The notes under the pieces were generated by a model. It was not told where the DNA came from. It saw nothing but the letters and a program-made list of their open reading frames with translations, and searched no databases. DNA of 64,000 nt. Origin: an uncultured Gemmatimonadales bacterium. GTDB lineage: Bacteria > Gemmatimonadota > Gemmatimonadetes > Gemmatimonadales > GWC2-71-9. This document shows, one piece after another, positions 1 through 64,000 of this stretch. The stretch covers positions 101,701 to 165,700 of the forward strand of contig CAVSLY010000011.1 in the NCBI GenBank assembly GCA_963728705.1. The letters are read 5' to 3'. Each line of letters opens with the position of its first letter. The first letter of the stretch is position 1. The translations under genes were made by a program, and so were the position numbers.

Positions 1-1448
1 GGCGGCTGGCTTCCGAAGGACAGGCGGCGATCGTGGTCACCAAGGAAACGCTCGCCGACAGCGCCAGCTCCTGGGCGCAGGGCGGCATCGCGGTGGCCCT
101 CGGCCCCGGCGACAGCCCCAGCCAGCATGCGGCCGACACCCTGGCCGCCAGTGACGGCCTGGCCGACCCCGAAGCCGTCAGAATCCTCACAAGTGAAGGC
201 CCGGACAGGATTTACGAGCTGCTCGCCCTGGGCGCCCGCTTCGATCGCGGCACCGATGGGCGGCTCCGCTTCGGGCTCGAGGCGGCCCACACGCGTGCCC
301 GGATCATCCATGCCGGCGGCGACCGGACCGGTGCCGCGCTCATCGGCTGCCTGGCGCAGGTGGTCCGCCTGCACCCGCTGATCGAGCTGCTGGAGCACAC
401 CGAGGTCACGAGCCTCCTGGTGCACGAGGAGCGGATCGCCGGCGTAATGGCGCTCCCGCGGGGCGGCGCGCGCTATCCGATCCACGCAGGCGCGGTGGTG
501 CTCGCCACGGGCGGCGTCGGCCAGCTTTACGCCGTCACCACCAATCCGAAGGTGGCCACCGCCGACGGCTGGGCGCTGGCACACCGGACCGGCGCCAAGC
601 TTCGCGACATCGAGTTTCTGCAGTTCCACCCGACCGCGCTCACGCTTCCCGGGGTGAATCCGGCGCCGCTCATCTCGGAGGCGGTACGCGGCGCGGGCGC
701 GTTGCTGGTCGATCGCGAGGGCCGGCGCTTCGCGCTCGACGCCGATCCGCGCGGCGAGCTCGCGCCGCGCGACATCGTGGCCCGGGCGGTGGCCGCGGCC
801 GTGGCCGGAGGCGGCGCCTGGCTCGACGCCCGGTCGATCGCCGACTTCCCCGCGCGCTTCCCCGGCATCACGGCGATGCTGGCTCGCCACGGCCTCGATG
901 CCGCGCGCGATCTCCTGCCGGTGGCCCCGGCACTCCACTACGCCATGGGTGGCATCCAGACCGACCTCGAGGGCCGGGCCAGCCTGCCGGGGCTCTGGGC
1001 GGTAGGCGAGGTCGCCTCGACCGGCGTGCACGGCGCCAACCGGCTCGCCTCCAACTCGCTGCTCGAGGGGCTCGTGTTCGCCGACCGCGCCGGACGCTCG
1101 GTGACCGCCGCGGGGCCCGGCGTAATCCCGGACCCATCGGAGGTGTCGGCGCCGGGCGCCGGTACGCCGGACACGGGCGCCGACGAGGCCTGCGGTGAGA
1201 TCCGGCGCGAGATGCGCGAGCTCATGTCCGCCCACGTGGGCGTGCAGCGCACCGAGTCCTCGCTCCTCCACGCCGAGCAGGCGCTCGACGGGCTCACCCG
1301 CGCGACGCCTCCGGGCGCATGGCGGACCGACAACCAGCTCCTGGTCGCCCGCCTCATCACGGAAGCCGCCCGCCGCCGCCGCGAGAGCCGGGGAGGACAC
1401 CGCCGGCTCGACTATCCACCCGCTGCTCTCAAGCGGGAGACCGCATGA
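1..1448 (+). CDS. nadB: L-aspartate oxidase, 5' end outside the window
   Basis: ORF 33..1448 stays open in frame back to base 3, and no N-terminal FAD GxGxxG is visible, so the start lies upstream. SWAQGGIAVAL, HYAMGGI and RRESRGGH match the NadB/fumarate-reductase flavoprotein family. ATGA overlap with nadA. Confidence 0.85.
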   Translation, partial: RLASEGQAAIVVTKETLADSASSWAQGGIAVALGPGDSPSQHAADTLAASDGLADPEAVRILTSEGPDRIYELLALGARFDRGTDGRLRFGLEAAHTRARIIHAGGDRTGAALIGCLAQVVRLHPLIELLEHTEVTSLLVHEERIAGVMALPRGGARYPIHAGAVVLATGGVGQLYAVTTNPKVATADGWALAHRTGAKLRDIEFLQFHPTALTLPGVNPAPLISEAVRGAGALLVDREGRRFALDADPRGELAPRDIVARAVAAAVAGGGAWLDARSIADFPARFPGITAMLARHGLDAARDLLPVAPALHYAMGGIQTDLEGRASLPGLWAVGEVASTGVHGANRLASNSLLEGLVFADRAGRSVTAAGPGVIPDPSEVSAPGAGTPDTGADEACGEIRREMRELMSAHVGVQRTESSLLHAEQALDGLTRATPPGAWRTDNQLLVARLITEAARRRRESRGGHRRLDYPPAALKRETA

Positions 1449-2464
1449 CGGTATCCCCTTCGCTGCGCTCAGGGCAGCGGCTCCCGGTCATCGAACGGCT
1501 CGACCAGACTCCCGAGGAAATCGCGGCACTCCAGGCCGAGATCCGGGCGCTGGCGAAGCAGCGGAACGCGGTCGTCATCGCCCACAACTACCAGCGGCCC
1601 GAGGTCCAGGACGTTGCCGACTTCGTGGGCGACTCGCTCGGCCTCTCCCGCCAGGCGGCGAAGACGCCGGCCGAGGTCATCATCTTCGCGGGCGTCCACT
1701 TCATGGCGGAGACCGCGGCGATTCTGTCGCCCACGAAGCGGGTGCTGCTTCCCGACCTCAAGGCCGGGTGCTCGCTCGCGGCGACCGTGACCGCCGAGGA
1801 CGTCCGCCGCTGGAAGGCGGAGTTCCCGGACTACATCGCGGTGGGCTACGTCAACACGACCGCCGAGGTGAAGGCGGAGCTCGACTACTGCTGCACCAGC
1901 GGCAACGTGCTCGACGTGATCGACGCCATCCCCGCGGACAAGGGCATCCTCTTCCTCCCCGACTTCTTCCTCGGCGCCCACGTGCGCCGGATGCGGCCGG
2001 ACCGGCGGGTCGAGGTGTGGCTGGGCGAGTGCCACGTGCACAAGGGGATCCGCTCCGAGACGCTCAACGCCGCGCGGGAGCAGTACCCGGACGCCGAGGT
2101 GCTGGTGCATCCGGAGTGCGGCTGCGCGGGCCAGCTCATCTACGAGATGGGCCGGGGCGACATCCGGCCGGAGGGGCTGCACATCGCCTCGACCGAGGGG
2201 ATGATCCGCGCGGTGACCGAGCGGCCGGTCAAGCAGTTCATCGTCGCGACCGAAACCGGCATCATGCACCGGATGCGGCAGCTGGCGCCGGAGAAGGAGT
2301 TCATCGCGGCCGACCCCGAGGCCGAGTGCGCCTTCATGAAGACGATCACGCTCGCGAACGTGCGCGACTCGCTCGCGCTCGACCGCTACCACATCACCGT
2401 CCCTCCCGACATCGCGGCTCGCGCCCGCGGCGCCATCGACCGCATGGTCGCGCTCGGGAAGTGA
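1445..2464 (+). CDS. nadA: quinolinate synthase
   Basis: Internal ATG at 1445 of ORF 1319..2464 (MTVSPSL...) overlaps the nadB stop. VIAHNYQ, HFMAETA and VHPECGC motifs. Sits between nadB and nadC. Confidence 0.9.
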   Translation: MTVSPSLRSGQRLPVIERLDQTPEEIAALQAEIRALAKQRNAVVIAHNYQRPEVQDVADFVGDSLGLSRQAAKTPAEVIIFAGVHFMAETAAILSPTKRVLLPDLKAGCSLAATVTAEDVRRWKAEFPDYIAVGYVNTTAEVKAELDYCCTSGNVLDVIDAIPADKGILFLPDFFLGAHVRRMRPDRRVEVWLGECHVHKGIRSETLNAAREQYPDAEVLVHPECGCAGQLIYEMGRGDIRPEGLHIASTEGMIRAVTERPVKQFIVATETGIMHRMRQLAPEKEFIAADPEAECAFMKTITLANVRDSLALDRYHITVPPDIAARARGAIDRMVALGK

Positions 2465-3304
2465 GCGACGACGCGGCACGGATCGCCGCCGCCGCGCTCG
2501 CCGAGGACGGCCCGACCGACGTCACTACGGCCGTCACCGTTCCGCTCGGCCTCCAGGCTCAGGGCAGCATCGAGTATCGGAGCGCCGGCGTGCTGGCCGG
2601 CGCGGCCTACGCCGACGCCGTGGCACGCGCCTGCGAGTGCCGGATCGACTGGCGGTCGCCCGACGGGCGCGCGGTCCGGGCCGGCGCCGTGGTCGGAGTG
2701 CTGAACGGTGAGCTCGCGCGCATCCTCCGGGCCGAGCGGCCGATGCTCAACCTGCTGCAGCGCGCGTCGGGGATCGCGACCGCCACCCGCGCCTACGTCG
2801 ACGCCGTCGCCGGCACCGGCTGCCGGGTTCTTCATACCCGGAAGACCGCACCGGGCCTTCGCGCGCTCGACATCGCCGCGGTGCTGGCCGGCGGGGGCGT
2901 CCGGCACCGGGAAGACCTGAGCCACGAGCTGATGGTGAAGGACAACCACTGGCAGGCGGCCCTCCGGAGCGGCCGAACCCTGGCCGACGCGCTCGACGAG
3001 GCGCGGCGGCGCGGCGTGACGGCGCTCTACGTGGAAGTGGAGTCCCAGGAGCAGCTCGAGCAGGCCTGTGCCGCCGGCGCGACCCGGCTGCTGGTCGACA
3101 ACCAGACGCCGGAGGCGCGTTCAGCGATGGGGCGTCCGCGCCCGGGCGATGCGGCCGGGGATCGAGATCGAGGCGACGGGGGGGATCACGCTCGAGAACG
3201 TGCGGGCGTACGCGGAGGCGGGGGTGGACTTCGTCTCGATCGGGGCGCTGACGCACAGCGTGCGGGCGGCGGATCTGGCGCTCGAGGTGCAGGTGGTGAG
3301 CTAG
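2461..3304 (+). pseudogene. nadC: quinolinate phosphoribosyltransferase with one apparent frameshift
   Basis: GTG 2461 overlaps the nadA stop (GTGA). The N-terminal part is read in the frame of ORF 1195..3441 (...HTRKTAPGLR..MVKDNH..LLVDNQTPEA). The C-terminal part is read in ORF 3068..3304 (IEIEATGGITLENV..SIGALTHS). The frame switches near 3115-3122. Confidence 0.8.
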
Positions 3305-3335
3305 CCTCGGGCATCACATTTATTCGCCGCTCCGT

Positions 3336-3442
3336 TTCACTACAAAGGCACAGCGCACACAGAGACTCACGGAGGAAGACGACCACACTCAGTTGTTGTT
3401 CTCCGTTGCCTTTCTCCGTGCCCTCTGTGCCTCTGTGGTGAA
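3336..3442. repeat. long imperfect inverted repeat (REP/terminator-like) between convergent genes
   Basis: Left arm TTCACTACAAAGGCACAGCGCAC...GGAGGAAGAC. Right arm reverse complement TTCACCACAGAGGCACAGAGGGCACGGAGAAAGGCAAC. Lies between the nadC stop (3304) and the permease stop (3488). Confidence 0.55.
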
Positions 3443-3487
3443 CAGCCGCACGATCTCAACCGCCCACGGAGCCCTCAGCGCTCGAAC

Positions 3488-4846
3488 TCAGTCGACCACC
3501 GCCACGACCTCGCCCCGCCCACTCCACGCCCGCCAACCGTAGTACACCGGAATCCCCGTCAGAATGATCGCAAACGTGATCCCGGTGTTGATCGGATCGG
3601 TCCAGAGCGCGTTTACCACCATCGCCACCGACGCCAGCAGGAAGAGGATCGGCACGACGGGGTAGCCCCAGGTGCGGTAGGGGCGCGGCATGTCGGGGCG
3701 GGTGCGGCGCAGCACGAAGACCGCGGCCACCGCCAGCGCGTAGAATGGCCAGATGCCCAGGATGAACTTGTCGGCGAGCTGCTGGAAGTCGTTGAACAGC
3801 ACGTAGAGGACACCCAGCGTCGTGGCCAGCCAGATGGCCACCGAGGGGCTCTGGAACCGGGGCGAGACCCGCGCGATGGCACGGAAGAAGAGGCCCCGGT
3901 CGGCCATGGCGAAGAAGATCCTGGGTCCCGTCATCATCGACCCGGTGAGGGCCCCGAAGCACGACAGCATCACGACGGCCGACACCACCGCTCCGCCCTT
4001 GCCTGCGAACAGCGGGATCCGGTCCGCCGCCGTGGCGGCGATCAGCCGGGCGCCGGCCATCTCCGGCAACGGCACCAAGTAGATATAGGCGACATTGAGC
4101 AGCAGATAGACGAGCACGATCGCCGACGTGCCGAGAATGAGCGCCAGCGGCAGCGTCCGCCCGGGGTTCTTCACCTCGCCACCCATGAACGACAGGTCGG
4201 CCCAGCCGTCGTACGTCCACATGATCGTGATCAGCGCGGTCCCCATAAGCGACAGCTCGAGCCCGCCCTGCCAGGCCGGCGTGAAGTGGGAGGCTCCGGT
4301 GCTGTCGGCCGTGAACGCGAGCAGCGCCAGGGCGGCCAGCGCGCCGAACTTGGCGATCGTCGTCAGGTTCATCACCACCGCGGCGCTGCTCACGCCCACG
4401 TAGTTGAGCGCGCCCATGGCGAAGATGGCCACCGCGGCCACCCAGCGCACCTGCGCCGGCTCGAGATGGATGAAGTAGCCGAGGTACTCGGCGAAGATCG
4501 TAGCGATGGCGCCGAGGGCGGATGCCCGGATGACGGTGAGCTCGGACCAGCCGAACAGGAACGCCGGAAGCGGGCCGAAGCCTTCGAGGATGTAGGCGAA
4601 CACGCCGCCCGACCTCGGCATCGCCGCTGCCAGCTCGGCGTAGGTGAGGGCGCCGAACAGCGCGACCAGCCCGCCGATGACCCAGGCGAGCAGCACTGGT
4701 CCCGGCTCGTGCAGCTTCTCCGCGACGCCGGCCGGCACGCGGAAGATGCCGCTCCCGATCGTCGACCCCACGAGCACCGCGACGGCGCTGCCGAGGCCGA
4801 GGTGTCTGGGGAGCCGTTCACCCCATGCATCGCGTTGGACGGACAT
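3488..4846 (-). CDS. APC-family amino acid permease
   Basis: Intact 452-aa ORF with about 12 hydrophobic segments and the N-terminal GSTIGSGIF motif typical of the amino acid/polyamine/organocation family. Confidence 0.8.
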   Translation of the reverse strand: MSVQRDAWGERLPRHLGLGSAVAVLVGSTIGSGIFRVPAGVAEKLHEPGPVLLAWVIGGLVALFGALTYAELAAAMPRSGGVFAYILEGFGPLPAFLFGWSELTVIRASALGAIATIFAEYLGYFIHLEPAQVRWVAAVAIFAMGALNYVGVSSAAVVMNLTTIAKFGALAALALLAFTADSTGASHFTPAWQGGLELSLMGTALITIMWTYDGWADLSFMGGEVKNPGRTLPLALILGTSAIVLVYLLLNVAYIYLVPLPEMAGARLIAATAADRIPLFAGKGGAVVSAVVMLSCFGALTGSMMTGPRIFFAMADRGLFFRAIARVSPRFQSPSVAIWLATTLGVLYVLFNDFQQLADKFILGIWPFYALAVAAVFVLRRTRPDMPRPYRTWGYPVVPILFLLASVAMVVNALWTDPINTGITFAIILTGIPVYYGWRAWSGRGEVVAVVD

Positions 4847-4857
4847 GGGCTAAATAT

Positions 4858-4872
4858 AGCCTTGACAAGGCT
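4858..4872. promoter_or_regulatory. perfect 15-bp palindrome in a divergent promoter region
   Basis: AGCCTTGACAAGGCT (7-bp arms, 1-nt centre) in the 53-nt gap between the permease start (4846) and the ctaA start (4900). Contains TTGACA. Confidence 0.4.
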
Positions 4873-4899
4873 CTGCCAGACACGTTCTTTCCCGGCGAT

Positions 4900-5855
4900 A
4901 TGACGCCATCGACCCCCGACCAGGCGCGCCTGCTGCGCCGGCTCGCCTGGACCGGCAGCGCCCTGGCCCTGGGCCTGATCGTGCTCGGAGGGGTCGTCCG
5001 GATCACCGGCTCCGGCATGGGCTGCGGGGATCACTGGCCCCGCTGCAACGGCGAGTGGTTCCCGCCGCTCGACCTCCCGACCCTGATCGAGATCGGACAC
5101 CGCTGGGCGGCGGCGCTGGTCAGCCTGCTGGTCTTCGCCGTGGCGCTGGTGGCCTGGCGGCGGCATCGGAACGAGCCGGCGCTCCGGAATCCCGCCCTGC
5201 TGGCGGCGGTGCTCCTGGTGGTCCAGGTGCTGCTGGGCGCGGTCACCGTCAAGCTGGCGCTGCCTCCCTGGGTGATCATCACCCATCTCGCCAACGCCAT
5301 GCTCCTGCTGGCCGCGCTGATGGTGGTGGCGCTCCGGGCCGGGGCGCCCGAAGGTCCGCTCTAGGCCCAGGCTCGAGGCGCGGCACGCCGCCCACAGGCT
5401 GGTCGCTGGCCACCGCCGGCGCTCGGCTTCGTGGTGATCCTGTTCGGCGCGCAGGTCGCCAACTTCCACGCGGGCCTCCTCTGCCTCGGCTTCCCGCTCT
5501 GCGACGGCGGCGCTGCTGCCGCCGGCCTCGTCCCTCGGCCGCGCTGCACTGGGCGCACCGGGTGCTCGCCTTCGCCTTCCTCGGCCTGGCGCTCGTGATG
5601 GTGAGTCGGGTGAGCCGGCGGGCCGACGCGGCCGGGCAGCCGCTCCGGCGGGCGGCGGCCGCTGGTGCTCGCCGCCACCGTGGCACAGATCGCGGTGGCG
5701 GCGGCGATGGTGCTCCACCTGCTGCCGCCGGCGCTCCGCGCGCTGCACCTGCTGGTGGGCACGCTGGTCTGGGCGGCGCTGGTCCTGCTGGTGTTCCACT
5801 CCGGCCGGACGCCCGCCGCCGAGCCCGAGGCCGTCGAGGCGGAGCCCGGCGCCGC
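4900..5855 (+). pseudogene. ctaA: heme A synthase (COX15/CtaA), at least 3 apparent frameshifts, 3' boundary uncertain
   Basis: ATG 4900 (MTPSTPDQ...). VVRITGSGMGCGDHWPRCNGEWFP, and a second half with GLLCLGFPLCDG and HWAHRVLAF. Must be read across ORFs 4825..5364, 5055..5891 and 5665..6507. Confidence 0.75.
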
Positions 5856-5860
5856 GGCGC

Positions 5861-6756
<896 letters not shown>

Positions 6757-6782
6757 TCATTCTCGGCCGGCCCGGGGAACAG

Positions 6783-8636
6783 ATGGCCATTGCCGCGCGG
6801 CGGCGCACGTGCACCAGTGAGCCGCGCCGCATCCTCCTCGCCGCCGCGGACCGCGCTGCGTCCGCGCTGCTCGGCCGCCGCCGGTCCGACCCGTATCGGC
6901 CATACGCTGGCTGCTCGGCGCGACCGTCGCGCTGGTGCTGAGCAGCATGGCCAGCCTCGCCTTCCCGATGGTCGTCCGCTACCTCCTCGACGCCGCGTTC
7001 GTGGGCCGCGACCGCGCGCTGCTCGACCGCATCGCGCTCGGCCTGGTGGCGCTGTTCTCCGTGCAGGCGGTGCTCAACTACATCCAGGCCTACCTGCTGA
7101 GCGCGGCCGGCGAGCAGGCGGTGGCCGGGCTCCGGCGCGAGCTCTTCGCGCCGCCTGCTGGAGATGCCGCCCGGCTTCTTCGCCGAGCGCCGCACGGGCG
7201 AGCTCACCAGCCGGCTGACCGTCGACATCGGCGCTGCTGCAGAGCGTGCTGAGCCACCAGATCTCGGAGTTCTGCCCGCCAGGTGCTGGCGCTCGTGGGC
7301 GGCATCGTGCTGCTCACCTGGCTCCAGCCCCGGCTCACGCTGACCGCGCTGCTGGTGGCGCCGGTCGTGGTCGGCACGGCCATCGTCTTCGGGCGCCGGC
7401 TCCGGCGGATCACCACCGGGGTGCAGGACCGGGTCGCCGAGGCGAGCGCGGTGGCGGAGGAGGCGTTCTCGCAGATCCGCACGGTGCAGAGCTTCGTGCA
7501 GGAGCCCGCCGAGCGGGCCCGGTACGGCGAGCGGATCGCGGCGAGCGTCCGGACTGGCGCTCAAGCGCGCCCAGGTGCGGGGCGTGTTCTTCGGCATGCT
7601 CACCTTCTCGACCTTCGCCGGCGATCGTGTTCGTGCTCTGGCAGGGCGGTCTGCTGGTGCTCGACGGCAGGCTCACCGCCGGGCGCGCTGGTCAGGTTCC
7701 TGCTCTACACGATCACGATCGCGGCGTCGATCGGCGCGCTGGCCACGTCGTTCACCACCTACCAGGAGGCGGTGGGCGCCGCGGAGCGGGTGTTCGAGAT
7801 CCTCGAGATGACCCCGGCGATCGCGGATCCCCCGTCGCCCGCGCCGCTGGCGAGCGCCGGTCCGGGGCCAGGTGGCGTTCGAAGGCGTGAGCTTCCGCTA
7901 CCAGGCCGATCCTTCGCTGCCGTGGACGCTGGACGACGTAACCTCGCCGTCGCGCCGGGCGAGATCGTGGCGCTGGTGGGCCCGTCGGGCGGCGGCAAGA
8001 CCACGCTGGTCTCGCTGCTGCCGCGGTTCTGGGACGTGGACCAGGGCCGGATCACGCTCGACGGCATCGACACCCGCGCGCTCCGGCTGGCCGACCTGCG
8101 CGGCGCCATCGGCATCGTGCCGCAGGAGCCGGCGCTCTTCAGCGGGACGATCCGGGAGAACATCGCCTACGCCCGGCCCGAGCGCCACGGAGGCCGACGT
8201 GCTGGCGGCGGCGCGGGCGGCGCACGCGCACGAGTTCGTCGAGCGGCTGCCGCTGGGGTACGAGACGCTGGTCGGCGAGCGCGGGGTCAAGCTGTGCGGC
8301 GGCCAGCGGCAGCGCGTGGCGATCGCGCGCGCGATCCTCAAGGATCCGGCGGTGCTCATCCTCGACGAGGCCACCAGCAGCCTGGACAACGAGAGCGAGC
8401 GGCTGATCGAGGACGCGCTCTCGAAGCTGCTGGTGGGGCGGACGACGCTCATCATCGCGCACCGGCTGAGCACGGTGCAGCGGGCGGACCGGCTGCTGGT
8501 GCTCGATCACGGGCGGATCGTGGAGGAAGGGACGCACGGGGAGCTGTTGGGGCTCGGCGGGCTGTATGCGCGGCTGTATCAGCGGCAGTTCAGGGAGGAT
8601 GCGCCGGCGGCTGGGGAGGGGCTGGTGTTGAGATAG
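6783..8636 (+). pseudogene. MsbA-like ABC exporter (fused permease-ATPase), about 10 apparent frameshifts
   Basis: TMD then NBD recovered by switching among ORFs 6489.., 6935.., 7246.., 7283.., 7575.. and 7872... Walker [10 protein letters not shown], signature [13 protein letters not shown], Walker [11 protein letters not shown]-loop IIAHRLS. Switches near 6900, 7150, 7230, 7275, 7555, 7622, 7685, 7862, 7940 and 8182. Confidence 0.8.
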
Positions 8637-8776
8637 CACAGGCTGGGAATGCGCCCACCGCCCCTGTTTGCCGGCGCACTGAGGCGCGTTGCCCTCAGTC
8701 TCCGCGGCGGCGTCGGATCCCACGATGACGAAGGGCCGCTCGAAGCGGCCCTTCCCTCGGCCAGCCGGCACCTGCG

Positions 8777-8815
8777 AAAAGCCCCCGCTCGCCTGAGCGG
8801 GGGCCTCTTTTCGTT
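8777..8815. terminator. bidirectional Rho-independent terminator
   Basis: AAAA-GCCCCCGCTC-gcct-GAGCGGGGGC-CTCTTTTCGTT between convergent genes (stops at 8636 and 8830). A second 10-bp hairpin lies at 8730..8754. Confidence 0.6.
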
Positions 8816-8829
8816 CTGGATAAACCAGC

Positions 8830-9942
8830 CTACGGCGTCGTGATCGCGAGCGAGATCCAGTCGGGTGCGGGATCGGGCGGATCGTAGAACGGCCCGAAGT
8901 TCACGACACCCAGAAGGTAATCGCCCGCAACCAGCGTGAGCGTGCAGTGCTCCTCTCCTCCATCCTCCGCATTCCCGAGGTCGTCACAGAGTTGATCGGG
9001 AATATCTTGCGTGCCGTCGGCGTTAAGGATGTACACGCCGAGGTCGGTCGTGTTGTTCCAGGCCAGTGTCACGTCTAAATCACCGTCCGCCGGCATCGTG
9101 AACTTGTACAACTGGCAAGGCACGCCCGAGTTTCCACCGCACACTGCCGCCCCGAACCCGGAACCGTCATAGAACGCGGTCGTGCCACCCGAAGCAGGTA
9201 TCTCGATCACCGGGGCGGTCGCCGGGTCGTCGGTGCCGGGCTGCGGCGGAACCGAGGCCGAAATGGTGAGCGGCACGTCCGTGCTGTCGCTGAGCGGTGC
9301 CTGCGGCAGGTAGGGAAGGGCCAGCCCGGTGATGATGCCCCTGCTCGTGGCCCCCGGTGGCGGGAAGATCGTGATCTGCTTGCCGTCATCCGAAATGCCG
9401 AGGACGATCGCCGCGCCGGCATCGAACGTGACGGTCGTGCCCTCGGCGAAGATGTAGGGGTCCGGGGCGGTGATGACCGTCTCGTCGCTGGCACTCGGCC
9501 CGGTCGACGTGACCGTGGCGACCGGAATGTTGGCCGGATCGGCGGACACCAGCACAGGGATCGTGACCTGTTGCCCGGCGGCGCTCACGACGAAGCTCGT
9601 GGACACCAGATCCGTTCCCGTCACAATGAACTGAAATGTAGGCGCCGTGGGTGGCACCGTCAGCGAGTCGCCGACGAATTGCTCGAAGAACGTCGAATCC
9701 CGCTTCACGCTGATTCCCGACCCGACCGCCGAGACCTCGTACGCGGAGGGGATGACGTTACCCTGGTCGTCCACGGCGCTGACCTGGATCGTCTTGACCT
9801 TCCCCTGGGTCACATTGAGCGTCGACGGTGTCGCCTGGATCCTCGTGACGGGGCCGCGCAGGTCCTCGGTCGGGTCGTTGTTGCACCCGCTCACGACCAG
9901 GAGAGCGATCAGTGAAACCGTACCAGATGTCAAGCGATTCAT
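8830..9942 (-). CDS. lipoprotein with N-terminal bacterial Ig-like (Big_2-type) and C-terminal PPC-like domains
   Basis: ATG 9942 gives MNRLTSGTVSLIALLVVSGC (lipobox). IQATPSTLNVTQGKVKTIQVSAVDDQGNVIP is Big_2-like. The C-terminal YKFTMPADGDLDVTLAWNN..LTLVAGDYLLGVVNF resembles a pre-peptidase C-terminal domain. Confidence 0.6.
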   Translation of the reverse strand: MNRLTSGTVSLIALLVVSGCNNDPTEDLRGPVTRIQATPSTLNVTQGKVKTIQVSAVDDQGNVIPSAYEVSAVGSGISVKRDSTFFEQFVGDSLTVPPTAPTFQFIVTGTDLVSTSFVVSAAGQQVTIPVLVSADPANIPVATVTSTGPSASDETVITAPDPYIFAEGTTVTFDAGAAIVLGISDDGKQITIFPPPGATSRGIITGLALPYLPQAPLSDSTDVPLTISASVPPQPGTDDPATAPVIEIPASGGTTAFYDGSGFGAAVCGGNSGVPCQLYKFTMPADGDLDVTLAWNNTTDLGVYILNADGTQDIPDQLCDDLGNAEDGGEEHCTLTLVAGDYLLGVVNFGPFYDPPDPAPDWISLAITTP

Positions 9943-9995
9943 ACCTCGCACCTCGTTCAATGGGCCTGTAGAGACAGCGGCATCCCCTGTACCTG

Positions 9996-11450
9996 TCATG
10001 GACTCCGGTCCTGGAGCAGATCCCCCCTGCGGAGCAGGTCGACCCCCACGAACCGGCTGATGTCGAGCACGGCGTCTTCCTTCCGCAGCAATTCCGCCCA
10101 GTTGGGCAAGTTCGTCTCGCGCACGTCGTTCGAGGTCACGAGCTGGTAGATCCCCAGGCCGCTGGTGCGATCGACGAAGACGTAGTACCGGTTCTTTCCG
10201 CGCGTGTAGTGCCACACCTCGTACGGGGGGGACCGGCCGGCCTGGGGCCGTTGCAGCACTTCATCCGGGGCCCCGGCCCGAACGTAGATCCGGCCCCGAT
10301 CGGTCTTCCATCCCGGCCTCGAGGCACGGCCCTTTTCCCCGTAGTTCTTCTCGACGAGCGCGATCGCATCGTAAAACTGCTGCCGGGCTTCGTTTGCCAC
10401 GGGGCCGGGTGTCGGGTCCAGCTTGGCCCAGAACTCGGCGAGGAAGCGCCGCTTGGCACGGACGCTCAGCCCCTTGTAGGGCCTGAGCTCGCCCGATTTC
10501 GCGATCAGCGTGAGGGGCGCCTCGGCCGCGTCCAGCTGCGCTTCGTTCATGTCCTCGAAGTAGCCGGCGTCGGTGCCCTTCGCCGCCTCTTTGCGGGCAA
10601 CAGCGCTTTCCAGGGTCTGATCGAGCCCTGCCATCGTGAACCCGGCGGATCGCTCGACCGCGGTTCCGGCGAGCGCCAGCGCGGCGGTCATGGTGTACCG
10701 ACCCGCCGGAAGCCCGGTCAGGTCGAGCTGACCTTTCAATACACCGCCCCCGGCCGGCACCTGGACCTTCGTCGCGGGAGTGGTCGTGAGCACCTTCCCC
10801 GCGGAATCCACCACCTTCAGCACCAGAGTCCCTTCCGACTGCTGGGGCGCGTACGCCTCGAGCAGGTAGAACACCATCGGACGGAGCGGTGTCAGCTCGA
10901 GCCGGGCGGCGGCGGTGACGAGCATCCGCCCCCATCGAAGCTCCGCCGGCTGGGGAACCGTGTCTTCCTCCGTGACCGGCCGGATCTTCGGCGACAGCAA
11001 TAGGTCCGACGCCGGCGGGATCGAGGTGAACCCCTCGAGGGGGACCGTGGAGGTGACCTTCCGCCCGGAGACCGAGTCCTCGACCCCCACCTCGAGCGTG
11101 TAGCGACCGGGGGCCAGTGAGAACCGCACGGTCTCGACGCCGAACGCAGACGGCTGGCGCAGCGCCTCGTCCGCGTGATTCTGCCAGGACTGTTGCAGCA
11201 GGGTGAGGCCCGTGGAATCGGTCACCTTGACCGCGACCCGGTAACTCATCCTGCCGCCACCACCCTCGGATGCGGGCTCCAGGATCATGTAGGGCACCTG
11301 GAGAAAGGCGGTCACTTCGGTCCGCTGCTGCTCCGCCCGGTACGAACGAACCGCGCGAAGCACCAGGGGTGATTCCGGCGGCGCCGGCCGCTGCTGCGCC
11401 TGCGCCAGGACTGCCACGACCGCGAGGATCGCCCATCGCACTGCAAGCAT
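9996..11450 (-). CDS. GWxTD domain-containing secreted protein
   Basis: Intact 484-aa ORF with a signal peptide (MLAVRWAILAVVAVLAQAQ). C-terminal GWKTDRGRIYVRAGAPDEV...PPYEVWHY matches the GWxTD domain pattern. Confidence 0.7.
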   Translation of the reverse strand: MLAVRWAILAVVAVLAQAQQRPAPPESPLVLRAVRSYRAEQQRTEVTAFLQVPYMILEPASEGGGGRMSYRVAVKVTDSTGLTLLQQSWQNHADEALRQPSAFGVETVRFSLAPGRYTLEVGVEDSVSGRKVTSTVPLEGFTSIPPASDLLLSPKIRPVTEEDTVPQPAELRWGRMLVTAAARLELTPLRPMVFYLLEAYAPQQSEGTLVLKVVDSAGKVLTTTPATKVQVPAGGGVLKGQLDLTGLPAGRYTMTAALALAGTAVERSAGFTMAGLDQTLESAVARKEAAKGTDAGYFEDMNEAQLDAAEAPLTLIAKSGELRPYKGLSVRAKRRFLAEFWAKLDPTPGPVANEARQQFYDAIALVEKNYGEKGRASRPGWKTDRGRIYVRAGAPDEVLQRPQAGRSPPYEVWHYTRGKNRYYVFVDRTSGLGIYQLVTSNDVRETNLPNWAELLRKEDAVLDISRFVGVDLLRRGDLLQDRSP

Positions 11451-11507
11451 ATGTCAGCTACACCAAGGCTGGGGGGCCGCTGATCGCGGCCCAGGAATTA
11501 CGCCCGC

Positions 11508-12647
11508 TTACCACCCCAGCGAGAAGCTGAAGAAATTCGTCGGGCCAAGGACGCCAAGATACTTGTACGCGTAGTCGAGGCCGAGGGAAAAACCATTCCC
11601 CGCGCCGTACATGAGCCCGCCGCCGAAGGCGAGGCCCTGCAGGGTCTCCTCGTCATTCAGCGCGGTCTGCGAGGTCTCCGGGTCGAGATTGTTGGCCCCG
11701 GTGTAGCTGTAGCTGCCCCGCAGTGCGAAGCCGAAGTTCGAGCCGCCGAGCTTGTTGGACATCCACTCGCTGCCGAACGCGAATCCGGGCTTGTTGTTGT
11801 TCGGCTGGTTGAAGTCGCCCAGCACGGTCAGGCGGTTGTTCTCGCCCGTGAGGACGTCGTACGCCAACCCGACCCGGAACGTGGTGGGCAGCGGGAAGTC
11901 CTTGGTGAGCAGGTTCGACTGCTGCGGCAGCGTGGGCGTCTCGTCCTCGCCCGGAATCGGCGTGCGCGGCACGTTCCCCTGGAGCCCCGTGCCCTCGTAG
12001 TTCAGGTTCGAGCCGATATTGGCGAGCACGAACGAGAATTTGACGGGGTGGTTGTTCAGGGAGGCGTGGAAGTTGGTGCCGAAGTCCACCGCGAACGCAC
12101 TTCCGCTGACCGTGCCCAGCCGGTCGTTGACGTACTTGGCGGTGATGCCCGCCGAGAACCGGTCGGAGAAGTTCTGGGCGAAGGTGGCGCCCACGAAGGT
12201 CTGGTTGACCGAGTAGGTGCCGCCCGTTCCGTTGGGCTGCTCTTCGGTGTAGATCGGCTGGTCCTTGAACCCGAAGGTCCCGAGCTGGAACCCGATGGTC
12301 CGGGCCCCGCCCGAGAGCGGGAAGGCGACGCCGCCCCACGAGTAGCGGGTGTCGGCGAGGTAGTCGTAAGTCCCGACCATGATCCCGGGCCGCTCGAGCA
12401 GTGCCGCGCCGGCCGGGTTGTAATACAGAGCGCTGACGTCGGTGACGATCGAAGCGAACGATCCGCCGAGCGCCGTGCCGCGGGCGCCCGCCCCGAGCAG
12501 AAGGAACTCGCCCGAGGTCGTGCCGTAGGACGTGTTGTCCTCCTGCCCGACCGGCTGTCCCGTGCTGTTCTGTGCTGCCAACCCGGCTGGAACCGCGTTC
12601 AACAGGCCGAAGGCGAGCAGCCACCCAGGCGTAGAGAGCTTCACCAT
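11508..12647 (-). CDS. PorV/PorQ-family outer-membrane beta-barrel
   Basis: Intact 379-aa ORF with a signal peptide. GEFLLLGAGARGTALGGSFASIVTDVSALYYNPAG is typical of the PorV/PorQ (FadL-like) family. Alternating beta-strand pattern ending ...FFSFSLGW. Confidence 0.7.
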   Translation of the reverse strand: MVKLSTPGWLLAFGLLNAVPAGLAAQNSTGQPVGQEDNTSYGTTSGEFLLLGAGARGTALGGSFASIVTDVSALYYNPAGAALLERPGIMVGTYDYLADTRYSWGGVAFPLSGGARTIGFQLGTFGFKDQPIYTEEQPNGTGGTYSVNQTFVGATFAQNFSDRFSAGITAKYVNDRLGTVSGSAFAVDFGTNFHASLNNHPVKFSFVLANIGSNLNYEGTGLQGNVPRTPIPGEDETPTLPQQSNLLTKDFPLPTTFRVGLAYDVLTGENNRLTVLGDFNQPNNNKPGFAFGSEWMSNKLGGSNFGFALRGSYSYTGANNLDPETSQTALNDEETLQGLAFGGGLMYGAGNGFSLGLDYAYKYLGVLGPTNFFSFSLGW

Positions 12648-12702
12648 AATTGTCGATCTCCTGGAGGTTGGGGCGGGCCAGGTGCCCGCCCCGTATCGAT
12701 GC

Positions 12703-15700
12703 CTATTGCGCGAAGTTCACGACCGTGAAGCGACCGACTCTGCGAGCGTCGCCGGCTTCGATGTGATAGAAGTACACGCCGCTGGCGACCACTTGGTTGT
12801 TCCGGTTGCGCAGATCCCAGTTCATCTCGCTGCCCTGAGACGCGCTGGCGGAGCTGTATTGGCCGCCGTGGTGCTCGAGCATCCGCACCAGCACGCCGCT
12901 GGCGGAGTAGATCCGGATGATCGCGTCCTGCGGCAGACCCACGAACTTCAGGATCTTCTGGTCGGTGCTCGCCTCGTACTTGCTCTGCACGTAGTACGGG
13001 TCGGGCACCGTGTGCACGTGCTGAGGTCGCCCTTGGTGGCCGCGACCACGACGTTGTTCGGGGTGAGAGTGGCCGTGGCGCTGGCGCCGACCGCCGTGAA
13101 GGGCCGGGTGGCCGGCGAGAAGCTGTACGGACCGATGTTCCCCGCCGCCCCGTTGCCGCCGTTGACAGCGCCGGTGTAGGTCCGAAGCGCCCAGACGGTG
13201 CCGGCGGCCGGCAGGGTCGGCATCTGCATCATGAACTGATGGCCCGCGACGTAGAAGATGAACCCCGGCTCCGCAGCCGTCGCACTGACGCTGTCAAGGC
13301 CGATCCTGCCGGACGAGATGGAGATCGACCCGAGCGAGGCGTGTGGCTCAGGGCGTAGGCCGTGGCCGTGGTGCATGGAATCCGCAGCGCAGGCCCGCTG
13401 AGCACCGACCGCATCGGCTCGACGCAGGCCATGTCGGACTGAGTCAGCACCGTCGGGCGGGCGTCGTACTCGCCTGCTTGGCCGGTGGCGGCCGTGTTCA
13501 GGATGCCGAACCGCATCCGCCCAAGGTAGGCAGGAACGGCACCGTCACGTCGTGGGTGACGTCGATGACCGAGTCCACCAGCCCGCCCGCGCCCCAGTAC
13601 ACGTTGAAGTCCGCGGCCCGCGCCGCGCCGCTCATGGTCCATTCGGCGTTGCGCCAGGTGCGATCCTGGAAGATGTACGCGTGCGGCTCATTGATTACGG
13701 TGACACCGGTGAGCGCACCCGCGTTGTTGAAGTTGGTGACGGTGGCGCCGGCGGCATCCTCGACTCCGACGTTGCCGCCGTTGGGGTCAGCCGCGGTCTC
13801 GTTCGTGGTCGGCGACGGGCCGTCAAACCACCGCGCGCCGTTGTAGAAGCAGTTGCCGTTCGGGATCGAAGCCCGGGTCGGCCCCGGCGATGCATCCCAA
13901 CCCCTGCCCGGTGAGGTACGTGCTGGCCGGCATGGTGAGATTCACCTGGGCCGAGAGCTTGAACGCGGCGCCCGGCGATTCGAACTTGTTGGCGACCGCG
14001 GCATCCACCGGCGACACGTCGTTGGAGAAGCCAATGCCCGTCGTGTCGTTCGCCGACGAGCCCGTGGCGAGACCGCCCGACGTGAGCGTCACCGGCACCG
14101 AGAAGTTCGCGGCGCTCGGCGTGCCCGGCGCCGACGTCATCCAGTAGATGTTGGGTGACGGCGTCGGCGAGGCACCGAAGATGGCGGCGTTGCCCGACTG
14201 GCCCAGCGAGATGCTGTCGAGCTGCACGGTGAGCTGCGTCGGGCCGCCGAGAATCTGGCTGATCGAAGCCACCAAGCCCGCGCTCGCGCCGTTGGCCGGC
14301 GGGAACGGCCCGCTGAACTTGCCGGTCGCCGGATCGATCGTGGGCACCGTGGTGTTGGTCAGGAGCCCGTTCCGGCCGCTCGTCGTGATGGTGACGGCCA
14401 CGTCGGCTTGCTGGTTCGGCGACAGCGGGGTTGGCGTCACCGCCTTGGTCTTCCGCTGCGACTCCAGGCTCGACGGGCCCGAGGCCACCGAGTTCACGTC
14501 GAACGCGCTCACGGCGTAGAAGTACCGCAGGCTGTTGCGCACGCCGTTGTCGACGAACAGGAACGGAATGCCGCCGTTGACCAGGTTGGTCGTGACACCC
14601 TGGCCCACGCGGCCGCGCGTGATGTCGACGAACGCCGTGTCCAGCAGGCCGGGAAGCACCTGCGCCTCGCCCGACTGCCAGGAGCACGCGGTTGCCTGGA
14701 ATGATCTGGGTGATCTGACCCACCAGGTCGATGTTGGTCGAGCCGACGAACGGGCTCGCCCGGGAGCGGGGTGGAGAACGTGATGGCGCAGGTGGTCTGG
14801 ACACCGAGCTCTGGAGCGCACCCGGGAACCGGGTTCACGATGCCACGGAAGTCGGCGAAGAGGCCGCGTCCCGTCGCGTCCGGCGCATAGTCGAACTGCG
14901 CGATGAGCTGGCAGCTGGCTCGGGTTGTCCACCCGGCCGCGATAGATCCGGTAACCTTCCACATCGAGGCCGCGGAAGTTCGGATCGTACAGCGCATTCA
15001 CGACCGGGGCCCGGTGATCGGGTCCGGCACCAGCGGCTGGCTCGCGATGTTGAAGAACGGATCAGGCGTCGTCTCGGTCGCCGAGCGATTCCACAGGACG
15101 GTGACCTGGTTGTCGCCCGGAACCAGGAAGAAGTCCGGACGGTCGGGGGCGAAGGGGAGCAGGAACTTGTTGGTGAACACGGTCTGCGCCGTCTTCGACT
15201 TGCCCAGCAGCGAGCCCGGCACGGCGCTGATCTCGTCCTGGGTGACATTGCCATCGCCATCGGCGTCGTCGAAGTCCAGATACCCGGTCATGGTGTCGAT
15301 CTTGTTTACGCCCGAGGCCATCCGGGTCGGCGCGCCCATGATCGTGAGGTTGGCGTTGACCGACGCCGGCTTGACGTCGCAGGCGGCGCCCGGGCAACCG
15401 GCGGACCGGACCGGGGCGGCGAAGATGTAGGCCACCACGATCGTGCCCGAGCCGCCCGGCGCCAGGTTAAGCGGGCCGGACGACTGGAACAGCCGCATGT
15501 CCGCCTGGCTGCTGATGTTGACGAAGCAGATGTGGGCCTGCAGCGGGTTGGGCAGCGAGCAGGCGCCGTCTTGCTCGGTCAGGCCGCCGGTGATGTAGCG
15601 GTAGAGCTGCTTGTCATCGTTCGGGTCCTGCAGCGAGCCGGACGACCGGGAGAACGTCCCGAACAGCGTCAGGCCGACCTCCAGGCCGGTGACCGGGTCG

Positions 15701-16772
15701 ACGGGGCTGCGCAGGAATTTCATGCCCACGAACCCGACGCCCGCGAAGAACGGCGCGGAGCCGAAGATGGCAGGATCGAAGGTCCAGCCGAGGTCGGCGG
15801 CGTTGCTGAAGGCGTGATCGTAGGTGTAGCCCAGCGCGAACGGCACGTTGACGCTGGCGTAGTTGACGTCGGCCTGGGCCACGTCCATGTCGGCACGCTG
15901 GCGGCGAACAGGTCGTTGATGGCGTAGCCGCCGGCCGGCAGGTTGATGCCGTACTTGGCGGTGTTCAGCGCCTGGAAGTCTGCCGCCTTCTGCAGCAGGA
16001 CGGGGCGGAGCGACGGGCCGGATGGCCGCGTATGCCGCGGGGTCCGTGCTGGTGACGTTGTAAAAGGTGTACATGACATAGATGATGTCTTCGTTGCCGC
16101 TCGGGAAGTTCCAGCCGAGCACGCGGGTCTCGACCGCGATGCCCAGCGGATGGGTCCGGGAGGCGAGCTGGCCCGGATCGCCTTCCCACGACATGAACCA
16201 CAGGTCGCCCTGCGACGCCGCGATGGCGCCCTGGAGCGGCGGGGCGAACAGGTCGCCGGCCGGATCGGTGCCGAGCCCGTTGGTGAGGCAGGGGCTGGCG
16301 GGGTCGGTGTTGGTGGCGGAGCACGGCACGCGCGCCTCGTCCGGCCACGCCGCGAAGTCCGCGGGATCGGCGGAGGAGAAGATCGGCCGGACCTCCATGC
16401 CGTTGCTGGTGCCGGCGGTGTTGTTGAAGAACGCCGCCCGCGGTGTCTCCCGCGAAGCCGTTCACCGAGTTGTCACCCGCCTCGATGATGCCGGCGATGT
16501 TGATGCCGGAGCCGAAGACATACTGGTCCGCGGTGCCGCGGGGCCAGATGCCGCCGCCCACCGTCGATGAGCCGGTGGCGCAGATCGAGCCGTCCGAGAA
16601 GATCCGGCACTGCACCCGGTTCGTCTGGAAGACGTGATCGCGCTGGAGAGGAGCCGGAACCGCCTTCCCGGGCTTCTGGCTTGGCCATGGCGACCGAGGA
16701 TGCGGCGACGCTCAGCGCCAGTGCCGCGGCGGCGACCCGCATCAGACTGCGCTGACAACGCGAGAAAAGCAT
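12703..16772 (-). pseudogene. large secreted protein (~1,350 aa if repaired) with a T9SS-type C-terminal sorting domain, about 12 apparent frameshifts
   Basis: ATG 16772 is preceded by AAGGAGGA. Signal peptide MLFSRCQRSLMRVAAAALALSVAASSVAMA. Fn3-like DNQVTVLWN..GYRIYRGRV. Last ~80 aa (ORF 12703..13017: KILKFVGLPQDAIIRIYSASGVLV..VASGVYFYHIEAG..RFTVV) match the Por-secretion-tail/FlgD-Ig-like pattern. Coding signal hops among ORFs 16473.., 15965.., 14998.., 15720.., 13823.., 14509.., 13695.., 13229.., 12948.. and 12703... Confidence 0.65.
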
Positions 16773-16859
16773 TCCGTCCTCCTTAGAGAGAAACACGGCC
16801 ATCCGGCTCGGCCCTCCGCCCGGTGTCCCGGGCGGAGAGCCGGCCGAAGGCGAGTCCGG

Positions 16860-19800
16860 TCAGAAGTTGATCTCGAAGCCCAGCCGCGCGCGGCGAGCCG
16901 GGGCGGTCTGTTCCTGCTCGCCGCGGCCCGCGTCGTACAGCGCGTTGATGGCGTTGGTCTGCTCTTCGACAGTGTACGATGCCGTCGCCGTTACCGAACC
17001 GCTGCTCGGCCCGGATCAGGTACATGCAGTTGGCCGCGGCCGGGCGCTCCGCCTTGCTGGCGACCCAGGTGTTGCAGTCCTCGTGCGCCGCCGGAAGCAC
17101 GATGCGCCACCGCTCGGCCCGACCGCTTCGTTGGCGTCGCGCTCGGTGGCGAGGTCGTTGAGATCGGCGAGCAGATTGTCGGCGCGCTCCTGATCGTTCC
17201 GGGTGTCGCCGTTCACCGCGAAGACCTGGATGACGTTCTTCCAGTTGAACAGGTTGCGGACGTCGAGGTAGGCGGTCAGGTCCAGTCCGCCCAGGCCGAA
17301 GCCCTTGGTGAGCTTGGCGTTGAACTCCTTGAGCGCGGGCAGCCGCTGGGTGTTGATCCCCTCGGGGAAGAGGCGGACGCAGTTCTCGATCGAGAGCACG
17401 CTCTGCTCTTCGGGGCTCGATGCCGCACTTGGTGTACGCCGTGCCGCTGGTGTAGCGGAAGGTCGTGAACACGCTGACGTTGCCCAGGACGTTGCCGAGC
17501 ACGAGCCCTTGCGCCAGTCGCCCGGGAAGGTGAGCGAGAACGCGCTCGCCAGCGTGTGCGGCCGGCTGTTGTCGGTCGCGCAGGATGCCCTGCGGTGGCG
17601 GCTGGGCGCCGTTGTTGCCGCCGACCTGGTTCACGATGCGGGAGCCGTAGTTCGTGTAGGTGAACGGATCGGAGCCCGTGTTCTTGGCCTGACTGGTACG
17701 AGTAGGAGACCGTGCCGTTGAAGTAGTTCCCGAACCGCCGGTCGAGCCGGACGTCGACGCCGCGGACGTTGCCGAAGTCGAGGTTCGTCAGGATCCGGAA
17801 ATCGTTGTCGCGGCCCAGCGTCGGGTCGAACAGCGTGACCAGGCGCGCGGCCGGATCGGAGACGATGTCCTTGTTGTACGCGGCGACGTCGAGCACCATG
17901 TCGTCGCTGAAGGCGTGCCGGATGCCGAACTCGAACGCGATCGTCTTGCCGAAGTCGAGGTCGGTGCCGTACACCTGGTTGGTGTTGGTGTTGTTCAGGT
18001 CGGTGTTGATGCCGCCGAGCAGCAGCGCGAAGTCCGGCGTCTGCACCTGGTGCGAGTACGACAGCCGGAAGTTGGTCCGGTCGGTCACCGGGAACGACAC
18101 CTGGATGTGCGGGCTCAGGTAGTCGTGGCTCTTGTCGCGCACGTAGCATCGCGGTCGGGTTGTTCTGATCGAACCCGGGCAGGCTGCTGATCCGGGGGAA
18201 GGCGTAGGTGTTGCCCGCGGTGTCGGTGACGAAGGGCCGCGACGGCCCGGCTGTCGTAGTAGTCGTACCGCAGGCCGCCGACCACCACCACGTCGCCCAG
18301 GTCCAGGCGGTCTTCGACGAAGGCGTTCCACCGGATCGGCTTCTCGCGGTAGGCGTCGGAGAAGAACTTGCTGGTCAGGGCGAAGCGAGTAGCTGTCGAT
18401 GTTGTAGCGGGTGAACTCGCCACCGATCTTGAGCCGGTTGTACCGGTCGGCCTGCCAGTCGAGGGTGGCCTTCCCGATGTACCGTTCTCCTTGTACAGGT
18501 TCAGCCGCTGCGTGCCGCCCGGTGAATTCGCCGGACCGCCGCTCTCGGGGAACATCCAGGTGTCCAGGTCCAGCGTGTTGGCGAAGTTCTGGTACTGCCC
18601 GTAGAGGCCGTACGCGTTGTTCCGGACGTTGTCGACCGGGCTGTACGCGCTGCCGTTGTTGGCGTCGATACGGCGTGATCCGGCCCTGGTCCTTCCGGAC
18701 GTTGTTGATCAGCTCGTCCGTCAGCGGGAAGTTGTCGAAGTCGAACAGGAAGTGCAGTCGGCTTGATGATGAACCCGCCAAACGGATCGCGGGTGGACAG
18801 ATCGCTCTCGCGTCTCGAGCGGCCCGCGGTCGTCCGGTCCTGCTGATAGGAGAGCGCCACGTCCAGCGCCAGCGCCCGCTCGGTGCTCTTCGACAGGTTC
18901 TGGGTCCAGTTCAGCGTCGAGACGTAGTTCCGCGTTGCTGAAGCCCTGCATCGATGACGCCGGCGCCAGGTTGTTGAGGTAGCGGACGATCAAGGGGAAG
19001 CGGTGGCCGTGGTTCCGGCTGGTGGCGAGGCTCAGGGAGACCCGGGAGCCGGTGCCGTAGGTGTAGTTGAGCTTGCCCGAAGCGGTGTAGAGCGTCTGCG
19101 CCGTGGCCGGAAGCCGGACGCCGTTGCAATCGAGCCCGTAGTTGCTCCGGATGCCCTCGATGGCGGCGGCATCGGCGCCGGCGACGCCGGCCTCAGCCCG
19201 CGTTCGCGAACTCATCGCACTTGCCGCGCGAGATGGCGTAGTTGTAGACCGGGACCAGCGAGGTGTCGGCGGTGGCGGACTCGTCCACGGCCAGCGTCTG
19301 CGGGGTCATCCAGCGCGCTCAGCTGGCCGACCGTGGTGTCCACGCCCGCCTGCAGGAAGATCGGGGACGTCCTGGCTGTTGAAGCCTTCCTCGAGCGACT
19401 GCTGGCCCTCGAGCGCGCCGCTCAGCGCGAAGGTCAGCCGGCCGGCCAGCGGTCCGCTGAAGCCCGCCCTCCAGCCGGTTGAACCCGGCGCCGTGGTTCA
19501 CGCCGAACGGCTCGTCGGACTCGACCGAGAAGGATCCCTGGTAGTCGCTGCCGCCGGTCTTGGTGACGATCGCGATGATGCCGGACTTCGCGTTGCCGAA
19601 CTCGGCCGAGGAGGAGCCGGTAGTGACCGACGCCTCTTCGAAGGCGTTGGTGCCGATGCTGAGCGAGGTCGCGGCCGAGCACCCGCGAACCGAGTCGCCG
19701 CGGTAGCCGGCCTGGACGGGGACGCCGTCCACGTAGGTGGCCGCTTCGTTGTTCGCGGCCGCCGCGGATCGAGAGGTTCCCGTTGTTGTCCGCGGTCACG

Positions 19801-20304
19801 CCCGGCTGCAGCTGGAGCACATCGTTGATCCGGTCGACCGGCAGGTGATCGGCGAACTGGCCGTCGATCCGCTGCTTGGTCGTGACCTCGTCGCGCGGCA
19901 CCAGCGGCTGGGTCTGGGTGACGACGGTGATTTCCTGGATCTGCGACCGCCGTCTGCTCCAGCTGGACGTCCACCGTGACGCGTCTGGCCGGCGAGGACC
20001 TTCACGCCTTCCACCTGGGTCGACTTGTACCCGATGAAGGCGGCGCGCACCGAGACTGTGCTCGGCGGGAACGTTGTTGATGAAGTAGTAGCCCTGCGGG
20101 TTGGTGAGGGCGTTGAACGCCGTCCCCACCACGTACACCTGGGCGTTGGCAATGGGCGCGCCCGCTTGGTCGCGCACCCTGCCTTCGATTTTACCAGTCG
20201 AGCTCTGGGCGAGGAGCGAACCGGCTCCTCACGACCAGCGCGACTGCCGCGTACGCGATGACTCGCGCAACGCGTGCGAAGGCGCTGACACGGCAATGCT
20301 TCAT
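16860..20304 (-). pseudogene. Oar-like TonB-dependent receptor with N-terminal carboxypeptidase-regulatory-like domain, at least 12 apparent frameshifts
   Basis: ATG 20304 (MKHCRVSAFARVARVIAYAAVALVV). GRVRDQAGAPIANAQVYVVGT..GYYFINNVP (CarboxypepD_reg-like). Plug LQLQPGVTADNNGNLSIRGGR. Barrel segments across ORFs 19434.., 19319.., 18721.., 18501.., 17276.. and 18115... Terminal ...RLGFEINF then TGA at 16860-16862. Confidence 0.7.
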
Positions 20305-20489
20305 GGATACGTCCTCCAAAGGCGTGAACCTGCGCGTACGACCGACCTGGAGCGGGGAGCGCACACGCTCCCCAGGGCCCTGTGGCCTACGGAATGCGAC
20401 TGCTGTGGGAGTAGTACACCTGCATCAAGAAGAAGGGAGACGACATCAAGGATGTCGCGTGCGCGACCGCGGCCCGGTCGGCGCCAACC

Positions 20490-20518
20490 AATATGAAGCC
20501 AGAAAAATTTCGTGTCAA
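20490..20518 (-). promoter_or_regulatory. sigma70-type promoter for the TonB-receptor operon
   Basis: On the minus strand TTGACA (20518-20513), a 17-nt spacer, then CATATT (20495-20490) in an AT-richer island. This leaves a leader of about 180 nt before ATG 20304, with hairpins CGACATC/GATGTCG and GGGGAGCG/CGCTCCCC and the SD GGAGGA. Confidence 0.45.
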
Positions 20519-20781
20519 GCAAACGTCACGACTCGGCACTCCACCCGGCGCGGCCGGTGTAACTCTCTGAAACCGGAGAAGTTGCCTATTGAAACACCAG
20601 CAGGCTTCTCGGCGATGCGCGGAACACGTGCACGGCGCGGGCGCGGGCGATCATGGTGCGGGCGCAATGCGGACGGCGGTGACGTGAATGGTTCGATGTG
20701 AACAAGGGAGTGAGACGGACGCGATTCTAATGCGCCGCCGAGAGTTTGGGAAGGGGCAGGTGCTCCCGGATGTGCCCCGAT

Positions 20782-21952
20782 TTACGCCGCTGGAACGATG
20801 AGGCGGGTCTGCGGCACACGCGGCGTGACCTCGGGACCGGCCTCGCTCCAGTGCATGTTCACCTCGCTCCGCACGCCGAACTCGCCGGGCAGGTAGATGC
20901 CGGGCTCCACCGAGAACCCGACGCCCGGGACCAGCAGCCGGTCGTCGTGGGTCTCGTAGTCGTCCAGGTGTGGGCCCGAGCCGTGCAGCTCGCGGTCGAT
21001 CGAGTGCCCCGTCCGGTGCACGAACCGCTCGCCGTGGCCGGCCGCCTCCACCACCGCTCGCGCAGCCCGGTCGGCCTCGAACCCCGCGATCGGCCTGCCA
21101 GCCGCCGCCGCCTCGCGCACGGCGGCCACCGCCGCGTCCCGCGCCCCGCGCACCGTCTCCCACACCTGGAGGACCTTGGGCGGCACCCGGCTGCCCGACG
21201 AACCCCATCCACGTCTGGTCGGCGAACACCGTGGTCCGGCTCCGGCCCGCCCAGAGATCGAGCAGCACTACCTCTCCCGAGCGGAGCGTCGCGTCTCGCC
21301 CCGCATGCGGCTCGTAGTGCGGGTTGGCGGAGTTGGGGCCGAAGCCCACGATCGGCAGCGTGTCGAAGACCAGCCCGCGCGCCTCCACCGCCGCCACCAC
21401 CCTGGCCTGCAGCCCCGTCTCGGTGAGCCCCGTGTCACCCTCGCCGACGGCGCGCGCCAGCTCCGCCTGCGCCACCTCCGCCAGCACTTCGGCCGCCGCG
21501 CGGTGGTCCGCCGCCTCCTCGGCCGACCAGCCGGCGGCGAAGCGGCTCACGAGCGGCCCCGACGGCACGATGGTCGCGCCCAGCCGGCGGAGCAGCTCCA
21601 CCACGCCGGCGGGCACCCGGTCCAGGTATGGAACGGCATCCTCGGGCGAGATCTCCATCGCGAGCCGCTTCCCCCGGACCACCTGGCCCAGCGCCGCGTG
21701 CAGCTCCTCCCATCGCGCATACGGCAGCACCCGTCCCGGGAAGCCCTCGACGGCCGCCAGCTCGATCCGATGGGCCACCGCGACCGGCTCGCCCTCGCGC
21801 GGAAGCAGCACGAAGAGCCGCCGGGTGTTGAGCCCCGTCAGCTCGAGCACTCGGGTCGCGACCGGGTTGAGGCCGTGGAAGGCGTACAGCAGCCAGCCGT
21901 CCACGCCGGCCGCCGCCAGCGCCTCCTTGAGCGCGCCGGCGTCGGGAATCAC
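20782..21952 (-). pseudogene. M24-family metallopeptidase (Xaa-Pro aminopeptidase-like), one apparent frameshift
   Basis: N-terminal part in ORF 20651..21982, C-terminal catalytic part in ORF 20782..21186 (FVHRTGHSIDRELHGSGPHL..GFSVEPGIYLPGEFGVRSE). Switch near 21186. GTG 21952 overlaps the upstream stop (GTGA); the alternative start is 21982. Confidence 0.7.
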
Positions 21953-22578
21953 TCGTAGACCTCGGCCGCGGCGCTCCGCCACACACAGGCGTCATCGCCC
22001 CGGGAGCGGCAGCGCTCGTGGACCATGGCGCCCTCGAACGCGGTGAGGTAGTGGAGCAGCTCGCCGTAGGCCGAGCCGTAGAAGGCACAGGCGGCGCCAT
22101 CGGGGACGGCGAGGATGGAGAGCGGGTCGGTCATGCGCACTTCGGTCCCCTGGGTCGGGGAGCGGAGCTCCCCGTCGAACACCTGCCGAGCCAGGCGTGC
22201 CGCCGCGCGAAGCGCCACCCGCCGTGCGATGCCCGCCGGCGAGACCCGCGAGAACGTCCGGGCCGACCGGGAGCGCGAGCGGGCCGCGTAGCGCGCCGCG
22301 CGGCGCCCGGCGTCGGCGAAGCACAGCGCCGCATCCGGCCGGCGTCCCACCAGGCGGAGCACGCTCACCACCTCGTCGAGCTCGACGGTGCCGTCGCGCT
22401 CGGCGGTCGCGCGATAGCGCTGGATCTGGGCCGCCACCGTCGGGCTCAGGCCCAGGCGGCGGACGACGATCTCCTCGGCGAGCTCGTCGAGACCGTCCTC
22501 GACCGGTGTGTCGAGGTTGCGGATCGCCTCGAGCAGGCTGAGCGGGAGGAGCGCGGGAACGGCGGCAGGAGTAGGCAC
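21949..22578 (-). CDS. hypothetical protein, C-terminal V4R-like (hydrocarbon-binding) domain
   Basis: Intact 209-aa ORF. The C-terminus CAFYGSAYGELL..EGAMVHERCRSRGDDACVW resembles the V4R Cys pattern. Weak call. Confidence 0.35.
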   Translation of the reverse strand: MPTPAAVPALLPLSLLEAIRNLDTPVEDGLDELAEEIVVRRLGLSPTVAAQIQRYRATAERDGTVELDEVVSVLRLVGRRPDAALCFADAGRRAARYAARSRSRSARTFSRVSPAGIARRVALRAAARLARQVFDGELRSPTQGTEVRMTDPLSILAVPDGAACAFYGSAYGELLHYLTAFEGAMVHERCRSRGDDACVWRSAAAEVYE

Positions 22579-22622
22579 GGAGTTTGTGTCCGGAAGTGTA
22601 GCGGGTCCATTACATTCTTTCC

Positions 22623-23195
22623 ATGGCCGAGCCGACCACCACCGGACGCCCGTTCGACGCCGAGGCGCTCCCGCATCTCGACGCGCTGTACCGCGTGGCG
22701 CTCCGACTCACCGGCGATCCGACGCAGGCGGAAGACCTGGTCCAGGATACGATGCTCAAGGCCTACCGCGCCTGGCACCAGTACCGGCCCGGGACCAACG
22801 CCAAGGGCTGGCTGCTGACGATTCTCCGCAACACCTTCATCAACGACTACCGCCGCCGCAAGCTCGAGCCCGTGGCCACCGACCTGGAGGCTATCGAGCC
22901 GCACGCCATCTACCGGGCCGTCGAGGACGTCGATCCCGAAGGCGCCTTCTTCTCCAAGATCGTCGACGAGAAGGTGCTCGAGGCCATCGACGCCCTCCCT
23001 CCGGATTTCCGCGAGGTGCTGGTGCTGAGCGACATGGAGGGCCTTCGCTACGGCGAGATCGCCGAGGCGCTGAAAGTGCCGGTCGGCACCGTCAAGTCGC
23101 GCCTCTTCCGTGCCCGCCGCCTGCTGCAGGCATCGCTCTACCAGTACGCGGTGGAGACCGGGATCATTCCTCCGCGCGAGGCGCCGCATGAGTGA
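22623..23195 (+). CDS. ECF (sigma-70 family) RNA polymerase sigma factor
   Basis: Region 2 (DLVQDTMLKAYRAW, GWLLTILRNTFIND) and region 4 (LVLSDMEGLRYGEIAEALKVPVGTVKSRLFRAR). Confidence 0.9.
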   Translation: MAEPTTTGRPFDAEALPHLDALYRVALRLTGDPTQAEDLVQDTMLKAYRAWHQYRPGTNAKGWLLTILRNTFINDYRRRKLEPVATDLEAIEPHAIYRAVEDVDPEGAFFSKIVDEKVLEAIDALPPDFREVLVLSDMEGLRYGEIAEALKVPVGTVKSRLFRARRLLQASLYQYAVETGIIPPREAPHE

Positions 23196-23436
23196 GCCGC
23201 TCGATTGTCGCGAGGCGATCGCCCGCCTCCAGGATTACCTCAAGCAGGAGCTGACCCCCGAGCTGGCTGGTGAGTTGCGCGCCCATCTGGAGTATTGCCG
23301 GCCCTGCGAGGGCTACGCCCGCTTCGAGCGCAGCTTTCTCGAGATGCTCGAGGCCCGGGCTCAGCACTGCTGCTGTCCCGACGAGCTTCGGGCACGAGTG
23401 CTCCGCGACCTGCGCATTGAGATGGAGCAGGGCTGA
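23188..23436 (+). CDS. RsrA-like zinc-binding (ZAS) anti-sigma factor
   Basis: ATG 23188 overlaps the sigma stop by 8 nt. 82 aa. H-x3-C-x2-C (HLEYCRPC) plus an upstream Cys and a CCC cluster, the same layout as mycothiol-system anti-sigma-R. Confidence 0.8.
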   Translation: MSEPLDCREAIARLQDYLKQELTPELAGELRAHLEYCRPCEGYARFERSFLEMLEARAQHCCCPDELRARVLRDLRIEMEQG

Positions 23437-23459
23437 CACCGGTCGTCCTGCCGCTGGCG

Positions 23460-24215
23460 GTGCTCGCCGCCGGGGCCGCGGCATTGCTCGCGTGGGGCGC
23501 GCGGAGCTTGACCACCGGCGGCGCGGTCGCGGCCTGGCTGGTCGGAATCGCGGTACTGGTGGGGACGGGTTGGGCGGGCGGCGCGGTGTTGGCCGCCTTT
23601 TTCGTCTCCAGCAGCGGGATCGGCCGGCTGGCGCCCGCACCGGTCGGCCTCGACCCGAAGGGCGAACGCCGCGACCCGTGGCAGGTCGCGGCCAACGGCG
23701 GCCCCGCGGCGCTTGGGGCCCTGCTCGGACTCCACGATGCGTCGCTTGGACTCTGGGTCGTCACCGGGAGCCTGGCCGCCGCCGCCGCCGATAGCTGGGC
23801 CACCGCCGCCGGCGGCTGGAGCCGCACGCCACCGCGCCGGCTGCTTCTGGGCATCGAGCTGGCGCGGGGAATCAGCGGCGGCATGACGGTCGCCGGCACG
23901 CTCGGCGCGGCGGTGGGCGCGCTGCTCGTGGCCGCCACCGCCGCCGCCGCCGGTGCGGCTCTGGCGCTGCTCCCCGTCGGAACGCTGGTAGGTTTCGTCG
24001 GGATGGTCGCGGACTCCGCCTTGGGTTCCGCCTGGCAGGGGCGCTTCCGCTGCCCCGCCTGCGACGTCGCCAGCGAATGGCGGGTGCATCGGTGCGGCAC
24101 CCGCACCGTGCGGCTGGGAGGGTTGGCATGGCTGGACAACGACGGAGTGAATCTCGCCGCCTCGGCGCTGGGGGCCGTGCTCGCGGGCGTGGCATGGCGC
24201 TGCTGGTCCCGTTGA
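23460..24215 (+). CDS. DUF92/TMEM19-family integral membrane protein
   Basis: TTGGAVAAWLVG..FFVSSS..WQVAANGG..AADSWATAAG..GISGGMTVAGT pattern. Cys-rich insert FRCPAC..HRCG. Start uncertain (GTG 23460). Confidence 0.55.
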   Translation: MLAAGAAALLAWGARSLTTGGAVAAWLVGIAVLVGTGWAGGAVLAAFFVSSSGIGRLAPAPVGLDPKGERRDPWQVAANGGPAALGALLGLHDASLGLWVVTGSLAAAAADSWATAAGGWSRTPPRRLLLGIELARGISGGMTVAGTLGAAVGALLVAATAAAAGAALALLPVGTLVGFVGMVADSALGSAWQGRFRCPACDVASEWRVHRCGTRTVRLGGLAWLDNDGVNLAASALGAVLAGVAWRCWSR

Positions 24216-24616
24216 TCCTGCTGCTGACGGCCTGCAATGGCGACCCCACGGCCCCGCGCACGGGCCAGCCCAGCGGCGGCAACGGGTCGGGGGCAAGCGA
24301 TGGCGGCGGGGCCGGGTCCGAGCTCGTCGGCTCCTGGCAGACCGTGGTCGTGATCCAGGTGCCCGGGGACCTGCAGACCTGGACGACCACCTGGCGGTTC
24401 GACCCCGCGAGGACCTGCCGGCAGACCGTGGTCACCGAGTCGCTCGCCGAGGGCTTCCCCCGCACGACCGAGCGCGCCTGCACCTGGACCACCAGCAGCG
24501 GCGAGGTCGCCATCAGCTTCGTGGGTGGCGGCACCCTGACCTTCGACTTCTCGTTCGCCGCGCTCGACCCCGACCGCCTCGTCCTCGATGGCTTCGAGTA
24601 CCAGCGCCTCGCCTGA
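24194..24616 (+). CDS. small lipoprotein, unknown function
   Basis: ATG 24194 gives MALLVPLILLLTAC (lipobox). 140 aa. Overlaps both neighbours. Confidence 0.55.
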   Translation: MALLVPLILLLTACNGDPTAPRTGQPSGGNGSGASDGGGAGSELVGSWQTVVVIQVPGDLQTWTTTWRFDPARTCRQTVVTESLAEGFPRTTERACTWTTSSGEVAISFVGGGTLTFDFSFAALDPDRLVLDGFEYQRLA

Positions 24617-25832
24617 GCGGCCTGCCCCGGTCGACGTCCTCGTCGTCGGGACCGGCCCTGGCGGCAGCGCCGCCGCCGTGCTCCTCGCGCGAGCGGGCTT
24701 CAGCGTGACGGCGGTGGATCGCGCCGCCTTCCCGCGCGACAAGGCGTGCTCGGAGTACATGAGCCCGGAGGCGGTCCGCCTGCTCGACCGCCTGGGTGTG
24801 GTGCCGGAGCTCGAGGCGGCCGGCGCCGCACCGCTCCACGGAACGCGGGTCATCGCCGCGGGCGGGAGCCGGCTCCATGGCCGGTTCGCCCGAGCCGGCG
24901 TGACGCCCTTCCGGCCGACCGGGCTCTCGCTCGCGCGGCGCCTGCTCGACGACACCCTCGTCGGCGCCGCTCGCGGTGCGGGTGCCACGGTGCTGGAGCG
25001 CACGGCCGTCGAGGCGCTGCTGTACGACCGTGGAGCGGTCGGGGGCGCGGTCGTCCGCGATGCCGATGGGCAGCGCCAGGCCCTTCGGGCGAGGCTCACC
25101 ATCGGCGCCGACGGCCTCCGCTCGCTCGTCGCCCGGCGGATCGGACGCCGCCGGCACGGCCATCCCCGCCGGCTCGCGTTCGTGGCCCACGTCGACGGCG
25201 TCGCCGGCATGGGCGACTCGGCCGAGATGCACGTCGGCCGGCAGGGGTACGTGGGACTCAATCCGATCGGCGGCGGGCGCACCAACGTGGCGCTGGTCGT
25301 CCCGGCCGAGCGTGGGGGCGAGGCGCGCGGCCGCACGGAAGCGTTCTTGCTCGAGGCGCTCCGGGCGTTTCCTGGGCTGCACGAGCGGGTCGCGGCCGGC
25401 GCGCTGGCCCGGCGGGTACTCGCCACCGGACCGTTCGCCGCCTGGTCCGGGCGGGTGACGACCGACGGCGCGGCGCTGGTGGGCGACGCCGCCGACTTCT
25501 TCGATCCGTTCACCGGCGAGGGGATCTACAGCGCGCTTCGCGGCGCCGAACTCCTGGCCGAGGCGGCGGTGCCGGCGCTCGGGCGGCCGGGACCTGTCAC
25601 GGCGGCCGATCTCGCGGGGTACCGCCGGGCCCGGCGGCGGGCGTTCGCCGGGAAGTGGGCGGTCGAGCGGCTCATCGGCTACGGCATGCTGTTCCCCGCC
25701 CTGTTCGACCGCGCGGTGGCGCGGCTGGGGCGGCGCGCCGGCATGGCGGACACGCTGATCGGCGTGACCGGCGACTTCGTGCCCGCGCGCCACGTCCTCA
25801 ATCCGCTCTTCCTCGCGAGGATGGTCCTCTGA
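24588..25832 (+). CDS. geranylgeranyl-reductase-family FAD-dependent oxidoreductase
   Basis: VLVVGTGPGGSAAAVLLARAG, RDKACSEYMSP and GDAADFFDPFTGEGI motifs. Confidence 0.75.
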   Translation: MASSTSASPERPAPVDVLVVGTGPGGSAAAVLLARAGFSVTAVDRAAFPRDKACSEYMSPEAVRLLDRLGVVPELEAAGAAPLHGTRVIAAGGSRLHGRFARAGVTPFRPTGLSLARRLLDDTLVGAARGAGATVLERTAVEALLYDRGAVGGAVVRDADGQRQALRARLTIGADGLRSLVARRIGRRRHGHPRRLAFVAHVDGVAGMGDSAEMHVGRQGYVGLNPIGGGRTNVALVVPAERGGEARGRTEAFLLEALRAFPGLHERVAAGALARRVLATGPFAAWSGRVTTDGAALVGDAADFFDPFTGEGIYSALRGAELLAEAAVPALGRPGPVTAADLAGYRRARRRAFAGKWAVERLIGYGMLFPALFDRAVARLGRRAGMADTLIGVTGDFVPARHVLNPLFLARMVL

Positions 25833-26311
25833 GTCGGCCCGCCGTCGACCCCGCCCGCTTCCGCCAGCTGCTCGGCCGCTTCGCCACCGGAGTCACCATC
25901 CTCACGGTGCGCGACCCGGCGGGTCATCCCGCGGGCATGACCGCGAGCAGCCTGGCCTCGGTGTCGCTGGAGCCGCCGCTGATCTCGGTCTGTGTCGACC
26001 ACACGGCGGACCTGCACGACCTGATCGTCGCGGCGCCCGAGTTCGTGGTGAACATCCTGGAGAGCGGCCAGGAGGAGCTTTCGCGCCGCTTCGCCGACCA
26101 GCACGACGACCGCTTCGAGGGCATCGGCTATCACGCGGGCCCCGACGGTCAGATCTTCCTCGACGGCGCCCTGGCGCACATCGAGTGCGAGCGCTTCGCC
26201 GAGTATCCCGGCGGCGACCACACCATCATCGTCGGGCGCGTCATCGGCGGCGACAGCCGGGACGGCCACCCGCTGCTCTACTACCGCGGCGGTTACGCCG
26301 CCTTCTCGTGA
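25829..26311 (+). CDS. flavin reductase family protein
   Basis: Tail of ORF 24746..26311: FRQLLGRFATGVTILTV..GMTASSLASVSLEPPLISVCV..GDHTIIVGRV. No ATG/GTG near the 5' end, so the start is uncertain; it abuts the upstream stop. Confidence 0.7.
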   Translation: MSRPAVDPARFRQLLGRFATGVTILTVRDPAGHPAGMTASSLASVSLEPPLISVCVDHTADLHDLIVAAPEFVVNILESGQEELSRRFADQHDDRFEGIGYHAGPDGQIFLDGALAHIECERFAEYPGGDHTIIVGRVIGGDSRDGHPLLYYRGGYAAFS

Positions 26312-26316
26312 TCTCC

Positions 26317-27015
26317 ATGGCACCGCTCGCCCCGAGCCCGGTCGGCGTCGAGCTGCTCGACGATCCGGCCGCCGATCCGGCCACGGTCGCCGAGTCGCTC
26401 CGGAACATCGCCCGCGCCAACCGGTGGTTCGGCGGCGCGGCGGCCGTGCGGCACGGACTCGCTCGCGCCCTCGGGGGCGTGTCCCCGGGCACGACGCTCA
26501 CCCTCGCCGACCTCGGCACCGGGCTCGGCGACCTGCCGCGCGCCGCCGTTCGCTGGGCTCCGCGCCGCGGCGTGCGCCTCGTGCCGGTGGGGCTCGAGCG
26601 AAGCCCGGTGGCGGCGCGTCTGGCGCTTGCCGGTGGGCTGCCGTGCGCCGTCGCCTGCGCGGGCGCGCCGCCGTTCCGCGAGAAGTCGGTGGACGTGGTG
26701 CTGGTGAGCCAGGTCGCGCACCACTTGGCCGACGAGTCGACGGTGCGCCTGCTCCAGATGTGCGATCGCCTCGCCCGCCGTGCGGTCATCGTCGCCGACC
26801 TTCGGCGCGGCCCGCTCGGCCCGCTGGTCTTCTGGGTCGGCGCGCGCGCGCTGGGATTCGACGCCGTCACGGTCGCGGATGGCATGACCTCGCTCCGCCG
26901 GGGCTACAGCGCCGGGCGCTTGCGCGGCCTGCTCGCGGCGGCCGGTGTTCGCGGAATCGTCGAGCGGCGTCCGGGGTATCGCCTGGTGGCCACCTGGCGC
27001 CCGGTGGCGGGCTGA
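26317..27015 (+). CDS. class I SAM-dependent methyltransferase
   Basis: ATG 26317. Motif I LADLGTGLGD. VLVSQVAHHL and VIVADLRR. Confidence 0.65.
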   Translation: MAPLAPSPVGVELLDDPAADPATVAESLRNIARANRWFGGAAAVRHGLARALGGVSPGTTLTLADLGTGLGDLPRAAVRWAPRRGVRLVPVGLERSPVAARLALAGGLPCAVACAGAPPFREKSVDVVLVSQVAHHLADESTVRLLQMCDRLARRAVIVADLRRGPLGPLVFWVGARALGFDAVTVADGMTSLRRGYSAGRLRGLLAAAGVRGIVERRPGYRLVATWRPVAG

Positions 27016-27476
27016 TGCAGACCGTCGATCGGACCCGAATACGCGCGCCGCTGGACCGCGTGCTTGCCGCGGCGGTTGACGTGGAGCGCTGGCCGGCGCT
27101 GCTCCCGCATTACCGATGGGTGCGAAAGCTGGAGCGGCGTGGCGACGGCGGGCTGGTGGAGATGGCGGCGTGGCGGCCGTTCGGTCCGCTCAACTATCCC
27201 ACCTGGTGGGTCTCGGAGATGTGGGTGGACCGCGCCGCGCCGGCGGTGCGCTATCGCCACGTGCGGGGAATCACGACCGGCATGGACGTGGTCTGGCGGA
27301 TGGAGGCGGCGGACGGCGGGACCGACGTCACGATCGTTCACGACTGGACCGGGCCGCGCTGGCCCGTCATCGGCGGCCTGGCGGCGACGTGGGTCATCGG
27401 CCCGGTGTTCATCCATGGAATCGCGTCGCGGACGCTGGCGGGCATCCGGCGGGCGGTGGAGGCAGGAGCGGCATGA
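27015..27476 (+). CDS. SRPBCC (polyketide cyclase/dehydrase-like) family protein
   Basis: ATG 27015 overlaps the upstream TGA. 153 aa. RIRAPLDRVLAAAVDVERWPALLPHY is typical of the Bet v1-like lipid-binding fold. Confidence 0.6.
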   Translation: MQTVDRTRIRAPLDRVLAAAVDVERWPALLPHYRWVRKLERRGDGGLVEMAAWRPFGPLNYPTWWVSEMWVDRAAPAVRYRHVRGITTGMDVVWRMEAADGGTDVTIVHDWTGPRWPVIGGLAATWVIGPVFIHGIASRTLAGIRRAVEAGAA

Positions 27477-28720
27477 GCGACGCAAGGCGGGTGGTGATCA
27501 CGGGAATCGGGGCCATCACCCCGATCGGGCTGGGAGTCGACGGGCTGTGGGACGGACTCCGGCGACGCACGTCGGCGGTCCGCTGCATCACGCGGTTCGA
27601 CCCGACCGCGTTCAAGTCGCGCATCGCCGGCGAAGTGCAGGACTTCGTGCCCACCGATCACATCGAGGAGCGGCGGGCGCGCCGGCTGGACCGGTATTCC
27701 CAGTTCACCATCGCGGCGACCCGGATGGCCCTCGCCGACGCCCGGCTCGACCTCGCCCGGGAGGACCCCGATCGGGTCGGCGCGATGATGGGCACCGCCC
27801 TCGGCGGCGTGGCGCACGGGGAGCGGAACTATCACGCGTTCCTCACCGAGGGACCGCGCGCGGTCGACCCGGCCCTCGCCCTCACCGTCTTCGCCGGCGC
27901 GGCGAGCTGCAACATCGCCATCGAGTTCGGCTGCACCGGCCCCAACTCCACCAACGGGATGAGCTGCGCGTCGGGCGCCATCGCCATCGGCGACGGGTTC
28001 CGCGCCATCGTCCGTGGCGACGCCGACATCATGCTCGCCGGCGGCTCCGAGGCCCCGCTGGCGCCGCTCTGCTTCGGCGCCTTCGCCATCATCCGCGCGA
28101 TGTCCACCCGGAACGACGACCCGGGGCACGCCAGCCGGCCGTTCGACGTGGGGCGGGACGGCTTCGTCATGGCCGAAGGCTCGGCGGTGCTGGTGCTCGA
28201 GGAGCGGAGCCGCGCGCTCGCGCGCGGCGCGCCGGTCTACGCCGAGCTCTGCGGCTTCGGCCTGACCAACGACGCCCACCACATGACGGCGCCGCGCCCC
28301 GACGGCAGCCAGGCCGCCCGCGCCATGCGGAACGCGCTGGCCGAGGCCCATGTGGCGCCCGGCGAGGTGGGCTACATCAATGCCCACGGCTCCTCGACAC
28401 CGCTCAACGATTCGACCGAGACCGGGGCCATCCGCCAGGTCTTCGGCGAGCACGCCGACCGGGTGCCGCTGAGCGGCACCAAGGGGTACTACGGCCACGC
28501 GCTCGGCGCGAGCGGCGCCTTCGAGGCCGCGATCTGTGCCCTCGCGTCCCGGCACGGCTGGCTTCCGCCCACGGTGAACCTCGAGACCCCCGATCCCGCC
28601 TGCGACCTTCCGATGGTGACCGGCGACGGGCGGAACCTCTCGCCCGACGTGCTGCTGAGCAACTCGTTCGGCTTCGGGGGGATCAACGCGGCGCTGGTGT
28701 TTCGACGAGCGGACGCCTAG
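27473..28720 (+). CDS. beta-ketoacyl synthase (FabF/KAS-II-like), Cys-His-His triad intact
   Basis: ATG 27473 (ATGA overlap). VVITGIGAITPIG, active-site GMSCASG, DAHHMTAP, INAHGSSTP, and C-terminal NSFGFGGIN. Confidence 0.85.
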   Translation: MSDARRVVITGIGAITPIGLGVDGLWDGLRRRTSAVRCITRFDPTAFKSRIAGEVQDFVPTDHIEERRARRLDRYSQFTIAATRMALADARLDLAREDPDRVGAMMGTALGGVAHGERNYHAFLTEGPRAVDPALALTVFAGAASCNIAIEFGCTGPNSTNGMSCASGAIAIGDGFRAIVRGDADIMLAGGSEAPLAPLCFGAFAIIRAMSTRNDDPGHASRPFDVGRDGFVMAEGSAVLVLEERSRALARGAPVYAELCGFGLTNDAHHMTAPRPDGSQAARAMRNALAEAHVAPGEVGYINAHGSSTPLNDSTETGAIRQVFGEHADRVPLSGTKGYYGHALGASGAFEAAICALASRHGWLPPTVNLETPDPACDLPMVTGDGRNLSPDVLLSNSFGFGGINAALVFRRADA

Positions 28721-28767
28721 ATTCGCGGCCGTCCCTCCCCCCTGCCGACACTACATAAGGATGGCCG

Positions 28768-29455
28768 ATGCCTTCGCTGTTACGCCGGTCCCTCGCGGAA
28801 GCCCTTGGTACTTTCGGGCTGGTCTTCATCGGTGTCGGGTCCGTCGCCGCCAAATACTACCCTGATGCCAATTACGGCCTCTTCGGCATCGCGACAGCCC
28901 ACGCCCTCGTGCTCTCGGTGATGATCACCGCCACCATGGCGATCTCCGGCGGCCACCTCAACCCCGCCGTCACGATCGGCCTGCTCGTCGCCCGCCGGAC
29001 GACGGGGCAGACCGCGGTGGCCTACATCATCGCTCAGCTCGCCGGTGCGGTCCTCGGCGCCCTTGCCGGTGAAGGCGATCTTCCCCCTGGGTGTCACCCG
29101 GCCCATCGCGCTGGGCACGCCGGCCCTCGCGGGCAACATCCAGCTCTCGCAGGCCATCGGGCTCGAGGCTATTCTCACGTTCTTCCTGGTGTCGGCGGTG
29201 TTCGGCACCTGCGTGAACGCGGAGGCGCCGAAGGTCGGCGGGTTCGGTGTGGGGCTCGTGCTGCTGTTCGACATCCTGGTCGGAGGCCCGCTCACCGGGG
29301 CGGCCATGAATCCGGCGCGCGCGTTCGGGCCGGCGCTGGTGGCCGGGCAGTGGGTGGCGCACTCGGTCTACTGGGTGGGGCCGATCGCGGGCGCCGTCGT
29401 CGCGGCGCTGCTGTGGGAGCACGTGCTGCTGCCGAAGCGGGAGCGGGCGGGGTAG
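28768..29455 (+). pseudogene. aqpZ: aquaporin/MIP-family channel, one apparent frameshift
   Basis: First NPA (GGHLNPAVT) lies in ORF 28768..29598 and the second NPA (AAMNPARA) in ORF 29045..29455. Switch near 29065. Confidence 0.8.
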
Positions 29456-29494
29456 GCGGGCGGGGCGGGCGGGGCGGGCGGGGCGGGCGGGGCG
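29456..29494. repeat. G-rich 9-nt tandem repeat (CGGGGCGGG x about 4), G-quadruplex-type motif
   Basis: GCGGG CGGGGCGGG CGGGGCGGG CGGGGCGGG CGGGGCG immediately after the aquaporin stop. More G3-4 runs lie just upstream (29437-29452). Confidence 0.8.
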
Positions 29495-29519
29495 AAGGTG
29501 CTGTGTTGACGCTCCCGCC

Positions 29520-29585
29520 GTCATCCCGAGCGAAGCGAGGGACCTTCTCACCGGGTATCGAGCCCCGAGGGAGGTCCCTCGCTTC
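29520..29585. repeat. palindromic repeat element, copy A (degenerate)
   Basis: GTCATCCCGAGCGAAGCGAGGGACC...GGTCCCTCGCTTC: a 13-bp stem with a ~28-nt loop. The left end matches the copies at 52924, 59115 and 59963. The right terminal arm is missing. Confidence 0.6.
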
Positions 29586-29619
29586 TTTCCAGCAATGATT
29601 CGCCATCGAGAGGAGCGCC

Positions 29620-29772
29620 CTACCGATCGCCCCCGACCGTCCGACCGTCCGCCCGTCCGACCACCTGCTTCACCCTCCCCCACAACACCACCAGATACCC
29701 CCCCAGAATCACCGGCGTCACCACATACGCCGCAATCATGTACCCCGCGTTCTCGGGCGCCTCAGCCAGCAT
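29620..29772 (-). CDS. ccmD: heme exporter protein D (small ORF absent from the ORF track)
   Basis: 50 aa: MLAEAPENAGYMIAAYVVTPVILGGYLVVLWGRVKQVVGRADGRTVGGDR. One TM segment then basic residues. The ATG overlaps the end of ccmC. Position after ccmC is the canonical one. Confidence 0.6.
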   Translation of the reverse strand: MLAEAPENAGYMIAAYVVTPVILGGYLVVLWGRVKQVVGRADGRTVGGDR

Positions 29773-30460
29773 CGGTCGCCTCGTCGCGCGCGTCCTCGGC
29801 CATTCCCAGCCCGTACCGCAAGGTCACCAGCCCGATATAGAGCAGAGTGAACACCGCCATCGACACCAGCAGCGTCCGCAGCATCTCCGGCGGCAGCGAC
29901 GGCGCGCTCGGCTTGAGCACGATCGGCTGCGGGTGGAGCGTCCGGAACAAGTACACGCTCAGGTGGATGAACGGCACGAGCAGCATCCCGAGGATCCCCA
30001 CCACCGCGCTGAAACGCGCCCGCTCGGCCGGATCGTGCACCGAGGCGCGGAGCGCCAGATAGCCGATGAAGAGAAAGAACAGGAACAGGGTCAGTGTGAG
30101 CCGCGCGTCCCAGGTCCACCACGTGCCCCAGATCGGCTTGGCCCAGATCGGCCCGGTCGTCAGCATGACCGCGCTGAACGCGACTCCCACCTCCGCGGAG
30201 GACGCGGCGAACCGGTCGAGCCGGGGGTCGTGCAGCCAGAGATAGAGCGCGCTCGCGACCCCTACCAGAGAGAAGGCGATCAGCGCGCACCACGCCGCGG
30301 GCACGTGCAGGTAGAAGATCTTCTGCGCCATGCCCTGGCGCGCCTCGACCGGGGTATAGGCGAGCGCCAGCAGATAGACCGCCGCCAGTCCCAGGAACGC
30401 CGCCAGGCTGATCCCGAGCCCGCGGCGGGTGATCGCGCGGATCGCGGCGTCCGACGTCAT
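29762..30460 (-). CDS. ccmC: heme exporter protein C
   Basis: WGTWWTWDARL tryptophan-rich motif. 232-aa polytopic membrane protein. Confidence 0.9.
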   Translation of the reverse strand: MTSDAAIRAITRRGLGISLAAFLGLAAVYLLALAYTPVEARQGMAQKIFYLHVPAAWCALIAFSLVGVASALYLWLHDPRLDRFAASSAEVGVAFSAVMLTTGPIWAKPIWGTWWTWDARLTLTLFLFFLFIGYLALRASVHDPAERARFSAVVGILGMLLVPFIHLSVYLFRTLHPQPIVLKPSAPSLPPEMLRTLLVSMAVFTLLYIGLVTLRYGLGMAEDARDEATDAG

Positions 30461-31137
30461 TCGTCGACCACCGCGCTGAAGGCCATCGTACAGAGGGTCA
30501 CGAACACGATGTCATAGAGAGTCAGGAGTCTAAGCCACCCCAGCATCTCACTCAATGGACGTCCCGCCAGGAGCCGCGAGGTCACCTGCACCGCGCCGAT
30601 GAGCGGGGGCACCATGAAGGGCAGCAGCAGGACCGGCAGCATCAGCTCGGCGAAGCGCGTGCGCACGGCCATCGCGCTGAAGATCGTCCCGACCGAGACG
30701 AACCCGATCGTGGCGAGCACCGTCACGCCGATGATGCCCGGCAGCGCGGCGGACAGGTCGACGTTGAAGAAGAGCACGAACAGCGGCAGGGTCACCGCCT
30801 CCACCGTGCCCACGAACGCGAGGTTGGCCAGCAGCTTCCCGCCGAAGAGCGCGCCCCGCGGAACCGGCGCCATCAGCAACCCGTCGAGCGCCCCATGCTC
30901 GCGCTCGATGGTGAAGGCCCGATTGAGCGCCACCATCGCCGCCAGCGCGAACGTGACCCACAGGACGCTCGGGGCCAGGTCGGTCGCCGAAAGCGCGGTC
31001 GGGTCGCGGGCGAAATTGAACACCACGAGCACGAGCGCGGCGAACACCACCGCCGAGAGCAGCGCTGTCCGGCTTCTGAGCTCCGCCCGGATGTCCTTGG
31101 CCGCGATCACGAGGGCCAGCCGGAGAGCGTCAGGCAC
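30457..31137 (-). CDS. ccmB: heme exporter protein B
   Basis: 226-aa polytopic ORF between ccmA and ccmC with 4-nt and 8-nt overlaps. Confidence 0.8.
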   Translation of the reverse strand: MPDALRLALVIAAKDIRAELRSRTALLSAVVFAALVLVVFNFARDPTALSATDLAPSVLWVTFALAAMVALNRAFTIEREHGALDGLLMAPVPRGALFGGKLLANLAFVGTVEAVTLPLFVLFFNVDLSAALPGIIGVTVLATIGFVSVGTIFSAMAVRTRFAELMLPVLLLPFMVPPLIGAVQVTSRLLAGRPLSEMLGWLRLLTLYDIVFVTLCTMAFSAVVDE

Positions 31138-31850
31138 CGATCCACTCCCGATAGCGCGGCAGGAACGCCTCGAGCGGGCCGGCCTTTGGCTGGTCGCACA
31201 CCCATCGCCCCTCCACCATCACGGCGACCCGCGTGGCCAGCTCCCAGACCTCGGCCAGATGGTGGGTCACGAGCACCAGCCCGAGCCCATCGGCGCGGCG
31301 GGCCTCGAGCATCCCGCGCAGCCGGTCCGCCGAGCCGGCGTCGAGCGCGGTGAAGGGCTCGTCGAGCAGGAGCAGCCGCGGCGCATGCAGCAGGGCGCGG
31401 GCGATCGCGGCGCGCTGGAGCAGCCCGCGGCTCAGCCGCCGCGGCGACTCGTCCGCCCGCTCGGCTGAGTCCCGCCGCCTCGAGCGCCGTCCGGGCGGCG
31501 TCCGCCGGGCGCGCGAGGCCATAGAGGCGCGCGACGAAGATCAGGTTCTCCATCACCGTCAGGTCGTCGTACAGCAGGGATTGGTGCGACAGGAGGCCGA
31601 TCGCGCGACGGGCCTCGGTCGCGTTGCCGGTGAGCGGCCGGCCGAGCACGTGGACCTCGCCCGCGGTCGGGCGCATGAGGCCCGCCAGGATCCGGAGCAG
31701 CGTGCTCTTCCCCGCCCCGTTCGGCCCGGCGACGGCCAGGGCCTCGCCGGGAGACAGGGTCAGGTCGATGTCGTGAAGGACCCGAAGGCGGCCGAAGGAG
31801 CGACGGAGACCACGAGCGGCGAGAAGGGGCTCGCCGTCACGAGACGGCAT
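31130..31850 (-). pseudogene. ccmA: heme exporter ATP-binding protein, one apparent frameshift
   Basis: Walker A GPNGAGKST in ORF 31107..31850. Signature and Walker B (LSRGLLQRAAIARAL..LLLLDEPFTALD) in ORF 31130..31522. Switch near 31462. Confidence 0.8.
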
Positions 31851-32205
31851 CGATTCGCGCGCCGAGTTCGTCGAGGCGGAAGGGTTTGACGATGTAGCCG
31901 GAGTGGGGAAGATTCAGGACCTTGAGCTGGGGCTCGATGCTCATGTAGGCCGTCGTGATGATCACCGGCAGGTCGGGCTGACTCAGGCGGATGCGCCGGA
32001 GCAGCTCCACCCCGTCGGTGTCGGGAAGGCGCATGTCCAGCACCGCCACGTCGGGGCGCTGCAACTCGAGCTGCTCCATCGCCTCCGCGCCCGTGGAAGC
32101 AAACGCCAGGTCATATCTTGGCTGGAACGCCCGCTGGTAACTGAGTCGCAGCGCGGGCTCGTCCTCGACGATCAGGACGCGCCGGCGGCGCTTTGCCTCG
32201 GTCAT
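31837..32205 (-). CDS. single-domain response regulator (CheY-like receiver)
   Basis: VLIVEDE, phospho-acceptor DMRLPDTDG, TAY and KPF. No output domain. Overlaps the ccmA start by 14 nt. Confidence 0.85.
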   Translation of the reverse strand: MTEAKRRRRVLIVEDEPALRLSYQRAFQPRYDLAFASTGAEAMEQLELQRPDVAVLDMRLPDTDGVELLRRIRLSQPDLPVIITTAYMSIEPQLKVLNLPHSGYIVKPFRLDELGARIDAVS

Positions 32206-32298
32206 GCCACGTACCCCGCGACCCGGTGCCGACCGCTGAATGGGATGGGGAGCCAGCGGCGTACACTAACCTGTTCCGAGGGGCGCGTCCATAGCACA

Positions 32299-32324
32299 AG
32301 CGCCCCGTAACGCGACGGGGCGCT
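32299..32324 (-). other. perfect 10-bp stem-loop between the STAS and receiver genes
   Basis: AGCGCCCCGT-n6-ACGGGGCGCT, 4 nt after the STAS stop codon. No U-tract follows. Confidence 0.4.
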
Positions 32325-32327
32325 CGC

Positions 32328-32642
32328 TCAGTCGTAGGTCGTATCCACGGTGAAGAGGTCGTACAGCTTGGTGATCGTGAGGAGGAAGCGGATCTCCTCG
32401 CTCGGATTGCGGAGCACCACCGGCTGTCGCCGCTCGGCGGCCAGGCGCTGGATCAGCATCAGCGCGCCCAGTCCCGCGGAATCGACTTTCCGTGTGTGGG
32501 TCAGGTCGATGACCAGCCGGCCGGAGCCTTCGGGCATCGCCTCGAGCAGCTGCTCCGCCGCCTGGCGGATCGCGACACGTGTCTCCAGACCGAGCGTCTC
32601 CGGCGCGGCCAGGCCACGTTCCAACTCCTGCGGGGTCCTCAT
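32328..32642 (-). CDS. STAS-domain protein (anti-sigma-factor-antagonist-like)
   Basis: 104 aa. LVIDLTHTRKVDSAGLGALMLI carries the conserved phosphorylatable DSAGLG motif. Confidence 0.75.
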   Translation of the reverse strand: MRTPQELERGLAAPETLGLETRVAIRQAAEQLLEAMPEGSGRLVIDLTHTRKVDSAGLGALMLIQRLAAERRQPVVLRNPSEEIRFLLTITKLYDLFTVDTTYD

Positions 32643-32783
32643 CCATCCTCCTTCGGCACCGAGCTATCTCACCACCAGCAGGTGAGACCTCTAGTTTTGC
32701 GGCCCCGGATCGCTCCGGGTGTGCTCTATCGAGAGAATCGACGCCTCGCCGCAGGCTACGTTGCGGCTGCGCCCTCGAGAAAG

Positions 32784-32807
32784 GCGAGTCTGGTGCCAAT
32801 GGCACCA
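32784..32807 (-). promoter_or_regulatory. 17-bp perfect palindrome overlapping a sigma54-like -24/-12 motif
   Basis: TGGTGCCA-A-TGGCACCA (32791..32807). On the minus strand this reads TGGCAC-cagac-TCGC (32798..32784), about 140 nt upstream of the STAS ATG. Confidence 0.3.
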
Positions 32808-32923
32808 AGCCAATGTCAGTTGGTCACTTACAGATGGGGCCCAGGACCTGGGTGCGACCGCTTGCGTCGCAGACCGCGAGATTCTACTGCAAAAGCGGCG
32901 AAGTGGTAAGAGCGGCGCGGACG

Positions 32924-34854
32924 CTACACCTGAATCTGTGCGCCCAGCTCGAGCACCCGGTTGGGTGGCAGGTTGAAGAAGGCGGTGGCGGACTGGGCGT
33001 TCCGCGCCATGACGATGAACAGCAGCTTGCGCCAGCCGGCGAGCTTGGCCGGACCGCCAGGGCAGGAGGGTCTCCCGGCCCAGGTAGAAGCTGGTCTCGC
33101 CAGGCCGCGCGCGAAGGCCCTGCTGCTCGATGGAGGCGAGCAGCGCCGGTACATCCGGGGTCTCCATGAAGCCGTAGCGACCCACGACTTTGAAGAACCC
33201 GTCTCCCAGGACCTCCACCGTGACCCGCTCGTCCGCCGAGACCTGCGGGATCTCCTCCCCCTCGATCGACATGATGACCACGGTTTGGTGCAGGACCTTG
33301 TTGTGCTTGAGGTGGTGCAGAAGCACGACCGGGACCCCGGTGGGGTTCGAGGTCATGAACACTGCCGTCCCCGGCACGCGAGGCGGCTGGCGGCGCGCGA
33401 TGTCGCTCAGGAACAGGTCCATCGGCAGCGAACTGTCGCTGAGAATGGTGGCGACGATCTGCCGGCCGCGTTTCCAGGTGGTCATCACCAGGTAGACGCC
33501 GAGCGCGACCACGATCGGGAACCACCCGCCCGTTTCGATCTTGACGATGTTGGCACCGAGGAACGCGAGGTCGACGGTCAGAAACAGGGCGCCGACGGCC
33601 AGGATGCGCCACCGCGGCCAGTGCCACCGGTCGCGCGCCACGACGCAGAACAGGATCGTCGTAATCGTCATGGTACCGGTGACCGCGATGCCGTACGCGG
33701 ACGCCAGGTTCCCCGTCGAGCGGAAGGTGAGCACCAGCAGGACGCACGCGACGCCCAGCAGCCGATTGACCCCCGGCAGGTAGATCTGGCCGATCTCGGT
33801 CCGGGAGGTGTGGCGGATCGTCACCCGGGGACAGTACCCCAGCTGCACCGCCTGCCGCGTCAGGGAGAAGGCCCCCGAGATCAGGGCTTGCGACGCCACC
33901 ACCGCGGCTGCCGTGGCGATGAGCGACCATGGGATACAGGGCCCAGCCCGGCACGAGCGAGTAGAACGGATTCACGGCCGCCGACGGTCGATCGAGCAGG
34001 AGGGCGCCCTGGCCGAAGTAGTTGAGAACCAGCGCCGGCAACACCACGGCGAACCAGGCGAGCCGGATCGGGCGCTTGCCGAAATGGCCCATATCGGCGT
34101 ACAGAGCCTCGCCGCCGGTCACGACCAGCACGACCGCGCCCAGGATGAGAAAGCCCCGCAGGCCATCGCGGAGGAAGAAATCGATCGCATGCCACGGATT
34201 GACGGCGGCCAGCACCTCCGGATGGCGCAGAATTCCGTTCACGCCCAGTACGGCGATCGACGCGAACCAGACCACCATGATCCGCCCGAACACCGCGCCC
34301 ACCCTGGCGGTGCCATGCCGCTGGAACATGAACAGCGCCACCAGAATGACACTGGACACGATCGGCACTACCCACGGCGGCATCTGCGGCGTCGCGACGC
34401 GGATGCCCTCGACCGCGCCGAGGACCGAGATCGCCGGGGTGATGACCCCGTCGCCGTAGAGCAGTGCCGCGCCGAACAGGCCGATGCCCGTCAGCAACGG
34501 GAGCACCCCGCCGCGCCGGCGGCGCGGCCGCAGCAGCGCCAGCAGGGCCATGATGCCGCCCTCGCCCCGGTTATCGGCCGCCATGATGAAGGTGAGGTAC
34601 TTGAGCGACACGACGAAGTTGAGCGACCAGAAGATGAGCGACAGCACTCCCAGCACGTTGGACGCGGTGGGCGCGAGGCCGTATTCCGGCGCGAAGCACT
34701 CCTTGAGCGCGTAGAGGGGGCTGGTGCCGATGTCGCCGTAGACCACGCCCAGCGCGCCGAGGGCCGTGGCCGCAAGGGCGCGGCGGCCGCCCGCGGTCCC
34801 ATGCGCCGGAGCCTCTGGCGCCACGGCGGCACCGGAATCCGGGACCGCTGTCAT
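32924..34854 (-). pseudogene. kup: KUP-family potassium transporter, paralog 1, two apparent frameshifts
   Basis: [27 protein letters not shown] (ORF 32884..34854), then [17 protein letters not shown].. (ORF 32691..33902), then the tail [35 protein letters not shown] (ORF 32924..33154). Switches near 33925 and 33120. Confidence 0.85.
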
Positions 34855-34857
34855 CAG

Positions 34858-36792
34858 CTAGAACTGAATCTGGGCGCCCAGCTCCACGACCCGGTTCGGG
34901 GGCAGGTTGAAGAACGCGGTAGCCGACTGCGCGTTCCTGGTCATCACAATGAATAGCTTCTTGCGCCAGCGCGCCATCCGGCCGACGGTGCTGGCGGCCA
35001 CGTGCGCCCGGCGCCGGCTGTCGATCGCAATCAGCGTCTCGCGCCCCAGATAGAAGGTGGTACTGGTGAGGGCCACCGCGACCGGCGTGCCGTCGCTGCC
35101 TGTCTGGCCGAGCGCCCGGAGGATCGCGGGCACGTCCGGCGTCTCCATGAAGCCGTAGTGGGCCACCACCTGGTAGAAGCCCTCGCCCAGCTCCTGGCAC
35201 CGGACCCGGTCGGCCTCGTCCACCTGAGGAATCTCCTCGGTGAGGATCGACATCAGCATCACCTTCTCGTGCAGCACCTGGTTGTGCTTCAGGTGATGGA
35301 GCAACACCGGTGGCGCCCCCGTCGTATCCGACGTGAGGAAGACCGCCGCCCCGCGCACGCGGTGCGGCTGCCGTCGCCGGATGTCCTCCAGGAACAGGTC
35401 CATCGGCAAGGTGTTCTCGCGCACCAGCGCGGCGAGCCGGACCCGGCCCTTCTTCCAGGTGGACATCAGGACGAACACCAGTCCGGCCACCACCAGCGGG
35501 AACCAGCCGCCGTGCGGGATCTTGAGCAGGTTGGAGCCGACGAAGGCCAGGTCCACCGCCAGGAAGAGCGCCGTCACTCCCCCCACCTTCCAGTAACTCC
35601 AGTGCCACCGATTCCGCGCTACGACCGCGAACAGGATGCTCGTCATCGTCATGGTGCCGGACAAGGCCACGCCGTACGTGCCGGCGAGCCGGTCCGCGGA
35701 GCCGAACGTGACGACCAGCCCCAGACATGCCACCATCAGCAGATTGTTGACCGCGGGAACGTAGATCTGGCCGATCTCGGTCTTCGAGGTATGCACGATG
35801 TTGACCCGCGGACAGTAGCCGAGCTGGACGGCCTGCCGGGTCAGGGAGAACGCGCCAGAGATGAGGGCCTGGGAGGCCACGACCGCGGCCGCGGTGGCCA
35901 GCCCGACCATCGGATACAGTCCCCAGGCCGGCACGAGCGAGTAGAACGGGTTCCGCGCCGCCGAAGGATCGGCCAGCAGCAGCGCCCCCTGGCCGAAGTA
36001 GTTGAGCACCAGCGCGGGCAGCACCACCACGAACCACGCGACCCGGATCGGGCGCCGGCCGAAATGACCCATGTCCGCGTACAGCGCCTCGCCGCCGGTG
36101 ACGACCAGGATGATGGCCGCCAGCACCGTGAAGCCGGCCACTCCCTCCCGAAGAAAGAAGTCCACCGCGTGCCAGGGATTGAGCGCCCTGAGCACCGACG
36201 GCTGGCGGGCGATTCCCGAGATGCCCAGGGCCGCGAGGCTGAAGAACCAGGCCAGGGTGACGGGGCCGAAGACCGCACCCACGCCGGCCGTTCCGCGCCG
36301 CTGGAAAAAGAACAACCCGAGAATGATGACGAACGCGATGGGGACGACGAGGTGCTGGAGCGCCGGCGTGGCGATGCTGAGACCTTCGACCGCGCTGAGC
36401 ACCGAGATCGCGGGGGTGATGATCCCATCCCCGTAGAGCAGCGCCGAGCCGAACAGGCCCGCGGCCACCAGCACGCGTCCGAGGCCCCGGGGCGTTCCGC
36501 GCGGCCGCGCGAGCGCGAGCAGCGCCAGGATGCCGCCCTCGCCGCGGTTGTCCGCCCGCATGACCATCGTGAGGTACTTGAAGGTGACGACGAAGTTGAG
36601 CGCCCAGAAGATGAGGGACAGGATGCCCAGCACGTTCGGCTCGTCCACCGGGAAGCCCTGCGGACCCCAGAAGCACTCCTTCAGCGCGTAGAGCGGGCTG
36701 GTGCCGATGTCACCGTAGACCACTCCCAGCGCGCCGAGGGAGAGCGTCGCCAGGGCCCGGCCGTTTGGCGGCGCCTTTGCCGGATCGGACAC
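34858..36792 (-). CDS. kup: KUP-family potassium transporter, paralog 2 (intact)
   Basis: Intact 644-aa ORF, collinear with paralog 1 and sharing the same motifs. Only 3 nt separate the two genes. Confidence 0.9.
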   Translation of the reverse strand: MSDPAKAPPNGRALATLSLGALGVVYGDIGTSPLYALKECFWGPQGFPVDEPNVLGILSLIFWALNFVVTFKYLTMVMRADNRGEGGILALLALARPRGTPRGLGRVLVAAGLFGSALLYGDGIITPAISVLSAVEGLSIATPALQHLVVPIAFVIILGLFFFQRRGTAGVGAVFGPVTLAWFFSLAALGISGIARQPSVLRALNPWHAVDFFLREGVAGFTVLAAIILVVTGGEALYADMGHFGRRPIRVAWFVVVLPALVLNYFGQGALLLADPSAARNPFYSLVPAWGLYPMVGLATAAAVVASQALISGAFSLTRQAVQLGYCPRVNIVHTSKTEIGQIYVPAVNNLLMVACLGLVVTFGSADRLAGTYGVALSGTMTMTSILFAVVARNRWHWSYWKVGGVTALFLAVDLAFVGSNLLKIPHGGWFPLVVAGLVFVLMSTWKKGRVRLAALVRENTLPMDLFLEDIRRRQPHRVRGAAVFLTSDTTGAPPVLLHHLKHNQVLHEKVMLMSILTEEIPQVDEADRVRCQELGEGFYQVVAHYGFMETPDVPAILRALGQTGSDGTPVAVALTSTTFYLGRETLIAIDSRRRAHVAASTVGRMARWRKKLFIVMTRNAQSATAFFNLPPNRVVELGAQIQF

Positions 36793-36793
36793 C

Positions 36794-37228
36794 TCAGCCG
36801 GCCCGCGGCTCCGGCGCCTGTCGCAGTGCCAGGAGGGCCAGAATCAAAATCGACAGGATGATGGCAGCCGAGCCGACGCACCAGCGGCAGATGGCGTGGA
36901 TGACGAACAGCTCGAGGTAGGTGAGATAGAGCGTGAACAGGACCCCGCCGCCGGCAAGCCCCGCGAGGAGCGAGGCCGGCCACCGCTCCCGGGCGAGGGT
37001 GGGCCGGAGCGCGATCAGTCCAACCCCGAACAACAGCGCGTAGCCCACGAGGCCGATGAGGGCGACCTCGACACCCAGGAACCGGCTCCACTCGCTGGTC
37101 TGGACGGTCTCACATCCGCCAGTGCCGCAGGCGAGCGTTCCGATCCGGCCGATCTTGTAGAGGTAGAGATATGCCGACACGAACACGCCCACGAGACTCA
37201 TGAGCGCCGCGCCCATGCGGTAGATCAT
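36794..37228 (-). CDS. vitamin K epoxide reductase (VKOR) family protein
   Basis: 144 aa with 4 TM segments. Loop cysteines CGTGGC and active-site CRWC. Confidence 0.75.
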   Translation of the reverse strand: MIYRMGAALMSLVGVFVSAYLYLYKIGRIGTLACGTGGCETVQTSEWSRFLGVEVALIGLVGYALLFGVGLIALRPTLARERWPASLLAGLAGGGVLFTLYLTYLELFVIHAICRWCVGSAAIILSILILALLALRQAPEPRAG

Positions 37229-37893
37229 CGCGCGCTAGCGGCGCGCGGCGCGAGGGAATCGACCAGCCGGGTGATGGCGTCGGAGTCGAAGCGGCCCTGG
37301 TATAACCGGCCGCCCACGAGCAGAGTCGGCGTCGAGGTCACGCCCGACCGGGCGCCCTCCTCGTAGCTCGCCTGGATGCGCCCGGCGTACTTGCCGGAGG
37401 ACATGCAGGCGTCGTACTTCGCGAGGTCGAGTCCCACCTCGCCGGCGTAGCGCCGGAAGATGTCGGCGCCGTCCCGCGACTCGGCCCACTCGGACTGCCC
37501 TTCGTAGATCCGCTCGTGCTGGGGCCAGAACTTGCCCTGCTCGTCGGCGCACGCCGCGGAATGGGCGGCGACCCGGGAGTACGGGTGCTGCTGGAGCGGA
37601 AAGTCGCGGTAGCGCCAGCGGAGCCGGCCCGTCTTGATCAGCCGCTCCTCGATCGTCGGCATCTGCAGGGTCGCGAACGTCTGGCAGAACGGACACTGAT
37701 AGTCCGCGTATTCGGTGATCTCCACCGACGCGCTGTCGGACCCCTTCACGTAGCCCCGGAAGCCCGCGGTGTCGGACGGCTGGATCGTCACGTTCGCCGG
37801 GATGCTGACGGTGGCCGGCCTGGAGAGCTGGTACCCGAGCAGGCCGATGCCGACGACCGCCACCGCTCCCAGAATCGTGTAGAAGCGGGTCAT
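37225..37893 (-). CDS. DsbA-family thiol:disulfide oxidoreductase
   Basis: CPFC active site (EYADYQCPFCQ). N-terminal membrane anchor. ATG 37893 forms an ATGA overlap with the upstream stop; the alternative start is 37914. 4-nt overlap with VKOR. Confidence 0.8.
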   Translation of the reverse strand: MTRFYTILGAVAVVGIGLLGYQLSRPATVSIPANVTIQPSDTAGFRGYVKGSDSASVEITEYADYQCPFCQTFATLQMPTIEERLIKTGRLRWRYRDFPLQQHPYSRVAAHSAACADEQGKFWPQHERIYEGQSEWAESRDGADIFRRYAGEVGLDLAKYDACMSSGKYAGRIQASYEEGARSGVTSTPTLLVGGRLYQGRFDSDAITRLVDSLAPRAASAR

Positions 37894-38201
37894 TCCGTTG
37901 GGCGATGCCGCCATGGTTCCTCGTCCTCCGGTTCATCCGGGTGAAACTGATCCTTCCGCTGGGCCTCGTCCACGATCCGCCGGCTCTCGGCGATCTCGGG
38001 GGTGTCGTAGGTGACGCGGACCTCGTAGTGGAACATCTCGCTCCGGGCGTCACCCATCAGCCGGAGGAGCTCGGGAACTCCGCCGAGCAGCTGGCGGTTT
38101 TTGTCCAGCTCCCGGATGCGCTCCGCCAGGGCGCGCAGCATCTCCGCGAGCCGCTCGGCCCGCGCGTCGTCGTACACTTCATCATGCTCTGGCATGGCCA
38201 C
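37890..38201 (-). CDS. hypothetical acidic protein (103 aa)
   Basis: Intact ORF, first gene of the dsbA-VKOR-kup-kup string. No family recognised. Confidence 0.4.
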   Translation of the reverse strand: MAMPEHDEVYDDARAERLAEMLRALAERIRELDKNRQLLGGVPELLRLMGDARSEMFHYEVRVTYDTPEIAESRRIVDEAQRKDQFHPDEPEDEEPWRHRPTE

Positions 38202-38292
38202 CTCGAGGGGCGGCGGCTCCCTCGGTCAAGTTCATGTAAATGCTGTCGATAAACATAATCACGCGGGCCGTCGCCAGGAAAAACCGGAGGGT

Positions 38293-38310
38293 TTGCACCA
38301 AAAGGTGCAA
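38293..38310. promoter_or_regulatory. inverted repeat in a divergent intergenic region
   Basis: TTGCACC-aaaa-GGTGCAA in the AT-richer 174-nt gap between genes starting at 38201 (-) and 38376 (+). Confidence 0.3.
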
Positions 38311-38375
38311 CCGGTTAGATTCCGGCGCGGCAAAGACCGCATCCTCAAGCCGGTTCGACGCCTAAAGGAAGGTGC

Positions 38376-38642
38376 ATGAACAAGAAGAAGACCCAGCGTG
38401 ACCCCGAAGCCGTATCGTTTGCCCAGGCCCGTGACGAGATGTTCAGTCACATCCTCCGCTGCGGCGTCATCGACGCGCTGCCGGAGCATCAGAAGGACTG
38501 GTTCGACGACACCATGCTCTACCTGGCAGATCGCTACGACGACCTCACGGAGGAGGAGTTGACCCAGCTTCGTCAGCTGGGCGAGCGATTCTCCCAGCCG
38601 GTTCAGCGGAAGGTGGAGACGGTCGAGACCGGCGCGGCGTAA
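38376..38642 (+). CDS. hypothetical protein (88 aa)
   Basis: Intact ORF preceded by AAGGAAGG. No family recognised. Confidence 0.4.
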   Translation: MNKKKTQRDPEAVSFAQARDEMFSHILRCGVIDALPEHQKDWFDDTMLYLADRYDDLTEEELTQLRQLGERFSQPVQRKVETVETGAA

Positions 38643-38704
38643 CCACGCCGGCTGGTCGGTCATGCTATCGCCTCGGTGCATTGCCTGCACCGGGGCGATT
38701 TGTC

Positions 38705-39202
38705 TCAGGATCCCTGCCATCCCGGTGGCCAGCGCCGCCAGCGCACCCCCGCCGCGAGCCGCGCGCCCCCACCGACACCGGCCTCGACGAACCAGCCCGA
38801 GCGCCCTCCCGGCCGAGCCTCGAGGCCGAGGGTCAGCACCAGATAGCCCTGGTCCACCGGCCCGCCCACGGCCGCGATCCCGCCCGCTCCGTAGACCCCA
38901 ACGCCCCGCCGCCGTGTGGGACTGAGAAGGAAGTGTGCGAGGACCTCGCCGCGCCAGGCGGCACGCCCATCGCTCACCCCGGCGCCGAGCCCGGCCGAGA
39001 TGCGCGTGCGCCGCGAAGTGCGGATGGCGCCATAGCCACCGGCCACCACGAGCGCCGGATCCGACGCGGTCGCTATCCCCATGACGCCGAGCTCGCTGAC
39101 CTGCTGCGCCGCCACCGGCGCTCCACCCGACCCGAGAGCCGCCGCGAGCAGCGCCACTAGGGCGCGCGCCGCGGGCGACCGCCTAGCCCAGCGAAAGGCC
39201 AT
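38705..39202 (-). CDS. hypothetical secreted glycine-rich protein (possible small beta-barrel)
   Basis: Signal-peptide-like N-terminus (ARALVALLAAALGSGGAPVAAQ). Gly/Ala-rich alternating pattern. Overlaps the OsmC gene end. Confidence 0.35.
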   Translation of the reverse strand: MAFRWARRSPAARALVALLAAALGSGGAPVAAQQVSELGVMGIATASDPALVVAGGYGAIRTSRRTRISAGLGAGVSDGRAAWRGEVLAHFLLSPTRRRGVGVYGAGGIAAVGGPVDQGYLVLTLGLEARPGGRSGWFVEAGVGGGARLAAGVRWRRWPPGWQGS

Positions 39203-39620
39203 GGGTGACCCGGATGTCCGGCGCGAGCGAATGGATCACCGAGCAGTACTTGGTGATCGACAGCTCGATGGCGCGTTGCGCCTTGGCCTCATCGAGCCCG
39301 TCGCCCTGGAGGTGATACTCCAGGTGCATCGCGGTGTAGCGCCGGGGCTCCGCCTCCCGCCGCGTGCCGCTTGCCTCGATCCGGAAGTCCGTGAGCGTCA
39401 CCCGCATCTTCTCCAGGATGACCACTACGTCGGAGGCGGTACACGCGGCGGCAGCCAGCAGCAGCGTGAGCATGGGTCCGGGCCCAGCGGCGTTGTCACC
39501 GTCGATCGTCGCCACCGGCCCGCCCGCCTCGCCGCCCTGGAAAACGAGCTTTCGCTGCCACGTGAGCGTCACCCGCTTGGCCTCGGCCGTCACCTCTTGG
39601 TCCCTCCGCCGACTTTCCAT
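39183..39620 (-). CDS. OsmC/Ohr-family peroxiredoxin-like protein
   Basis: ATG 39620. GPMLTLLLAAAACTASDVVVIL and ITKYCSVIHSL carry the two conserved Cys of the OsmC family. Confidence 0.7.
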   Translation of the reverse strand: MESRRRDQEVTAEAKRVTLTWQRKLVFQGGEAGGPVATIDGDNAAGPGPMLTLLLAAAACTASDVVVILEKMRVTLTDFRIEASGTRREAEPRRYTAMHLEYHLQGDGLDEAKAQRAIELSITKYCSVIHSLAPDIRVTHGLSLG

Positions 39621-40156
39621 TCGGCCGCCGGCGCCACGCGGTAGTAGTCCCAGATGGCGTACAGCGCGATCGCCGTCGTGGCCCAGGCGAGCGGGCGGAG
39701 ACGGGCGGAGTCGACCAGGAACGCCACCAGCGTCAGCACCTGGGCGACGGTGACCGCCTTCCCTCCCGCTCGCGCCGGAATCGCCCGGGGCCGGTGTGAG
39801 AAGTAGGTGACGGCGAACGCGATCGCCGCGACCAAGTCGCGCAGCAGCACGCCGAGGATCTCGTACCATTCGAGCCGGCCGCTCACGGCGACCACGCCGA
39901 ACGCGGAGGCCATGAACAGCTTATCGGCCACCGGGTCGATCACGGCGCCGAGGGCCGAGCTGCCGAACCGCCGCGCGAGCTGGCCGTCGAGCAGATCGCT
40001 CCCGGCCGCCGCGGCCAGGAGCGCCAGGCGCGCGTCATTGGAGACGAACGGAAAGGCGATCGCGAGGGGGATACGCACCGCGCTCAGCAGGTCGGCGGTG
40101 GTCCATCCATCGCGGCCTTGCTCCCCCTCCGGGCGCGGACTAGGTTCGGACGGCAT
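39590..40156 (-). CDS. CDP-alcohol phosphatidyltransferase family protein
   Basis: ATG 40156. 188 aa. DLLDGQLARRFGSSALGAVIDPVADK fits the D-G-x2-A-R-x8-G-x3-D-x3-D motif. Confidence 0.75.
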   Translation of the reverse strand: MPSEPSPRPEGEQGRDGWTTADLLSAVRIPLAIAFPFVSNDARLALLAAAAGSDLLDGQLARRFGSSALGAVIDPVADKLFMASAFGVVAVSGRLEWYEILGVLLRDLVAAIAFAVTYFSHRPRAIPARAGGKAVTVAQVLTLVAFLVDSARLRPLAWATTAIALYAIWDYYRVAPAAEWKVGGGTKR

Positions 40157-40174
40157 GGCGTGCAAGATACTCGC

Positions 40175-40948
40175 ATGACGCTGGATACCGCGGTCATCCC
40201 CTGTGGCGGTCGAGGCACGCGGCTTCACCCGATCACCCGCTGGCTGCCCAAGGAAATCCTCCCCGTGGGTCTCCGGCCAATCCTCTATTGGGCGCTGGAC
40301 GAAGCCGCCGACGCCGGGCTGCTCCGGGCGATCATCATCACCAACCCGCACAAGCCGCTGCTCGAGGCCGCCGCCCGCACCTACGAGGGGCCGCTCGAGC
40401 TCGAGTTCGTGCCGCAGGACCACCCGCGCGGGCTCGGCGACGCGCTGCTTCGCGCACGCGATCCTCTCGCCGGCTCGCCGTTCCTGGCGCTCCTGCCCGA
40501 CAACCTGTTCCAGGGCCCCAACCCGAGCGCGGGCGTGGCCGCCACGTTTCGCGCAACCGGGCACGCCACCGTGCTGCTCGCCGAGATCGCGCGCGAGGAC
40601 GCGGCCGCCAAGGGGCCGACCGGGCGCGCGTCCGTGCGCAGCATGCCGGACGGGACGCTCCGGGTGACGGATGTGGCGGACAAGGGGACGGGCCGCTTCG
40701 ATACCGCCGGCGAGGCGGTCGCGATGACGCCGATCGGGCGGATGGCGTTTCCGTGCGGCATCCTGGAGGAATTCGAAGAGGTCGGGCGGAGTCTGCCGGC
40801 GGGGGTGGAGCTCGACGACATTCCGGTGCTGCAGCGCCTCGCGCGGCGGGACGCGCTGGCCGGTGTGATCAGCCGGGCGAAGTTCTTCGACGTCGGCGTG
40901 CCCGAGGGCTATCGGGACGCGGTGTGCGCCTTCCCCCTCCGCGTCTGA
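40175..40948 (+). CDS. sugar-phosphate nucleotidyltransferase (GalU-like)
   Basis: ATG 40175. VIPCGGRGTRLHPITRWLPKEILPV matches the GxGTRxxPxTKxxPKE-type NTP-transferase motif. Confidence 0.65.
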   Translation: MTLDTAVIPCGGRGTRLHPITRWLPKEILPVGLRPILYWALDEAADAGLLRAIIITNPHKPLLEAAARTYEGPLELEFVPQDHPRGLGDALLRARDPLAGSPFLALLPDNLFQGPNPSAGVAATFRATGHATVLLAEIAREDAAAKGPTGRASVRSMPDGTLRVTDVADKGTGRFDTAGEAVAMTPIGRMAFPCGILEEFEEVGRSLPAGVELDDIPVLQRLARRDALAGVISRAKFFDVGVPEGYRDAVCAFPLRV

Positions 40949-40965
40949 CCGGCGGATCGGCCAGC

Positions 40966-41292
40966 GTGGACGCCGCATTCAACTCGCACGTGCACGAGCT
41001 CACCGCCATCAGCGGCGCCCGTCTCGCGGACGCCAACGGTCTGTCCGCCATCGTCGTGGCCGCCGCCGGCGCGGTCGGGATGCCGCCCCTCGGACCGCCG
41101 CTCGTGCGCGAGAGTCCGGGCGGGGTGGCGGTGGCGCTGCTCTGCCGCGAGGGCCACATCGTGCTCCACACGATTCCCGACGAGGGGCTCTGCTTCGTAT
41201 CGGTGGTCGCCCGCGCCCCGGTGGACGTCCGGCGGGGCGTGGAGGTGATCAGCCGCGGGCTCGCCAGGGACGGGGGACGGCGGGACCGCTAG
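40966..41292 (+). CDS. S-adenosylmethionine-decarboxylase-related small protein lacking the processing serine
   Basis: Tail of ORF 40288..41292. LLCREGHIVLHTIPDEGLCFVSV aligns by eye to the ESHxxIHTWPE pyruvoyl-forming motif, with Gly in place of Ser. GTG 40966 is a tentative start. Confidence 0.4.
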   Translation: MDAAFNSHVHELTAISGARLADANGLSAIVVAAAGAVGMPPLGPPLVRESPGGVAVALLCREGHIVLHTIPDEGLCFVSVVARAPVDVRRGVEVISRGLARDGGRRDR

Positions 41293-43961
41293 GACTGCAG
41301 CGCCGCGACGGGCGGGTGGGTCGCGCGGCGGCCGCGGACCACCCCCTCGACCCGCCGCTCGGGATCGAGCGAGGCCTGCGCCACGCGCAGCACGTCCTCG
41401 GCGGTGACGGCCCGGAACGCCGCAGCGGGATCTGCGAGTTCCCCGAGCCCGGATCCGGCCACCCACGCCTCGAGGATCTCGTTCGCCACCGCGCTGCCGG
41501 ACTGGCGGCTCACCTCCGCCTGGCCAGCCAGGTAGTTCACCGCCTGCCGCAGCTCGCTCCCACTCACCGGCTCGTGGGTAAACCGCTCCAGCTCGCGCAG
41601 CATCTCCTCGCGTGCCTCGTCCTCGCGCTCGGGTGAGGTGGCGATGTAGGTCACGAGCGCGCCCGCGCGGGCCTTGAGCCAGGCGGACGCCACGACCGTG
41701 TACGCGAGCGACCGCCGGTCACGCAGCGCCTCGAACAGCCGCCCGCCAAGCCCGCTCGCCACGGCGGCCCAGACCTGCACCGCCGCCCGGTCCCGGTGAC
41801 GCCGTGCCACTCCCGGAAACGCCATCGCTATGGCCGCCTGCGCCTTGTCGCGGGAGACGACGCGCGCCGGCGTCTCGCCGCCGGCGCCGGCCAACCAATC
41901 GAGCGCGGGCAGGCCACCGACCGGCGCCCGCGGCTCGGCGCCGGCGAACGCGCCCGCCAGGACCGCCGAGGCTTCGTCGGGGTCCACGTCGCCCACGGCA
42001 ATGACTACCGGACGGACGCCACGCAGCGCGCGCAGGTGCCAGGCCCGCGTGTCGGCGCAGGTGATGGCTGGCAGCGTGTGGGGCAGTCCCGCCACCGGGA
42101 GTCCGTAGCCCTCGTCACCGAAGGCGGCGGCGAACGCGAGCTGGAACGGATAGCGGAACATGTCGTCCGCTACCTGTTGGGCTTCGGCGATCATCAGGCC
42201 GCGCTCGCGCGCCACATCGCGCTCCTCCAGCCGGGGCGAGGTGTGCACCAGGTCCAGCAGCGCGGCGGCGGGCGCCAGGTGCTCCGCCAGCACGGTGGTG
42301 CCGAAGCCGAGCCAGTCGGACGCCGCGATCGGACTCACGGTGCCGCCCAGACGCTCGAAGGCGAAGGCCAGCCCGGCGGCGTCGAGGTCGCCCGCGGCGC
42401 GCACCGCGCTCCGTACGGTGAGCGCGCCGAGTCCTGCCTGCGCCGGCGGGTCGAGCTCCAGCCGCGGTATGTAGATGCCGAGATGCACCAGCGGCACACC
42501 GGGCTTCCGGCGAACCAGCAGGTCGGCACCCGGAAGGCTGGTGTGAACCACGTCCGCTTCGCGCCGGGTGGCCGGTCGGACGGACGCGGAGCGCGGCGGG
42601 GGCGCGGATGCGCCCGGTGCGGGCGCGGGTTGGCGGAGTTCCGTGACGGCGAAGGCGCGAGCCAGAGCGTCGGCGGTGAGCTCGGCGCCCTCATCTTCGG
42701 GAAGGTAGAGCACGCCGGAGACCGAGTCCGGCTGGAGGTAGCGGGCCGCCGCCGCGCGCACGTCCTCGGGTCGCACGGCGGCGATCGCCTCGAACTCGCG
42801 GTCGAGAAAATCGTATCCATCGAGCGCCTCGGCGGCGGCGAGCGCGGAGGCGCGGCCCTCCATCGACTCGAGCCGGCGAGCCCAGCGCGCGCGGAGCAGC
42901 GTGCGCGCGCGCTCGAGCTCGTGGGGCGGGGGCCCGAGCAGCGCCAGCCGGGCCACCGACGTGGCGATCGCGTCCAGCGCCTCGGGCACCCGCTGAGGCG
43001 CGAGCTCGGCGGCAACGCCGAAGAGCCCCAGCTCCGTCGGCGCGTAGTAGTTCGCGGCGATCCAGGTGACGAGCCCCGGCTCCCGCAGTCCGCGGTAGAG
43101 CCAGCTGCCGCGGCCCGAGCCGAGCACCGCGGCGGCCAGGTCCAGCGCCGGCGCGTCGGGCGCGAGCGGCGGGGCCGCGCGCCAGCCGAGCGACAGCTCG
43201 GCCTGGCTCACGTCGCCACGAAGCGTGCGCGCCCGTACCTCGCGACGATCCGTCTCCTCCGGCGAGGGGTCGACCACCACGGAGGCCGCCGGCCATTGGC
43301 CGTAGGCCTCGCGCGCGAGCCCGAGCGCGCGGTCCGGGTCCACCGCGCCGACGATCGCCACGATGGTCCGCTCCGGCACGTAGCGGGACGCGTAGTAGCC
43401 GTGGACGTCGGCGCGGGTGAACCCCGCGAGCTGCGCCTCGTGGCCGATCCGCCAGCGCCGGATCCGGTGGCGGTCGAACATCACCTCGTGGAGCGTCTCG
43501 TACGCCACCGACGACGGCGAATCGAGCTTGCGCTTGGCTTCCTGGATGATGACCTGGAGCTCGCGGGCCAGCTCGCCCTCGTCCAGGACCGAGTGGCGCA
43601 GCGCATCGGCCTGGATGTCGAGCGCTTCGGCGAGACTGGCGGCGGGGAGGACCGTGAAATACGAGGTGTGGTCGTACGTCGTGCTGGCGTTGAGATAGCC
43701 GCCCGCGCTCTTGGTCTCGCGGGCGATCGCGCCCACGCCCCGGCGCGCCGTGCCCTTGAAGAACATGTGCTCCAGCACGTGGGAGATGCCGCTCCAGCGG
43801 TCGGGCTCGTCGAAGAAACCCGCCTTCACGTGCGTCACCACCGCCACGACGGGGGCGGAGCGGTCCTCCTGCACGAGCAGGGTGAGGCCGTTCGGCAGCA
43901 CCTCCCGCCGGACGCCGGCCGTCCAGTGCGGCGGCGGCTGCCCGGGACCGCGCGCCGTCAT
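41289..43961 (-). CDS. tandem M16 (pitrilysin/insulinase-family) zinc peptidase
   Basis: Intact ORF with HVLEHMFFKGT (HxxEH) in the first unit and a second M16-like unit lacking it. Start 43961 lies 4 nt after the TPR gene stop; the alternative start is 44024. Confidence 0.8.
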   Translation of the reverse strand: MTARGPGQPPPHWTAGVRREVLPNGLTLLVQEDRSAPVVAVVTHVKAGFFDEPDRWSGISHVLEHMFFKGTARRGVGAIARETKSAGGYLNASTTYDHTSYFTVLPAASLAEALDIQADALRHSVLDEGELARELQVIIQEAKRKLDSPSSVAYETLHEVMFDRHRIRRWRIGHEAQLAGFTRADVHGYYASRYVPERTIVAIVGAVDPDRALGLAREAYGQWPAASVVVDPSPEETDRREVRARTLRGDVSQAELSLGWRAAPPLAPDAPALDLAAAVLGSGRGSWLYRGLREPGLVTWIAANYYAPTELGLFGVAAELAPQRVPEALDAIATSVARLALLGPPPHELERARTLLRARWARRLESMEGRASALAAAEALDGYDFLDREFEAIAAVRPEDVRAAAARYLQPDSVSGVLYLPEDEGAELTADALARAFAVTELRQPAPAPGASAPPPRSASVRPATRREADVVHTSLPGADLLVRRKPGVPLVHLGIYIPRLELDPPAQAGLGALTVRSAVRAAGDLDAAGLAFAFERLGGTVSPIAASDWLGFGTTVLAEHLAPAAALLDLVHTSPRLEERDVARERGLMIAEAQQVADDMFRYPFQLAFAAAFGDEGYGLPVAGLPHTLPAITCADTRAWHLRALRGVRPVVIAVGDVDPDEASAVLAGAFAGAEPRAPVGGLPALDWLAGAGGETPARVVSRDKAQAAIAMAFPGVARRHRDRAAVQVWAAVASGLGGRLFEALRDRRSLAYTVVASAWLKARAGALVTYIATSPEREDEAREEMLRELERFTHEPVSGSELRQAVNYLAGQAEVSRQSGSAVANEILEAWVAGSGLGELADPAAAFRAVTAEDVLRVAQASLDPERRVEGVVRGRRATHPPVAALQS

Positions 43962-43965
43962 GCCG

Positions 43966-45084
43966 CTACTGCACGATCCGCAGCACGCCCGCTTCGGCGC
44001 TGCCGCGAATGAAGGCCTCCGCATCCGTGGTGGGGATGACGACGCCCGTTTCGGCCTGACCCCGCCGGGCCAGGCTGGCCATGAAATCGGTCAGCGAGCC
44101 GGCGGCCCAGTCGCGGTCGGCCTCTTTCATCTGAAGCAGAATCTCCTCCCAGTTGCCGCGAATGGGCTGGCCGGCCAGCGTGACCACGACATGTGCCTCG
44201 GCGTGCCCCGGCTTCTTCTGCATCGCGTGCAGCTCGCTGAGGAGCGTGCCGAACAGCTCGAGCTGGTGCGGATCGCGGACGCCGCCGTCGGCCTGCTGCG
44301 CCTCGACCTCGGCGAGCAGCATGTCGATCGCATCGGGCTCACCGCCCACTTCGCCCAGTCGGGTCAGCCAGGGAACCAGCTCGGGATCCTCGTCCGGCAG
44401 CCGATAGACCGTCTTCTTGAGCTCGATGTGCCGCCAGATGCCGAGCTCGTCGAAGTGATCTTCAGGCTGGGTGCGCTCGAGCTGATGGAGCGCCGCCTCG
44501 GTCTCGCCGCGGTCGTAGAGCAGATTGGCGAGATAGATTCGCGCCTCGCTGTACGACGCGTCGAGCTCGAGTGCTCGGCGGAGCCAATAGAGCGACCCGG
44601 CGTCGTTCCCCAGCCGGTGCGAGGCGTAGCCGAGGCAGGCGGCCGCGTCGGGCGAGTCGGGATGGGCGGAGGCCGCGAGGTCGAAGAACCGTTGCGCGGG
44701 CGCGATGTGCCCTTCGCGAAACAGCGCGCGACCGACCTGCAGCATGAGCTCGTGATCGTCCTGGAAGCCGAGCTGCAGAATCCGCTCGAACGCGCGCATG
44801 GCACCAGGGCGGTCTCCCAGCTTCAGCAGCGTCTCGCCCAAGCCGGCCAGGCCGTCCTCGTGGTCGGGGTCCAGCCCGAGAGCGTGCTCGAAACTCCGTC
44901 GCGCCCAGGCGTATTCCTCCCGGGCCAGATGGGCATAGGCCATCCCGATGTGGAGCTCGACGGCATGTGGATAGAGGGTGGTGCCTTCCTTGAGGATCAG
45001 CAGCGCTTCATCGTACCGGCCTTCGTTATAGAGTTGATGGGCTTGTTCGTCGAAGTCGTCGGAGCTGAGAAAGGCGTCCGACAT
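43966..45084 (-). CDS. TPR-repeat protein
   Basis: ATG 45084 preceded by GGAGGA. Repeated A-x3-Y/F..A..G..D.A helix pairs in the N-terminal ~230 aa. Confidence 0.65.
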   Translation of the reverse strand: MSDAFLSSDDFDEQAHQLYNEGRYDEALLILKEGTTLYPHAVELHIGMAYAHLAREEYAWARRSFEHALGLDPDHEDGLAGLGETLLKLGDRPGAMRAFERILQLGFQDDHELMLQVGRALFREGHIAPAQRFFDLAASAHPDSPDAAACLGYASHRLGNDAGSLYWLRRALELDASYSEARIYLANLLYDRGETEAALHQLERTQPEDHFDELGIWRHIELKKTVYRLPDEDPELVPWLTRLGEVGGEPDAIDMLLAEVEAQQADGGVRDPHQLELFGTLLSELHAMQKKPGHAEAHVVVTLAGQPIRGNWEEILLQMKEADRDWAAGSLTDFMASLARRGQAETGVVIPTTDAEAFIRGSAEAGVLRIVQ

Positions 45085-45178
45085 CGGCGGTCCTCCCACA
45101 GGTAGGTTGCTGCAAACTACGGACTTCCGGGAGGAGGAGCAAGAGAACCGGGAGGCCGGGGCCGGACCTGGACCGGGC

Positions 45179-45227
45179 TTGACGTGCGCGCGTGCCTGCC
45201 CATATTACTGACCAGTCAGTTAGTAAT
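45179..45227 (+). promoter_or_regulatory. promoter with overlapping TetR-type operator
   Basis: TTGACG (45179-45184), 17 nt, then ATATTA (45202-45207). An AT-rich imperfect palindrome ATTACTGAC-CA-GTCAGTTAGTAAT (45204-45227, core ACTGAC/GTCAGT) overlaps the -10, 19 nt before the tetR ATG. Confidence 0.5.
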
Positions 45228-45245
45228 TGCACCACGAGGTGCTCT

Positions 45246-45905
45246 ATGGGCGCCGACGACTCGATGCTCACCGCCCCGCCCCGCTGGCAGCGCCGCCCCG
45301 AGGCACGCCCCGACGAGATTCTCGATGCCGCCCTGGCGGTCTTCGGCGAGTCCGGCTTCGCCCGCGCCAAGATCGACGACGTCGCCCGCCTCGCCGGCGT
45401 GAGCAAGGGCACCGTCTACCTCTATTACGACTCCAAGGAAGCGCTTTTCCGCGAGATGGTGCGCGCCAAGATCGTCGCCTGTCTGGCGGAAGGCGAGGCG
45501 CTCGTGCGCACGCACGAAGGGTCCGCGCGGGCGCTGCTCGTCGATCTCATCCGGCGCATGTACCTCCGCATGCGCGAGGAAGGGATGACGCGGATCGCCC
45601 GGGTCGTCCAGGCCGAGCTCATGTACTTCCCTGAGCTGGCCCGGTTCTACTTCGACGAGGTGATTCTGCGCGCCCGTCGCCTGATCGAGCAGGTGCTCGA
45701 GCGCGGCGTGGCCACCGGCGAGTTCCGGAGCAATCCGCACGGGTTCGCCGCCCGCGGGCTGACCTCGCTTCTGGTCCACACCGCCCACCAGCAGTGCTTC
45801 TACCACCCCTTCGACCCCCAGGCGCTCGGGGACGAGCAGGCGCTCGACGGGCTCCTGGACCTCTATCTCCACGGCGTGCTCGCGCGCTCCGTCGAAGAGA
45901 GCTGA
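45246..45905 (+). CDS. TetR/AcrR-family transcriptional regulator
   Basis: HTH ILDAALAVFGESGFARAKIDDVARLAGVSKGTVYLYYDSKEALF. First gene of the efflux operon. Confidence 0.85.
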   Translation: MGADDSMLTAPPRWQRRPEARPDEILDAALAVFGESGFARAKIDDVARLAGVSKGTVYLYYDSKEALFREMVRAKIVACLAEGEALVRTHEGSARALLVDLIRRMYLRMREEGMTRIARVVQAELMYFPELARFYFDEVILRARRLIEQVLERGVATGEFRSNPHGFAARGLTSLLVHTAHQQCFYHPFDPQALGDEQALDGLLDLYLHGVLARSVEES

Positions 45906-45914
45906 GGCTGGCGT

Positions 45915-47225
45915 ATGCGCCCCGCCCTCCGGTTGCTCGTCCTGTCGGTCCTGGCCGCCGCGCCCGCGGTGGCCCAGGAGCCCGCGGCGCCCCAGGGCCC
46001 GCTCACCCTGCTCCAGGCGATCACGCTCGGCCGGAGCCAGGGCGTTGACGCGGCCATCGCCCGGCTCGACGTGCGGGCCGCCGACGCGCGAGTGGGACAG
46101 CGCCGGGCCGACCTCCTGCCCACGATCAGCGGCAACGCGGGCATCACCCGTCAGACGCTCAACCTCGACGAGTTCGGGATCCCCGTCGCCACCGGGGTCA
46201 CCGCTCCGTTCGACATCTACCGGCTCCAGCTCCGCGCCTCGCAGACGATTTTCGACGCATCCCTGATCGGCCGGCTTCGCGCCGCGCGCGACACGGCGGT
46301 CGCGGCGGGGCTCGACGCCAGGGCAACCGGCGAGATCGCGGGCGCCACCGCCGGCCTCGCCTATCTCCGCGCCCTGAGCGCGCGTGAGACGGTGCGCGCC
46401 CGCCAGGCCGACAGCACCATCGCGGCCGAGCTGCTGGGGCAGGCGCGGCAGCTGGTGGACGCCGGCGTGAGCCCCGCCATCGACGCCACGCGGAGCGAGG
46501 TGAGCTTCGCGTCCGTGCGCACGCAGCTCGAGGTGGCGCGCAACGCCTCGGACCGGGCCCGCCTCGACCTGCTCCGATCCCTCGACCTGCCCTCGGGTAC
46601 CCGGGTGGACCTCGCGGATTCGCTCGGACCCGGCCCGCTCGACATCCCGCTCGATCCCGACTCGGCCGCGGGCTTCGCGCGCGAGCATCGCATAGAGCTC
46701 GCCGCCGAGCAGGCCCGGACCCGGGCCGTGCGCCGGGAGCTTGGCGCGATCCGCGCCGAATACCTGCCCAGCCTCGGGCTGAGCGGGCAGTATCAGCAGA
46801 CCGGCCGCGAGGCCGGCGATCTCGCGGGCACCTACAACGTGCAGCTTCAGCTCACCGTGCCGATCCTGGACGGCTTCCGGCGCCAGAACCGGGTCAAGGA
46901 GCAGAACCTGCGCGTGGACATCCAGAAGATTCGCGAGCGCGACCTGGTGAACCGGGTCGAGACCGAGGCGCGCCAGTCGGTGCTCGACCTGGCCTCCTCC
47001 CAGCAGCAGGTCGCCATCGCCGACAACCGGCTCCGGCTCGCCGAGCTGGAGCTGAGCCAGGCCCAGCAGCGCTTTCAGGCCGGCGTGGCGGGAAGCGTGG
47101 AGACGACCAACGCTCAGGGATCGGTCATCGCCGCGCGCGACGCCCTGATCCAGGCGCGCGTGAATTTCGGCACCGCCCGGGTCAGCGCCTATCGCGCGCT
47201 GGGCGTCATCGACCAAATGCACTAA
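45915..47225 (+). CDS. TolC-family outer-membrane efflux protein
   Basis: 436 aa with a signal peptide and two repeated coiled-coil/beta halves, in an operon with HlyD and MFS genes. Confidence 0.8.
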   Translation: MRPALRLLVLSVLAAAPAVAQEPAAPQGPLTLLQAITLGRSQGVDAAIARLDVRAADARVGQRRADLLPTISGNAGITRQTLNLDEFGIPVATGVTAPFDIYRLQLRASQTIFDASLIGRLRAARDTAVAAGLDARATGEIAGATAGLAYLRALSARETVRARQADSTIAAELLGQARQLVDAGVSPAIDATRSEVSFASVRTQLEVARNASDRARLDLLRSLDLPSGTRVDLADSLGPGPLDIPLDPDSAAGFAREHRIELAAEQARTRAVRRELGAIRAEYLPSLGLSGQYQQTGREAGDLAGTYNVQLQLTVPILDGFRRQNRVKEQNLRVDIQKIRERDLVNRVETEARQSVLDLASSQQQVAIADNRLRLAELELSQAQQRFQAGVAGSVETTNAQGSVIAARDALIQARVNFGTARVSAYRALGVIDQMH

Positions 47226-47259
47226 CCCGCGCTTCGGCGCGATCAGAACGAGAACGAGT

Positions 47260-48354
47260 ATGACGACCGACATCGCGATGGACGTCCCCGCCACGGCCCA
47301 GCCCGAGACCCGGAGCTGGACCCGCCGCCTGCCCATGATCATCGGGATCATTCTCGTGATCGCCCTCGCGGGCTGGGGCGTGCGCCGCTGGCTCTACAGC
47401 CGGAACCATGTGAGCAGCGACAACGCCCAGGTGGACGGCCACATCACCTCGATCGCGCCGCGAATCGCGGGGTTCATCGACCGGGTGGCGGTCGAGGAGA
47501 ACCAGCATGTGAAGGTGGGCGACACGCTCGTCGTGCTCGATCGGCGCGATCTCATCGCCCGTCTCGAGCAGGCCGAGGCGGACTTGCGGAACGCCGAGGC
47601 CCTGGTGAGCGGGCGGCACGGCGCCGGCCAGGCCGTAGCCCAGCTGCAGGCCACTCGCGCCGAGGCCGCCTCGGCCGATGCCGACGTCACGGCGGCCGAG
47701 GCCACCGCCCGCCAGACCGAGGCCGACTACCAGCGCTACCGGACGCTCGCGGCCACCAAGGTCGTCTCCGCCCAGCAGCTCGACGCGGCCCAATCCGCGC
47801 GCGATGCGGCGGCGGCCAACCTCGAGGCCGCCCGCCGTCGCGCCGCCGCTGCCGGGAGCCAGATCTCCGCCTCGGGTGCCGCGCTCCGCGGTGCCGACGC
47901 CCGCCTGGCCTCGGCGCAGGCGGCGGTCGAGACCGCGCGCCTCCAGCTCAGCTATGCCACGCTGTTCGCGCCCGACGACGGCGTCATCGCCAAGCGCAGC
48001 GCCGAGCCGGGCGCGCAGGTGCAGATCGGACAGAACCTCATGTCGATCGTGCCCGACACCAACGTCTGGGTCACGGCCAACCTGAAGGAGACCCAGCTCG
48101 CCAACGTGCGCGTGGGTGACGCCGCCGAGTTCAGCGTGGACGCCTATCCCGGCGCGACCTTTCACGGCAAGGTCGAGAGCCTGAGCCCGGCCACCGGCGC
48201 CCGGTTCGCGCTGCTGCCGCCCGACAACGCGACGGGCAACTTCACCAAGGTGGTCCAGCGGGTGCCGGTGAGGATCGCGGTCGACGGCGCGGCGGACCCG
48301 GCGCGCCCGCTCCGCCCGGGAATGTCGGTAGACGTCACCATCACCACCGACTGA
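47260..48354 (+). CDS. HlyD/EmrA-family membrane-fusion protein
   Basis: N-terminal TM, a long Ala-rich coiled coil, and the C-terminal GNFTKVVQRVPVRI motif typical of EmrA. Confidence 0.8.
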   Translation: MTTDIAMDVPATAQPETRSWTRRLPMIIGIILVIALAGWGVRRWLYSRNHVSSDNAQVDGHITSIAPRIAGFIDRVAVEENQHVKVGDTLVVLDRRDLIARLEQAEADLRNAEALVSGRHGAGQAVAQLQATRAEAASADADVTAAEATARQTEADYQRYRTLAATKVVSAQQLDAAQSARDAAAANLEAARRRAAAAGSQISASGAALRGADARLASAQAAVETARLQLSYATLFAPDDGVIAKRSAEPGAQVQIGQNLMSIVPDTNVWVTANLKETQLANVRVGDAAEFSVDAYPGATFHGKVESLSPATGARFALLPPDNATGNFTKVVQRVPVRIAVDGAADPARPLRPGMSVDVTITTD

Positions 48355-48362
48355 GGCCCGCG

Positions 48363-49946
48363 ATGGCCACCATGGCGCTGCCCGCGCGACCTCACGGCAT
48401 CACGCGGGAGCAGGTCTACCGCACGCGCTACCTCATCGCGTTCGCGGTGACACTGGCGAGCGTGCTGGAGCTGGTGGACACCAGCATCGTGAACGTCGCG
48501 ATTCCGCACATGATGGGGAATCTGGGGGCGACGCTGGATGAGGTGGCGTGGGTGAGCACCGGGTACATCGTCGCCAACGTCATCGTGCTGCCGCTCACGA
48601 GCTGGCTCTCGGAGCGGTTTGGCCGGCGGAACTACTACTTCGGCTCCATCCTGCTCTTTACCCTCGCCTCGTTCTTCTGCGGCGCGGCGCGCTCGCTCGA
48701 GATGCTGGTGTTCTGGCGCGTCGTCCAGGGCATCGGTGGCGGCGCGCTCATCAGCACGGCGCAAGCCATCCTGTTCGACGTCTTCCCCCTGCGCGAGCGC
48801 GGCACCGCCATGGCCATCTTCGGCATGGGCGTGATGGTCGGACCGACCCTCGGCCCGACTCTCGGCGGGTGGATCACCGACAACTACAGCTGGCCCTGGA
48901 TCTTCTATATCAACGTGCCGCTGGGTCTCCTGGCCGCGGCCCTGACCTGGCGCTCGGTCCCAGAGCCCGAGCATGCCATCCGGCGGACCAGAGTGGACTG
49001 GCTGGGACTCGCGTTCCTCATCGTCGGGATCGGCGCGCTCCAGGTGCTGCTCGAGCGCGGCGAGCGCCAGGACTGGTTCGAATCCCTCGAGATCATCGTC
49101 GAGGCCATCGCGGCCGGCGTGGGGCTCGCGGCGTTCGTCTGGCACGAGCTCCGCACGTCCGACCCGATCGTCGATCTCCGCATTCTCCGGAACCGCCAGC
49201 TCGCTGGGGGCGTGGCCTTCGCCGTGGTCCTGGGGTTCGCGCTCTACTCGAGCGTCTTCGCGCTGCCGGTGTTCCTGCAGAACCTCCTGGGCTACTCCGC
49301 CTGGGACACTGGGCGGGTGATCCTCCCGGGCGCCATCGCGAGTGCTTTCACCATGGCCGCCATGGGCCGGCTGGGTTCCCGAGTGGACGCGCGGGTGCTC
49401 GTCACCATCGGGGTGCTGCTCTTTCTCTGGTCGATGGGGCTGCACTCGCGGTTCACCACGGCCATCGGAATGCACGATCTCTTCTGGCCGATGATCCTTC
49501 GCGGCGTCGGTCTCGGCTTCATCTTCGTGCCGCTGACCGGCGCCGCCGTGGCCGACCTCCGGCCGGCGCAGCTCGCGCAGGGCACCGGCCTCTTCAACCT
49601 GGCGCGCCAGCTCGGAGGCAGCCTCGGCATCGCGCTGACCGCCACCCTGCTTACTCGCTTCACCGAGCAGAGCCGGGAGGCGCTCCTTCCGCATCTCTCG
49701 CCGGCGAGCCCCGCGGCCATCGAATGGCTGCAGCATGCCACGACGCGGCTGGTCGGCGTCGCCGGCTCGCTGGGCGCCGCCCGGCAGCAGGCGCTCGCCC
49801 TGCTCGAGGCCACGCTCCGGCAGCAGGCCTCGATGGTGGCCTTCGAAAAGGTGTTCCTCACGATGGGCGTGACCTTCGCGGCGGCACTGCCGCTCCTGCT
49901 GCTGTTCCGGACTGGCCGCGTGCGCGGAGGAACCGGAGCACACTGA
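48363..49946 (+). CDS. DHA2 (EmrB/QacA) MFS efflux transporter
   Basis: 527 aa, 14-TM type. LDTSIVNVAIP and WVSTGY motifs. Confidence 0.85.
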   Translation: MATMALPARPHGITREQVYRTRYLIAFAVTLASVLELVDTSIVNVAIPHMMGNLGATLDEVAWVSTGYIVANVIVLPLTSWLSERFGRRNYYFGSILLFTLASFFCGAARSLEMLVFWRVVQGIGGGALISTAQAILFDVFPLRERGTAMAIFGMGVMVGPTLGPTLGGWITDNYSWPWIFYINVPLGLLAAALTWRSVPEPEHAIRRTRVDWLGLAFLIVGIGALQVLLERGERQDWFESLEIIVEAIAAGVGLAAFVWHELRTSDPIVDLRILRNRQLAGGVAFAVVLGFALYSSVFALPVFLQNLLGYSAWDTGRVILPGAIASAFTMAAMGRLGSRVDARVLVTIGVLLFLWSMGLHSRFTTAIGMHDLFWPMILRGVGLGFIFVPLTGAAVADLRPAQLAQGTGLFNLARQLGGSLGIALTATLLTRFTEQSREALLPHLSPASPAAIEWLQHATTRLVGVAGSLGAARQQALALLEATLRQQASMVAFEKVFLTMGVTFAAALPLLLLFRTGRVRGGTGAH

Positions 49947-49974
49947 GTCGTTCCCTCCTTCCCTCTTTCCCTCT

Positions 49975-51447
49975 TTGCCTCATCTTTCCCTCGTGACCTT
50001 CCAACGCAAGCTGCTCTTCGGTTTTTCCCTGATGGTGCTCCCGGTGCTGCTCGTCGGTGCGGAAGCCATCCGCAGCAACGTGCTGGAGCGCCGTGCCCTT
50101 ACGGCGCTGGGTGAGAGCATGGCGCGCACGCGGACTTACGCCGAGCTCGAGACTGCCATGTTCGACCAGACCGAGCTCATCTGGCGCGACCTGAGCGGCC
50201 TCGATCCCACCGCGCGGAAGGAATTCCAGCTCACCGGAGAGGTCGTCGGCTACTGGCAGGACCGCTGGCGCGCCGAGCTCAAGCCGGAGGAGACGACGCT
50301 CGCCGACGGGGTCCAGGGCATTCAACGCCAGATCGTCGCCGTGTCCGAGAGCGTCTTCGCGCTGGAGGACGCCGGACGGCGCGAGGATGCGTACCGCCTC
50401 GCCGAGCGCGAGCTCAGAGGCCGGCTCCAGCCGGCGCTCACGCAGATGAACCGGGAGATCTACCGCCGCGCCCGGGAGTCGAGCGTGCGCGGCGCGTTCG
50501 GCCGGCTGGAAGAGATTCTGGCCGACGAGGGGCGGACGCTCGTCGCCATCATCGCGCTCGCGCTCGTGGCCGGACTGGTGGCGAGCTGGGTCATCTCGCA
50601 AAGCCTGGCGCGTCCGATCAAGCAGCTCACCGAGGCCATGGCCGTCGTTGGCGGAGGCGACCTCGACCACCCGGTCCAGGCCACCTCGCGCGACGAGGTC
50701 GGCGACCTGGCGCGCGCGCTCGGGGTCATGACCGGACAGCTCCGCGCCTCGCGTGAGCAGCTGGTGCAGGCGGAGAAGCTGGCCTCGATCGGCGAGATGT
50801 CGGCCGCGGTGGCCCACGGGCTTCGGAATCCGCTCGCGAGCCTCCGCGCGGCCGCGCAGCTCGTCCGGCGCCATCCCGCGTCACCCGGCGCCACCGAGCA
50901 CCTCGACGCCATCATCGAGGAGGTGGATCGCCTCGACCGTCGCATCAGCCACCTGCTCAGCTTCAGCCGTCCGGCGCCGTTCCATCCGGGCTCCGAGAGC
51001 CTGCCGCGGCTGATCGACGACCTGTTGCCTGCCGTCGCGACGCCGATTCGCGAGCAGCACGTCGAGCTCGAGATGGCGGTGCCCGTCACGCTGCCGGCGG
51101 TGCGGGTGGATCCCATGCAGCTCGAGCAGGCCATCCTGGAGATCGTGTCGAACGCCCTCGACGCCATGCCTGGAGGCGGACGTCTTCGGATCGGGGCCTA
51201 CGTCGCCAATGGCGAGGGGCCGGCCGCCGTCGTCCTCGAGGTGAGCGACACGGGCGGCGGCATCCCCGAACAGGCACTCTCGTCGGTCTGCGAGCCGTTC
51301 TTCACCACCCGGCAGGAGGGCACCGGGCTCGGCCTGGCGATCGCCAAGCGGTACATCGAGCAGAACGGCGGCCGCCTGGAGATCGCGAGCCGTGTGGGCG
51401 AGGGCACGACGGTTCGGGTCCGCCTCCCCACCGAGCGCACCGCGTGA
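49975..51447 (+). CDS. sensor histidine kinase (TM-HAMP-HisKA-HATPase)
   Basis: HAMP (RPIKQLTEAM..GDLD), H-box AAVAHGLRNPL, and G-boxes DTGGGIP and GTGLGLAIAK. Start is TTG 49975 or GTG 49993. Confidence 0.85.
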   Translation: MPHLSLVTFQRKLLFGFSLMVLPVLLVGAEAIRSNVLERRALTALGESMARTRTYAELETAMFDQTELIWRDLSGLDPTARKEFQLTGEVVGYWQDRWRAELKPEETTLADGVQGIQRQIVAVSESVFALEDAGRREDAYRLAERELRGRLQPALTQMNREIYRRARESSVRGAFGRLEEILADEGRTLVAIIALALVAGLVASWVISQSLARPIKQLTEAMAVVGGGDLDHPVQATSRDEVGDLARALGVMTGQLRASREQLVQAEKLASIGEMSAAVAHGLRNPLASLRAAAQLVRRHPASPGATEHLDAIIEEVDRLDRRISHLLSFSRPAPFHPGSESLPRLIDDLLPAVATPIREQHVELEMAVPVTLPAVRVDPMQLEQAILEIVSNALDAMPGGGRLRIGAYVANGEGPAAVVLEVSDTGGGIPEQALSSVCEPFFTTRQEGTGLGLAIAKRYIEQNGGRLEIASRVGEGTTVRVRLPTERTA

Positions 51448-51457
51448 GGCGCACGTC

Positions 51458-52897
51458 GTGAGCGGCTCGACCGTGCTCATCGTCGACGACGAGCGCACGC
51501 TCGCCCGGGCCATCAAGGCGTTCCTGACCGAGTCGGGCTACGAAGCCGAGGTGGCGGGCGACGCGGAGCAGGCGCTCCGGCTGCTCGAGACCATGCGCCC
51601 CGACGTCGTCTTCACCGACGTGCGGCTTCCCGGCATGGACGGCATCGAGCTGCTGCGGCGGATCCGCGAGTTCGACGCCGCCATCCCCGTGATCATCATG
51701 ACCGCGCACGGCACCATCGAGGGCGCGGTCGAGGCCGTGAAGCTGGGCGCGTTCGACTACCTCAAGAAGCCCATCGACCTCGAGGAGCTCAAGCTCCTGG
51801 CCGACCGCGCCCGGGAGCACTCCCAGCTCCGCCAGGAACTCTCCTACTACCGCCGGCGAGACGCGGCGCGCGAGACGCCGCTTGCCGGCGTCATCGGCGA
51901 GTCGCCGTCCATCCGGGAGGTGCTGGACCAGGCGCGCCAGATCGCGGCGCTCGATGAGACGCCGCCGGTCCTCATCATCGGCGAGACCGGCACCGGGAAG
52001 GGCCTCGTCGCGCGCACCATCCACAGCGCGAGTCCGCGCGCGGGCCGGCCCTTCATCGAGGTGAACTGCACGGCGCTCCCGGCCACGCTCATGGAAGCCG
52101 AGCTCTTCGGCCACGAGCGGGGGGCATTCACCGACGCGAAGGAATCGCGCATGGGCCTCTTCGAGGCCGCCGATGGTGGGTTCCTGTTCCTCGACGAGGT
52201 GGGCGATGTCGAGCTCTCGCTCCAGGGCAAGCTGCTCAAGGCGGTCGAGGACCGGACCGTGCGGCGCGTCGGTGGCATCCGCGACCGCCGGATCGACGTG
52301 CGGATCCTGGCCGCTACCAACCGGGATCTCGAACGCGACGCTCAGCGCGAGACCTTTCGCCGGGACCTGTACTTCAGGCTGGCGGTGATCATCCTGCAGC
52401 TACCGCCGCTCCGGGAGCGGGGCAGCGACATCCTGCTCCTGGCCCAGCACTACCTCGAGCGGTTCAATGCCAAGTACGGGAAGGACGTGCGACAGATCGA
52501 CGCGCGCGCCCGGACGCTGCTGGCCGAGTATCCGTGGCCAGGCAACGTGCGCGAGCTGAGCCACGTGATCGAGCGCGCGGTCCTGTGGAGCCGCGGACCG
52601 ATGCTGGACGTCGAGCACCTCTCGCTCGGCACGCCCGCAGGGGCGGGACCGGCGCCAGAACCCCGAGCGGCATCGCCAACGGGGTCGACCGCGTCGCCGG
52701 CTCCGGCTCCAACCGGCGCCGCGAGCGGAGGGTATCCGGTCTCTCCACCGCCCGGCCTGCCGCTCGACCAATGGGAGCGCACGCTCATCGAGCAGGCGCT
52801 TCGGGAGTGCGACGGCAACCAGACCCGTGCCGCCCAACGGCTGGGAATCAGCCGTGACACGCTGCGGTACCGGCTCAAGAAGCATGGGATTCAGTGA
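51458..52897 (+). CDS. sigma54-dependent response regulator (NtrC family)
   Basis: GTG 51458. Receiver (LIVDDE..DVRLPGMDG), AAA+ (GETGTGKGLVAR, ERGAFTDA, FLFLDEV) and a C-terminal Fis-type HTH (NQTRAAQRLGISRDTLRYRLKKHGI). Confidence 0.9.
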   Translation: MSGSTVLIVDDERTLARAIKAFLTESGYEAEVAGDAEQALRLLETMRPDVVFTDVRLPGMDGIELLRRIREFDAAIPVIIMTAHGTIEGAVEAVKLGAFDYLKKPIDLEELKLLADRAREHSQLRQELSYYRRRDAARETPLAGVIGESPSIREVLDQARQIAALDETPPVLIIGETGTGKGLVARTIHSASPRAGRPFIEVNCTALPATLMEAELFGHERGAFTDAKESRMGLFEAADGGFLFLDEVGDVELSLQGKLLKAVEDRTVRRVGGIRDRRIDVRILAATNRDLERDAQRETFRRDLYFRLAVIILQLPPLRERGSDILLLAQHYLERFNAKYGKDVRQIDARARTLLAEYPWPGNVRELSHVIERAVLWSRGPMLDVEHLSLGTPAGAGPAPEPRAASPTGSTASPAPAPTGAASGGYPVSPPPGLPLDQWERTLIEQALRECDGNQTRAAQRLGISRDTLRYRLKKHGIQ

Positions 52898-52923
52898 GGG
52901 TCGCGTCTTGAGTGACCTGGGCC

Positions 52924-52989
52924 GTCATCCTGAGCGAAGCGAAAGAGCCATGCCTTAGGTCATGGCTCCTTCGCTTCGCTCAGGATGAC
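52924..52989. repeat. palindromic repeat element, copy B (near-perfect 29-bp arms)
   Basis: GTCATCCTGAGCGAAGCGAAAGAGCCATG-ccttaggt-CATGGCTCCTTCGCTTCGCTCAGGATGAC with one arm mismatch. Sits between the convergent NtrC and SGNH genes and probably also acts as a terminator hairpin. Confidence 0.8.
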
Positions 52990-53004
52990 GAGGCGGCTGT
53001 CGTG

Positions 53005-53901
53005 TTAAGGAACGTCCGTCGGACCGTAGTCGCTGTACCGCTCGAGCGCCGCCTGCGCCGCCTCCTGAAGCCGCTGGGCCTTCGTGGGGTCGACCGTCGC
53101 CGGTGCGGGCAGGCCGAGCGGTGAGCGCCCGGAGAGCGCGGCGAAGATCGTGAGCGCCGCCGCGTAGCTGCCGGCCGGGGTGGGATGAAACCCGTCGCCG
53201 CCATACAGCGCGAGCGACGGGTCGGCGCGCCACGCCGCCCGCCAGGATTCTCCTGCCGGCAGGAACCAGCCGGACACGTCTCGCGCGGCGAGCGCGTACG
53301 AGTCCCGCACCCGATCGAACCAGGCGAATCGGGTGAGGTCGGGCCACACCATATACAAGGCGGACCGACCGCCCGCCGCGCGCACCAGCCCGTCGAACTG
53401 CACCACCCAGTGCCGCAGGTTGGTCCGGCTCTCGGGCAACGACGAGGGACCTTGTTGCAGGACCACGGCATCCCAGTGGCCGCTCTGTATCCGGGCCTGG
53501 GCGGAGCCGCCCTTCCAGTGGTCCTCCAGGCTGGCGCCGCCTTGCAGTTCTGCCTGTACGTCCCAGTCGAGCCCTTCGGCCGTGGCCATTGCCAGGACCT
53601 GCGCCGGCAGATCGTTCGCGTCAGTGAGGCTGTTGCCGATGAAGAGCACCCGGGCTCCCGAACCGAGGCCAGATGGATTAGGAATCGGCGGTCCCGGTTT
53701 CGGTGACGGGGGCGGGCCCGGGTCAGGTGGCGGTGGCGGCGGGGCGGGAGGCGGTGGTGGCGCGGGTGGAGCCGGGGGCTCCGGTGGCGGATTGTTTCCC
53801 GTGGGTGGGGTCGTAACGTCGGATGACGAGCCGGCGCAGGACGGCCCGACGGCAAGCGCAAGACACATCGCCAGCACCGCGGCCCGCCAATCATGGAGCA
53901 T
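53005..53901 (-). CDS. SGNH/GDSL-type hydrolase lipoprotein with a proline-rich linker
   Basis: Signal peptide and lipobox-like AVGPSC. Roughly 40-aa run that is mostly Pro. VLFIGNSLT (block I Ser) and GDGFHP (block V). Confidence 0.65.
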   Translation of the reverse strand: MLHDWRAAVLAMCLALAVGPSCAGSSSDVTTPPTGNNPPPEPPAPPAPPPPPAPPPPPPDPGPPPSPKPGPPIPNPSGLGSGARVLFIGNSLTDANDLPAQVLAMATAEGLDWDVQAELQGGASLEDHWKGGSAQARIQSGHWDAVVLQQGPSSLPESRTNLRHWVVQFDGLVRAAGGRSALYMVWPDLTRFAWFDRVRDSYALAARDVSGWFLPAGESWRAAWRADPSLALYGGDGFHPTPAGSYAAALTIFAALSGRSPLGLPAPATVDPTKAQRLQEAAQAALERYSDYGPTDVP

Positions 53902-54015
53902 GAATCGCGTCCTCAGTACCGGCGATGTCGTGGATGATGCCTGCGCGGTCCGTTCGGAGGTGACGCCGATAGTGGCTTTTCCGGCACGCGCCTGTCGCTC
54001 CGCTCACCCGCCAGT

Positions 54016-54034
54016 GGGTGGGATCACCCAATCG
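54016..54034 (+). promoter_or_regulatory. 19-nt motif copy 1 (GGGTG-N4-CACCC-AATCG), UAS-like position
   Basis: GGGTGGGATCACCCAATCG, about 115 bp upstream of the sigma54-type -24 element. 17/19 identical to the copy at 54193. Confidence 0.4.
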
Positions 54035-54138
54035 GGTGCTATGCCCCAACCCTTACGCATCCGAGGTCGTCCGGTGGGAATCGGCGCAAACCGGTCCCGC
54101 ATATATGCTTAGACAACAATCGATCACGCCGATCATTC

Positions 54139-54154
54139 TGGCACACCACCTGCG
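54139..54154 (+). promoter_or_regulatory. sigma54-type -24/-12 promoter upstream of pqqA
   Basis: TGGCAC-accac-CTGCG against the consensus TGGCAC-N5-TTGCW. Lies in an AT-richer intergenic region 94 nt before the pqqA ATG. Confidence 0.45.
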
Positions 54155-54192
54155 TTAAAGCGGGCGTCGTCGGGTCCTCCAACGATCCGACT

Positions 54193-54211
54193 GGGTGGTA
54201 ACACCCAATCG
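54193..54211 (+). promoter_or_regulatory. 19-nt motif copy 2, in the pqqA leader
   Basis: GGGTGGTAACACCCAATCG, between the putative promoter and the SD (GGAGGA at 54235-54240). Could fold as a 5-bp hairpin with a GUAA loop. Confidence 0.4.
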
Positions 54212-54247
54212 TCAGTCCGTTCCACAACCCTCTCGGAGGACGAAAAC

Positions 54248-54322
54248 ATGAAGTGGACCAAGCCCGAGGCCGAGATCGTCGCCGTCACGATGGAAGTCAC
54301 CGCGTACGTCGCGACCCTGTAA
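54248..54322 (+). CDS. pqqA: PQQ precursor peptide (small ORF absent from the ORF track)
   Basis: MKWTKPEAEIVAVTMEVTAYVATL (24 aa) with the conserved E-x3-Y (EVTAY) and an MKW..P N-terminus. Strong SD. Directly upstream of pqqB. Confidence 0.9.
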   Translation: MKWTKPEAEIVAVTMEVTAYVATL

Positions 54323-54336
54323 GGCGAAAGACTGAT

Positions 54337-54372
54337 CTGAGGGGCTCGCGAAAGCGGGCCCCTCAGTCTTTT
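54337..54372 (+). terminator. stem-loop/attenuator between pqqA and pqqB
   Basis: CTGAGGGGCTCGC-GAAA-GCGGGCCCCTCAG (13-bp stem including one G-U pair, GAAA tetraloop) followed by TCTTTTCC. Confidence 0.55.
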
Positions 54373-54399
54373 CCGCCCCCTCCGCCCCCGTCTTTCCCC

Positions 54400-55308
54400 A
54401 TGCATATCGTTCTCCTCGGTACCGCCGCCGGTGGGGGATTCCCCCAATGGAATTGCTGGTGCCTGTCCTGCCGGGTGGCTCGTGAGGACCCGCGGCGCGC
54501 GATCCCGCGGAGCCAGTCGTCCGTCGCCGTGAGCGGCGACGGCGCGCGATGGTTTCTCCTCAATGCATCGCCCGACGTCCATGCGCAGCTCGGCCGCCTC
54601 CACGTGCCGGTGCCCGCCGGAACTCGGCATGTCCCGGTCGAGGGCATCGTCTTGACCGATGCCGAGCTCGACCACACGCTTGGTATCGTGCTCCTGCGCG
54701 AGGCGCGGCGGCTGCAGGTGGCCGCCACCGACGCGGTCCGGCGGGTCATCGAGGACGATTCGCGGCTGCTCCCCGTCACCCGGGCGTTTGCCGACGTCAC
54801 CGTCACCGAGCTCGTGCCCGACCAGCCGCTCGAGCTCTGCTACCGCGACGGAACGCCGAGCGGGCTCCGGGTGACCTGCTTCCCGGTGCCCGCGGGCCCT
54901 CCGCGGTTCGCCCGCGAGGAGCGCCCGGCCCACACCGTGGGGCTCCTGGTGCAGGACGAGCGTACCGGCGGCACCTGCGCCTTCGTCCCCGGCTGCGGCG
55001 ACCTGGACCAGGCCCTGCTCTCACGCCTGGGCCGCGCGGACCTCGTACTGTTCGACGGGACGTTCTGGACCGACGACGAGCTGATCGGACTGGGCATCGG
55101 CGAGCGCACGGCGCGTCAGATGGATCATCTGCCGGTCTCCGGACCCGACGGCAGCCTGGCCCGGCTCGGTCGGCTGCCGAGTCGGCACCGGGTGTACACG
55201 CACATCAACAACACCAATCCCATGTTGCTCGAGGATGCGCCCGAGCGGGCCCTGGTCGAACAGGCCGGTCTCCGGATCGGCGTCGACGGCATGCGATTCA
55301 CCCTCTGA
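54400..55308 (+). CDS. pqqB: PQQ biosynthesis protein B (metallo-beta-lactamase fold)
   Basis: ATG 54400. MHIVLLGTAAGGGFPQWNCWCLSC is characteristic of the PqqB N-terminus. Confidence 0.9.
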   Translation: MHIVLLGTAAGGGFPQWNCWCLSCRVAREDPRRAIPRSQSSVAVSGDGARWFLLNASPDVHAQLGRLHVPVPAGTRHVPVEGIVLTDAELDHTLGIVLLREARRLQVAATDAVRRVIEDDSRLLPVTRAFADVTVTELVPDQPLELCYRDGTPSGLRVTCFPVPAGPPRFAREERPAHTVGLLVQDERTGGTCAFVPGCGDLDQALLSRLGRADLVLFDGTFWTDDELIGLGIGERTARQMDHLPVSGPDGSLARLGRLPSRHRVYTHINNTNPMLLEDAPERALVEQAGLRIGVDGMRFTL

Positions 55309-55317
55309 GGCCCGACC

Positions 55318-56076
55318 ATGACGACCACGCTCGCCGCCTCGCAGCTCGCCACGCCACCTCGGCCACCGATCCCGGTCCTCGAGCGTCCGCTCGCGCCGGC
55401 GGCGCTCGAGGAGGCCCTGCGCGCGTTCCATGGGTCGTACTACGTCCAGCACCCGTTTCACCAGCTCATGTACGAGGGCAAGCTCAGCCAGCGGCAGTTC
55501 CAGGGCTGGGTGACCAATCGCCTCGCCTATCAGCGCGTCGTGCCGCGGAAAGACGCTGCGATCCTGTCCAACTGCCCCGACGCCGACGTGCGGCGTGAGT
55601 GGATCGGCCGCATCATCGACCACGACGGCACCGAGCCGGGCACGGGCGGGATCGAGCTCTGGATCCGGCTCGGCATTGCGCTCGGTGTGCCGCGCGAGGA
55701 GATGGAGGACGAGCGGCACGTGCTGCCGGCGGTGCGGCTCATCTGCGAGTCGTACGTCACGTTCTGCCGGAGCAAGCCGTGGCAGGAGGCCTGCGCGTCG
55801 TCGCTCACCGAGCTGTTCGCGCCCAAGATCCATCAGCAGCGGATCGAGGCGTTCCCCCGGCACTATCCGTGGATTCCGCCCGAGGGACTCGACTACTTCA
55901 AGAGCCGGCTGGTGCAGGCCCCGCGCGACGTGAACCACGGGCTCCGCATCGTGCGGGCCTGGGCCACGACGCCCGAGCGGCAGCAGAAGGTGTTCGAGGC
56001 GTTGGCCTTCAAGCTGGAGATGCTGTGGGCCATGATCGACACCATCCACAATGCCTACCGCGAGGAGCCGGCGTGA
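55318..56076 (+). CDS. pqqC: pyrroloquinoline-quinone synthase
   Basis: 252 aa. YYVQHPFHQLMYEGKLSQRQFQGWVTNR. Position in the operon. Confidence 0.9.
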   Translation: MTTTLAASQLATPPRPPIPVLERPLAPAALEEALRAFHGSYYVQHPFHQLMYEGKLSQRQFQGWVTNRLAYQRVVPRKDAAILSNCPDADVRREWIGRIIDHDGTEPGTGGIELWIRLGIALGVPREEMEDERHVLPAVRLICESYVTFCRSKPWQEACASSLTELFAPKIHQQRIEAFPRHYPWIPPEGLDYFKSRLVQAPRDVNHGLRIVRAWATTPERQQKVFEALAFKLEMLWAMIDTIHNAYREEPA

Positions 56077-56336
56077 CGCTCTCGCCCGACTCGGTGCCGC
56101 GGATCTGGCGGCTGGCCCGGCTGGATTACGACCCGGCCCGGCAGCGGCCCGTGCTGTTGTACCCCGAGGGCGCCGTGCTCCTGAACGACACCGGCCGCGA
56201 GATCCTCGAGCTGGTCGACGGCACTCGCACCGTGGCCGAGATTGCGGGGCTCCTCGGTGCGCGCTACCAGACCGACGTCACCGCCGACGTGACCGACTAC
56301 CTGTCGCGCCTGGCGGAAAGGGAGCTGATCCAATGA
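56073..56336 (+). CDS. pqqD: PQQ biosynthesis peptide chaperone
   Basis: GTG 56073 overlaps the pqqC stop. VLLYPEGAVLLNDTGREILELVDGTRTVAEI. Confidence 0.85.
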   Translation: MTLSPDSVPRIWRLARLDYDPARQRPVLLYPEGAVLLNDTGREILELVDGTRTVAEIAGLLGARYQTDVTADVTDYLSRLAERELIQ

Positions 56337-57418
56337 CGACCGAACGTCCGACCACGCTGCTGGCAGAGCTGACGCACCGCTGTCCGCTCCACTGCCCCTA
56401 TTGCTCCAACCCGCTCGACCTGCTCCGAGCCGAGAGCGAGATCGGCACCGACGACTGGAAACGGGTGTTTACCCAGGCGCGGGAGCTGGGCGTGCTGCAG
56501 CTCGGCCTCTCGGGCGGTGAGCCGCTCATCCGGAAGGACCTGGAGGCGCTCGCCACGCACGCCCGGAGCCTGGGCCTCTACACTACGCTCGTGACCTCGG
56601 GCCTCGGCCTCACCCGCAAGCGTGCCGAGGCGCTCCGGACGGCCGGCCTCGAGCACATCCAGGTGTCGGTGCAGGACGCGGATGCCGAGACGGCGGAGCG
56701 GATCGCGGGCGTGAGCTCGGTCAAGCAGAAGCAGGCGGCCATCGCGCTGGTCAAGGAGCTGGGCTTCGCCTTCTCGATCAACGTGGTGCTCCACCGCGCC
56801 AACCTCGACCGCATCGGCGAGATCATCGACCTCGCCGCCGGCTGGGGCGCCGACCGGCTCGAGCTCGCCAACACGCAGTACTATGGCTGGGGGCTCAAGA
56901 ACCGGGCGACGCTCATGCCCAGCCGCGAGCAGGTGCTGACGGCCCGGGAGATCGCCCAGGACCGGATGCTGCGCTACAAGGGGCAGATGCAGATCACCTT
57001 CGTGCTCCCCGATTACTTCGAGGAGCTGCCCAAGGCGTGCTACGGCGGGTGGGGACGGTACTACATCGTGGTAGCGCCCGACGGCAAGGCGCTGCCCTGC
57101 CATGGCGCGTACGCGATCCCGTCGCTCGACCTGCCGAGCGTGCAGGACCACTCCATCCACTGGATCTGGCACGAGTCGTCCGCGTTCGAGGCCTTCCGCG
57201 GCGACGCGTGGATGAAGGAGCCGTGCCGGACCTGCCCGCGGAAAGCCGTGGACTTCGGCGGCTGCCGCTGCCAGGCACTCGCGCTGACGGGCGACGCGGC
57301 CAATGCCGACCCGGTCTGCACATTGAGCCCGCACCGTCACCTCATCGACGAGGCGCTGCACGAGCATGCCGGCGCCGACGCCTACGTCTATCGCGACTTT
57401 GCCGTCGAGCCGCGTTGA
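56333..57418 (+). CDS. pqqE: PQQ biosynthesis radical SAM protein
   Basis: ATG 56333 (ATGA overlap). CPLHCPYC radical-SAM cluster motif. C-terminal SPASM cysteines (CRTCPRKAVDFGGCRCQA). Confidence 0.9.
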   Translation: MTTERPTTLLAELTHRCPLHCPYCSNPLDLLRAESEIGTDDWKRVFTQARELGVLQLGLSGGEPLIRKDLEALATHARSLGLYTTLVTSGLGLTRKRAEALRTAGLEHIQVSVQDADAETAERIAGVSSVKQKQAAIALVKELGFAFSINVVLHRANLDRIGEIIDLAAGWGADRLELANTQYYGWGLKNRATLMPSREQVLTAREIAQDRMLRYKGQMQITFVLPDYFEELPKACYGGWGRYYIVVAPDGKALPCHGAYAIPSLDLPSVQDHSIHWIWHESSAFEAFRGDAWMKEPCRTCPRKAVDFGGCRCQALALTGDAANADPVCTLSPHRHLIDEALHEHAGADAYVYRDFAVEPR

Positions 57419-58338
57419 GCGCGTCGCCGGCGATCGTCACCGCGGGGCTCGGGCGCGACTATGACAGTGTCCGGGCCCTCGACGCGTTGAGCCTGGAGGT
57501 TCCGCTGGGCGCGCTGGTCGGCCTGCTGGGTCCCAATGGCGCGGGCAAGACGACTGCGATGCTGCTGCTCGCCACGCTGCTGGCCCCCTCCCGCGGCGAG
57601 GCCACGATCTTCGGCCACGACGTGGTCCGCGAGCGCGGCGCCGTCCGGCGCCGGCTGGGTCTCGTGTTCCAGGAGACCAGCATCGACGGTCTCCTCACGG
57701 TCGAGGAGAACCTCCGCTTTGCCGGCCGCCTCGCCGGCCTGGGCGGGGGCGAGCTCCGCGCCGCAGTCGCCGCGGCGATCGACCGTGCCGGACTCCGGGC
57801 GCTCGCGGCGCAGCCGGCGCGGCAGCTCTCCGGCGGCTGGCGGCGGCTGGTGGACATCGCCCGCGCCACGCTGCACCGGCCGGACCTCCTCGTCCTGGAC
57901 GAGCCCACGGTCGGCCTCGACCCCGAGCATCGCGAGCTGATCTGGACCATCCTCGGCGCGGAGCGGCGCGAGCGCGGCACGACGGTCCTCTTCTCCACGC
58001 ACTATCTCGCCGAGGCGGAGCCCGCCGACCGGGTGGTCCTGCTCTCACGCGGCCGCGCGGTGGCCGACGGAACGCCGGCCGCGCTCAGGGCGGCCGTCGG
58101 CGTCGAGGTCGCCGAGATCGAGGGGCCCGGGGCGGAACGCCTGGCGCGGGCGATCCGCGGGCTGGGTGCCACGGCCACCGTGCTCCAGACCGACCGCGGT
58201 TTCCGGGTGGGCATTGTCGGGGAGCGGGAGTCGGTCATGGAGCTGGCCACCAGCGCCCCTGGGATCGAGCGGCTCGCCCTTCGGCCGGCGACGCTCGAGG
58301 ATGCGTACTTCGCGCACACACGCGAGGGCGCGGCATGA
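57415..58338 (+). CDS. ABC transporter ATP-binding protein (ABC-2/DrrA-like)
   Basis: TTG 57415 overlaps the pqqE stop (TTGA); start tentative. Walker A GPNGAGKTT, signature LSGGWRRLVDIARA, Walker B LLVLDEPTVGLD. Confidence 0.8.
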   Translation: MSASPAIVTAGLGRDYDSVRALDALSLEVPLGALVGLLGPNGAGKTTAMLLLATLLAPSRGEATIFGHDVVRERGAVRRRLGLVFQETSIDGLLTVEENLRFAGRLAGLGGGELRAAVAAAIDRAGLRALAAQPARQLSGGWRRLVDIARATLHRPDLLVLDEPTVGLDPEHRELIWTILGAERRERGTTVLFSTHYLAEAEPADRVVLLSRGRAVADGTPAALRAAVGVEVAEIEGPGAERLARAIRGLGATATVLQTDRGFRVGIVGERESVMELATSAPGIERLALRPATLEDAYFAHTREGAA

Positions 58339-59124
58339 GCGCGTGGAGCGCGGTCGTCGGCATCGTCGCGCGCGACCTCGCCCGCACGACGCGACAGACC
58401 AGCCGGCTCCTGGGCGGGCTCGCGCGGCCATTCATGTGGCTGCTGCTGGTCGGGAGCGGCTACAACGCCATCGCCAGGCTCGAGGGCGGGCTGCCGTATC
58501 AGGCGTTCGTGTTTCCCGGAATCGTGGTGATGGCGGCGCTCTTCGGGGCGATGCTCACCGCCATCGGAACCGTGTACGACCGCGAGTTCGGCATGCTGCG
58601 CCTGATGCTCGCGAGTCCCGCCGGCGTGCCGGCGGTGCTGACGGGGCGGGCCATCGCGGCCGCGCTGGTCGGCGTGCTCCAGGGTGGGATCGTGCTGGCC
58701 TGCGCGCCGCTGGTGCTGCCGGTGTCGCCGGGCGAACGTCGGTGCCGGGGCCGGCGCGCTGGTGCTCGCGGCCGGCGTGAGCGCCCTGCTGGGCCTGCTG
58801 GTGGCCGCGCGGCTCCGATCGGTCGAGAACTTCGCGGGGGTCATCAACGTGGTGCTGTTTCCGCTGCTGTTCGTGAGCGGCGCGCTGTACCCCACGGCCG
58901 GGATGCCGCCGGTGTTGCGCCTGCTCGCGCGGGCCAATCCCGTCACCTACCAGGTCGACCTGATGCGGCACGCGTTCGGGCAGCCCACCGAGTTCGCTGC
59001 GGGGACGGATGTGCTGGTGCTCGCGGGCGCGGCCGTGGTGGCGTTCGGCCTGACGGCGCTGCTGTTCGATCCGGAGCAGCGGTTCGTGAGGACGAGACGG
59101 GGAGGCGAGCGATCGTCATCCTGA
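58335..59124 (+). pseudogene. ABC-2-type transporter permease, one apparent frameshift
   Basis: ATG 58335 overlaps the ATPase stop (ATGA). TM-rich N-terminal half in ORF 58335..59480 and C-terminal half in ORF 58684..59124 (SVENFAGVINVVLFPLLFVSGALYP). Switch near 58735. The stop codon lies inside repeat copy C. Confidence 0.7.
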
Positions 59125-59200
59125 GCGGAGCGAAGGATCGGGTCGGTGGTGCGAGTGAGCGCCGAGCCTCACTTACATGCGTTGGCCGATCCAGGATGAC
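59115..59200. repeat. palindromic repeat element, copy C (right arm carries a 12-nt deletion)
   Basis: GTCATCCTGAGCGGAGCGAAGGATCGG...GGCCGATCC^AGGATGAC. The first 27 nt are identical to copy D, the core is similar, and the orientation is the same as D. Confidence 0.75.
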
Positions 59201-59967
59201 CCACATGGTCCAGCACGACATCCTGCTCCAGCCGCGACCGCAACGGGGCGCGCAACGGTCCACCCGCCGGGACCGACGTCTCGACCACGATGTGCCGCGT
59301 CCGCCGCAGGAGCCCCGTCGCCGCATCCCAATCCACCTGCCCCTCCTCGATCGTCTCTTGCCGCGCCGCGATGGCCGTCGTATCGCCGCGCACGGTGGCG
59401 CGACCTGGCCTCGCTGCGGGAACGGAGCGCGAGCCGGCGCACCGCCCGTCCACCCGCGAGGCTGTCGGGCAGCCGGGTGAGCTCCAGCCCCCTGCCATCG
59501 CGCCATTGCTCCCCAACCGTGAGCGCCGAGGGAGGCAGCGGCGGGAGCAGATCGTCCAGGGCGGCGCCGAGGTCGGACACCTCCGCCACCTCATCGGGCA
59601 CGAACGGTCGGGCGTCGGCCGTGTAGCGGCCCGCAGACGAAAGCGTCCCGCGGTAGCGACCGCCGAGCAGGCCGTCCGTGTCGGGCGCGAGCACCCCCTC
59701 CGGGCTCGTCCGCGAGAGCGCGAGCGAGTCGTACCACGCCTCGACGGAGATTCCCGCCGGTGCGGACCGTCCGCGCACGCGCCAGAGGCCGTCGCGCGTC
59801 AGCGTCTCCCGCCGGCGCCGGAGGCCGGTCTCAGCCTCGAGCACCGCACGCGAGTGCTCATGGAGCGAGACGCAGCGAAATTGCTCGGGGGTATAACGGA
59901 ATTCGGCCGGCGCTTGCGCGGCGCCGGGACTCGTTCCCACGCAGAGGGCGCACGCGACTAGTGTCAT
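59169..59967 (-). pseudogene. hypothetical protein bracketed by repeat copies C and D, one apparent frameshift
   Basis: ORF 59173..59967 (N-terminal part; its ATG lies inside repeat D; partial signal-peptide-like LVACALCVGTSPGAAQA) continues in ORF 59169..59594. Switch near 59430-59470. No family recognised. Confidence 0.4.
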
Positions 59968-60060
59968 CCTGAGCGGAGCGAAGGATCGGGCCGGTGGTGC
60001 GTGTGAGGCTAGTGCGTCACTCGCATGCGTCAGCCGATCCTTCGCTCCGCTCAGGATGAC
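59963..60060. repeat. palindromic repeat element, copy D (full length, 98 bp)
   Basis: GTCATCCTGAGCGGAGCGAAGGATCGG-core-CAGCCGATCCTTCGCTCCGCTCAGGATGAC. It exactly fills the gap between the pruA stop (60061) and the hypothetical gene start. Confidence 0.8.
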
Positions 60061-61690
<1,630 letters not shown>

Positions 61691-61758
61691 CGGGGCGTCC
61701 AGGCTCGGGGAACCTGGAAAATAATCGGATTGCGGCAGGGATTCGGCCTACGAAACCC

Positions 61759-62559
61759 TCAGAAGTCCCCCGACCACCCCACGCCCATCCCCGTCGGTGC
61801 CGCGACGACGGTCGGCGCCTTGACGCCGAAGATCCGCCACCGGCCTGACGCGAGCTTGGCGGACGTGATTCCCACCAGGGCGCCCGCTGCCACGTCGCTG
61901 AGCCAGTGGCGATTGTCGTTCACTCGCGACCAGGCGACGGCGGTGGCCATCCCGTAGAGGCCGACAGTGGCCCAGGGGTGGTGGATGTCGTCGGCGAGCG
62001 AGGTGGCGAGCGCGAAGGCCATGGCGGAGTGTCCCGACGGCAACGATGCCTGGCCGGAGAACGGCGCGTAGCCATCGGCGTCGAGGCTCTGCTCCGGACG
62101 CGGGCGCCCGAGGGCGTACTTTCCCGCCTGCACGGTGAGCCCGGCGAGCGCGAGCGAGGCCGCCAGGCGTCCGCCCGCCCGGGTGAGCTGCGGCCGGCCC
62201 GTGGCCAATCCGGCGGCCAGCAGCCCCACGGTCACGGTGCCGTACACCTCGGGCTGGCCGAAGTGCCGGACCACGCCGGCCACATTGTCGGCGCCGTTGC
62301 CATTGTTGTGCTGCGAGAAGCGCTGCACCGGATGGTCGAGCAGCATCAGGGTCGAAAGGCCGCCGACGGCCACCGCTCCGTGCCACCAGCGGATGGTATG
62401 GGGCGTTTGGGGGGCGGGCGCCATCGCCCCGGCGGGGATTTCCGGCAGCGTGTCGAGGGTCTGCGCGGCGAGCAGCGCTCGGCGTCGCGAGCAGTCCGAG
62501 CCAAAGCAGTGTGGTGCGAGCGCATGCCCGGACCTCCGCGTCGCTCCCGGGCGTGGCAC
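61759..62559 (-). CDS. PAP2-family phosphatase
   Basis: KYALGRPRP, PSGHS and SRVNDNRHWLSDV match the three PAP2 motifs. Start codon uncertain. Confidence 0.75.
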   Translation of the reverse strand: MPRPGATRRSGHALAPHCFGSDCSRRRALLAAQTLDTLPEIPAGAMAPAPQTPHTIRWWHGAVAVGGLSTLMLLDHPVQRFSQHNNGNGADNVAGVVRHFGQPEVYGTVTVGLLAAGLATGRPQLTRAGGRLAASLALAGLTVQAGKYALGRPRPEQSLDADGYAPFSGQASLPSGHSAMAFALATSLADDIHHPWATVGLYGMATAVAWSRVNDNRHWLSDVAAGALVGITSAKLASGRWRIFGVKAPTVVAAPTGMGVGWSGDF

Positions 62560-62622
62560 GGCGCCCCGGAGTGTGGTTACCTTCGGTCGTTCGTCGTTCG
62601 GGATCTCAGCTCGGGAGAGCAG

Positions 62623-63021
62623 ATGAATCGACGCTTCGGAGCCTGCCTCGCACTGCTGGCGCTGGTCTCATGCCGCAGCTACCAGTACGAGTCTCACATG
62701 ACCAGCCAGGACGGCCTCGTGCCACCGGACCAGTTCGCCCGTTACGGCAAGGAGCAGGCCGAGGCCGTGGCGATCGGCCGCGAGTACGGCAAAGCCGCAC
62801 AGGGAGACTCGCCCGAGGCGCTGGCCAAGCAGGCTGACGCCGCGATGGCCTACGCCCGCACACTGCCGGACGTCGCGACGATCGGCGCCGATCCGCAGGG
62901 CCACAGGCTCACGATCAGCTTCAAGAGCGGCTGGCGCGTGGGCGTACCTCCGATCGAGGACGGCAAGAGCGGATCGGAGACGGTCGGGCTCGGCGCACCG
63001 GCGGCCCCCGCCGCCAAGTGA
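62623..63021 (+). CDS. small lipoprotein, unknown function
   Basis: ATG 62623 gives MNRRFGACLALLALVSC (lipobox). 132 aa. Confidence 0.5.
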   Translation: MNRRFGACLALLALVSCRSYQYESHMTSQDGLVPPDQFARYGKEQAEAVAIGREYGKAAQGDSPEALAKQADAAMAYARTLPDVATIGADPQGHRLTISFKSGWRVGVPPIEDGKSGSETVGLGAPAAPAAK

Positions 63022-63094
63022 TGGACCGGCGGGGCGCTCGCGCCTCCCGACCTGCCGGAATGCTTGCGTCCCGCAATATACCGTCAAGAACGCC

Positions 63095-63436
63095 ATGACG
63101 AGCGTTGGTGGATGCTGCCAGGTGACCACGACGCTGCCCGAGCGCGCGTCCGCCGACCGGCTCGCCGCTGCGCTCGTCGAGGAGCGCTGGGCGGCCTGCG
63201 CCCAGGTGGTGGGGCCGGTGGAGAGCACTTACCGGTGGCAGGGGAAGGTCGAGCGCGCCACGGAGTGGTACTGCCACCTGAAGACGACGCTGGCCCGCGT
63301 GCCGGGTCTCGCGGTGCGGCTCCGCGAGCTGCATCCGTACGACACGCCCGAGATCGTCGCGATGGCTATCGTCGACGGTGATCCTGACTACCTGCGGTGG
63401 ATTGCGGACTCGGTGGGCGATCCTGTCGCCCAGTAG
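63095..63436 (+). CDS. cutA: divalent-cation tolerance protein CutA
   Basis: 113 aa. LVEERWAACAQVVGPVESTYRWQGKVE..ELHPYDTPEIV is typical of CutA1. Confidence 0.8.
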   Translation: MTSVGGCCQVTTTLPERASADRLAAALVEERWAACAQVVGPVESTYRWQGKVERATEWYCHLKTTLARVPGLAVRLRELHPYDTPEIVAMAIVDGDPDYLRWIADSVGDPVAQ

Positions 63437-63450
63437 GGGCGGACGACCTT

Positions 63451-63699
63451 CTAGCGGACCGGAGCCTGTGTGGCGAGGCGGGCCCGAACCGATTCGAACA
63501 ACCCCGCGGGTGCCGGGCAGGGCGCGGTGAGGGTGCGGACGATCACCAGCAGGAACGCGCGGTCGCAGCGGCATCGCGGATGACAGGTCGGGCAGTCGGC
63601 CAGATGGTGTCGAACCGCCGCGGCCTCTTCCGCCGCAAGCTCGTCATCCAGATATTCCCACAGTCGATCGATGACCTCTCGACATTCCATTCGCGTCAT
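63451..63699 (-). CDS. second RsrA-like ZAS anti-sigma factor, no adjacent sigma gene
   Basis: ATG 63699. 82 aa. CREVIDRLWEYLD..HHLADCPTC (H-x3-C-x2-C). Same length and layout as the gene at 23188..23436. Confidence 0.7.
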   Translation of the reverse strand: MTRMECREVIDRLWEYLDDELAAEEAAAVRHHLADCPTCHPRCRCDRAFLLVIVRTLTAPCPAPAGLFESVRARLATQAPVR

Positions 63700-63775
63700 C
63701 CCTCTCCAGGGCAGCGGCCATCCGGCCGGGGTACGCCCTGTTGAACAGCGCACCTCCGCCGGAGGTTCCTCTGGT

Positions 63776-64000
63776 ATGAGCCCGCGTGCCCGCAACGTGA
63801 CCCTCCTGGTCCTCATCGGCTTCGTCGCCTTTCTGCTGTGGTCCACCCTCTCGAGCCAGCGGGTCGAGTGCGCGGTCGCGGTAGAGTTCCAGGGGCAGTC
63901 TGGCTCGGCCACGGCGTCGGGCGCGTCGGAGGAGGATGCCGCCCGGGAGGCACAGACGGCGGCCTGCGGGCCGATCACAGGGTCCATGAATGACCGCGTC
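63776..64000 (+). CDS. hypothetical membrane-anchored protein, 3' end outside the window
   Basis: ATG 63776 sits 11 nt after GGAGG. MSPRARNVTLLVLIGFVAFLLWSTL... stays open to the window edge. Confidence 0.35.
   Translation, partial: MSPRARNVTLLVLIGFVAFLLWSTLSSQRVECAVAVEFQGQSGSATASGASEEDAAREAQTAACGPITGSMNDRV

Follow-up and report, generated by a model that had tools for sequence, protein, structure and literature searches.

Two adjacent genes that head an outer-membrane operon are each interrupted by many changes of reading frame, and the question raised by this locus is whether the organism has lost them or whether the breaks arose during assembly. They lie within the window, by which we mean the whole 64 kb stretch of Gemmatimonadales DNA that was analysed, and encode a TonB-dependent receptor-like protein and a large hypothetical protein with an end that resembles the C-terminal domain of T9SS cargo. 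A sequence-only reading of this DNA had offered two explanations without choosing between them, a local assembly or polishing failure and a very recent inactivation of the operon's two largest genes; the comparisons described here bear out the former and speak against the latter. The frame breaks are very probably consensus errors of a long-read-only metagenome assembly, most probably Nanopore (Flye plus Medaka), rather than mutations of the organism, and the real genes are best explained, from sequence comparison, as two intact ones, for a TonB-dependent receptor and for a 1369-aa T9SS-cargo-like protein.

Frame breaks were counted with a frameshift-aware protein-to-DNA dynamic programme written for the analysis, using as references the intact orthologues on JGI contig L004 (receptor, 1139 aa; P0121, 1369 aa). 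This programme was used instead of plain tblastn, since a search of the window with the intact receptor gave overlapping HSPs in mixed frames that were unusable for counting. The block from 20304 to 12706 required 37 frame corrections in 7.6 kb, or about one per 205 bp (Table 1). The breaks had been correctly located by the sequence-only reading, and its example junctions (~13020, ~14800, ~16400 and ~19430) match sites at 13017, 14754, 16435 and 19468, but its total of about 25 switches was too low: the receptor, credited with at least 12, has 24 (20 one-base insertions, 2 two-base insertions and 2 one-base deletions), while the T9SS-CTD gene, credited with about 12, has 13. A BLASTN gap list gave slightly more breaks in the block than 37 because some adjacent indel pairs cancel. 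Every fragment had been described as typical of its family, and the corrected proteins do retain high identity to those of L004, with no in-frame stops in 1139 (receptor) and 1364 (1369-aa gene) corrected codons.

Table 1. Genes and sites of frame correction in the window (site positions are approximate; del, deletion).
Feature	Positions	Strand	Observation
TonB-dependent receptor-like gene (CarboxypepD_reg + Plug + beta-barrel)	16863..20304	-	24 corrections vs L004:6525-9944; 89.4% aa identity
Receptor sites	20229, 20063, 19981, 19944, 19754, 19693, 19676 (2 bp), 19468, 19365, 19298, 19195, 18939
Receptor sites, continued	18758, 18667, 18487 (del), 18385, 18243, 18152, 17689, 17580, 17502 (del), 17418, 17104 (2 bp), 16980
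Large hypothetical protein, ~1369 aa, T9SS C-terminal-domain-like end	12706..16802	-	13 corrections vs P0121 / L004:10001-14110; 85.5% aa identity
1369-aa gene sites	16672 (2 bp), 16633 (del), 16435, 16017, 15894 (del), 15010 (del), 14911
1369-aa gene sites, continued	14754, 14675, 13864, 13514 (2 bp), 13340 (del), 13017 (del)
PorV/PorQ-family outer-membrane protein, intact	11511..12647	-	0 frameshifts; 95.3% identity to L004
GWxTD-domain protein, intact	9999..11450	-	0 frameshifts; 92.3% identity to L004; orthologue TIGR04514 80.9 bits
PPC-domain protein, intact, highly divergent	8833..9942	-	0 frameshifts; 58% identity to L004; Pfam PPC
Second dense block: COX15/CtaA-UbiA haem synthase fusion (haem A/O)	4900-6817	+	12 frameshifts; 93% identity; 0 stops
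Second dense block: ABC transporter	6839-8633	+	9 frameshifts; 90% identity; 0 stops
M24 peptidase gene	20785..21952	-	one isolated 1-bp insertion, ~21199; L002 insertion at same spot

The receptor gene has the predicted architecture of a TonB-dependent receptor, with a plug and a beta-barrel preceded by an N-terminal CarboxypepD_reg domain. In the orthologue, the CarboxypepD_reg and Plug domains scored 64.4 and 37.5 bits (Pfam), and a receptor fragment from the window matched TonB_dep_Rec_b-barrel at 38.8 bits. The protein does not belong to the SusC/RagA family (TIGR04056, 32 bits against a cut-off of 368). Matches to the C-terminus of the 1369-aa protein were all sub-threshold: CHU_C (E = 0.0014, 19.2 bits against a cut-off of 27), and local matches to the C-termini of PorZ and PorU (E = 7e-6 and 3e-4). 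A T9SS context is supported by the adjoining PorV/PorQ-family gene, the orthologue of which scored 138.6 bits against NCBIfam PorV_fam (cut-off 90). A 466-aa broken fragment is already present as a protein in the public database (P0001).

Confinement of the breaks to the first two genes of the operon, as previously described, holds within the 12.7-20.3 kb block; it does not hold for the window, which has a second dense block at 4.9-8.6 kb. There, alignment to L004 revealed 21 frameshifts in 3.7 kb (4900..8633), 20 of them insertions, and a codon-phase HMM, which needs no homologues and scores frame switches that have no nearby in-frame stop, called 11. The next three genes of the operon are intact, as had been reported, and the probability of finding no frameshift in 8833-12647 at the local rate is 6e-7. 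The sequence-only reading was also right that 36.8-58.3 kb is undamaged, the HMM having found no genuine frame switch at 33.9-58.7 kb. Two alarms in this stretch, raised by the HMM's check for a stop close to the 3' end of a segment, proved to be boundary errors: the ORF listing shows a real gene boundary with overlap at 43918 and a continuous 501-aa ORF at 52637. Eight isolated frameshifts lie outside the two dense blocks, and genes with isolated frameshifts include NadC, aquaporin, Kup and aldehyde dehydrogenase as well as the M24 peptidase. With about 66 frameshifts in the window as a whole, the earlier inference that the indels are non-random is well founded (P = 8e-12 for none in 24.8 kb, and P = 4e-14 for at least 37 in 7.6 kb). 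GC content was considered as a cause of the dense patches and rejected, since the GC ranges of clean and dense stretches overlap. Frameshift density correlated weakly with divergence between sister contigs, and clean stretches at 5-6% divergence were found beside dense ones at 5%. Unrelated and housekeeping genes are damaged in the same way as the receptor, as expected of an artefact.

Three sister contigs (L001, L002 and L003; ENA records named contig_N) and L004 were available for comparison. One ORF spans the receptor in L001 (1140 aa, 92% nt identity) and in L004, where the entire operon is intact, including the gene for the 1369-aa protein. Frameshift counts in the window, L001, L002, L003 and L004, respectively, were 24, 0, 23, 13 and 0 for the receptor, mostly at differing positions, 13, 23, 1, 13 and 0 for the 1369-aa protein, 0, 5, 0, 5 and 0 for the GWxTD protein, and 0, 0, 0, 1 and 0 for PorV. 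Indels are therefore private to one assembly, and each sister with a contig_N-style name has its own kilobase-scale patches in other genes. Regions of 20 kb were also aligned four ways with MAFFT; the alignment was noisy where the sequences diverge, and was used only to survey the number of private indels per kb. Some positions do recur between independent assemblies (14 pairs against about 5 expected by chance, P ~ 0.001), and sites common to different samples include receptor codons 451, 541 and 712 and M24 codon 252. Such recurrence could in principle also reflect shared real variants.

The corrected genes show no relaxation of purifying selection. The receptor dN/dS between the window and L004 is 0.264, compared to 0.253 for the intact pair L001-L004, and that of the 1369-aa gene is 0.298, compared to 0.241-0.284. 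Values of dS for the broken genes are the same as those of neighbouring genes.

The state of the receptor gene was then related to sequencing platform, which was assigned to contigs carrying homologues from their names and record titles; L004 and contigs named k141_ or NODE_ we take, from their naming, to be short-read assemblies. Of 132 contigs regarded as short-read, 130 had an unbroken homologue: a single open frame was present in all 52 GTDB MAG contigs whose names are of short-read style and in 78 of the 80 from JGI, as against 21 of 28 Microflora Danica (MFD) Nanopore contigs (Fisher p = 7e-5). Damage follows sequencing platform, not lineage. The other broken MFD loci carry few gaps each. 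The window itself is probably also a long-read assembly, judging from its three sisters with Flye-style contig_N names like those of Microflora Danica MAGs, and would derive from an MFD-type pipeline. The MFD long-read catalogue is Nanopore-only, being assembled with Flye (minimum read coverage 8) and given one round of Medaka without short-read polishing (PMC12313526). Indels in a Nanopore consensus lead to frameshifts, and near-finished genomes from R10.4 data need about 40x coverage (PMC9262707).

Across the window and L001-L003, 144 clean 1-bp indels were collected, of which 121 are insertions and 23 deletions (about 5:1, or 84% insertions). This is not the homopolymer-associated, deletion-rich Nanopore spectrum; textbook Nanopore error is dominated by homopolymer deletions. 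Few insertions extend a run, as the inserted base equals a neighbouring base in 37/121 (random expectation 60.7 +/- 5.3) and adjoins no copy of itself in 87/121. The atypical spectrum points to an origin in polishing or strain mixture and not in homopolymer miscalls. Among the 108 insertions within CDS, 84 adjoin a third codon position and 24 do not adjoin a wobble base. The inserted base is the same as the adjoining wobble base in only 3-4 of the 84, where about 28 would be expected by a context-free estimate from compositions, and replacing the wobble base by the inserted one would be synonymous in 70/81 cases (56.8 expected, p = 5e-4). In 35 of 79 cases the inserted base is the wobble allele of sister contigs (28.7 expected, p = 0.09), and C/G pairs are over-represented (59/84, compared to 49% in natural wobble differences). 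No 3-, 4- or 5-mer was enriched across the 121 insertion sites after multiple-test correction.

Insertions that look like a synonymous second allele beside the wobble base suggest collapsed strain variation. The patches may represent reads of two or more co-occurring strains that were collapsed into one contig, or regions of very low local depth. In either case, a synonymous wobble SNP would enter the consensus with its two alleles side by side, the polisher thereby adding one base; a minority of sites resemble context-specific errors that recur between samples. This two-allele step has partial support, given the 24 insertions away from a wobble base, the sister-allele comparison and the C/G excess.

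Low local depth by itself, with one to a few reads, raw errors surviving polishing and no mixture of strains, is an unlikely explanation of the damage, though one with an appreciable chance of being correct. Patches of 4-8 kb are on the scale of read lengths, isolated frameshifts occur across much of the remaining contig, and the density of about one error per 200-300 bp is close to the raw-read indel rate. The MFD pipeline takes contigs from about 8x coverage (PMC12313526). Against it, random errors should neither avoid copying the adjacent wobble base, nor favour synonymous alternatives, nor turn up repeatedly at one codon in separate samples, and the near absence of run-extending errors would be unexpected. 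Systematic basecalling errors at DNA-modification motifs would explain why identical insertions are found at identical conserved sites, such as CCGT[A]TCGAC in the window and L002, but they would not give kilobase patches separated by clean stretches, and with no short motif enriched at the insertion sites we give this cause a small probability. The chance is slighter that hybrid polishing failed because short reads multi-mapped to paralogous receptors and left long-read indels in place, as the sequence-only reading had suggested by way of example. Paralogous copies of the operon do occur within single related MAGs; however, they are only about 70-78% identical as proteins, no second receptor copy was found within the window, the second dense block affects housekeeping genes that are not paralogous and are of single-copy type, and the likely source pipeline has no short-read polishing step (PMC12313526).

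Biological explanations fare less well. A real and very recent pseudogenisation of the receptor and T9SS-cargo genes in the population, for example by loss of a phage or predator receptor, would fit the finding that, of the four contig_N-style assemblies, three or four have these genes broken, the elevated divergence of these surface proteins and the recurrence of some indel positions, but its probability is very slight. The dN/dS values are those of intact pairs and nonsense codons are absent, while the window's branch of the receptor has 24 frameshifts alongside about 61 private codon changes, an indel-to-substitution ratio several-fold above that known for bacterial neutral sequence. The 5:1 excess of insertions (22 insertions to 2 deletions in the receptor alone) is opposite to the well-known deletion bias of bacteria. 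Similar damage is present in the haem synthase and ABC transporter of the window and in the GWxTD and other genes of the sisters, and nearly all contigs taken as short-read are intact. Programmed frameshifting, transcriptional slippage or repeat-mediated phase variation has nothing in its favour but the presence of frame changes. With 37 sites in two genes that orthologues read in a single frame, and no slippery runs or simple repeats (given the 87 of 121 insertions without an adjoining self-copy), this explanation is refuted by orthologues and site contexts, and its probability is negligible.

The preferred reading, consensus error in a long-read-only assembly, can be compared with known kinds of damage. 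The frameshifts of Nanopore-only consensus sequences (the subject of the IDEEL test, Homopolish and proovframe) are alike in that 1-bp indels split ORFs into fragments that keep their homology, are private to an assembly and dependent on platform, and affect housekeeping genes as well. They differ in that homopolymer deletion is the classic form, whereas here 84% are insertions that mostly do not extend runs, and in that the damage forms kilobase patches and is not evenly spread. Collapsed strain haplotypes, a problem of the Strainberry type, share the patchy damage in genes with high divergence between populations, and the wobble-adjacent insertions resemble a second synonymous allele, although here this is read from the consensus alone. 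A SNP written out as a doublet is our own proposal, and was not found described in the literature consulted. Bacterial pseudogenes likewise have multiple frameshifts in otherwise recognisable genes; the present case differs from them in its unrelaxed selection, lack of nonsense codons, insertion bias, intact orthologues and damaged housekeeping neighbours.

Since consensus error almost certainly accounts for the breaks, what has been found flags a problem of data quality and is not biology. The window and at least three related contig_N contigs would contain patches, kilobases in length, in which a false frameshift occurs every 200-300 bp, and gene calls, pseudogene counts, protein clusters and inferences of gene loss drawn from such contigs are unreliable. 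If the wobble-doublet reading is true, +1 insertions beside third codon positions, in which the inserted base is the synonymous alternative, would be a mark by which collapsed strain variation in Nanopore MAGs could be recognised without reads, useful to builders and curators of long-read genome catalogues. Orthologues have the operon intact, and nothing new follows for its biology. That some breaks are real, the recurrent sites being standing loss-of-function variants maintained in surface receptors by phages or predators, has a very low probability even when taken jointly with a milder, technical version, by which frameshift-dense patches in long-read MAGs may mark hot spots of strain microdiversity. 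Under that milder version, the two genes, for the receptor and the T9SS cargo, would count among these hot spots in populations throughout Gemmatimonadales.

The minus strand of the window (about 70% GC) carries a single cluster of five genes at 20.3-8.8 kb, and in the ORF list the first two of these appear only as short overlapping fragments spread over all three minus-strand frames. By Pfam the receptor qualifies as a TonB-dependent receptor; by profile comparison it lies outside SusC/RagA. Curated cut-offs are exceeded for the PorV/PorQ-family and GWxTD genes, and the large protein owes its T9SS-CTD label to sub-threshold matches only. Taken by themselves, the genes of the cluster are ordinary. 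A protein search with the longest window fragment returned that fragment itself (P0001, on a 209,637-bp NCBI/ENA contig) and many Gemmatimonadales relatives. Close relatives include three on long ENA contigs named in Flye style, L001 (ERZ25039556, 1.29 Mb), L002 (ERZ25039585) and L003 (ERZ25039574). A 44 kb JGI contig, L004, was reached through P0121, the 1369 aa large-protein orthologue and a member of the 90%-identity cluster. In L004 all five operon genes are uninterrupted (receptor 1139 aa, large protein 1369, PorV-family 379, GWxTD 483, PPC 359), as are the M24 peptidase (389 aa), ABC transporter (598 aa) and COX15-UbiA (635 aa) genes. DNA identity of the window to L001 and L004 is 90-96% over about 20 kb. 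The 466 aa public-database "protein" P0001 (14998-16398, minus) is a two-frame chimera, its middle section (~15894-16017) being out of frame and flanked by a compensating insertion and deletion.

Features of the window and their frameshifts, with counts for the sister contigs where compared
Feature	Position	Strand	Window	L001	L002	L003	L004	Details
NadC(-like)	~3117		1					translation read
COX15/CtaA-UbiA haem synthase fusion	4900-6817	plus	12					aligner
ABC transporter	6839-8633	plus	9					aligner
PPC-domain	8833-9942	minus	0					aligner
GWxTD-domain	within 12647-8833	minus	0	5	0	5	0	aligner
PorV/PorQ-family	within 12647-8833	minus	0	0	0	1	0	aligner
Large protein	16802-12706	minus	13	23	1	13	0	C-terminus weakly like T9SS sorting domains; 85.5% aa identity corrected; 0 in-frame stops
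TonB-dependent receptor-like	20304-16863	minus	24	0	23	13	0	20 ins1, 2 ins2, 2 del1; CarboxypepD_reg, Plug, barrel domains; 89.4% aa identity corrected; 0 in-frame stops
M24 peptidase	~21199		1	0	1	1	0	isolated; aligner
Eight upstream genes	21952-26308		1					the M24 frameshift, ~21199
MIP/aquaporin	~29063		1					NPA motifs divided between two frames; translation read
CcmA-like ABC ATPase	~31466		1					translation read
Kup-type K+ transporter tandem pair	33059-36795	minus	2					about 650 aa each; second (downstream) copy broken at ~33924 and ~33059; translation read
ABC-2 permease	~58735		1					translation read
Aldehyde/P5C dehydrogenase	~60774		1					translation read

Frame corrections were counted by aligning L004 proteins to the window with a purpose-written protein-to-DNA aligner allowing +1/+2/-1/-2 frame changes. 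A homologue-free codon-phase HMM trained on intact genes served as an independent check. Of the frame switches that it called with no in-frame stop close by, 22 lie in 13.0-19.8 kb and 11 in 4.9-8.2 kb; elsewhere they are only isolated. The window holds about 66 frameshifts in 64 kb, and their clustering is far from random: neither the HMM nor translation reading detected a frameshift at 33.9-58.7 kb (chance of a clean 24.8 kb, P = 8e-12), and 37 fall within 7.6 kb (P = 4e-14). The sequence-only reading, which had reported about 25 strongly non-random frame switches in two genes followed by three intact ones, was thus correct and its count conservative. Its statement that the breaks are confined to two genes holds inside this block and fails for the whole window, where there are isolated frameshifts and a second dense block (4900-8633, plus; 20 of 21 frameshifts are insertions) whose genes are single ORFs in L004.

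The damage pattern differs from sister contig to sister contig, and intact orthologues exist. In the pairwise gap list the extra bases lie in the window at window breaks and in L001 at L001 breaks. Indel positions in independent assemblies coincide within one codon in 14 pairs, where chance predicts about 5 (P about 0.001-0.002); recurring positions are window ~18669, ~18939, ~18148, ~21199 and ~15010, with matching codons in L002 and L003. In some recurrences both assemblies have the same base inserted at the same site, in a context that is fully conserved and not wobble, e.g., CCGT[A]TCGAC (window ~18669 and L002); these resemble an error of basecalling or polishing tied to sequence context. 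Among k-mers spanning the insertion sites none was enriched after multiple-test correction, and no motif was found. Nucleotide divergence between sister genomes reaches 16-28% at ~13000-14300 (the C-terminal third of the large protein) and in the PPC gene, compared with 3-6% in genes flanking these stretches; the PPC product has 58% aa identity with that of L004. This suggests that both are fast-evolving, surface-exposed parts.

The frame breaks are almost certainly an assembly or polishing artefact and no real biological feature, since five lines agree: intact orthologues with contig-specific damage, unchanged selection, the indel spectrum, damage to housekeeping genes and tracking of the sequencing platform. 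Very recent inactivation, the other explanation originally offered, would make these genes pseudogenes, and fails on several counts besides the intact orthologues. Receptor dN/dS is 0.264 between window and L004, against 0.253 between L001 and L004, where both copies are intact; at 0.23, dS is the same as in the intact genes on either side, and the corrected frames of the receptor and large protein contain no nonsense codons. Bacterial pseudogenes are deletion-biased, and the spectrum here is unlike natural decay: with L004 as reference, clean one-base indels in the four contig_N-style assemblies (window and L001-L003) comprise 121 insertions and 23 deletions, and only 37 of the 121 inserted bases match a neighbour (60.7 +/- 5.3 expected at random). 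The housekeeping genes at 4900-8633 are struck at equal density. Programmed frameshifting and repeat-mediated phase variation were rejected, there being no slippery or repeat contexts at the sites.

Platform was compared across 160 fetched loci encoding receptor homologues, scored for a single open frame across the match. This was found in 52/52 GTDB MAG contigs with MEGAHIT- or SPAdes-style names and 78/80 JGI metagenome contigs, and in only 21/28 long-read MAG contigs of Microflora Danica (MFD; Fisher p = 7e-5), assigned by record titles of the form "isolate MFD....bin..., contig: contig_N". The two JGI exceptions, L116 and L144 (presumed short-read), may reflect either true pseudogenes or faulty assembly. 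Individual Gemmatimonadales MAGs may carry 2-3 paralogous receptor copies with 51-77% aa identity to the L004 copy (L012, L015 and L043 in MFD01275.bin.2.206; L025, L063 and L075 in MFD09212.bin.1.36). From its sister contigs, we infer that the window belongs with an MFD-type Nanopore project. The MFD catalogue used Nanopore reads, Flye (with read coverage of at least 8 for large datasets) and a single Medaka round, with no short reads, and its authors reported Nanopore-associated errors in lower-coverage MAGs (PMC12313526). The same group found that a near-finished R10.4 consensus requires about 40x coverage and that frameshifted gene calls result from indels (PMC9262707). Frameshifted gene calls are a familiar problem of Nanopore-only assemblies; unlike the usual cases, the errors here are patchy, dominated by insertions and mostly do not extend base runs.

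Placement of the insertions is also non-random relative to the codons: of 108 inside genes, 84 lie beside a third position (chi-square p = 0.013; 0.04 conditioned on flanking dinucleotide). The inserted base equals the adjoining wobble base in 3-4 of these 84, against about 28 by a context-free estimate from base compositions, and the change from wobble to inserted base would be synonymous in 70/81 (codon usage predicts 56.8; p = 5e-4). Counting either neighbour, 71/108 insertions would pass for a synonymous alternative allele (34.0 +/- 4.6 at random sites). Such a pattern would be expected if, in a mixed-strain pile-up, the consensus retained both alleles of a synonymous SNP at the price of one extra base, a solution that a polisher which counts read deletions as cheap might favour; the kilobase patches would then be stretches with two collapsed haplotypes. 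Such a mechanism would also account for the insertion bias and for the repeated involvement of two fast-evolving surface-protein genes, and is the probable, though only partly supported, origin of the errors. Several observations fit it less well: C/G pairs make up 59/84 wobble-adjacent insertions, where natural synonymous wobble differences are C/G in 49%, with transitions under-represented among the insertions, sisters carry the inserted base as their own allele not significantly above expectation (p = 0.09), and 24/108 in-gene insertions have no adjoining wobble base. Plain low local depth is a serious alternative or contributor. If both alleles were indeed written into the consensus, the wobble-doublet signature may help to recognise collapsed strain variation where no reads are at hand.

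Follow-up and report, generated by a model that had tools for sequence, protein, structure and literature searches.

A conserved five-enzyme operon of Gemmatimonadota, commonly headed by an RsrA-type switch, that may make a specialised lipid

Our analysis showed that five genes, encoding a FAD-dependent flavoprotein (FADox), a flavin reductase, a methyltransferase (MT), an SRPBCC protein and a beta-ketoacyl synthase (KS), form an invariant unit in Gemmatimonadota, whose products probably build a specialised methylated, oxidised lipid. In most Gemmatimonadales this core lies directly 3' of a gene pair for an ECF sigma factor and an anti-sigma factor of the soluble RsrA type, leaving no room for a separate promoter. 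We tentatively propose, as a quite possible reading, that the ensemble makes a specialised, possibly phenolic, membrane lipid under redox control. No published description of such an operon was found in the literature.

The window, a stretch of 64,000 nucleotides from an uncultured Gemmatimonadales bacterium, carries nine open reading frames on the + strand between positions 22623 and 28720. All lie where the original prediction placed them, and their Pfam and NCBIfam domains agree with the labels it gave. The GC3 plot changes frame at every predicted junction, and the predicted distances held (overlaps of 8, 22, 29 and 4 nt, a gap of 23 nt, and the TGATG and ATGA junctions), but two start codons had to be corrected. 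The flavin reductase (25829-26311) begins with a CTG at 25829, within a CTGA overlap with the FADox stop codon, and no canonical in-frame start occurs in 25760-25900. The MT (26308-27015) probably starts at the GTG of 26308, in a GTGA overlap, rather than at the ATG of 26317, because the length of its homologs (235 aa) fits better. Median junction distances across related loci are -7, 23, -4, -7, -1 and -4 nt. The NTGA overlaps, the CTG start among them, argue for coupled translation, and the case is stronger because they are conserved across genomes; together with the tight packing they bear out a compact, translationally coupled unit. A scan of 21500-30000 returned no promoter-like site and three terminator-like hairpins, where 1.6 are expected by chance: one at 23583 within the DUF92 gene, one with a T-rich tail 3' of the aquaporin gene (29566-29581, + strand, a consensus match only) and one on the minus strand (29973-29956).

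The gene order recurs in about 80 species-level genomes of Gemmatimonadales/Gemmatimonadota. It is identical in 82 related loci, 74 of which hold the complete five-gene core; the incomplete loci all lack genes from a single end of the cluster and each lies on a short contig, as truncation would give. Such order and packing across 82 loci is far beyond chance. The quartet of KS, SRPBCC protein, MT and geranylgeranyl reductase (GGR)-type flavoprotein, whose co-occurrence elsewhere had been in question, is very widespread, and the core persists even in the divergent loci L003, L084, L085 and L093, where MT identity is only 40-47%. The remaining genes vary with lineage. The sigma/anti-sigma pair is absent from L074, L080, L081 and L089, and L088 has only its zf-HC2 gene; L084 and L085 have no DUF92 gene; the lipoprotein gene occurs in 26 of 68 loci. 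Because these genes are missing from some loci, the functional core counts five genes rather than nine.

The small lipoprotein (24194-24616; lipobox LLTAC) had no family match in domain and profile searches and is best seen as an accessory gene. Its 29-nt overlap with the FADox gene, and the matches of FADox to the QhpG, LodB and GoxB models, might be thought to indicate that the flavoprotein, like these enzymes, acts in the maturation of a protein-derived quinone cofactor, with the lipoprotein as substrate. This is very improbable: most loci do not carry the lipoprotein, the three scores are all far under the family cutoffs, and KS, MT and SRPBCC protein would be left without a role.

The two genes at the head of the operon encode an ECF sigma factor of 190 aa (22623-23195; Sigma70_r2 and r4_2) and an anti-sigma factor of 82 aa (23188-23436; zf-HC2). 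The latter is soluble, and C7, H33, C37 and C40 are invariant among 58 orthologs, in line with its predicted assignment to the RsrA-type ZAS proteins. The pair resembles the SigR-RsrA/SigH-RshA switch of Actinobacteria (ECF12-type) in combining a two-domain ECF sigma factor with a small soluble anti-sigma factor whose gene overlaps that of the sigma factor, and in the zinc/thiol motif C-x25-H-x3-C-x2-C, invariant in the 58 orthologs. It differs in belonging to another phylum, and the top NCBIfam matches stay below the equivalog cutoffs (SigH_actino, 156.9 bits against 251.55; RsrA TIGR03988, 42.9 against 62.5). The actinobacterial switch governs a thioredoxin/mycothiol regulon, whereas the present pair heads a biosynthetic operon, near which the GGAAT-N18-GTT promoter was not found. 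The original prediction proposed a search for the promoter motif of the ECF sigma factor upstream of 22623 and inside the operon; a SigR-type motif was found in neither place. Instead, a -10-like hexamer, TACATT (22611-22616, + strand), precedes the sigma ATG by 6 nt. The motif [TA]ACATT is conserved in 57 distinct upstream regions, 5-6 nt 5' of the ATG, and these regions share no conserved -35; the element looks like a housekeeping -10, and its proximity to the ATG suggests a leaderless or near-leaderless transcript. Since there is no SigR-type motif and the -10 is housekeeping-like, only the position of the pair suggests that the ECF sigma factor controls the operon. If it does, oxidation of the anti-sigma thiols would release the sigma factor and increase transcription of the whole unit.

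The core ends with a FabF-type KS (27473-28720; ketoacyl-synt N and C). It is the best-conserved gene of the cluster (median identity 84%) and, in an alignment with the FabFs of E. coli, Thermus, Bacillus and Synechocystis, it has an intact Cys-His-His triad, Lys and gating Phe. Its identity to the last three is about 50%, and it passes the fabF equivalog cutoff (TIGR03150, 506 bits against 493.75, a margin of 12 bits only), so it could be a plain enzyme of fatty-acid synthesis. It differs from FabF (KAS II) in its tailoring-enzyme neighbours, in having no acpP beside it, and in one helix, which reads PFF[VI]PMMIxNM in the three solved FabFs used for reference but PALALTVFAGA in each of the four cluster KS in the alignment. 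The prediction of a lone, catalytically intact KS was confirmed: neither the window nor about 90 related loci contain an ACP, a chain-length factor, a ketoreductase or a type III PKS.

The SRPBCC protein (27015-27476; Polyketide_cyc) was predicted as a Bet v1-fold lipid-binding or cyclase protein. The domain stands, and the assignment can be narrowed to aromatase/cyclase-like with the catalytic Arg missing. The N-terminal domain of TcmN, WhiE-ORFVI and ZhuI, aromatase/cyclases of type II PKS, are its top matches both by sequence profile (E 3e-9, for WhiE, to 1e-3) and by Foldseek search with the AF2 model (pLDDT 88). The equivalents of Trp28 and Tyr35 are invariant, but an invariant Met replaces the catalytic Arg69 of TcmN and WhiE, and the minimal PKS (KS-alpha/CLF/ACP) is not present. 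TcmN is itself a cyclase-O-methyltransferase; MT and SRPBCC protein are likewise fused in many Gemmatimonadaceae (dozens of distinct fusion-protein clusters), with the domain order reversed, MT first.

These two proteins bear on the reading of the operon as an isoprenoid or quinone tailoring unit. There, the integral membrane DUF92 protein (23460-24215; PF01940, E 2.6e-42; with an invariant CxxC...HxCG insert) would be a polyprenyl-phosphate kinase, flavoprotein and reductase would saturate a prenyl chain like MenJ, the MT would methylate the ring of a quinone with the SRPBCC protein as a Coq10-like quinone chaperone, and the KS would be a separately expressed housekeeping fabF riding along at the 3' end. 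The DUF92 family includes a plant phytyl-phosphate kinase, a kinship that hints at isoprenoids; FADox matches the GG-red-SF, MenJ and Ubi-OHase families, and JGI labels include UbiE/UbiG-like and COQ10. The strong conservation of the KS, and a spacing from the SRPBCC gene of more than 60 nt in 6 of 74 loci, would suit a passenger. Yet the two genes are adjacent in every complete locus, even in L084 and L085, which have no DUF92, and their junction is 10 nt or shorter in 58 of the 74. The KS helix departs from the solved FabFs, the SRPBCC profile favours aromatase/cyclases by six orders of E-value over the START protein CC1736 (1t17; E 7e-3), which we take to be Coq10-like, and a prenyltransferase gene is missing from the conserved neighbourhood. 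We therefore consider this reading unlikely.

The flavoprotein (24588-25832; FAD_binding_3 / GG-red-SF) belongs to the GGR/halogenase/PqsL clade. It retains the Cys typical of GGR-type reductases, K52, C54 and E56 are invariant, and it scores 137.6 against TIGR02032 (cutoff 158.8). Among solved structures its closest kin are halogenases, PqsL and GGR, enzymes that either need free reduced flavin or take substrates that are aromatic or tethered to a carrier; the need for free flavin fits the adjoining HpaC/HsaB-type reductase (Flavin_Reduct, E 2.9e-42). Domain matches thus uphold the predicted pairing of a GGR-superfamily flavoprotein with its own flavin reductase. The MT, of a PRK06202-like family, had only a generic Methyltransf_11/25 domain match. 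It shows full-length similarity (34%) to an MT beside the ACP-KS-type III PKS-FADox cluster of Novosphingobium pSA1, and the two share the motifs ExLD..DP, ARxNRW, SQVAHH and DLxR; K-x-C-[GS]-E and GYxGL are likewise common to FADox and the flavoprotein of that cluster.

The same enzymes could instead modify fatty acyl chains with no aromatic lipid involved, giving fatty acids that are branched, hydroxylated or furan-like and that shield the membrane during oxidative stress. KS and MT would place a methyl branch on the beta-keto intermediate or on an unsaturated chain, and flavoprotein and reductase would reduce or oxygenate it. An MT and FAD-reductase pair makes tuberculostearic acid, and the RpoE-ChrR singlet-oxygen regulon of Rhodobacter includes furan fatty acid genes; the present genes would be analogous, not homologous, to both. 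RpoE-ChrR also places lipid-modifying enzymes, a methylase and a flavoprotein among them, under an ECF sigma factor and a ZAS anti-sigma factor, and so sets a precedent, but its enzymes are non-homologous to those here, ChrR is a larger, two-domain protein, and its genes are scattered over a regulon rather than joined in one operon. The FabF-like sequence and catalytic residues of the KS, the GGR Cys and GGR-superfamily best match of the flavoprotein, and the missing PKS-specific partners all speak for acyl modification. Against it, the MT does not belong with the cyclopropane/mycolic-acid synthases, the nearest relatives of the SRPBCC protein are aromatase/cyclases, and the nearest gene contexts identified for the families of MT and flavoprotein contain a type III PKS. 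On balance we regard acyl modification as doubtful, if worth keeping in mind.

The conserved neighbourhood also includes a gene for an aquaporin and, in divergent orientation, one for a V4R-like protein. The MIP/aquaporin gene (28768-29455, + strand) lies 3' of the KS in 64 loci (median gap 46 nt) and is likely a tenth member of the operon; in the window it carries a +1 frameshift near 29064, one base more than in L004 and L005, and the MIP domain match covers the N-terminal part only. The V4R-like protein, up209 (21949-22578, minus strand, 209 aa), has a weak BchJ/V4R match (E 1.6e-4), one homolog with PF02830 and some JGI names reading "bacteriochlorophyll 4-vinyl reductase"; Foldseek gave weak matches to Bet3/TRAPPC3, H-NOX, DmpR/MopR/PoxR and MJ1460. 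It probably binds a small hydrophobic ligand, and its gene occurs in 60 of 82 loci, including those without the sigma pair. An M24-family metallopeptidase gene (20651-21952, minus strand, start approximate; Peptidase_M24) overlaps it on the 3' side and is a conserved neighbour; the two precede the cluster in L001, L084, L087, L088 and L089.

Under the phenolic-lipid proposal, the KS would extend an acyl chain on the housekeeping ACP, and the SRPBCC protein would bind the reactive beta-keto product and maybe cyclise or dehydrate it. FADox, with reduced flavin from its partner, would hydroxylate the product (reduction being less likely), the MT, which forms one polypeptide with the SRPBCC protein in sister lineages, would methylate it, and DUF92, lipoprotein and aquaporin would serve membrane or periplasmic steps. 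[quoted passage not shown] The likeness to such hidABC/srsABC-type operons, drawn from their descriptions there, lies in the pairing of a condensing enzyme with a small MT and a FAD oxidoreductase in one operon, and in the motifs shared with the Novosphingobium pair; here the type III PKS gives way to a FabF-type KS plus an SRPBCC protein, and a dedicated flavin reductase is added.

Product chemistry is the weakest step of the proposal. The missing PKS partners, the FabF-like KS, the Arg69 to Met change, the GGR Cys of FADox and the isoprenoid hint of DUF92 count against a phenolic lipid, and the lack of a SigR-type motif, the housekeeping-like -10 and the sigma-less lineages against redox regulation. 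Where a stress-induced modification of a membrane lipid, quinone or isoprenoid was predicted, we favour phenolic-lipid-like chemistry over isoprenoid reduction, because the SRPBCC protein lies near aromatase/cyclases and MT and FADox resemble a type III PKS-adjacent pair. The operon is a Gemmatimonadota-specific unit carried by many soil members of the phylum. By analogy with the alkylresorcinols and alkylquinones of MT, FAD-oxidoreductase and type III PKS operons, its product would most likely be a phenolic or quinone-like lipid, methylated and oxygenated, that serves as an antioxidant or in redox chemistry.

The nine plus-strand genes between 22623 and 28720 lie in DNA of about 70% G+C, where the third-position GC frame plot shows unbroken plus-strand coding from about 22600 to 28720, with frame switches at 23190, 23440, 24190, 24590, 25830, 26300, 27010 and 27470. 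Translation and matches to Pfam and NCBIfam families bear out all nine reading frames and the domains originally predicted for them: an ECF sigma factor (22623..23195; Sigma70_r2 and r4_2), an anti-sigma factor of 82 residues (23188..23436; zf-HC2), a DUF92 membrane protein (23460..24215), a small protein of 140 residues with a lipobox (LLTAC) and without family match (24194..24616), an FAD flavoprotein, hereafter FADox (24588..25832; FAD_binding_3, with the geranylgeranyl-reductase (GGR) superfamily as top family), a flavin reductase of the HpaC/HsaB type (25829..26311), a methyltransferase (26308..27015; Methyltransf_11), an SRPBCC protein (27015..27476; Polyketide_cyc) and a ketosynthase (27473..28720; fabF equivalog). 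The arithmetic of the overlaps and gaps proposed between them is right throughout, and only two gene starts needed amendment: the codon at 25829 is CTG, and the methyltransferase more probably starts at GTG 26308, because its homologues are 235 residues long.

This arrangement is shared. When the proteins of the window were mapped onto related loci, one order recurred in 82 of them: a divergent gene for a 209-residue protein, then sigma, anti-sigma and DUF92, with or without the lipoprotein, then FADox, flavin reductase, methyltransferase, SRPBCC and ketosynthase, and finally an aquaporin (MIP) gene, found 3' of the ketosynthase in 64 related loci and here at 28768..29455 (+). Median junctions are tight between sigma and anti-sigma (-7 nt), anti-sigma and DUF92 (23 nt), FADox and flavin reductase (-4 nt), flavin reductase and methyltransferase (-7 nt), methyltransferase and SRPBCC (-1 nt), SRPBCC and ketosynthase (-4 nt), and ketosynthase and aquaporin (46 nt). 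A consensus scan of 21500-30000 gave no promoter-like site and three terminator-like hairpins, where chance alone would give 1.6: the first, which is weak, within the DUF92 gene, the second at 29566-29581, 3' of the aquaporin gene, and the third at 29973-29956 on the minus strand. Taken together, the conserved order, the tight junctions and the scan show that the unit is real, and that it probably comprises ten genes, the aquaporin gene included. Compared with its closest relatives, the aquaporin gene of the window has one extra base near 29064 and is thereby split between two frames; this reflects either a sequencing error or a pseudogene.

In a scan that took one genome from each species, 289 relatives were confirmed, and the best 80 are all from Gemmatimonadales or Gemmatimonadota; the methyltransferase homologues are also Gemmatimonadales by their source names. 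The evidence for a wider distribution is thus confined to one locus that may lie outside the phylum (L085) and a remote relative in Novosphingobium. The five genes from FADox to the ketosynthase, which include the quartet predicted to co-occur elsewhere, are all present, in the same order, in 74 of the 82 loci, and every incomplete locus lies on a short contig and lacks genes from one end of the cluster, as truncation would give. This core keeps its order even in L003 and L093, two loci whose methyltransferase is just 40-43% identical to that of the window.

The remaining genes are less constant. The sigma/anti-sigma pair is found in 56 of the 59 loci covering that region (it is absent from L074, L080 and L081); it is also missing from the Gemmatimonadaceae locus L089, and in L088 only the zf-HC2 gene is left of it. 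Two loci (L084 and L085) lack both DUF92 and the flavin reductase and retain FADox, methyltransferase, SRPBCC and ketosynthase. In all Gemmatimonadota versions of DUF92 examined, a loop at about residues 197-213 bears an invariant CxxC...HxCG insert, a possible binding site for zinc or site of redox chemistry. A lipoprotein gene can be recognized in 26 of 68 loci. That the flavoprotein would mature a protein cofactor, as LodB or QhpG do, is a highly improbable reading, which we rejected because the lipoprotein is dispensable.

In many Gemmatimonadaceae the methyltransferase and the SRPBCC protein are a single polypeptide, and these fusions fall into dozens of distinct protein clusters, which is strong evidence that the two proteins share one substrate. 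An apparent fusion of flavin reductase and methyltransferase (P0132) was discarded: its source, the metagenome-assembled locus L087, has fragmented cluster genes, most likely from assembly frameshifts, and such broken genes yield artificial fusion proteins in the protein database.

The junction between FADox and flavin reductase deserves separate mention. At 25829-25832 it reads CTGA, the CTG of the flavin reductase lying inside the overlap with the upstream stop codon, and among the approximately 74 loci surveyed CTGA is the most frequent form (43 loci, the window not counted), followed by GTGA (20), TTGA (10) and ATGA (1). With one exception, the nearest canonical in-frame start upstream in CTGA loci is 138-174 nt away, and in five of them an in-frame stop excludes such a start. 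Downstream starts are scattered over 6-108 nt, and their use would cut conserved N-terminal residues in many of these loci, including the window. Since upstream starts are distant or blocked and downstream ones variable, the simplest reading is that translation initiates, or re-initiates, at the CTG. This directly supports the translational coupling that had been proposed for the operon, and a CTG start so widespread within CTGA overlaps offers a clean natural case for studies of termination-reinitiation coupling.

The regulatory pair was compared with the SigR/SigH-RsrA type. The sigma factor matches Sigma70_r2 at residues 18-80 and r4_2 at residues 116-168, and no other sigma region. The anti-sigma factor is small and soluble, without any hydrophobic stretch; all 58 orthologues share C7, H33, C37 and C40, giving an N-terminal Cys followed by HxxxCxxC, which is the RsrA arrangement. 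Together with RsrA as top NCBIfam match, this agrees with its earlier assignment to the RsrA-like ZAS anti-sigma factors. The pair would work like SigR-RsrA, but it falls outside these actinobacterial equivalogs, with scores below the cutoffs for both SigH_actino (156.9 against 251.55) and RsrA (42.9 against 62.5).

A promoter motif of the SigR type (GGAAY-N17-19-GTT), sought upstream of 22623 and inside the operon, does not occur between 22000 and 29000. Instead, a TACATT-like hexamer is conserved 5-6 nt 5' of the sigma ATG, and the 57 regions upstream of the sigma gene have no conserved -35. A hexamer so close to the ATG, without -35, suggests that the sigma transcript may be leaderless and start from a -10-only promoter. 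That the sigma factor would control its own operon is therefore an inference from gene position, not from any recognized promoter.

The divergent gene for the 209-residue protein (21949..22578, -) is present even in loci without the sigma pair. Signals of a V4R-type domain in this protein are weak but consistent: a match to the BchJ model, PF02830 in one homologue, JGI names, and Foldseek matches to Bet3, H-NOX, MJ1460 and the phenol-sensing domains of DmpR, MopR and PoxR. Its residues C164, H187, C190 and C198 are invariant, with a spacing that presumably resembles the zinc site of the MopR phenol-sensor domain. The gene overlaps, and is co-transcribed with, a gene for an M24 peptidase. In 22580-22622, TAnnnT-like elements stand a few bases from the start codons of both this gene and the sigma gene, with no visible leaders, which suggests that both divergent mRNAs could be leaderless. 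Elsewhere in the window, on the minus strand at 32652-32735, we found the aptamer of a c-di-GMP-I riboswitch (Rfam RF01051), which scores 47.2 bits where the gathering score is 35.

The ketosynthase is about 50% identical to FabF of Thermus, Bacillus and Synechocystis and 43% to that of E. coli, and it passes the fabF model TIGR03150 marginally (506.0 bits against 493.75). Alignment to C163, H303, K335, H340 and F400 of E. coli FabF confirms the predicted Cys-His-His triad and shows the Lys and gating Phe to be intact as well. Its resemblance to FabF would suit a modification of fatty acyl chains, a reading that we regard as rather unlikely, or the tailoring of an isoprenoid or quinone with a housekeeping fabF hitch-hiking in the operon, which seems to us a poorer prospect still. 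One helix sets the enzyme apart: it reads PALALTVFAGA in all four cluster ketosynthases aligned (the window, L002, L088 and L089), whereas the solved Thermus, Bacillus and Synechocystis enzymes have PFF[VI]PMMIxNM, and E. coli FabF has PFFVPSTIVNM. This helix lines the acyl/pantetheine tunnel. The absence of an ACP gene from the window, noted before, extends to about 90 related loci, as does that of a second ketosynthase, and tblastn with type III PKS found no such gene in the window or related loci.

The SRPBCC protein is closest to aromatase/cyclases. A profile built from 20 orthologues matches the type II polyketide aromatase/cyclases WhiE (3e-9), TcmN (4e-7) and ZhuI (1e-3) better than the START protein CC1736 (1t17; 7e-3), which we take to be Coq10-like. 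The AlphaFold (AF2) model (pLDDT 88) has the same nearest relatives, its first Foldseek matches being the helix-grip proteins TcmN, WhiE and ZhuI (2rer, 3tl1, 3tfz). The equivalents of Trp28 and Tyr35 (here Y33) are invariant, but the position of the catalytic Arg69 is an invariant Met (M69), so the protein is cyclase-like and lacks one defining feature of TcmN and WhiE. It also differs from these in its context, a single FabF-type ketosynthase with no ACP in the window or related loci in place of a KS-alpha/CLF/ACP minimal PKS. No relatives of it were found in a search of plasmids.

The best solved relatives of FADox are the halogenases CndH, CmlS and PltA (78 bits), which act on carrier-tethered substrates, then PqsL, and then archaeal GGR. 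The protein has an FAD fingerprint (GTGPGG and GDAAD) and lacks the WxWxIP motif, for which reason a flavin-dependent halogenase was rejected. Its GGR-type Cys is kept in (R/K)xC(G/S)E, with K52, C54 and E56 invariant and aligned to RCGEG of Thermoplasma GGR; the score for TIGR02032 is below the cutoff (137.6 against 158.8), and GYVGLNP stands where GGRs have YxWxFP. The dedicated flavin reductase fits the use of free reduced flavin by FADox. The only FADox match on plasmids is an NRPS-linked oxidoreductase.

The methyltransferase family is marked by an N-terminal ExLD..DP...ARANRWFGG and by SQVAHH and DLRR, and its sole plasmid-borne relatives are on two Novosphingobium megaplasmids. On pSA1 of Novosphingobium resinovorum (L090, 3746-8738, unannotated), the gene adjoins a divergent operon of ACP, FabF-like ketosynthase, type III PKS and GGR-like flavoprotein. 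Beside this cluster lie genes for an aminotransferase and a glycosyltransferase. The methyltransferases share 34% identity and the family motifs over their full length, and the flavoproteins 30% identity and the motifs K-x-C-[GS]-E and GYxGL. Other remote methyltransferase relatives (L086 and L091) have no related gene context. Operons combining methyltransferase, FAD oxidoreductase and type III PKS are widespread, and yield O-methylated alkylresorcinols, in one case apparently C-methylated, and ring-hydroxylated in the hierridin case (PMC6836626, PMC10896814, PMC8086630). By analogy with these operons and with the pSA1 pair, the window methyltransferase and FADox plausibly act on a phenolic lipid. 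In contrast with hidABC and srsABC, the window operon has no type III PKS gene, and its methyltransferase and FADox may belong to the same families as theirs, to judge by the motif-level similarity to the Novosphingobium pair. The ring-forming enzyme would have to differ from a type III PKS or be encoded elsewhere.

We therefore favor, tentatively and at somewhat less than even confidence, a redox-regulated pathway that builds a specialized lipid upon an acyl chain bound to ACP; our first guess for the product is a phenolic or quinone-like compound. A more specific version is unlikely: the ketosynthase and the SRPBCC protein, which resembles aromatase/cyclases, would use the housekeeping ACP and form a minimal aromatic-lipid synthase, whose product would be tailored by a two-component flavin hydroxylase and the partly fused methyltransferase, and which the thiol-redox sigma/anti-sigma pair would switch on. 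If true, such a synthase would dispense with chain-length factor, dedicated ACP and type III PKS, and would be a new way, specific to Gemmatimonadota, of making phenolic or quinone lipids.

We found no published description of the cluster in the literature on Gemmatimonas alkylresorcinols and polyketides or on DUF92/COG1836; it is a new variation on two known themes, the operon under ECF/ZAS control and the small cluster that tailors lipids or polyketides. Gemmatimonadota belong to the most abundant phyla in soil and have barely been studied biochemically. With 289 relatives in one scan of species-representative genomes, the operon ranks among the best-conserved of their accessory modules, and it carries a built-in, testable regulatory hypothesis, thiol oxidation. 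Identification of its product would bring to light a new membrane lipid induced by stress, or a new redox lipid, and could explain how an enzyme resembling FabF comes to serve specialized metabolism without a carrier protein of its own.

Follow-up and report, generated by a model that had tools for sequence, protein, structure and literature searches.

In the NtrB/NtrC-glnAp2 system of the enteric bacteria, a two-component kinase and an activator with REC, AAA+ and Fis-type HTH domains activate by looping from two dyad-symmetric sites that precede a -24/-12 promoter by 100-150 bp. The two sites of the glnAp2 enhancer are spaced by ~32 bp. The AtoS/AtoC and ZraS/ZraR pairs of E. coli similarly combine a membrane kinase with a sigma-54 activator and control an adjoining operon. 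Sites of sigma-54 activators can also be located downstream of the transcription start and work as enhancers, as do the ftr elements recognised by FlbD in Caulobacter. A passage in PMC6504787, citing Correa and Klose (2005), likewise describes the sites of Vibrio cholerae FlrC downstream of the transcription start as true enhancers. Finally, NorR, a one-component NO sensor, uses three copies of one short dyad motif at the single sigma-54 promoter of norVW, all of them upstream, and a passage in PMC2831303 states that all three are required for the active oligomer.

The pqq operons of the Proteobacteria start with pqqA, which is followed by a hairpin and then by pqqBCDE, and their expression is regulated. 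Periplasmic dehydrogenases of the alcohol, sugar and lanthanide-dependent types use PQQ as their cofactor, and to our knowledge the control of its production is poorly understood beyond a few Proteobacteria. In P. aeruginosa AgmR is a positive regulator of pqq (PMC3480352), and a Burkholderia island holds a gene for a sigma-54-dependent regulator together with pqq genes, a regulatory link not being shown there (PMC9088363). A literature search returned no report of control of pqqA, the pqq operon or pqqABCDE by sigma-54, RpoN, NtrC or an enhancer-binding protein, in line with the initial annotation, whose author was not aware of such control as the norm for pqq operons.

In the locus described here pqqA, and by read-through pqqBCDE, is very probably under the control of an enhancer-dependent sigma-54 promoter and an adjoining two-component system, with palindromes serving as the activator sites. 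The arrangement resembles that of NtrB/NtrC-glnAp2 in the type of kinase and activator and in the placement of two dyad sites, but the recognition sequence is TGGGTG-N4-CACCCA with sites 18-20 bp apart, the target is a cofactor precursor peptide rather than nitrogen assimilation, and the sensor kinase is anchored in the membrane and has a periplasmic domain. As at norVW there are three copies of the motif, whereas here the third lies downstream of the predicted start, in the leader, and is dispensable in some lineages. Unlike in the FlrC and FlbD systems, where the downstream sites are the main enhancer, the main enhancer would be upstream here and the downstream copy an add-on, which is predicted to form an RNA stem as well.

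Organisation of the locus

The window, i.e. the whole stretch of 64 kb of DNA that was analysed, originates from a soil bacterium of the order Gemmatimonadales, and the same arrangement is found in dozens of relatives. Its relevant genes and gene-associated elements are:

49975-51447, plus strand: membrane sensor histidine kinase with two transmembrane segments, a periplasmic domain, HAMP, HisKA and HATPase_c (Pfam)
51392-52897, plus strand: NtrC-type sigma-54 enhancer-binding response regulator with REC, AAA+ and Fis-type HTH (Pfam)
54235-54239, plus strand: Shine-Dalgarno sequence GGAGG, a conserved GGAG block before the ATG (alignment A1)
54248-54322, plus strand: pqqA, PQQ precursor peptide MKWTKPEAEIVAVTMEVTAYVATL with the E-X3-Y motif (TIGR02107, Pfam PqqA)
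54337-54366, plus strand: GC-rich 13-bp hairpin with a GAAA loop, followed by TCTTTT, between pqqA and pqqB (terminator scan)
54400-55308, plus strand: pqqB (Pfam Lactamase_B_2)
55318-56076, plus strand: pqqC (Pfam TENA/PqqC)
56073-56336, plus strand: pqqD (Pfam PqqD)
56336-57418, plus strand: pqqE (Pfam Radical_SAM and SPASM)

The genes pqqA to pqqE constitute a complete PQQ biosynthesis operon (pqqABCDE). The PqqA peptide, which is conserved in the relatives, scores 25.5 bits against TIGR02107 (cut-off 20). The hairpin behind pqqA is a putative terminator- or attenuator-like element, and an equivalent hairpin was present 3' of pqqA in all relatives inspected. Upstream of the pqqA promoter the window carries a divergent lipoprotein gene, for which no minus-strand sigma-54 promoter was seen by eye.

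The initial annotation had placed a histidine kinase and a sigma-54-dependent regulator of the NtrC family at 49975-52897, and the Pfam domain sets agree with this. The regulator matches Sigma54_activat (PF00158; E 5e-63), Response_reg and HTH_8 and is accompanied by an adjoining kinase gene, as is usual for NtrC-family response regulators. Its true start is probably near 51455, since the ortholog alignments begin at residues 20-26. All 59 sequences of the regulator ortholog set contain the GAFTDA loop, a variant of the GAFTGA loop of sigma-54 activators that is listed as activation-competent (PMC4641369), and the HTH sequence GNQTxAAxxLGxxRDTLRYRLKK is nearly invariant, paralleling the invariant DNA motif.

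Among the NCBIfam models the best matches of the pair were AtoC (E 8e-135) and AtoS (E 4e-66), yet these amount to 450 versus 714 bits and 223 versus 646 bits, respectively, the likeness being confined to the generic catalytic domains. Similarly, the regulator matches the NtrC model with an E-value of 1e-122 but stays below the equivalog cut-off (410 versus 558.6 bits) and is therefore not NtrC. As it scores under every equivalog cut-off, the regulator, judged by these models, belongs to no named subfamily (NtrC, AtoC, ZraR, GlrR or others). The kinase core showed only sub-threshold similarity to AtoS/ZraS, and the sensor domain is unrelated to those of AtoS and ZraS: it is an all-helical periplasmic domain of ~150 amino acids, without a family match in Pfam and with a low-confidence AF2 single-sequence model (pLDDT 47).

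The kinase gene overlaps or directly adjoins the regulator gene, and synteny of the two with pqqA extends over ~55 loci; the pair is found directly upstream of pqqA in ~55 species-level genomes, with a PqqB identity of 58-95%. When rpoN was sought by its RpoN-box motif, neither the window nor any of the fetched loci gave a match. RpoN is present in the one finished Gemmatimonadetes genome surveyed in PMC3372290 (Table 1).

The predicted sigma-54 promoter of pqqA

Three elements were distinguished in the promoter region:

54087-54111, no strand: AT-richer spacer with a position-specific CAA ... N19 ... CTTA signal (base composition, position counts)
54139-54154, plus strand: predicted sigma-54 (-24/-12) promoter TGGCAC-ACCAC-CTGCG, TGGCACACCACCTGCG (sequence, conservation in relatives)
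54162-54174, plus strand: conserved block GGGCGTCGTCGGG across the predicted transcription start (position counts, alignment A1)

A sigma-54 promoter is characterised by GG and GC exactly one helical turn apart in TGGCAC-N5-TTGCW. The box TGGCACACCACCTGCG has GG at 54140-41 and GC at 54152-53, which is the correct 10-nt spacing, and ends 94 nt before the pqqA ATG (54248); its position, sequence and distance had all been given correctly in the initial annotation. Within the window alone the match is at background level, with three matches at no more than one mismatch versus 3.2 expected. The chance-level match turned into a strong case once related genomes were compared. The comparison covered 80 related loci (1.68 Mb on both strands; 906 kb including the window), in which the pattern GGCAY-N6-TGC occurs 86 times, and 48 of these occurrences lie in the 120-nt zone before pqqA. 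Owing to the shared ancestry of the loci, such counts exceed the number of independent events. Judged across the relatives the predicted box is far beyond chance.

In activator-linked relatives the box is located 55-125 nt upstream of pqqA. The 49 promoter-bearing sequences that were aligned share the consensus YGGCACG-N4-CTGC, and not one of the 49 departs from its GG and TGC; the -12 element of the family is CTGC, versus the canonical TTGC. No sigma-70-like promoter was found in a scan of 53700-54500. Sigma-54 transcripts are expected to start ~12 nt downstream of the GC, and from this geometry we infer that transcription of pqqA starts at about 54165.

The spacer upstream of the box reaches an AT content of ~0.5 at -60 to -25 from the -24 box and shows base preferences at fixed positions, namely A at -52/-51 (in 28 and 38 of the 49 sequences) and T at -31/-30 (31 and 29 of 49). 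It is a candidate site for a DNA-bending protein. For IHF there is no clean match to WATCAA-N4-TTR, just the position-specific AA...TT, and an IHF site stays a weak candidate.

Tandem palindromes upstream of the promoter

54015-54030, no strand: predicted enhancer site A, perfect palindrome TGGGTG-GGAT-CACCCA (palindrome scoring, conservation)
54033-54048, no strand: predicted enhancer site B, degenerate palindrome CGGGTGCTATGCCCCA, 18 bp downstream of A (conservation)

Two copies of a 19-nt element had been reported in the initial annotation, GGGTGGGATCACCCAATCG (54016-54034) and GGGTGGTAACACCCAATCG (54193-54211). The coordinates and the identity of 17/19 are correct, but the conserved unit proved to be a 16-bp palindrome (54015-54030 and 54192-54207), and the ATCG tail that the two copies share is not kept in the relatives. 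The palindrome pattern TGGGTG-N4-CACCCA, scored out of 12, has these two positions as its sole matches in the window, each on both strands, versus 0.55 expected. The strict palindrome occurs nowhere else in the 906 kb of the window and the 80 loci; it is not dispersed, and the generic repeat that would have spoken against the original proposal was not encountered there.

Site A scores 10-12 out of 12 in 47 of the 49 promoter-bearing sequences and has a constrained centre, with GA.ATC preferred in the relatives. Its centre lies at about -143 from the predicted start in the window. Counted from the T of TGGCAC it is found either at -121 to -129 (23 sequences) or at -133 to -138 (24 sequences), and never between. 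Two position classes that are 10-11 bp apart are typical of an enhancer, and keep the helical phase with the promoter. The centre of site B is ~124 bp upstream of the predicted start, and in most loci a second site follows A by 17-20 bp, its right half (TCACCCA or TGCCCCA) being strongly conserved. NtrC-type enhancers consist of dyad sites, usually paired, ~100-150 bp upstream and in helical phase with the promoter, and this is what sites A and B display. The enhancer position proposed earlier, upstream of the -24 box, is backed by the phasing, whereas the single copy turned out to be a tandem pair of which B had been missed.

In most relatives sites A and B are situated at the 3' end of the activator gene, and in ~20 loci they overlap its stop codon. 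Where a gene is inserted between the regulator and pqqA, the two sites remain at the promoter; the inserted gene is a lipoprotein gene in the window and in locus L001, and a multicopper oxidase gene in L005. Such behaviour is not that of 3' hairpins or terminators belonging to the activator mRNA, a role that was accordingly rejected for the upstream copies. There is neither an enhancer site nor a sigma-54 box in front of the multicopper oxidase gene of L005, which is thus an unrelated insertion. In a subgroup with the operon order kinase-regulator-pqqB-C-D-pqqA-pqqE, the box and palindrome-like sites are relocated together with pqqA. The single-sequence folding statistic of the upstream site region was uninformative (z = -0.87).

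Co-occurrence with the regulator

The box was observed in 53 of the 54 loci that have the regulator pair, and in 53 of 53 that are readable; in the one exception, L036, the promoter region is masked by Ns. By contrast, none of the 15 loci that lack the pair has the box, and such loci have sigma-70-like boxes instead, e.g. TTGCCC-N17-TATACT in L078. Likewise, the palindromes were found only at loci with the activator gene. The assignment of the motif to the regulator rests on this co-occurrence and on adjacency.

A blind scan, in which metagenomes were searched for the palindrome and box motifs without any protein information, is in line with the assignment. Of its 80 matches 33 are pqqA promoters, with the regulator gene upstream in all cases where the contig allows, and two further matches have the kinase and regulator genes on a contig that ends before the downstream gene. 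Another match, L111, encodes a paralogous regulator (46% identical) and has the same tandem sites and box before a SCO1/SenC gene; this promoter has sites A and B only. The central proposal of the initial annotation, that PQQ synthesis is enhancer-dependent and signal-controlled in this organism, is thus strongly supported by the comparison of species, through the co-occurrence, the phasing, the sites that follow the promoter and the blind search.

The leader and the third palindrome

54169-54191, plus strand: leader hairpin P1, GUCGGGUC / GAUCCGAC, 8 bp with a 7-nt loop, at the predicted 5' end of the transcript (covariation, fold prediction)
54192-54207, no strand: site C / leader hairpin P2, TGGGTG-GTAA-CACCCA, at about +28 to +43 and abutting P1

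Across the relatives 96.5% of the P1 cells are paired, and six of the eight pairs have changes on both sides. There are ~66 G.U cells versus 12 non-pairs, and the observed values were reached by none of 500 shuffles. The G.U excess points to a helix in the plus-strand RNA, and P1 is part of the predicted minimum-free-energy fold. P1 thus displays the covariation that is expected of a structured leader RNA; P2 is invariant and in this respect uninformative. The covariation supports a hairpin, not a ligand-binding fold. The single-sequence folding statistic of the leader is uninformative (z = -1.44). Rfam gave no match on the leader even at E <= 10, and its sole match around the leader, BjrC68, is sub-threshold (19.9 bits, gathering score 39) and covers the pqqA 3' end and the terminator hairpin.

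Site C keeps a constant distance from the T of the -24 element (+51 to +54) and scores 12/12 in ~30 loci. Its stem is invariant and identical to that of site A, and its loop varies freely. The initial annotation had suggested that this copy, in the transcribed leader, could fold as a GUAA-loop hairpin, but the GUAA loop is not conserved. A GNRA (GUAA) tetraloop could be ruled out, since no more than 5 of 39 relatives have GTAA or GCAA in the loop and the sequence there is arbitrary in the others.

Since P2 repeats the sequence of site A, it is most likely a third site of the regulator as well, a promoter-downstream site C that would act as auxiliary enhancer or brake; this is the least certain step of our interpretation. 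A tentative but serious alternative is that the leader palindrome acts as RNA, P1 and P2 forming a two-hairpin 5' module that serves message stability or translation or an RNA-binding factor, and that the regulator uses A and B only. This alternative concerns the third copy alone and is compatible with the rest of the interpretation. P2 abuts the covarying P1 without a spacer, both are in the predicted minimum-free-energy structure, and six short-leader loci lack the two together while retaining the promoter as well as A and B, so that activation does not require site C. A constant-length P1 at the 5' end explains the fixed distance of C to the promoter equally well, and the unconstrained centre of C is loop-like, whereas that of A is constrained. 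Moreover, four loci that have lost the C consensus (L013, L021, L043 and L079) keep a stem of 4-5 bp, including one double change from T-A to C-G, and the paralogous SCO1 promoter of L111 lacks the third site. On the other hand, selection for structure alone does not explain why the stem of C is invariant and equals site A while the neighbouring P1 stem varies. The centre of C is ~53 bp, or about five helical turns, from the promoter centre and on the same face as A and B, and the leader matches no Rfam family.

Both functions might be combined in one element, although we consider this unlikely. In the DNA, site C would then offer the activator a third place to bind, about five turns of the helix past the promoter; in the RNA, it would fold into the second hairpin of a stacked 5' pair that determines how long the pqqA message lives. 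On the DNA side, dimers on both sides of the sigma-54 holoenzyme may join into one activator ring, or an unphosphorylated dimer at +35 may act as a brake. If this were true, one sequence would tie the initiation of transcription to the later fate of the RNA. We know of no description of such a DNA/RNA arrangement for sigma-54 promoters.

Other readings of the palindromes and the box

The palindromes could in principle be operators of another factor encoded elsewhere, e.g. a repressor, with the sigma-54 activator acting from solution or from other sites. Palindromes of 16 bp are typical operators of many dimeric regulators, and a TetR-family gene is located 9 kb upstream (45192-45905). Yet there is no copy of the palindrome near this gene or the efflux operon, and the TetR regulator was ruled out as the binding protein. 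The restriction of the palindromes to loci with the activator gene, their overlap with its stop codon, their presence with the paralogous activator before an unrelated target in L111, and their classic enhancer distances and helical phasing also argue against another factor, which makes this reading very improbable.

That the -24/-12 match is fortuitous, with a sigma-70-type promoter or read-through accounting for pqqA transcription and the repeats being generic intergenic ones or terminators of the upstream gene, is close to refuted by the comparative data: the chance-level box in the window, a genuine dispersed repeat there (TCATCCTGAGCGRAGCGAA, six copies) and the usual location of A and B at the 3' end of the activator gene would fit it, but the box is conserved and co-occurs perfectly with the activator, the gap has no sigma-70-like site, the palindrome is not dispersed and follows the promoter instead of the activator 3' end (window, L001 and L005), and the divergent orientation of the upstream gene in the window makes read-through into pqqA impossible.

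Proposed circuit

With the enhancer-dependent circuit as the preferred interpretation, the pqqA promoter (54139-54154) would be silent until the regulator encoded upstream is activated. The membrane histidine kinase would sense a signal outside the cytoplasm and phosphorylate the regulator, the dimers of which would occupy the two palindromes A and B, which face the same side of the helix as the promoter. We infer this nature of the signal, the binding of the regulator and the dependence on sigma-54 from the sequence elements, their conservation and phasing and their co-occurrence with the regulator gene, all of which were directly observed. The bound dimers would form an AAA+ ring and contact the sigma-54 holoenzyme by looping of the DNA over the AT-richer spacer, and ATP hydrolysis would drive formation of the open complex. 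The resulting short pqqA mRNA, with P1 and P2 at its 5' end and a strong hairpin at its 3' end, may be stabilised and thereby be abundant and long-lived compared with that of pqqB-E.

Conclusion

The pqqA switch is a solid new example of the textbook enhancer-dependent mechanism and not a new mechanism. PQQ synthesis in these organisms appears to be switched on by a signal. For the Gemmatimonadales, a large and mostly uncultured soil lineage, this provides a concrete proposed circuit that comprises a dedicated kinase, a sigma-54 activator with a predicted 16-bp palindrome as its site, and a promoter aimed at the gene of the precursor peptide. The promoter tracks pqqA even when the gene is relocated within the operon, which suggests that it is the supply of precursor that is regulated. 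With the motif and promoter model, genomes of this lineage can be annotated directly, the rest of the regulon sought and reporters of the kinase signal designed.

Conservation of the sigma-54 box upstream of pqqA

The elements described in the initial annotation (the box, both 19-mers, pqqA, and the kinase and regulator genes) were all recovered in the window, at the positions below.

Features of the pqqA locus (window positions).
49975-51447: membrane histidine kinase gene (HAMP/HisKA/HATPase)
51392-52897: regulator gene, NtrC-type sigma-54 activator (REC, sigma-54 AAA+, Fis-HTH)
53005-53901, minus strand: divergent gene of a secreted, proline-rich protein (lipoprotein), separating the regulator gene from the repeat; weak DUF4886 match
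54015-54030: site A, strong (10-12 of 12 positions in 47/49 sequences); centre prefers GA.ATC
54033-54048: site B, degenerate, 17-20 bp downstream of A
54016-54034 and 54193-54211: the two 19-mers
54139-54154: sigma-54 box TGGCACACCACCTGCG, GG and GC at -24/-12 spacing
54169-54176 pairing with 54184-54191, plus strand: leader hairpin P1, with covariation in the leader alignment of relatives (A1)
54192-54207: leader hairpin P2, the second 19-mer copy, at about +28 to +43 of the predicted transcript
Starting 94 nt past the box end: pqqA, 24 codons, peptide MKWTKPEAEIVAVTMEVTAYVATL, which passes curated PqqA models
After pqqA: pqqB, C, D and E

In the window alone the box match is not significant (three matches at one mismatch, 3.2 expected). 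A PqqB-based scan, with each species represented by one genome, gave 80 loci, of which nearly all come from Gemmatimonadales MAGs and some from Acidobacteriota, with PqqB identities of 53 to 95%; pqqA could be located in most. In 49 sequences (the window and 48 loci) the pqqA ATG is preceded, at a distance of 55-125 nt, by the pattern NGGCAY-N6-TGC; in this set GG and TGC are invariant and the consensus is YGGCACG-N4-CTGC. GGCAY-N6-TGC occurs 86 times on both strands of all loci (1.68 Mb), 48 times within the 120-nt zone before pqqA. Apart from the shared elements, the surrounding intergenic DNA of these related loci is unalignable.

In about 55 loci pqqA is directly preceded by the kinase and regulator genes. 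Of the 54 loci with the regulator 53 contain the box, and of the 15 that lack kinase and regulator none does; these counts do not represent independent events, as the loci are related. In the sole exception, L036, the box stretch is masked by Ns, while the -12 end and the leader are visible. The loci without the two genes show sigma-70-like hexamers, e.g. TTGCCC-N17-TATACT in L078. The sigma-54 promoter initially proposed for pqqA is strongly supported, at the level of comparative sequence analysis, by the invariant box and its co-occurrence with the regulator.

Tandem palindromes upstream of the promoter

The repeat of the initial annotation does exist in two copies, but the conserved unit is the palindrome TGGGTG-N4-CACCCA, and the upstream copy is in fact the pair of sites A and B. 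In 64 kb the palindrome matches only at the two 19-mer copies, against 0.55 expected, which is significant. As the strict form is absent elsewhere in 906 kb (window and loci), it is not a dispersed repeat, and the earlier concern about a generic genome-wide element does not hold over this range. Relative to the T of TGGCAC, site A lies at -121 to -129 in 23 sequences and at -133 to -138 in 24, and never between. The two classes are one helical turn apart, so that the sites stay on the same helix face as the promoter; measured from the predicted start, the A and B centres lie about 143 and 124 bp upstream, or 153 and 135 bp. In about 20 loci (e.g. L014 5640-5660, L032, L033 and L038) the TGA stop codon of the regulator lies inside site A (...GGG TGA...), so that the regulator gene terminates inside a site that its product is predicted to bind. 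The HTH of the regulator, GNQTxAAxxLGxxRDTLRYRLKK, is almost invariant, in agreement with the invariant site.

A different repeat, TCATCCTGAGCGRAGCGAA, is dispersed and unrelated to the enhancer palindrome, with six copies in the window against 0.01 expected (52925-52988, 29521, 59116, 59964 and 60041; also L003 4921-5013). It is a REP-like element. The inverted pair 52925/52970, situated where the regulator and lipoprotein genes converge, forms a long hairpin that looks like a bidirectional terminator. Elsewhere in the window, the ORFs 58335-59480 and 60017-61690 encode plausible protein only in part and then become low-complexity and Arg/Gly/Pro-rich. One, an ABC-2 permease, is matched by Pfam only as far as residue 129/381; the other is aldehyde-dehydrogenase-like and on the minus strand. 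Each gene is continued by a second ORF in another frame (58684-59124; 60061-60750), and both may contain frameshifts, due to assembly errors or marking pseudogenes.

The motif follows the regulator family

The pattern TGGGTG-N4-CACCCA-N(100-126)-GGCAY-N6-TGC was used to scan a metagenome collection without protein information, and 80 loci were returned. In 33 of these pqqA follows within 260 nt, and all 33 carry the regulator gene upstream (57-96% identity) where the contig allows. In L109 and L120 the kinase, the regulator and sites A and B are present and the contig ends before the downstream gene. L111 (574-2742) contains a paralogous kinase-regulator pair, the regulator being 46% identical to that of the window. 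The same tandem sites overlap the 3' end of this pair, and a CGGCAC-N6-TGC box precedes not pqqA but a SCO1/SenC gene, the product of which is secreted and copper chaperone-like. The other 44 loci are mostly on lower-GC contigs, inside long ORFs and without site B, as expected of chance matches. The motif therefore tracks the regulator family rather than pqqA as such, and among the available arguments this is the strongest for the palindrome being bound by the regulator.

The scan also uncovered a further PqqA class (...ELGMEVGAYAGNA; pattern M[TSK]WTKPEF.VVELGMEVGAYAG[NT]A), in L083, L097, L107, L115, L123, L131, L132, L136, L139, L146, L148, L151, L156 and L160. Their PqqC is only about 50% identical to that of the window; the regulator (67-70% identity) is nevertheless the same, as are sites A and B and the sigma-54 box, and the short leader of 50-61 nt lacks P1 and P2.

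Natural rearrangements

In three cases a gene is inserted between the regulator gene and pqqA, and in each sites A and B stay at the promoter. The inserts are lineage-specific: in the window and L001 it is the lipoprotein gene, in L005 (4584-5609) a multicopper oxidase-like gene. A Gemmatimonadaceae subgroup (L049, L056, L059, L062, L063 and L070) has the order kinase-regulator-pqqB-C-D-pqqA-pqqE, and pqqB starts 7-10 nt after the stop codon of the regulator. The box CGGCAYGGTCNGTGCT and palindrome-like sites precede the relocated pqqA, at about +1700 to +2420 from pqqB. Since this promoter sits between pqqD and pqqA, it would serve only pqqA and pqqE there.

Leader RNA and the third palindrome copy

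Counting from the -12 C at 54153, transcription is predicted to begin at about 54165, within the conserved block GGGCGTCGTCGGG. Alignment A1 reveals two adjacent hairpins in the leader. In P1, 96.5% of cells are paired, six of the eight pairs are changed on both sides, and there are about 66 G.U cells as against 12 non-pairs; none of 500 shuffles reached the observed values. The G.U excess makes sense only for a plus-strand transcript, and by its covariation P1 is read as a real RNA helix. The stem of P2 is invariant and identical to site A, at a fixed offset of +51 to +54 from the -24 T. Because its 4-nt centre is unconstrained among the relatives, the GUAA loop suggested earlier is not conserved.

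P2 may act as a leader stem in the RNA or as a third regulator site in the DNA; the two roles are not mutually exclusive. A role in the RNA is suggested by the direct abutment of P2 on P1 and by their joint gain or loss, as both are missing from six short-leader loci in which the promoter and sites A and B are retained. Moreover, four loci without the consensus retain a short stem, and the SCO1 paralog has no such copy. The identity of P2 with site A, right beside a freely covarying P1, and its distance from the promoter centre, about five helical turns, point to a role in the DNA. For the latter, FlrC (downstream enhancer sites; PMC6504787) and NorR (a three-site enhancer; PMC2831303) offer precedents. 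In many relatives the stretch from P2 to the Shine-Dalgarno sequence (A1 columns about 68-90) contains a third hairpin, GGGCC-N4-6-GGCCC, which is absent from the window and L001.

A strong GC-rich hairpin was found 3' of pqqA in every locus inspected. In other pqq operons a hairpin after pqqA accompanies an abundant short pqqA transcript and partial read-through into pqqB-E, and by analogy the same probably applies here. The pqqA 3' end and this hairpin are spanned by a weak match (54298-54373; 19.9 bits against a gathering score of 39, E 0.005 on 291 nt) to the Rfam family BjrC68, a Bradyrhizobiaceae 'sRNA', which might itself be a pqqA transcript end.

Proposed mechanism

Most likely, a periplasmic signal would activate the kinase, which would phosphorylate the regulator; this would bind sites A and B, the DNA would loop over the AT-richer spacer (AT content about 0.5, with a position-specific AA...TT signal), and sigma-54 holoenzyme would form the open complex, yielding a burst of stabilised pqqA mRNA. 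The sequence comparison shows the elements with their conservation, phasing and co-occurrence, and regulator binding, sigma-54 dependence, the start and the signal are inferred. The GAFTDA loop, a variant reported to be activation-competent (PMC4641369), is present in all 59 regulator orthologs, and RpoN is present in the single finished genome of the Gemmatimonadetes that was surveyed (PMC3372290). For the kinase sensor domain no family match was found, and a single-sequence model was unusable.

None of the curated equivalog cut-offs is reached by the regulator, whose best matches are AtoC and NtrC, and it thus belongs to no named subfamily. Control of pqq genes by a sigma-54 promoter or an enhancer-binding protein was not found described in the literature searched; the nearest case is a Burkholderia island with a sigma-54-dependent regulator gene and pqq genes, for which a regulatory link was not shown (PMC9088363). 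The system in the window would work like NtrBC at glnAp2, and its reading as a further case of a known kind of sigma-54 system is well supported. Its unusual feature is that the enhancer palindrome has a copy downstream of the promoter, which appears to double as an RNA stem.

Follow-up and report, generated by a model that had tools for sequence, protein, structure and literature searches.

The window analysed here, a stretch of 64,000 nucleotides from an uncultured Gemmatimonadales bacterium, carries a PQQ biosynthesis operon in which pqqE is directly followed by the genes of an ABC-type ATPase and an ABC-2 permease. The genes and features of this region, with their coordinates in the window, are as follows.

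49993..51438, + strand, HAMP/HisKA sensor kinase (Pfam HAMP, HisKA, HATPase_c)
51458..52891, + strand, NtrC-type sigma-54-dependent response regulator (Pfam Response_reg, Sigma54_activat, HTH_8)
54139..54153, + strand, putative sigma-54-type -24/-12 box, TGGCACaccacCTGC, some 95 nt before pqqA, read from the sequence
54248..54322, + strand, pqqA, precursor peptide of 24 aa, MKWTKPEAEIVAVTMEVTAYVATL, with the E-x3-Y motif EVTAY, read from the sequence
54337..54366, + strand, stable hairpin and subsequent T-run in the pqqA-pqqB gap, of the attenuator or transcript-stabiliser type
54400..55308, + strand, pqqB (TIGR02108, 350.7 bits, cut-off 245)
55318..56076, + strand, pqqC (TIGR02111, 306.6 bits, cut-off 240)
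56073..56336, + strand, pqqD, GTG start overlapping the pqqC stop (GTGA) (TIGR03859, 78.9 bits, cut-off 46)
56333..57418, + strand, pqqE, radical-SAM/SPASM enzyme, ATG start overlapping the pqqD stop (ATGA) (TIGR02109, 517.2 bits, cut-off 381)
57415..58338, + strand, DrrA-like ABC ATPase, 307 aa, TTG start (translation; Pfam ABC_tran, 105 bits; NCBIfam)
58335..59124, + strand, ABC-2 permease, ATG start, frame broken once (ABC2_membrane, DrrB and PedC profiles)
58733..58733, + strand, single-base insertion, the C in CCGGGCGAAC, breaking the permease frame (comparison with relatives)
59116..59141, + strand, first copy of a 26-nt repeat, which provides the permease stop codon and marks the operon end

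PqqB, PqqC, PqqD and PqqE all score above their NCBIfam equivalog cut-offs and PqqA has the E-x3-Y motif, nearly all related loci have a small ORF near-identical to this pqqA ahead of pqqB, and the GC3 phase plot agrees with the + strand frames of the operon genes. The sequence-only reading had described pqqA-E as an unbroken chain of start/stop overlaps that continues into the transporter genes. According to our analysis such overlaps are present at the pqqC/pqqD, pqqD/pqqE, pqqE/ATPase and ATPase/permease junctions, but not between pqqA and pqqB, which are separated by 77 nt with a strong hairpin, nor between pqqB and pqqC, where the gap is 9 nt. This hairpin is the sole terminator-like site across 53800-60100, and the segment that contains it (54320-54400) folds with -39.7 kcal/mol (z = -4.9 against shuffles). 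The 26-nt repeat at the other end of the operon occurs in three exact copies in the window, with none expected by chance, and the gene 3' of the permease lies on the opposite strand in convergent orientation. Shuffled sequences fold just as stably as the stretch 3' of the permease stop, and we therefore do not call it a terminator.

The sensor kinase encoded upstream is syntenic with, and 89% identical to, the kinase preceding the pqq genes in the related locus L001, and is also present in L002 and L003; the NtrC-type response regulator is conserved ahead of the pqq genes in L001-L003 as well. We suggest that these two proteins are probably the regulators of the pqq operon. The putative -24/-12 box recurs, with the same strict pattern, at the corresponding place in 12 of 50 related loci.

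The TTG start of the ATPase gene, overlapping the stop codon of pqqE (TTGA, 57415-57418), is borne out by the open reading frame read from the sequence. All nucleotide-binding motifs are present in its translation: Walker A GPNGAGKT, Q-loop FQE, signature LSGGW, Walker B LLVLDEP and H-loop STHY. The DrrA-like identity proposed for it agrees with the best NCBIfam match, drrA, at 224.7 bits (below the cut-off of 312.45), followed by PQQ_ABC_ATP with 211.2 bits, also below cut-off. Homologues with 77-96% identity are abundant, and the nearest solved sequences are the NBDs of ABCA7, ABCA4 and ABCA1, and 4yer.

The permease had been read as a single gene coupled to the ATPase; its ATG at 58335 does overlap the ATPase stop (ATGA, 58335-58338) and both halves match ABC2_membrane, but it is not one open frame. 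The segment 58335-59124 counts 790 nt, with the N-terminal half in the frame of 58335 and the C-terminal half in the frame ending at 59124. PF01061 (ABC2_membrane) matches the halves with 45.3 and 57 bits, and across the ABC2_membrane, DrrB and PedC profiles they cover profile positions 1-117 and 133-236. After removal of the C at 58733 the reconstructed protein has 262 aa and, by hydropathy, about six hydrophobic segments; intact orthologues have 261-273 aa. We also looked in the permease for pqq-specific residues, for instance a cationic pocket suitable for the tricarboxylate PQQ, and found none, the conserved positions being nearly all generic for ABC-2 permeases and common to outgroups.

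One could take the insertion, which garbles the C-terminal half, as a sign that the permease is a genuine pseudogene here and the whole system inactive. The extra C is, however, absent in L001, L002, L005 and in the near-identical MAG locus L096, which has 1-nt indels of its own, different from those of the window, and at least four further genes of the window are split by frameshifts. Moreover, the coding signature of the C-terminal half is intact in the GC3 phase, and the intact L001 orthologue is 86-92% identical on both sides of the shift, with about 17 residues there left unaligned by tblastn. Since the near-identical MAG has no such base and at least four other window genes are frameshifted too, the insertion appears almost certainly to be an assembly or sequencing error, and we consider a true pseudogene highly improbable.

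A phylogenetic linkage between the transporter pair and the pqq genes, which the sequence-only reading depended on, was found far beyond this genome. A scan of GTDB species genomes with a composite DNA pattern (pqqE motif and Walker-A) returned at least 119 loci, and among the matches listed pqqE is followed by the ATPase in 119 out of 119 species loci, in five phyla. By record title these 119 comprise 82 Gemmatimonadota, 10 Actinomycetota, 7 Acidobacteriota, 7 Gammaproteobacteria, 5 Myxococcota/Polyangia and 8 named 'proteobacterium' only. The start codon overlaps the pqqE stop by 4 nt in 104 of the 119 species loci among the matches listed, and such a number of independent species loci argues that the overlap is not a matter of chance. 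The permease is likewise visible 3' of the ATPase in 104 of these 119 listed loci, the other 15 ending too early. Separately from the pattern scan, the same order of pqqE, ATPase and permease was found in a Burkholderiales MAG; the close homologues whose contigs were inspected are all linked to pqq in the same way, and so are the nearest ATPase homologues at 61% and 47% identity. As to the window locus itself, pqqE and the ATPase gene overlap by 4 nt, which leaves no space between them for a promoter or terminator, and none was detected; no promoter-like or terminator-like sites were found between the ATPase and the permease either.

For a background we used a metagenome scan with the ATPase alignment, in which the relatives among the matches listed all have 29-45% identity, and only 2 of 80 DrrA-like ATPases met in this random way (29-45% identity) adjoin pqqE. 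An exhaustive search of representatives with the ATPase brought mostly long proteins matching in at least two stretches, and very few single-domain relatives that could be used. The carriers encountered are without exception MAGs or metagenome contigs, with no cultured carrier among the best 120 homologues of each of three linked ATPases.

The ATPase has co-diverged with PqqE: the pairwise identities of PqqE and of the ATPase NBD correlate with r = 0.95 over 3655 pairs, and with r = 0.56 where PqqE identity is below 65%. In a neighbour-joining tree of NBDs, and by bit scores against 81 non-linked ATPases, the pqq-linked set formed by the Gemmatimonadota long type and Acidobacteriota is clearly one clade, the linked ATPases of the Gemmatimonadota short type, Actinomycetota and Gammaproteobacteria are loosely related, and the bit scores of the Myxococcota-type NBD are higher with non-linked pairs than with other linked groups. 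As a whole, the linked ATPases appear from these comparisons to be not clearly monophyletic.

Further information comes from the gene that follows the permease. In four gammaproteobacterial loci (L060, L063, L086 and L089) it encodes an orthologue of PqqU, a TonB-dependent receptor, and these receptors are 33-41% identical to E. coli PqqU (L060, L086 and L089 by tblastn). The L063 receptor, the one in which residues were checked, aligns with E. coli PqqU at 39% identity over residues 28-697 of 700 (E 2e-162), with F99, K274, R304 and R365 aligned, and thus passes the filter for PqqU membership, that is full-length similarity, an aromatic residue at 99, R304 and R365 (PMC12124388). Synteny of pqqU with the pqq operon is described as rare (PMC12124388).

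From the information above it would be logical to relate the pair to the fate of PQQ itself, as the sequence-only reading had suggested when it named the pair a candidate PQQ exporter; both the linkage to pqq genes and the absence of any promoter or terminator at the pqqE/ATPase junction lend support to it. PQQ is made in the cytoplasm and works outside, and its crossing of the membrane has been an open question ever since PqqB lost the transport role that had been ascribed to it. That no exporter had been established also agrees with the literature, which still treats it as unknown (PMC7391723; PMC12124388), with export as a matter of speculation in the former and candidate lists cited in the latter (its reference 15). 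Our search of the full-text literature on the PQQ exporter and on ABC genes in pqq operons found no published description of the pqqE/ABC-2 arrangement, though a mention in older pqq gene surveys is possible, and the broader literature surfaced PedA1A2BC lanthanide-transporter papers alone, none of them on this arrangement.

We propose as the best reading, with a probability of about one half, that the pair is a dedicated PQQ exporter. We infer the direction of transport from the ABC-2 family and the absent binding protein and, from the place of the pair in the operon and its PqqU neighbours, PQQ as the cargo. The pump would be a binding-protein-independent exporter of the ABC-2 (type V) fold with two ATPase and two six-helix permease subunits, made from one sigma-54-driven transcript together with pqqA-E and translationally coupled to PqqE, and it would move finished PQQ from the cytoplasm, where it is formed by PqqC, across the cytoplasmic membrane to the compartment of quinoprotein loading. 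Actinomycetota are usually single-membraned, and the presence of the pair in them fits a step at the cytoplasmic membrane. On a larger scale we would tentatively suggest, at somewhat less than even odds, that the pair is the dedicated inner-membrane PQQ exporter of a widespread alternative operon type, pqqABCDE with ATPase and permease. In this view it co-diverged with PqqE and reached soil Gemmatimonadota, Acidobacteriota, Actinomycetota, Proteobacteria and Myxococcota, probably by spread of the entire operon, and where PqqU follows it may be part of a loop of PQQ export and recapture. To our knowledge there is no such pair in the pqq operons of the well-studied producers Klebsiella, Acinetobacter, Gluconobacter, Pseudomonas and Methylorubrum, and E. 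coli that has received pqq genes from another organism still makes holo-quinoprotein and lets PQQ out. It suggests that a dedicated exporter is not universally required.

Other explanations have to be weighed against an exporter of PQQ. ABC-2 pairs are very common, with 568,020 library representatives at E <= 0.001, they occur in many contexts, and neither gene here reaches a specific family cut-off, so one could see in the pair a generic drug or lipid efflux pump of the DrrAB type that is co-inherited with the operon and has no PQQ role. We find it distinctly unlikely: a 4-nt overlap with pqqE that is retained by 104 of 119 species among the matches listed, in five phyla, and a pair that co-diverged with PqqE would be hard to explain without selection, and the background of 2 in 80 random DrrA-like ATPases adjoining pqqE also speaks against it. 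The operon linkage alone, on the other hand, agrees with export of PQQ and equally with export of another product of the pathway, for which trimmed PqqA fragments, some reactive intermediate and a damaged quinone are candidates. The pair would in that case dispose of by-products or serve self-protection, as pumps in many RiPP clusters do. PQQ does come from a ribosomal peptide, and a 43%-identical DrrAB-like pair resides within the lanthipeptide cluster L128. However, leftover peptide can be degraded in the cytoplasm, intermediates are consumed by the cytoplasmic PqqB and PqqC, and the PqqU gene adjoining the permease in four loci points to PQQ; we regard this alternative as unlikely.

A different role is suggested by CcmAB, an ABC system long thought to be a haem exporter that actually drives the release of holo-CcmE. 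By analogy, our pair might use ATP for the release or hand-over of PQQ to a periplasmic carrier or apo-quinoprotein, or might have another role in quinoprotein maturation, and some observations go in this direction, namely a weak CcmB Pfam match of the tandem permease in L106 and a related pair within a haem-A/copper cytochrome oxidase assembly cluster (L129). This is an argument from analogy alone, against which stands the lack of a conserved partner carrier gene beside the pair, and we judge such a function clearly improbable. Very unlikely, in our view, is an importer similar to PedBC/LutEF that would bring in a metal (lanthanide) or another factor for PQQ enzymes, in spite of the fact that TIGR03864 (PQQ_ABC_ATP) and TIGR03861 (PedC) are second-best or best NCBIfam matches and that lanthanide-dependent growth requires PedA1A2BC (PMC6839425). 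The scores remain far under the cut-offs (the ATPase has 211 where 302 is required, intact permeases have 144-149 where 241 is required), genes of PedA1 and PedA2 are absent beside the pair in the inspected loci, and the pair is tied to biosynthesis and not to dehydrogenase genes.

A coupled two-gene pump in at least 119 uncultured species would be of importance as a concrete candidate protein for the missing membrane step of PQQ. If the exporter reading is true, the map of the PQQ pathway becomes complete, the way in which the many quinoproteins of abundant uncultured soil phyla are supplied would be in part explained, production strains may obtain a possible tool for higher PQQ yields, and pqq joins the RiPP-like clusters that have their own ABC-2 exporter.

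Among known transporters, the pair has the gene composition of ABC-2 (type V) exporters, with an ABC_tran ATPase, a separate adjoining ABC2_membrane permease and no binding-protein gene; a gene for a substrate-binding protein was found near the pair neither in L001-L003, L005, L006 and L211 nor in 15 diverse loci. DrrAB (TIGR01188 / TIGR01247) has the same layout, a soluble ATPase with a six-helix ABC2_membrane permease and no binding protein, and is the best NCBIfam match for both the window ATPase and the intact L001 permease. The subfamily cut-offs are missed (by the L001 permease with 153.2 against 223.05, and by the ATPase as given above), and the context of DrrAB is an antibiotic cluster, whereas that of our pair is a cofactor operon. 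The ABC-2 pairs of the lanthipeptide cluster L128 and of the ctaA-ctaB-sco1 cluster L129, with ATPases 41-43% identical, are likewise placed after biosynthetic genes and in this respect give a precedent for the exporter reading, but belong to other pathways, away from pqq genes.

PedB and PedC of the lanthanide ABC transporter PedA1A2BC (LutE/LutF in Methylorubrum) come from the same ABC-2 superfamily as the pair and are its second-best match, and both systems are tied to PQQ-dependent metabolism. Here too the cut-offs of TIGR03864 and TIGR03861 are missed, by the ATPase with 211.2 against 302.25 and by the permeases with 144.4 (L001) and 149.1 (L006) against 241.35. PedA1A2BC is described as an importer and is needed for lanthanide-dependent growth, and neither its PedA1 binding-protein gene nor its PedA2 YVTN beta-propeller gene (PMC6839425) adjoins the pair in the inspected loci. 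A system of the PedBC kind would be expected beside PQQ-dependent dehydrogenase genes, while our pair adjoins the biosynthesis gene pqqE, and no PQQ dehydrogenase was found among ten large ORFs of the window or in the gene tables of L001-L003.

An ABC protein of Methylorubrum extorquens, MexAM1_META1p2359, was suggested, and no more than suggested, as a PQQ exporter (PMC7391723). It was proposed for the same missing step as the pair and is also without a binding protein, but it is a fused protein of ATPase and membrane domain encoded outside the pqq operon and not an ABC-2 pair. PqqU (YncD), in turn, is an outer-membrane TonB-dependent importer non-homologous to the ATPase and permease, and what it shares with the proposed pump is the molecule, PQQ, and, in the four gammaproteobacterial loci, the place of its gene directly after the permease.

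At 54.1-59.1 kb on the + strand of the window lie a complete pqq operon and, downstream of it, two transporter genes, an ABC ATPase and an ABC-2 permease (the pair), and the relevant features, including those upstream, are:

49993-51438, +, HAMP histidine kinase, upstream of pqqA and also in L001-L003 (loci of close relatives)
51458-52891, +, NtrC-type sigma-54 activator, likewise upstream of pqqA and in L001-L003
54139-54153, +, -24/-12 box of sigma-54 type, TGGCACaccacCTGC, about 95 nt before pqqA
54248-54322, +, pqqA, product MKWTKPEAEIVAVTMEVTAYVATL, GGAGG box ahead
54337-54366, +, very stable hairpin with a T-run, 3' of pqqA
54400-55308, +, pqqB, above the NCBIfam equivalog cut-off
55318-56076, +, pqqC, above the equivalog cut-off
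56073-56336, +, pqqD, above the equivalog cut-off, 4-nt overlap with pqqC (GTGA)
56333-57418, +, pqqE, above the equivalog cut-off, 4-nt overlap with pqqD (ATGA)
57415 (TTG start), +, ABC ATPase, 307 aa, start overlapping the pqqE stop (TTGA)
58335 (ATG start), +, ABC-2 permease, start overlapping the ATPase stop (ATGA)

The sequence-only reading had all pqq genes chained by overlaps, which holds for pqqC/D and pqqD/E and fails at pqqA/B and pqqB/C, where there is no overlap; both junctions that it described at the pair are present. The frames of the pqq genes and the pair agree with the GC3 phase plot, and in the ATPase the Walker A, Q-loop, signature (LSGGW), Walker B and H-loop motifs are all intact. 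A separate promoter or terminator between pqqE and the ATPase, which that reading had named as evidence against itself, was not seen: no sigma-70-like promoter was detected across 53800-60100, and the sole terminator-like site in this interval is the hairpin after pqqA, held by a segment (54320-54400) that folds with z = -4.9 versus shuffles.

The -24/-12 box, which 12 of 50 related loci share at this position, together with the kinase and activator conserved upstream in relatives, suggests that PQQ synthesis in these Gemmatimonadales is under sigma-54 control. A single sigma-54 transcript would then span the pqq operon and the pump, the hairpin would leave a surplus of pqqA message, and the downstream genes, the pump among them, would be produced via translational coupling. 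Between the activator and pqqA lies a 304-aa ORF (52980-53894, -) with a proline-rich region, which has no Pfam match and is missing from the corresponding interval of L001-L003. A double M16 peptidase of 933 aa is encoded some 10 kb before pqqA (41292-44090, -) and may be a PqqF/G-type protease processing PqqA; an M16 peptidase gene also stands at the edge of the L001 locus, about 6 kb before pqqB.

The linkage of the pair to pqq genes, for which a survey of public genomes had been proposed, is present in several phyla. The best 120 ATPase homologues are 77-96% identical, and in all five contigs examined (ATPase 79-96% identical) pqqE is directly upstream with the same overlaps, the longer contigs (L001-L003) showing pqqB-E, then ATPase and permease. 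More distant ATPases, 61% (P0122, locus L006) and 47% identical (P0216, locus L008, Solirubrobacterales type), are linked to pqqE likewise. A DNA pattern combining the motif GGCRCQA of PqqE with, 225-285 nt further on, the Walker A motif GPNGAGKT was checked on known loci and scanned over one genome per GTDB species; it gave at least 119 loci, the true total being higher. Among the 119 listed, pqqE is followed by the ATPase in every one and the permease comes next in 104, the other 15 loci ending sooner. A start codon with a 4-nt overlap on the pqqE stop was counted in 104 of the 119 by a script that picked the start codon nearest that stop; an in-frame NTG at exactly this register in so many loci is not expected by chance.

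As labelled, these loci belong to Gemmatimonadota (82), Actinomycetota (10; Solirubrobacterales, Gaiellales, Thermoleophilia), Acidobacteriota (7; Vicinamibacteria), Gammaproteobacteria (7; Steroidobacteraceae and others), Myxococcota/Polyangia (5) and 'proteobacterium' (8), and a homologue search added one Burkholderiales MAG with the same arrangement; every carrier found is a MAG or metagenome contig. Only 2 of the 80 DrrA-like ATPases at 29-45% identity listed from an unselective metagenome scan have pqqE upstream. Of the nearest non-linked relatives, one lies in unrelated context (L007), one downstream of lanB/lanC in a lanthipeptide gene cluster (L128 6001-7774), and one in a cytochrome oxidase cluster, flanked by ctaA/ctaB (haem A/O synthesis) and sco1 (L129 6001-7814). 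The novelty lies in the position of the pair, conserved and translationally coupled within the pqq operons of many uncultured lineages from soil; no paper describing it was found in the searchable literature, a scope outside which Shen et al. 2012 falls.

Pairwise identities of PqqE and of the ATPase nucleotide-binding domain correlate with r = 0.95 (86 loci with complete sequences), and with r = 0.56 for pairs with PqqE below 65%. Both proteins group the Gemmatimonadota long type with Acidobacteriota, and place the Gemmatimonadota short type, whose ATPase (about 250 aa) is without the C-terminal domain, nearest Actinomycetota, followed by Gammaproteobacteria and lastly by the Myxococcota type. 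The pair has thus moved and diverged together with the operon. A second Gemmatimonadota operon type (L009, L014, L018, L034 and about 15 more loci) has a PqqE about 55% identical to that of the window, a PqqA ending in ...EVGAYAGNA and the ~250-aa ATPase. The Myxococcota-type pair was placed nearer non-linked pairs by an NJ tree and bit-score comparisons; whether the association arose once or by several recruitments, the lasting coupling of an ABC-2 pump to PqqE implies selection.

The permease had been taken as one ORF at 58335-59124, which does not hold, since this interval is 790 nt long and uses two frames: the N-terminal half, in the 58335 frame, matches DrrB/PedC profile positions 1-117, and the C-terminal half, in a different frame, positions 133-236. 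Alignment with three intact orthologues places an extra C at 58733 (CCGGGCGAAC versus CTCGG-GAAC), and without it the protein has 262 aa and about six hydrophobic segments. With L001 proteins as queries, tblastn shows at least four further genes to be split, two other ABC ATPase genes among them. In all, at least five genes carry single-base frameshifts versus their L001 orthologues:

7940-8534, +
31193-31838, -
58733, the extra C in the permease
59202-59844, -, split hypothetical gene
60064-61690, -, split aldehyde dehydrogenase gene

A near-identical MAG (L096, a Microflora Danica bin) lacks C58733 and has other 1-nt insertions close by. Because of these split genes and differing indels the assembly is taken to be indel-prone; it resembles an unpolished long-read MAG, and therefore ORF-level readings of the window need care. 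We treat the permease frameshift as an artefact; the gene is intact wherever a contig spans it fully (L001-L003, L005), and a true pseudogene in this genome is very improbable. Of two Kup-type potassium transporter ORFs (32694-33971, -; 34861-36843, -) the former matches only the C-terminal part of its family and is possibly one more frameshift casualty. A 26-nt repeat, TCATCCTGAGCGGAGCGAAGGATCGG, looks like a REP-like element: it has three exact copies, none expected by chance, of which one (59116-59141, +) supplies the permease stop codon and two (59964-59989, +; 60034-60059, -) together make up a perfect palindrome in the space separating convergent genes.

In several gammaproteobacterial MAG loci a TonB-dependent receptor gene, orthologous to the outer-membrane PQQ importer PqqU, directly follows the permease:

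L060, 3820-5802
L063, 3417-5399
L086, 5-1255
L089, 1057-3044

These four receptors are 33-41% identical to E. coli PqqU; that of L063 (39% identity over residues 28-697 of 700, E 2e-162) retains PQQ-binding residues, having the PqqU-defining positions Y/F/W99, R304 and R365 (PMC12124388) plus K274. Synteny of pqqU with the pqq operon is reported to be rare, being described for four Burkholderiales genomes (PMC12124388). At other loci the downstream genes are unrelated (M48 peptidase, panB, M19 dipeptidase) or convergent. Solirubrobacterales have a permease of about 560 aa in which two ABC-2 membrane domains are fused in tandem (L106 4611-6299, with equivalents in L019 and L016).

We propose, with a probability of roughly one half, that the pair is a dedicated exporter which would move finished PQQ through the cytoplasmic membrane. 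This reading is favoured because the pair belongs to the biosynthesis operon, has exporter-type architecture without a binding protein (no such gene adjoins it at any locus inspected), occurs in double-membraned and (usually) single-membraned phyla, and is adjoined by PqqU in some lineages, and because the export step has no known protein. That no dedicated PQQ exporter is established, as assumed from the outset, agrees with the literature, where an unrelated fused ABC protein is only suggested (PMC7391723) and a list of candidate transporters is cited (PMC12124388). Among solved sequences the ATPase comes nearest to 4yer and to the first NBDs of ABCA7/ABCA4/ABCA1, and the permease to ABCG proteins and to an ABC-2 'transport permease protein' (8tsh_C), which places the pair in the type V exporter fold.

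Against PQQ as cargo counts that no cargo-specific residues are detectable. Also against a dedicated exporter, to our knowledge classical PQQ producers do without the pair, and E. coli with foreign pqq genes still exports PQQ; therefore the pump cannot be a universal need. A pump for some other product of the pathway, or one for self-protection, would fit the operon linkage as well and is unlikely, if the least so among the alternatives. A generic efflux pump that hitchhikes with the operon seems to us improbable, to the same degree as a CcmAB-like hand-over motor. Taken by themselves, both proteins are ordinary representatives of a very large family. A pump in a biosynthetic operon would not astonish a specialist; this one turns the long-standing open question of PQQ export into a direct experiment.

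A Ped/Lut-like importer is the weakest of these functional alternatives. The ATPase scores highest against DrrA (TIGR01188, 224.7 bits, cut-off 312), with the Ped-type 'PQQ_ABC_ATP' (TIGR03864, 211.2 bits, cut-off 302) in second place, and intact orthologous permeases reach 144-153 bits against the DrrB and PedC models (cut-offs 223-241); no curated family of NCBIfam release 20 covers the pair. Because both proteins score below the cut-offs, the pair classes as a DrrAB-like ABC-2 system outside every curated subfamily, and it differs from the Ped/Lut system in family scores, in accessory genes and in genomic context alike, the genes and context typical of Ped/Lut being absent from the loci inspected, where the pair adjoins pqqE.
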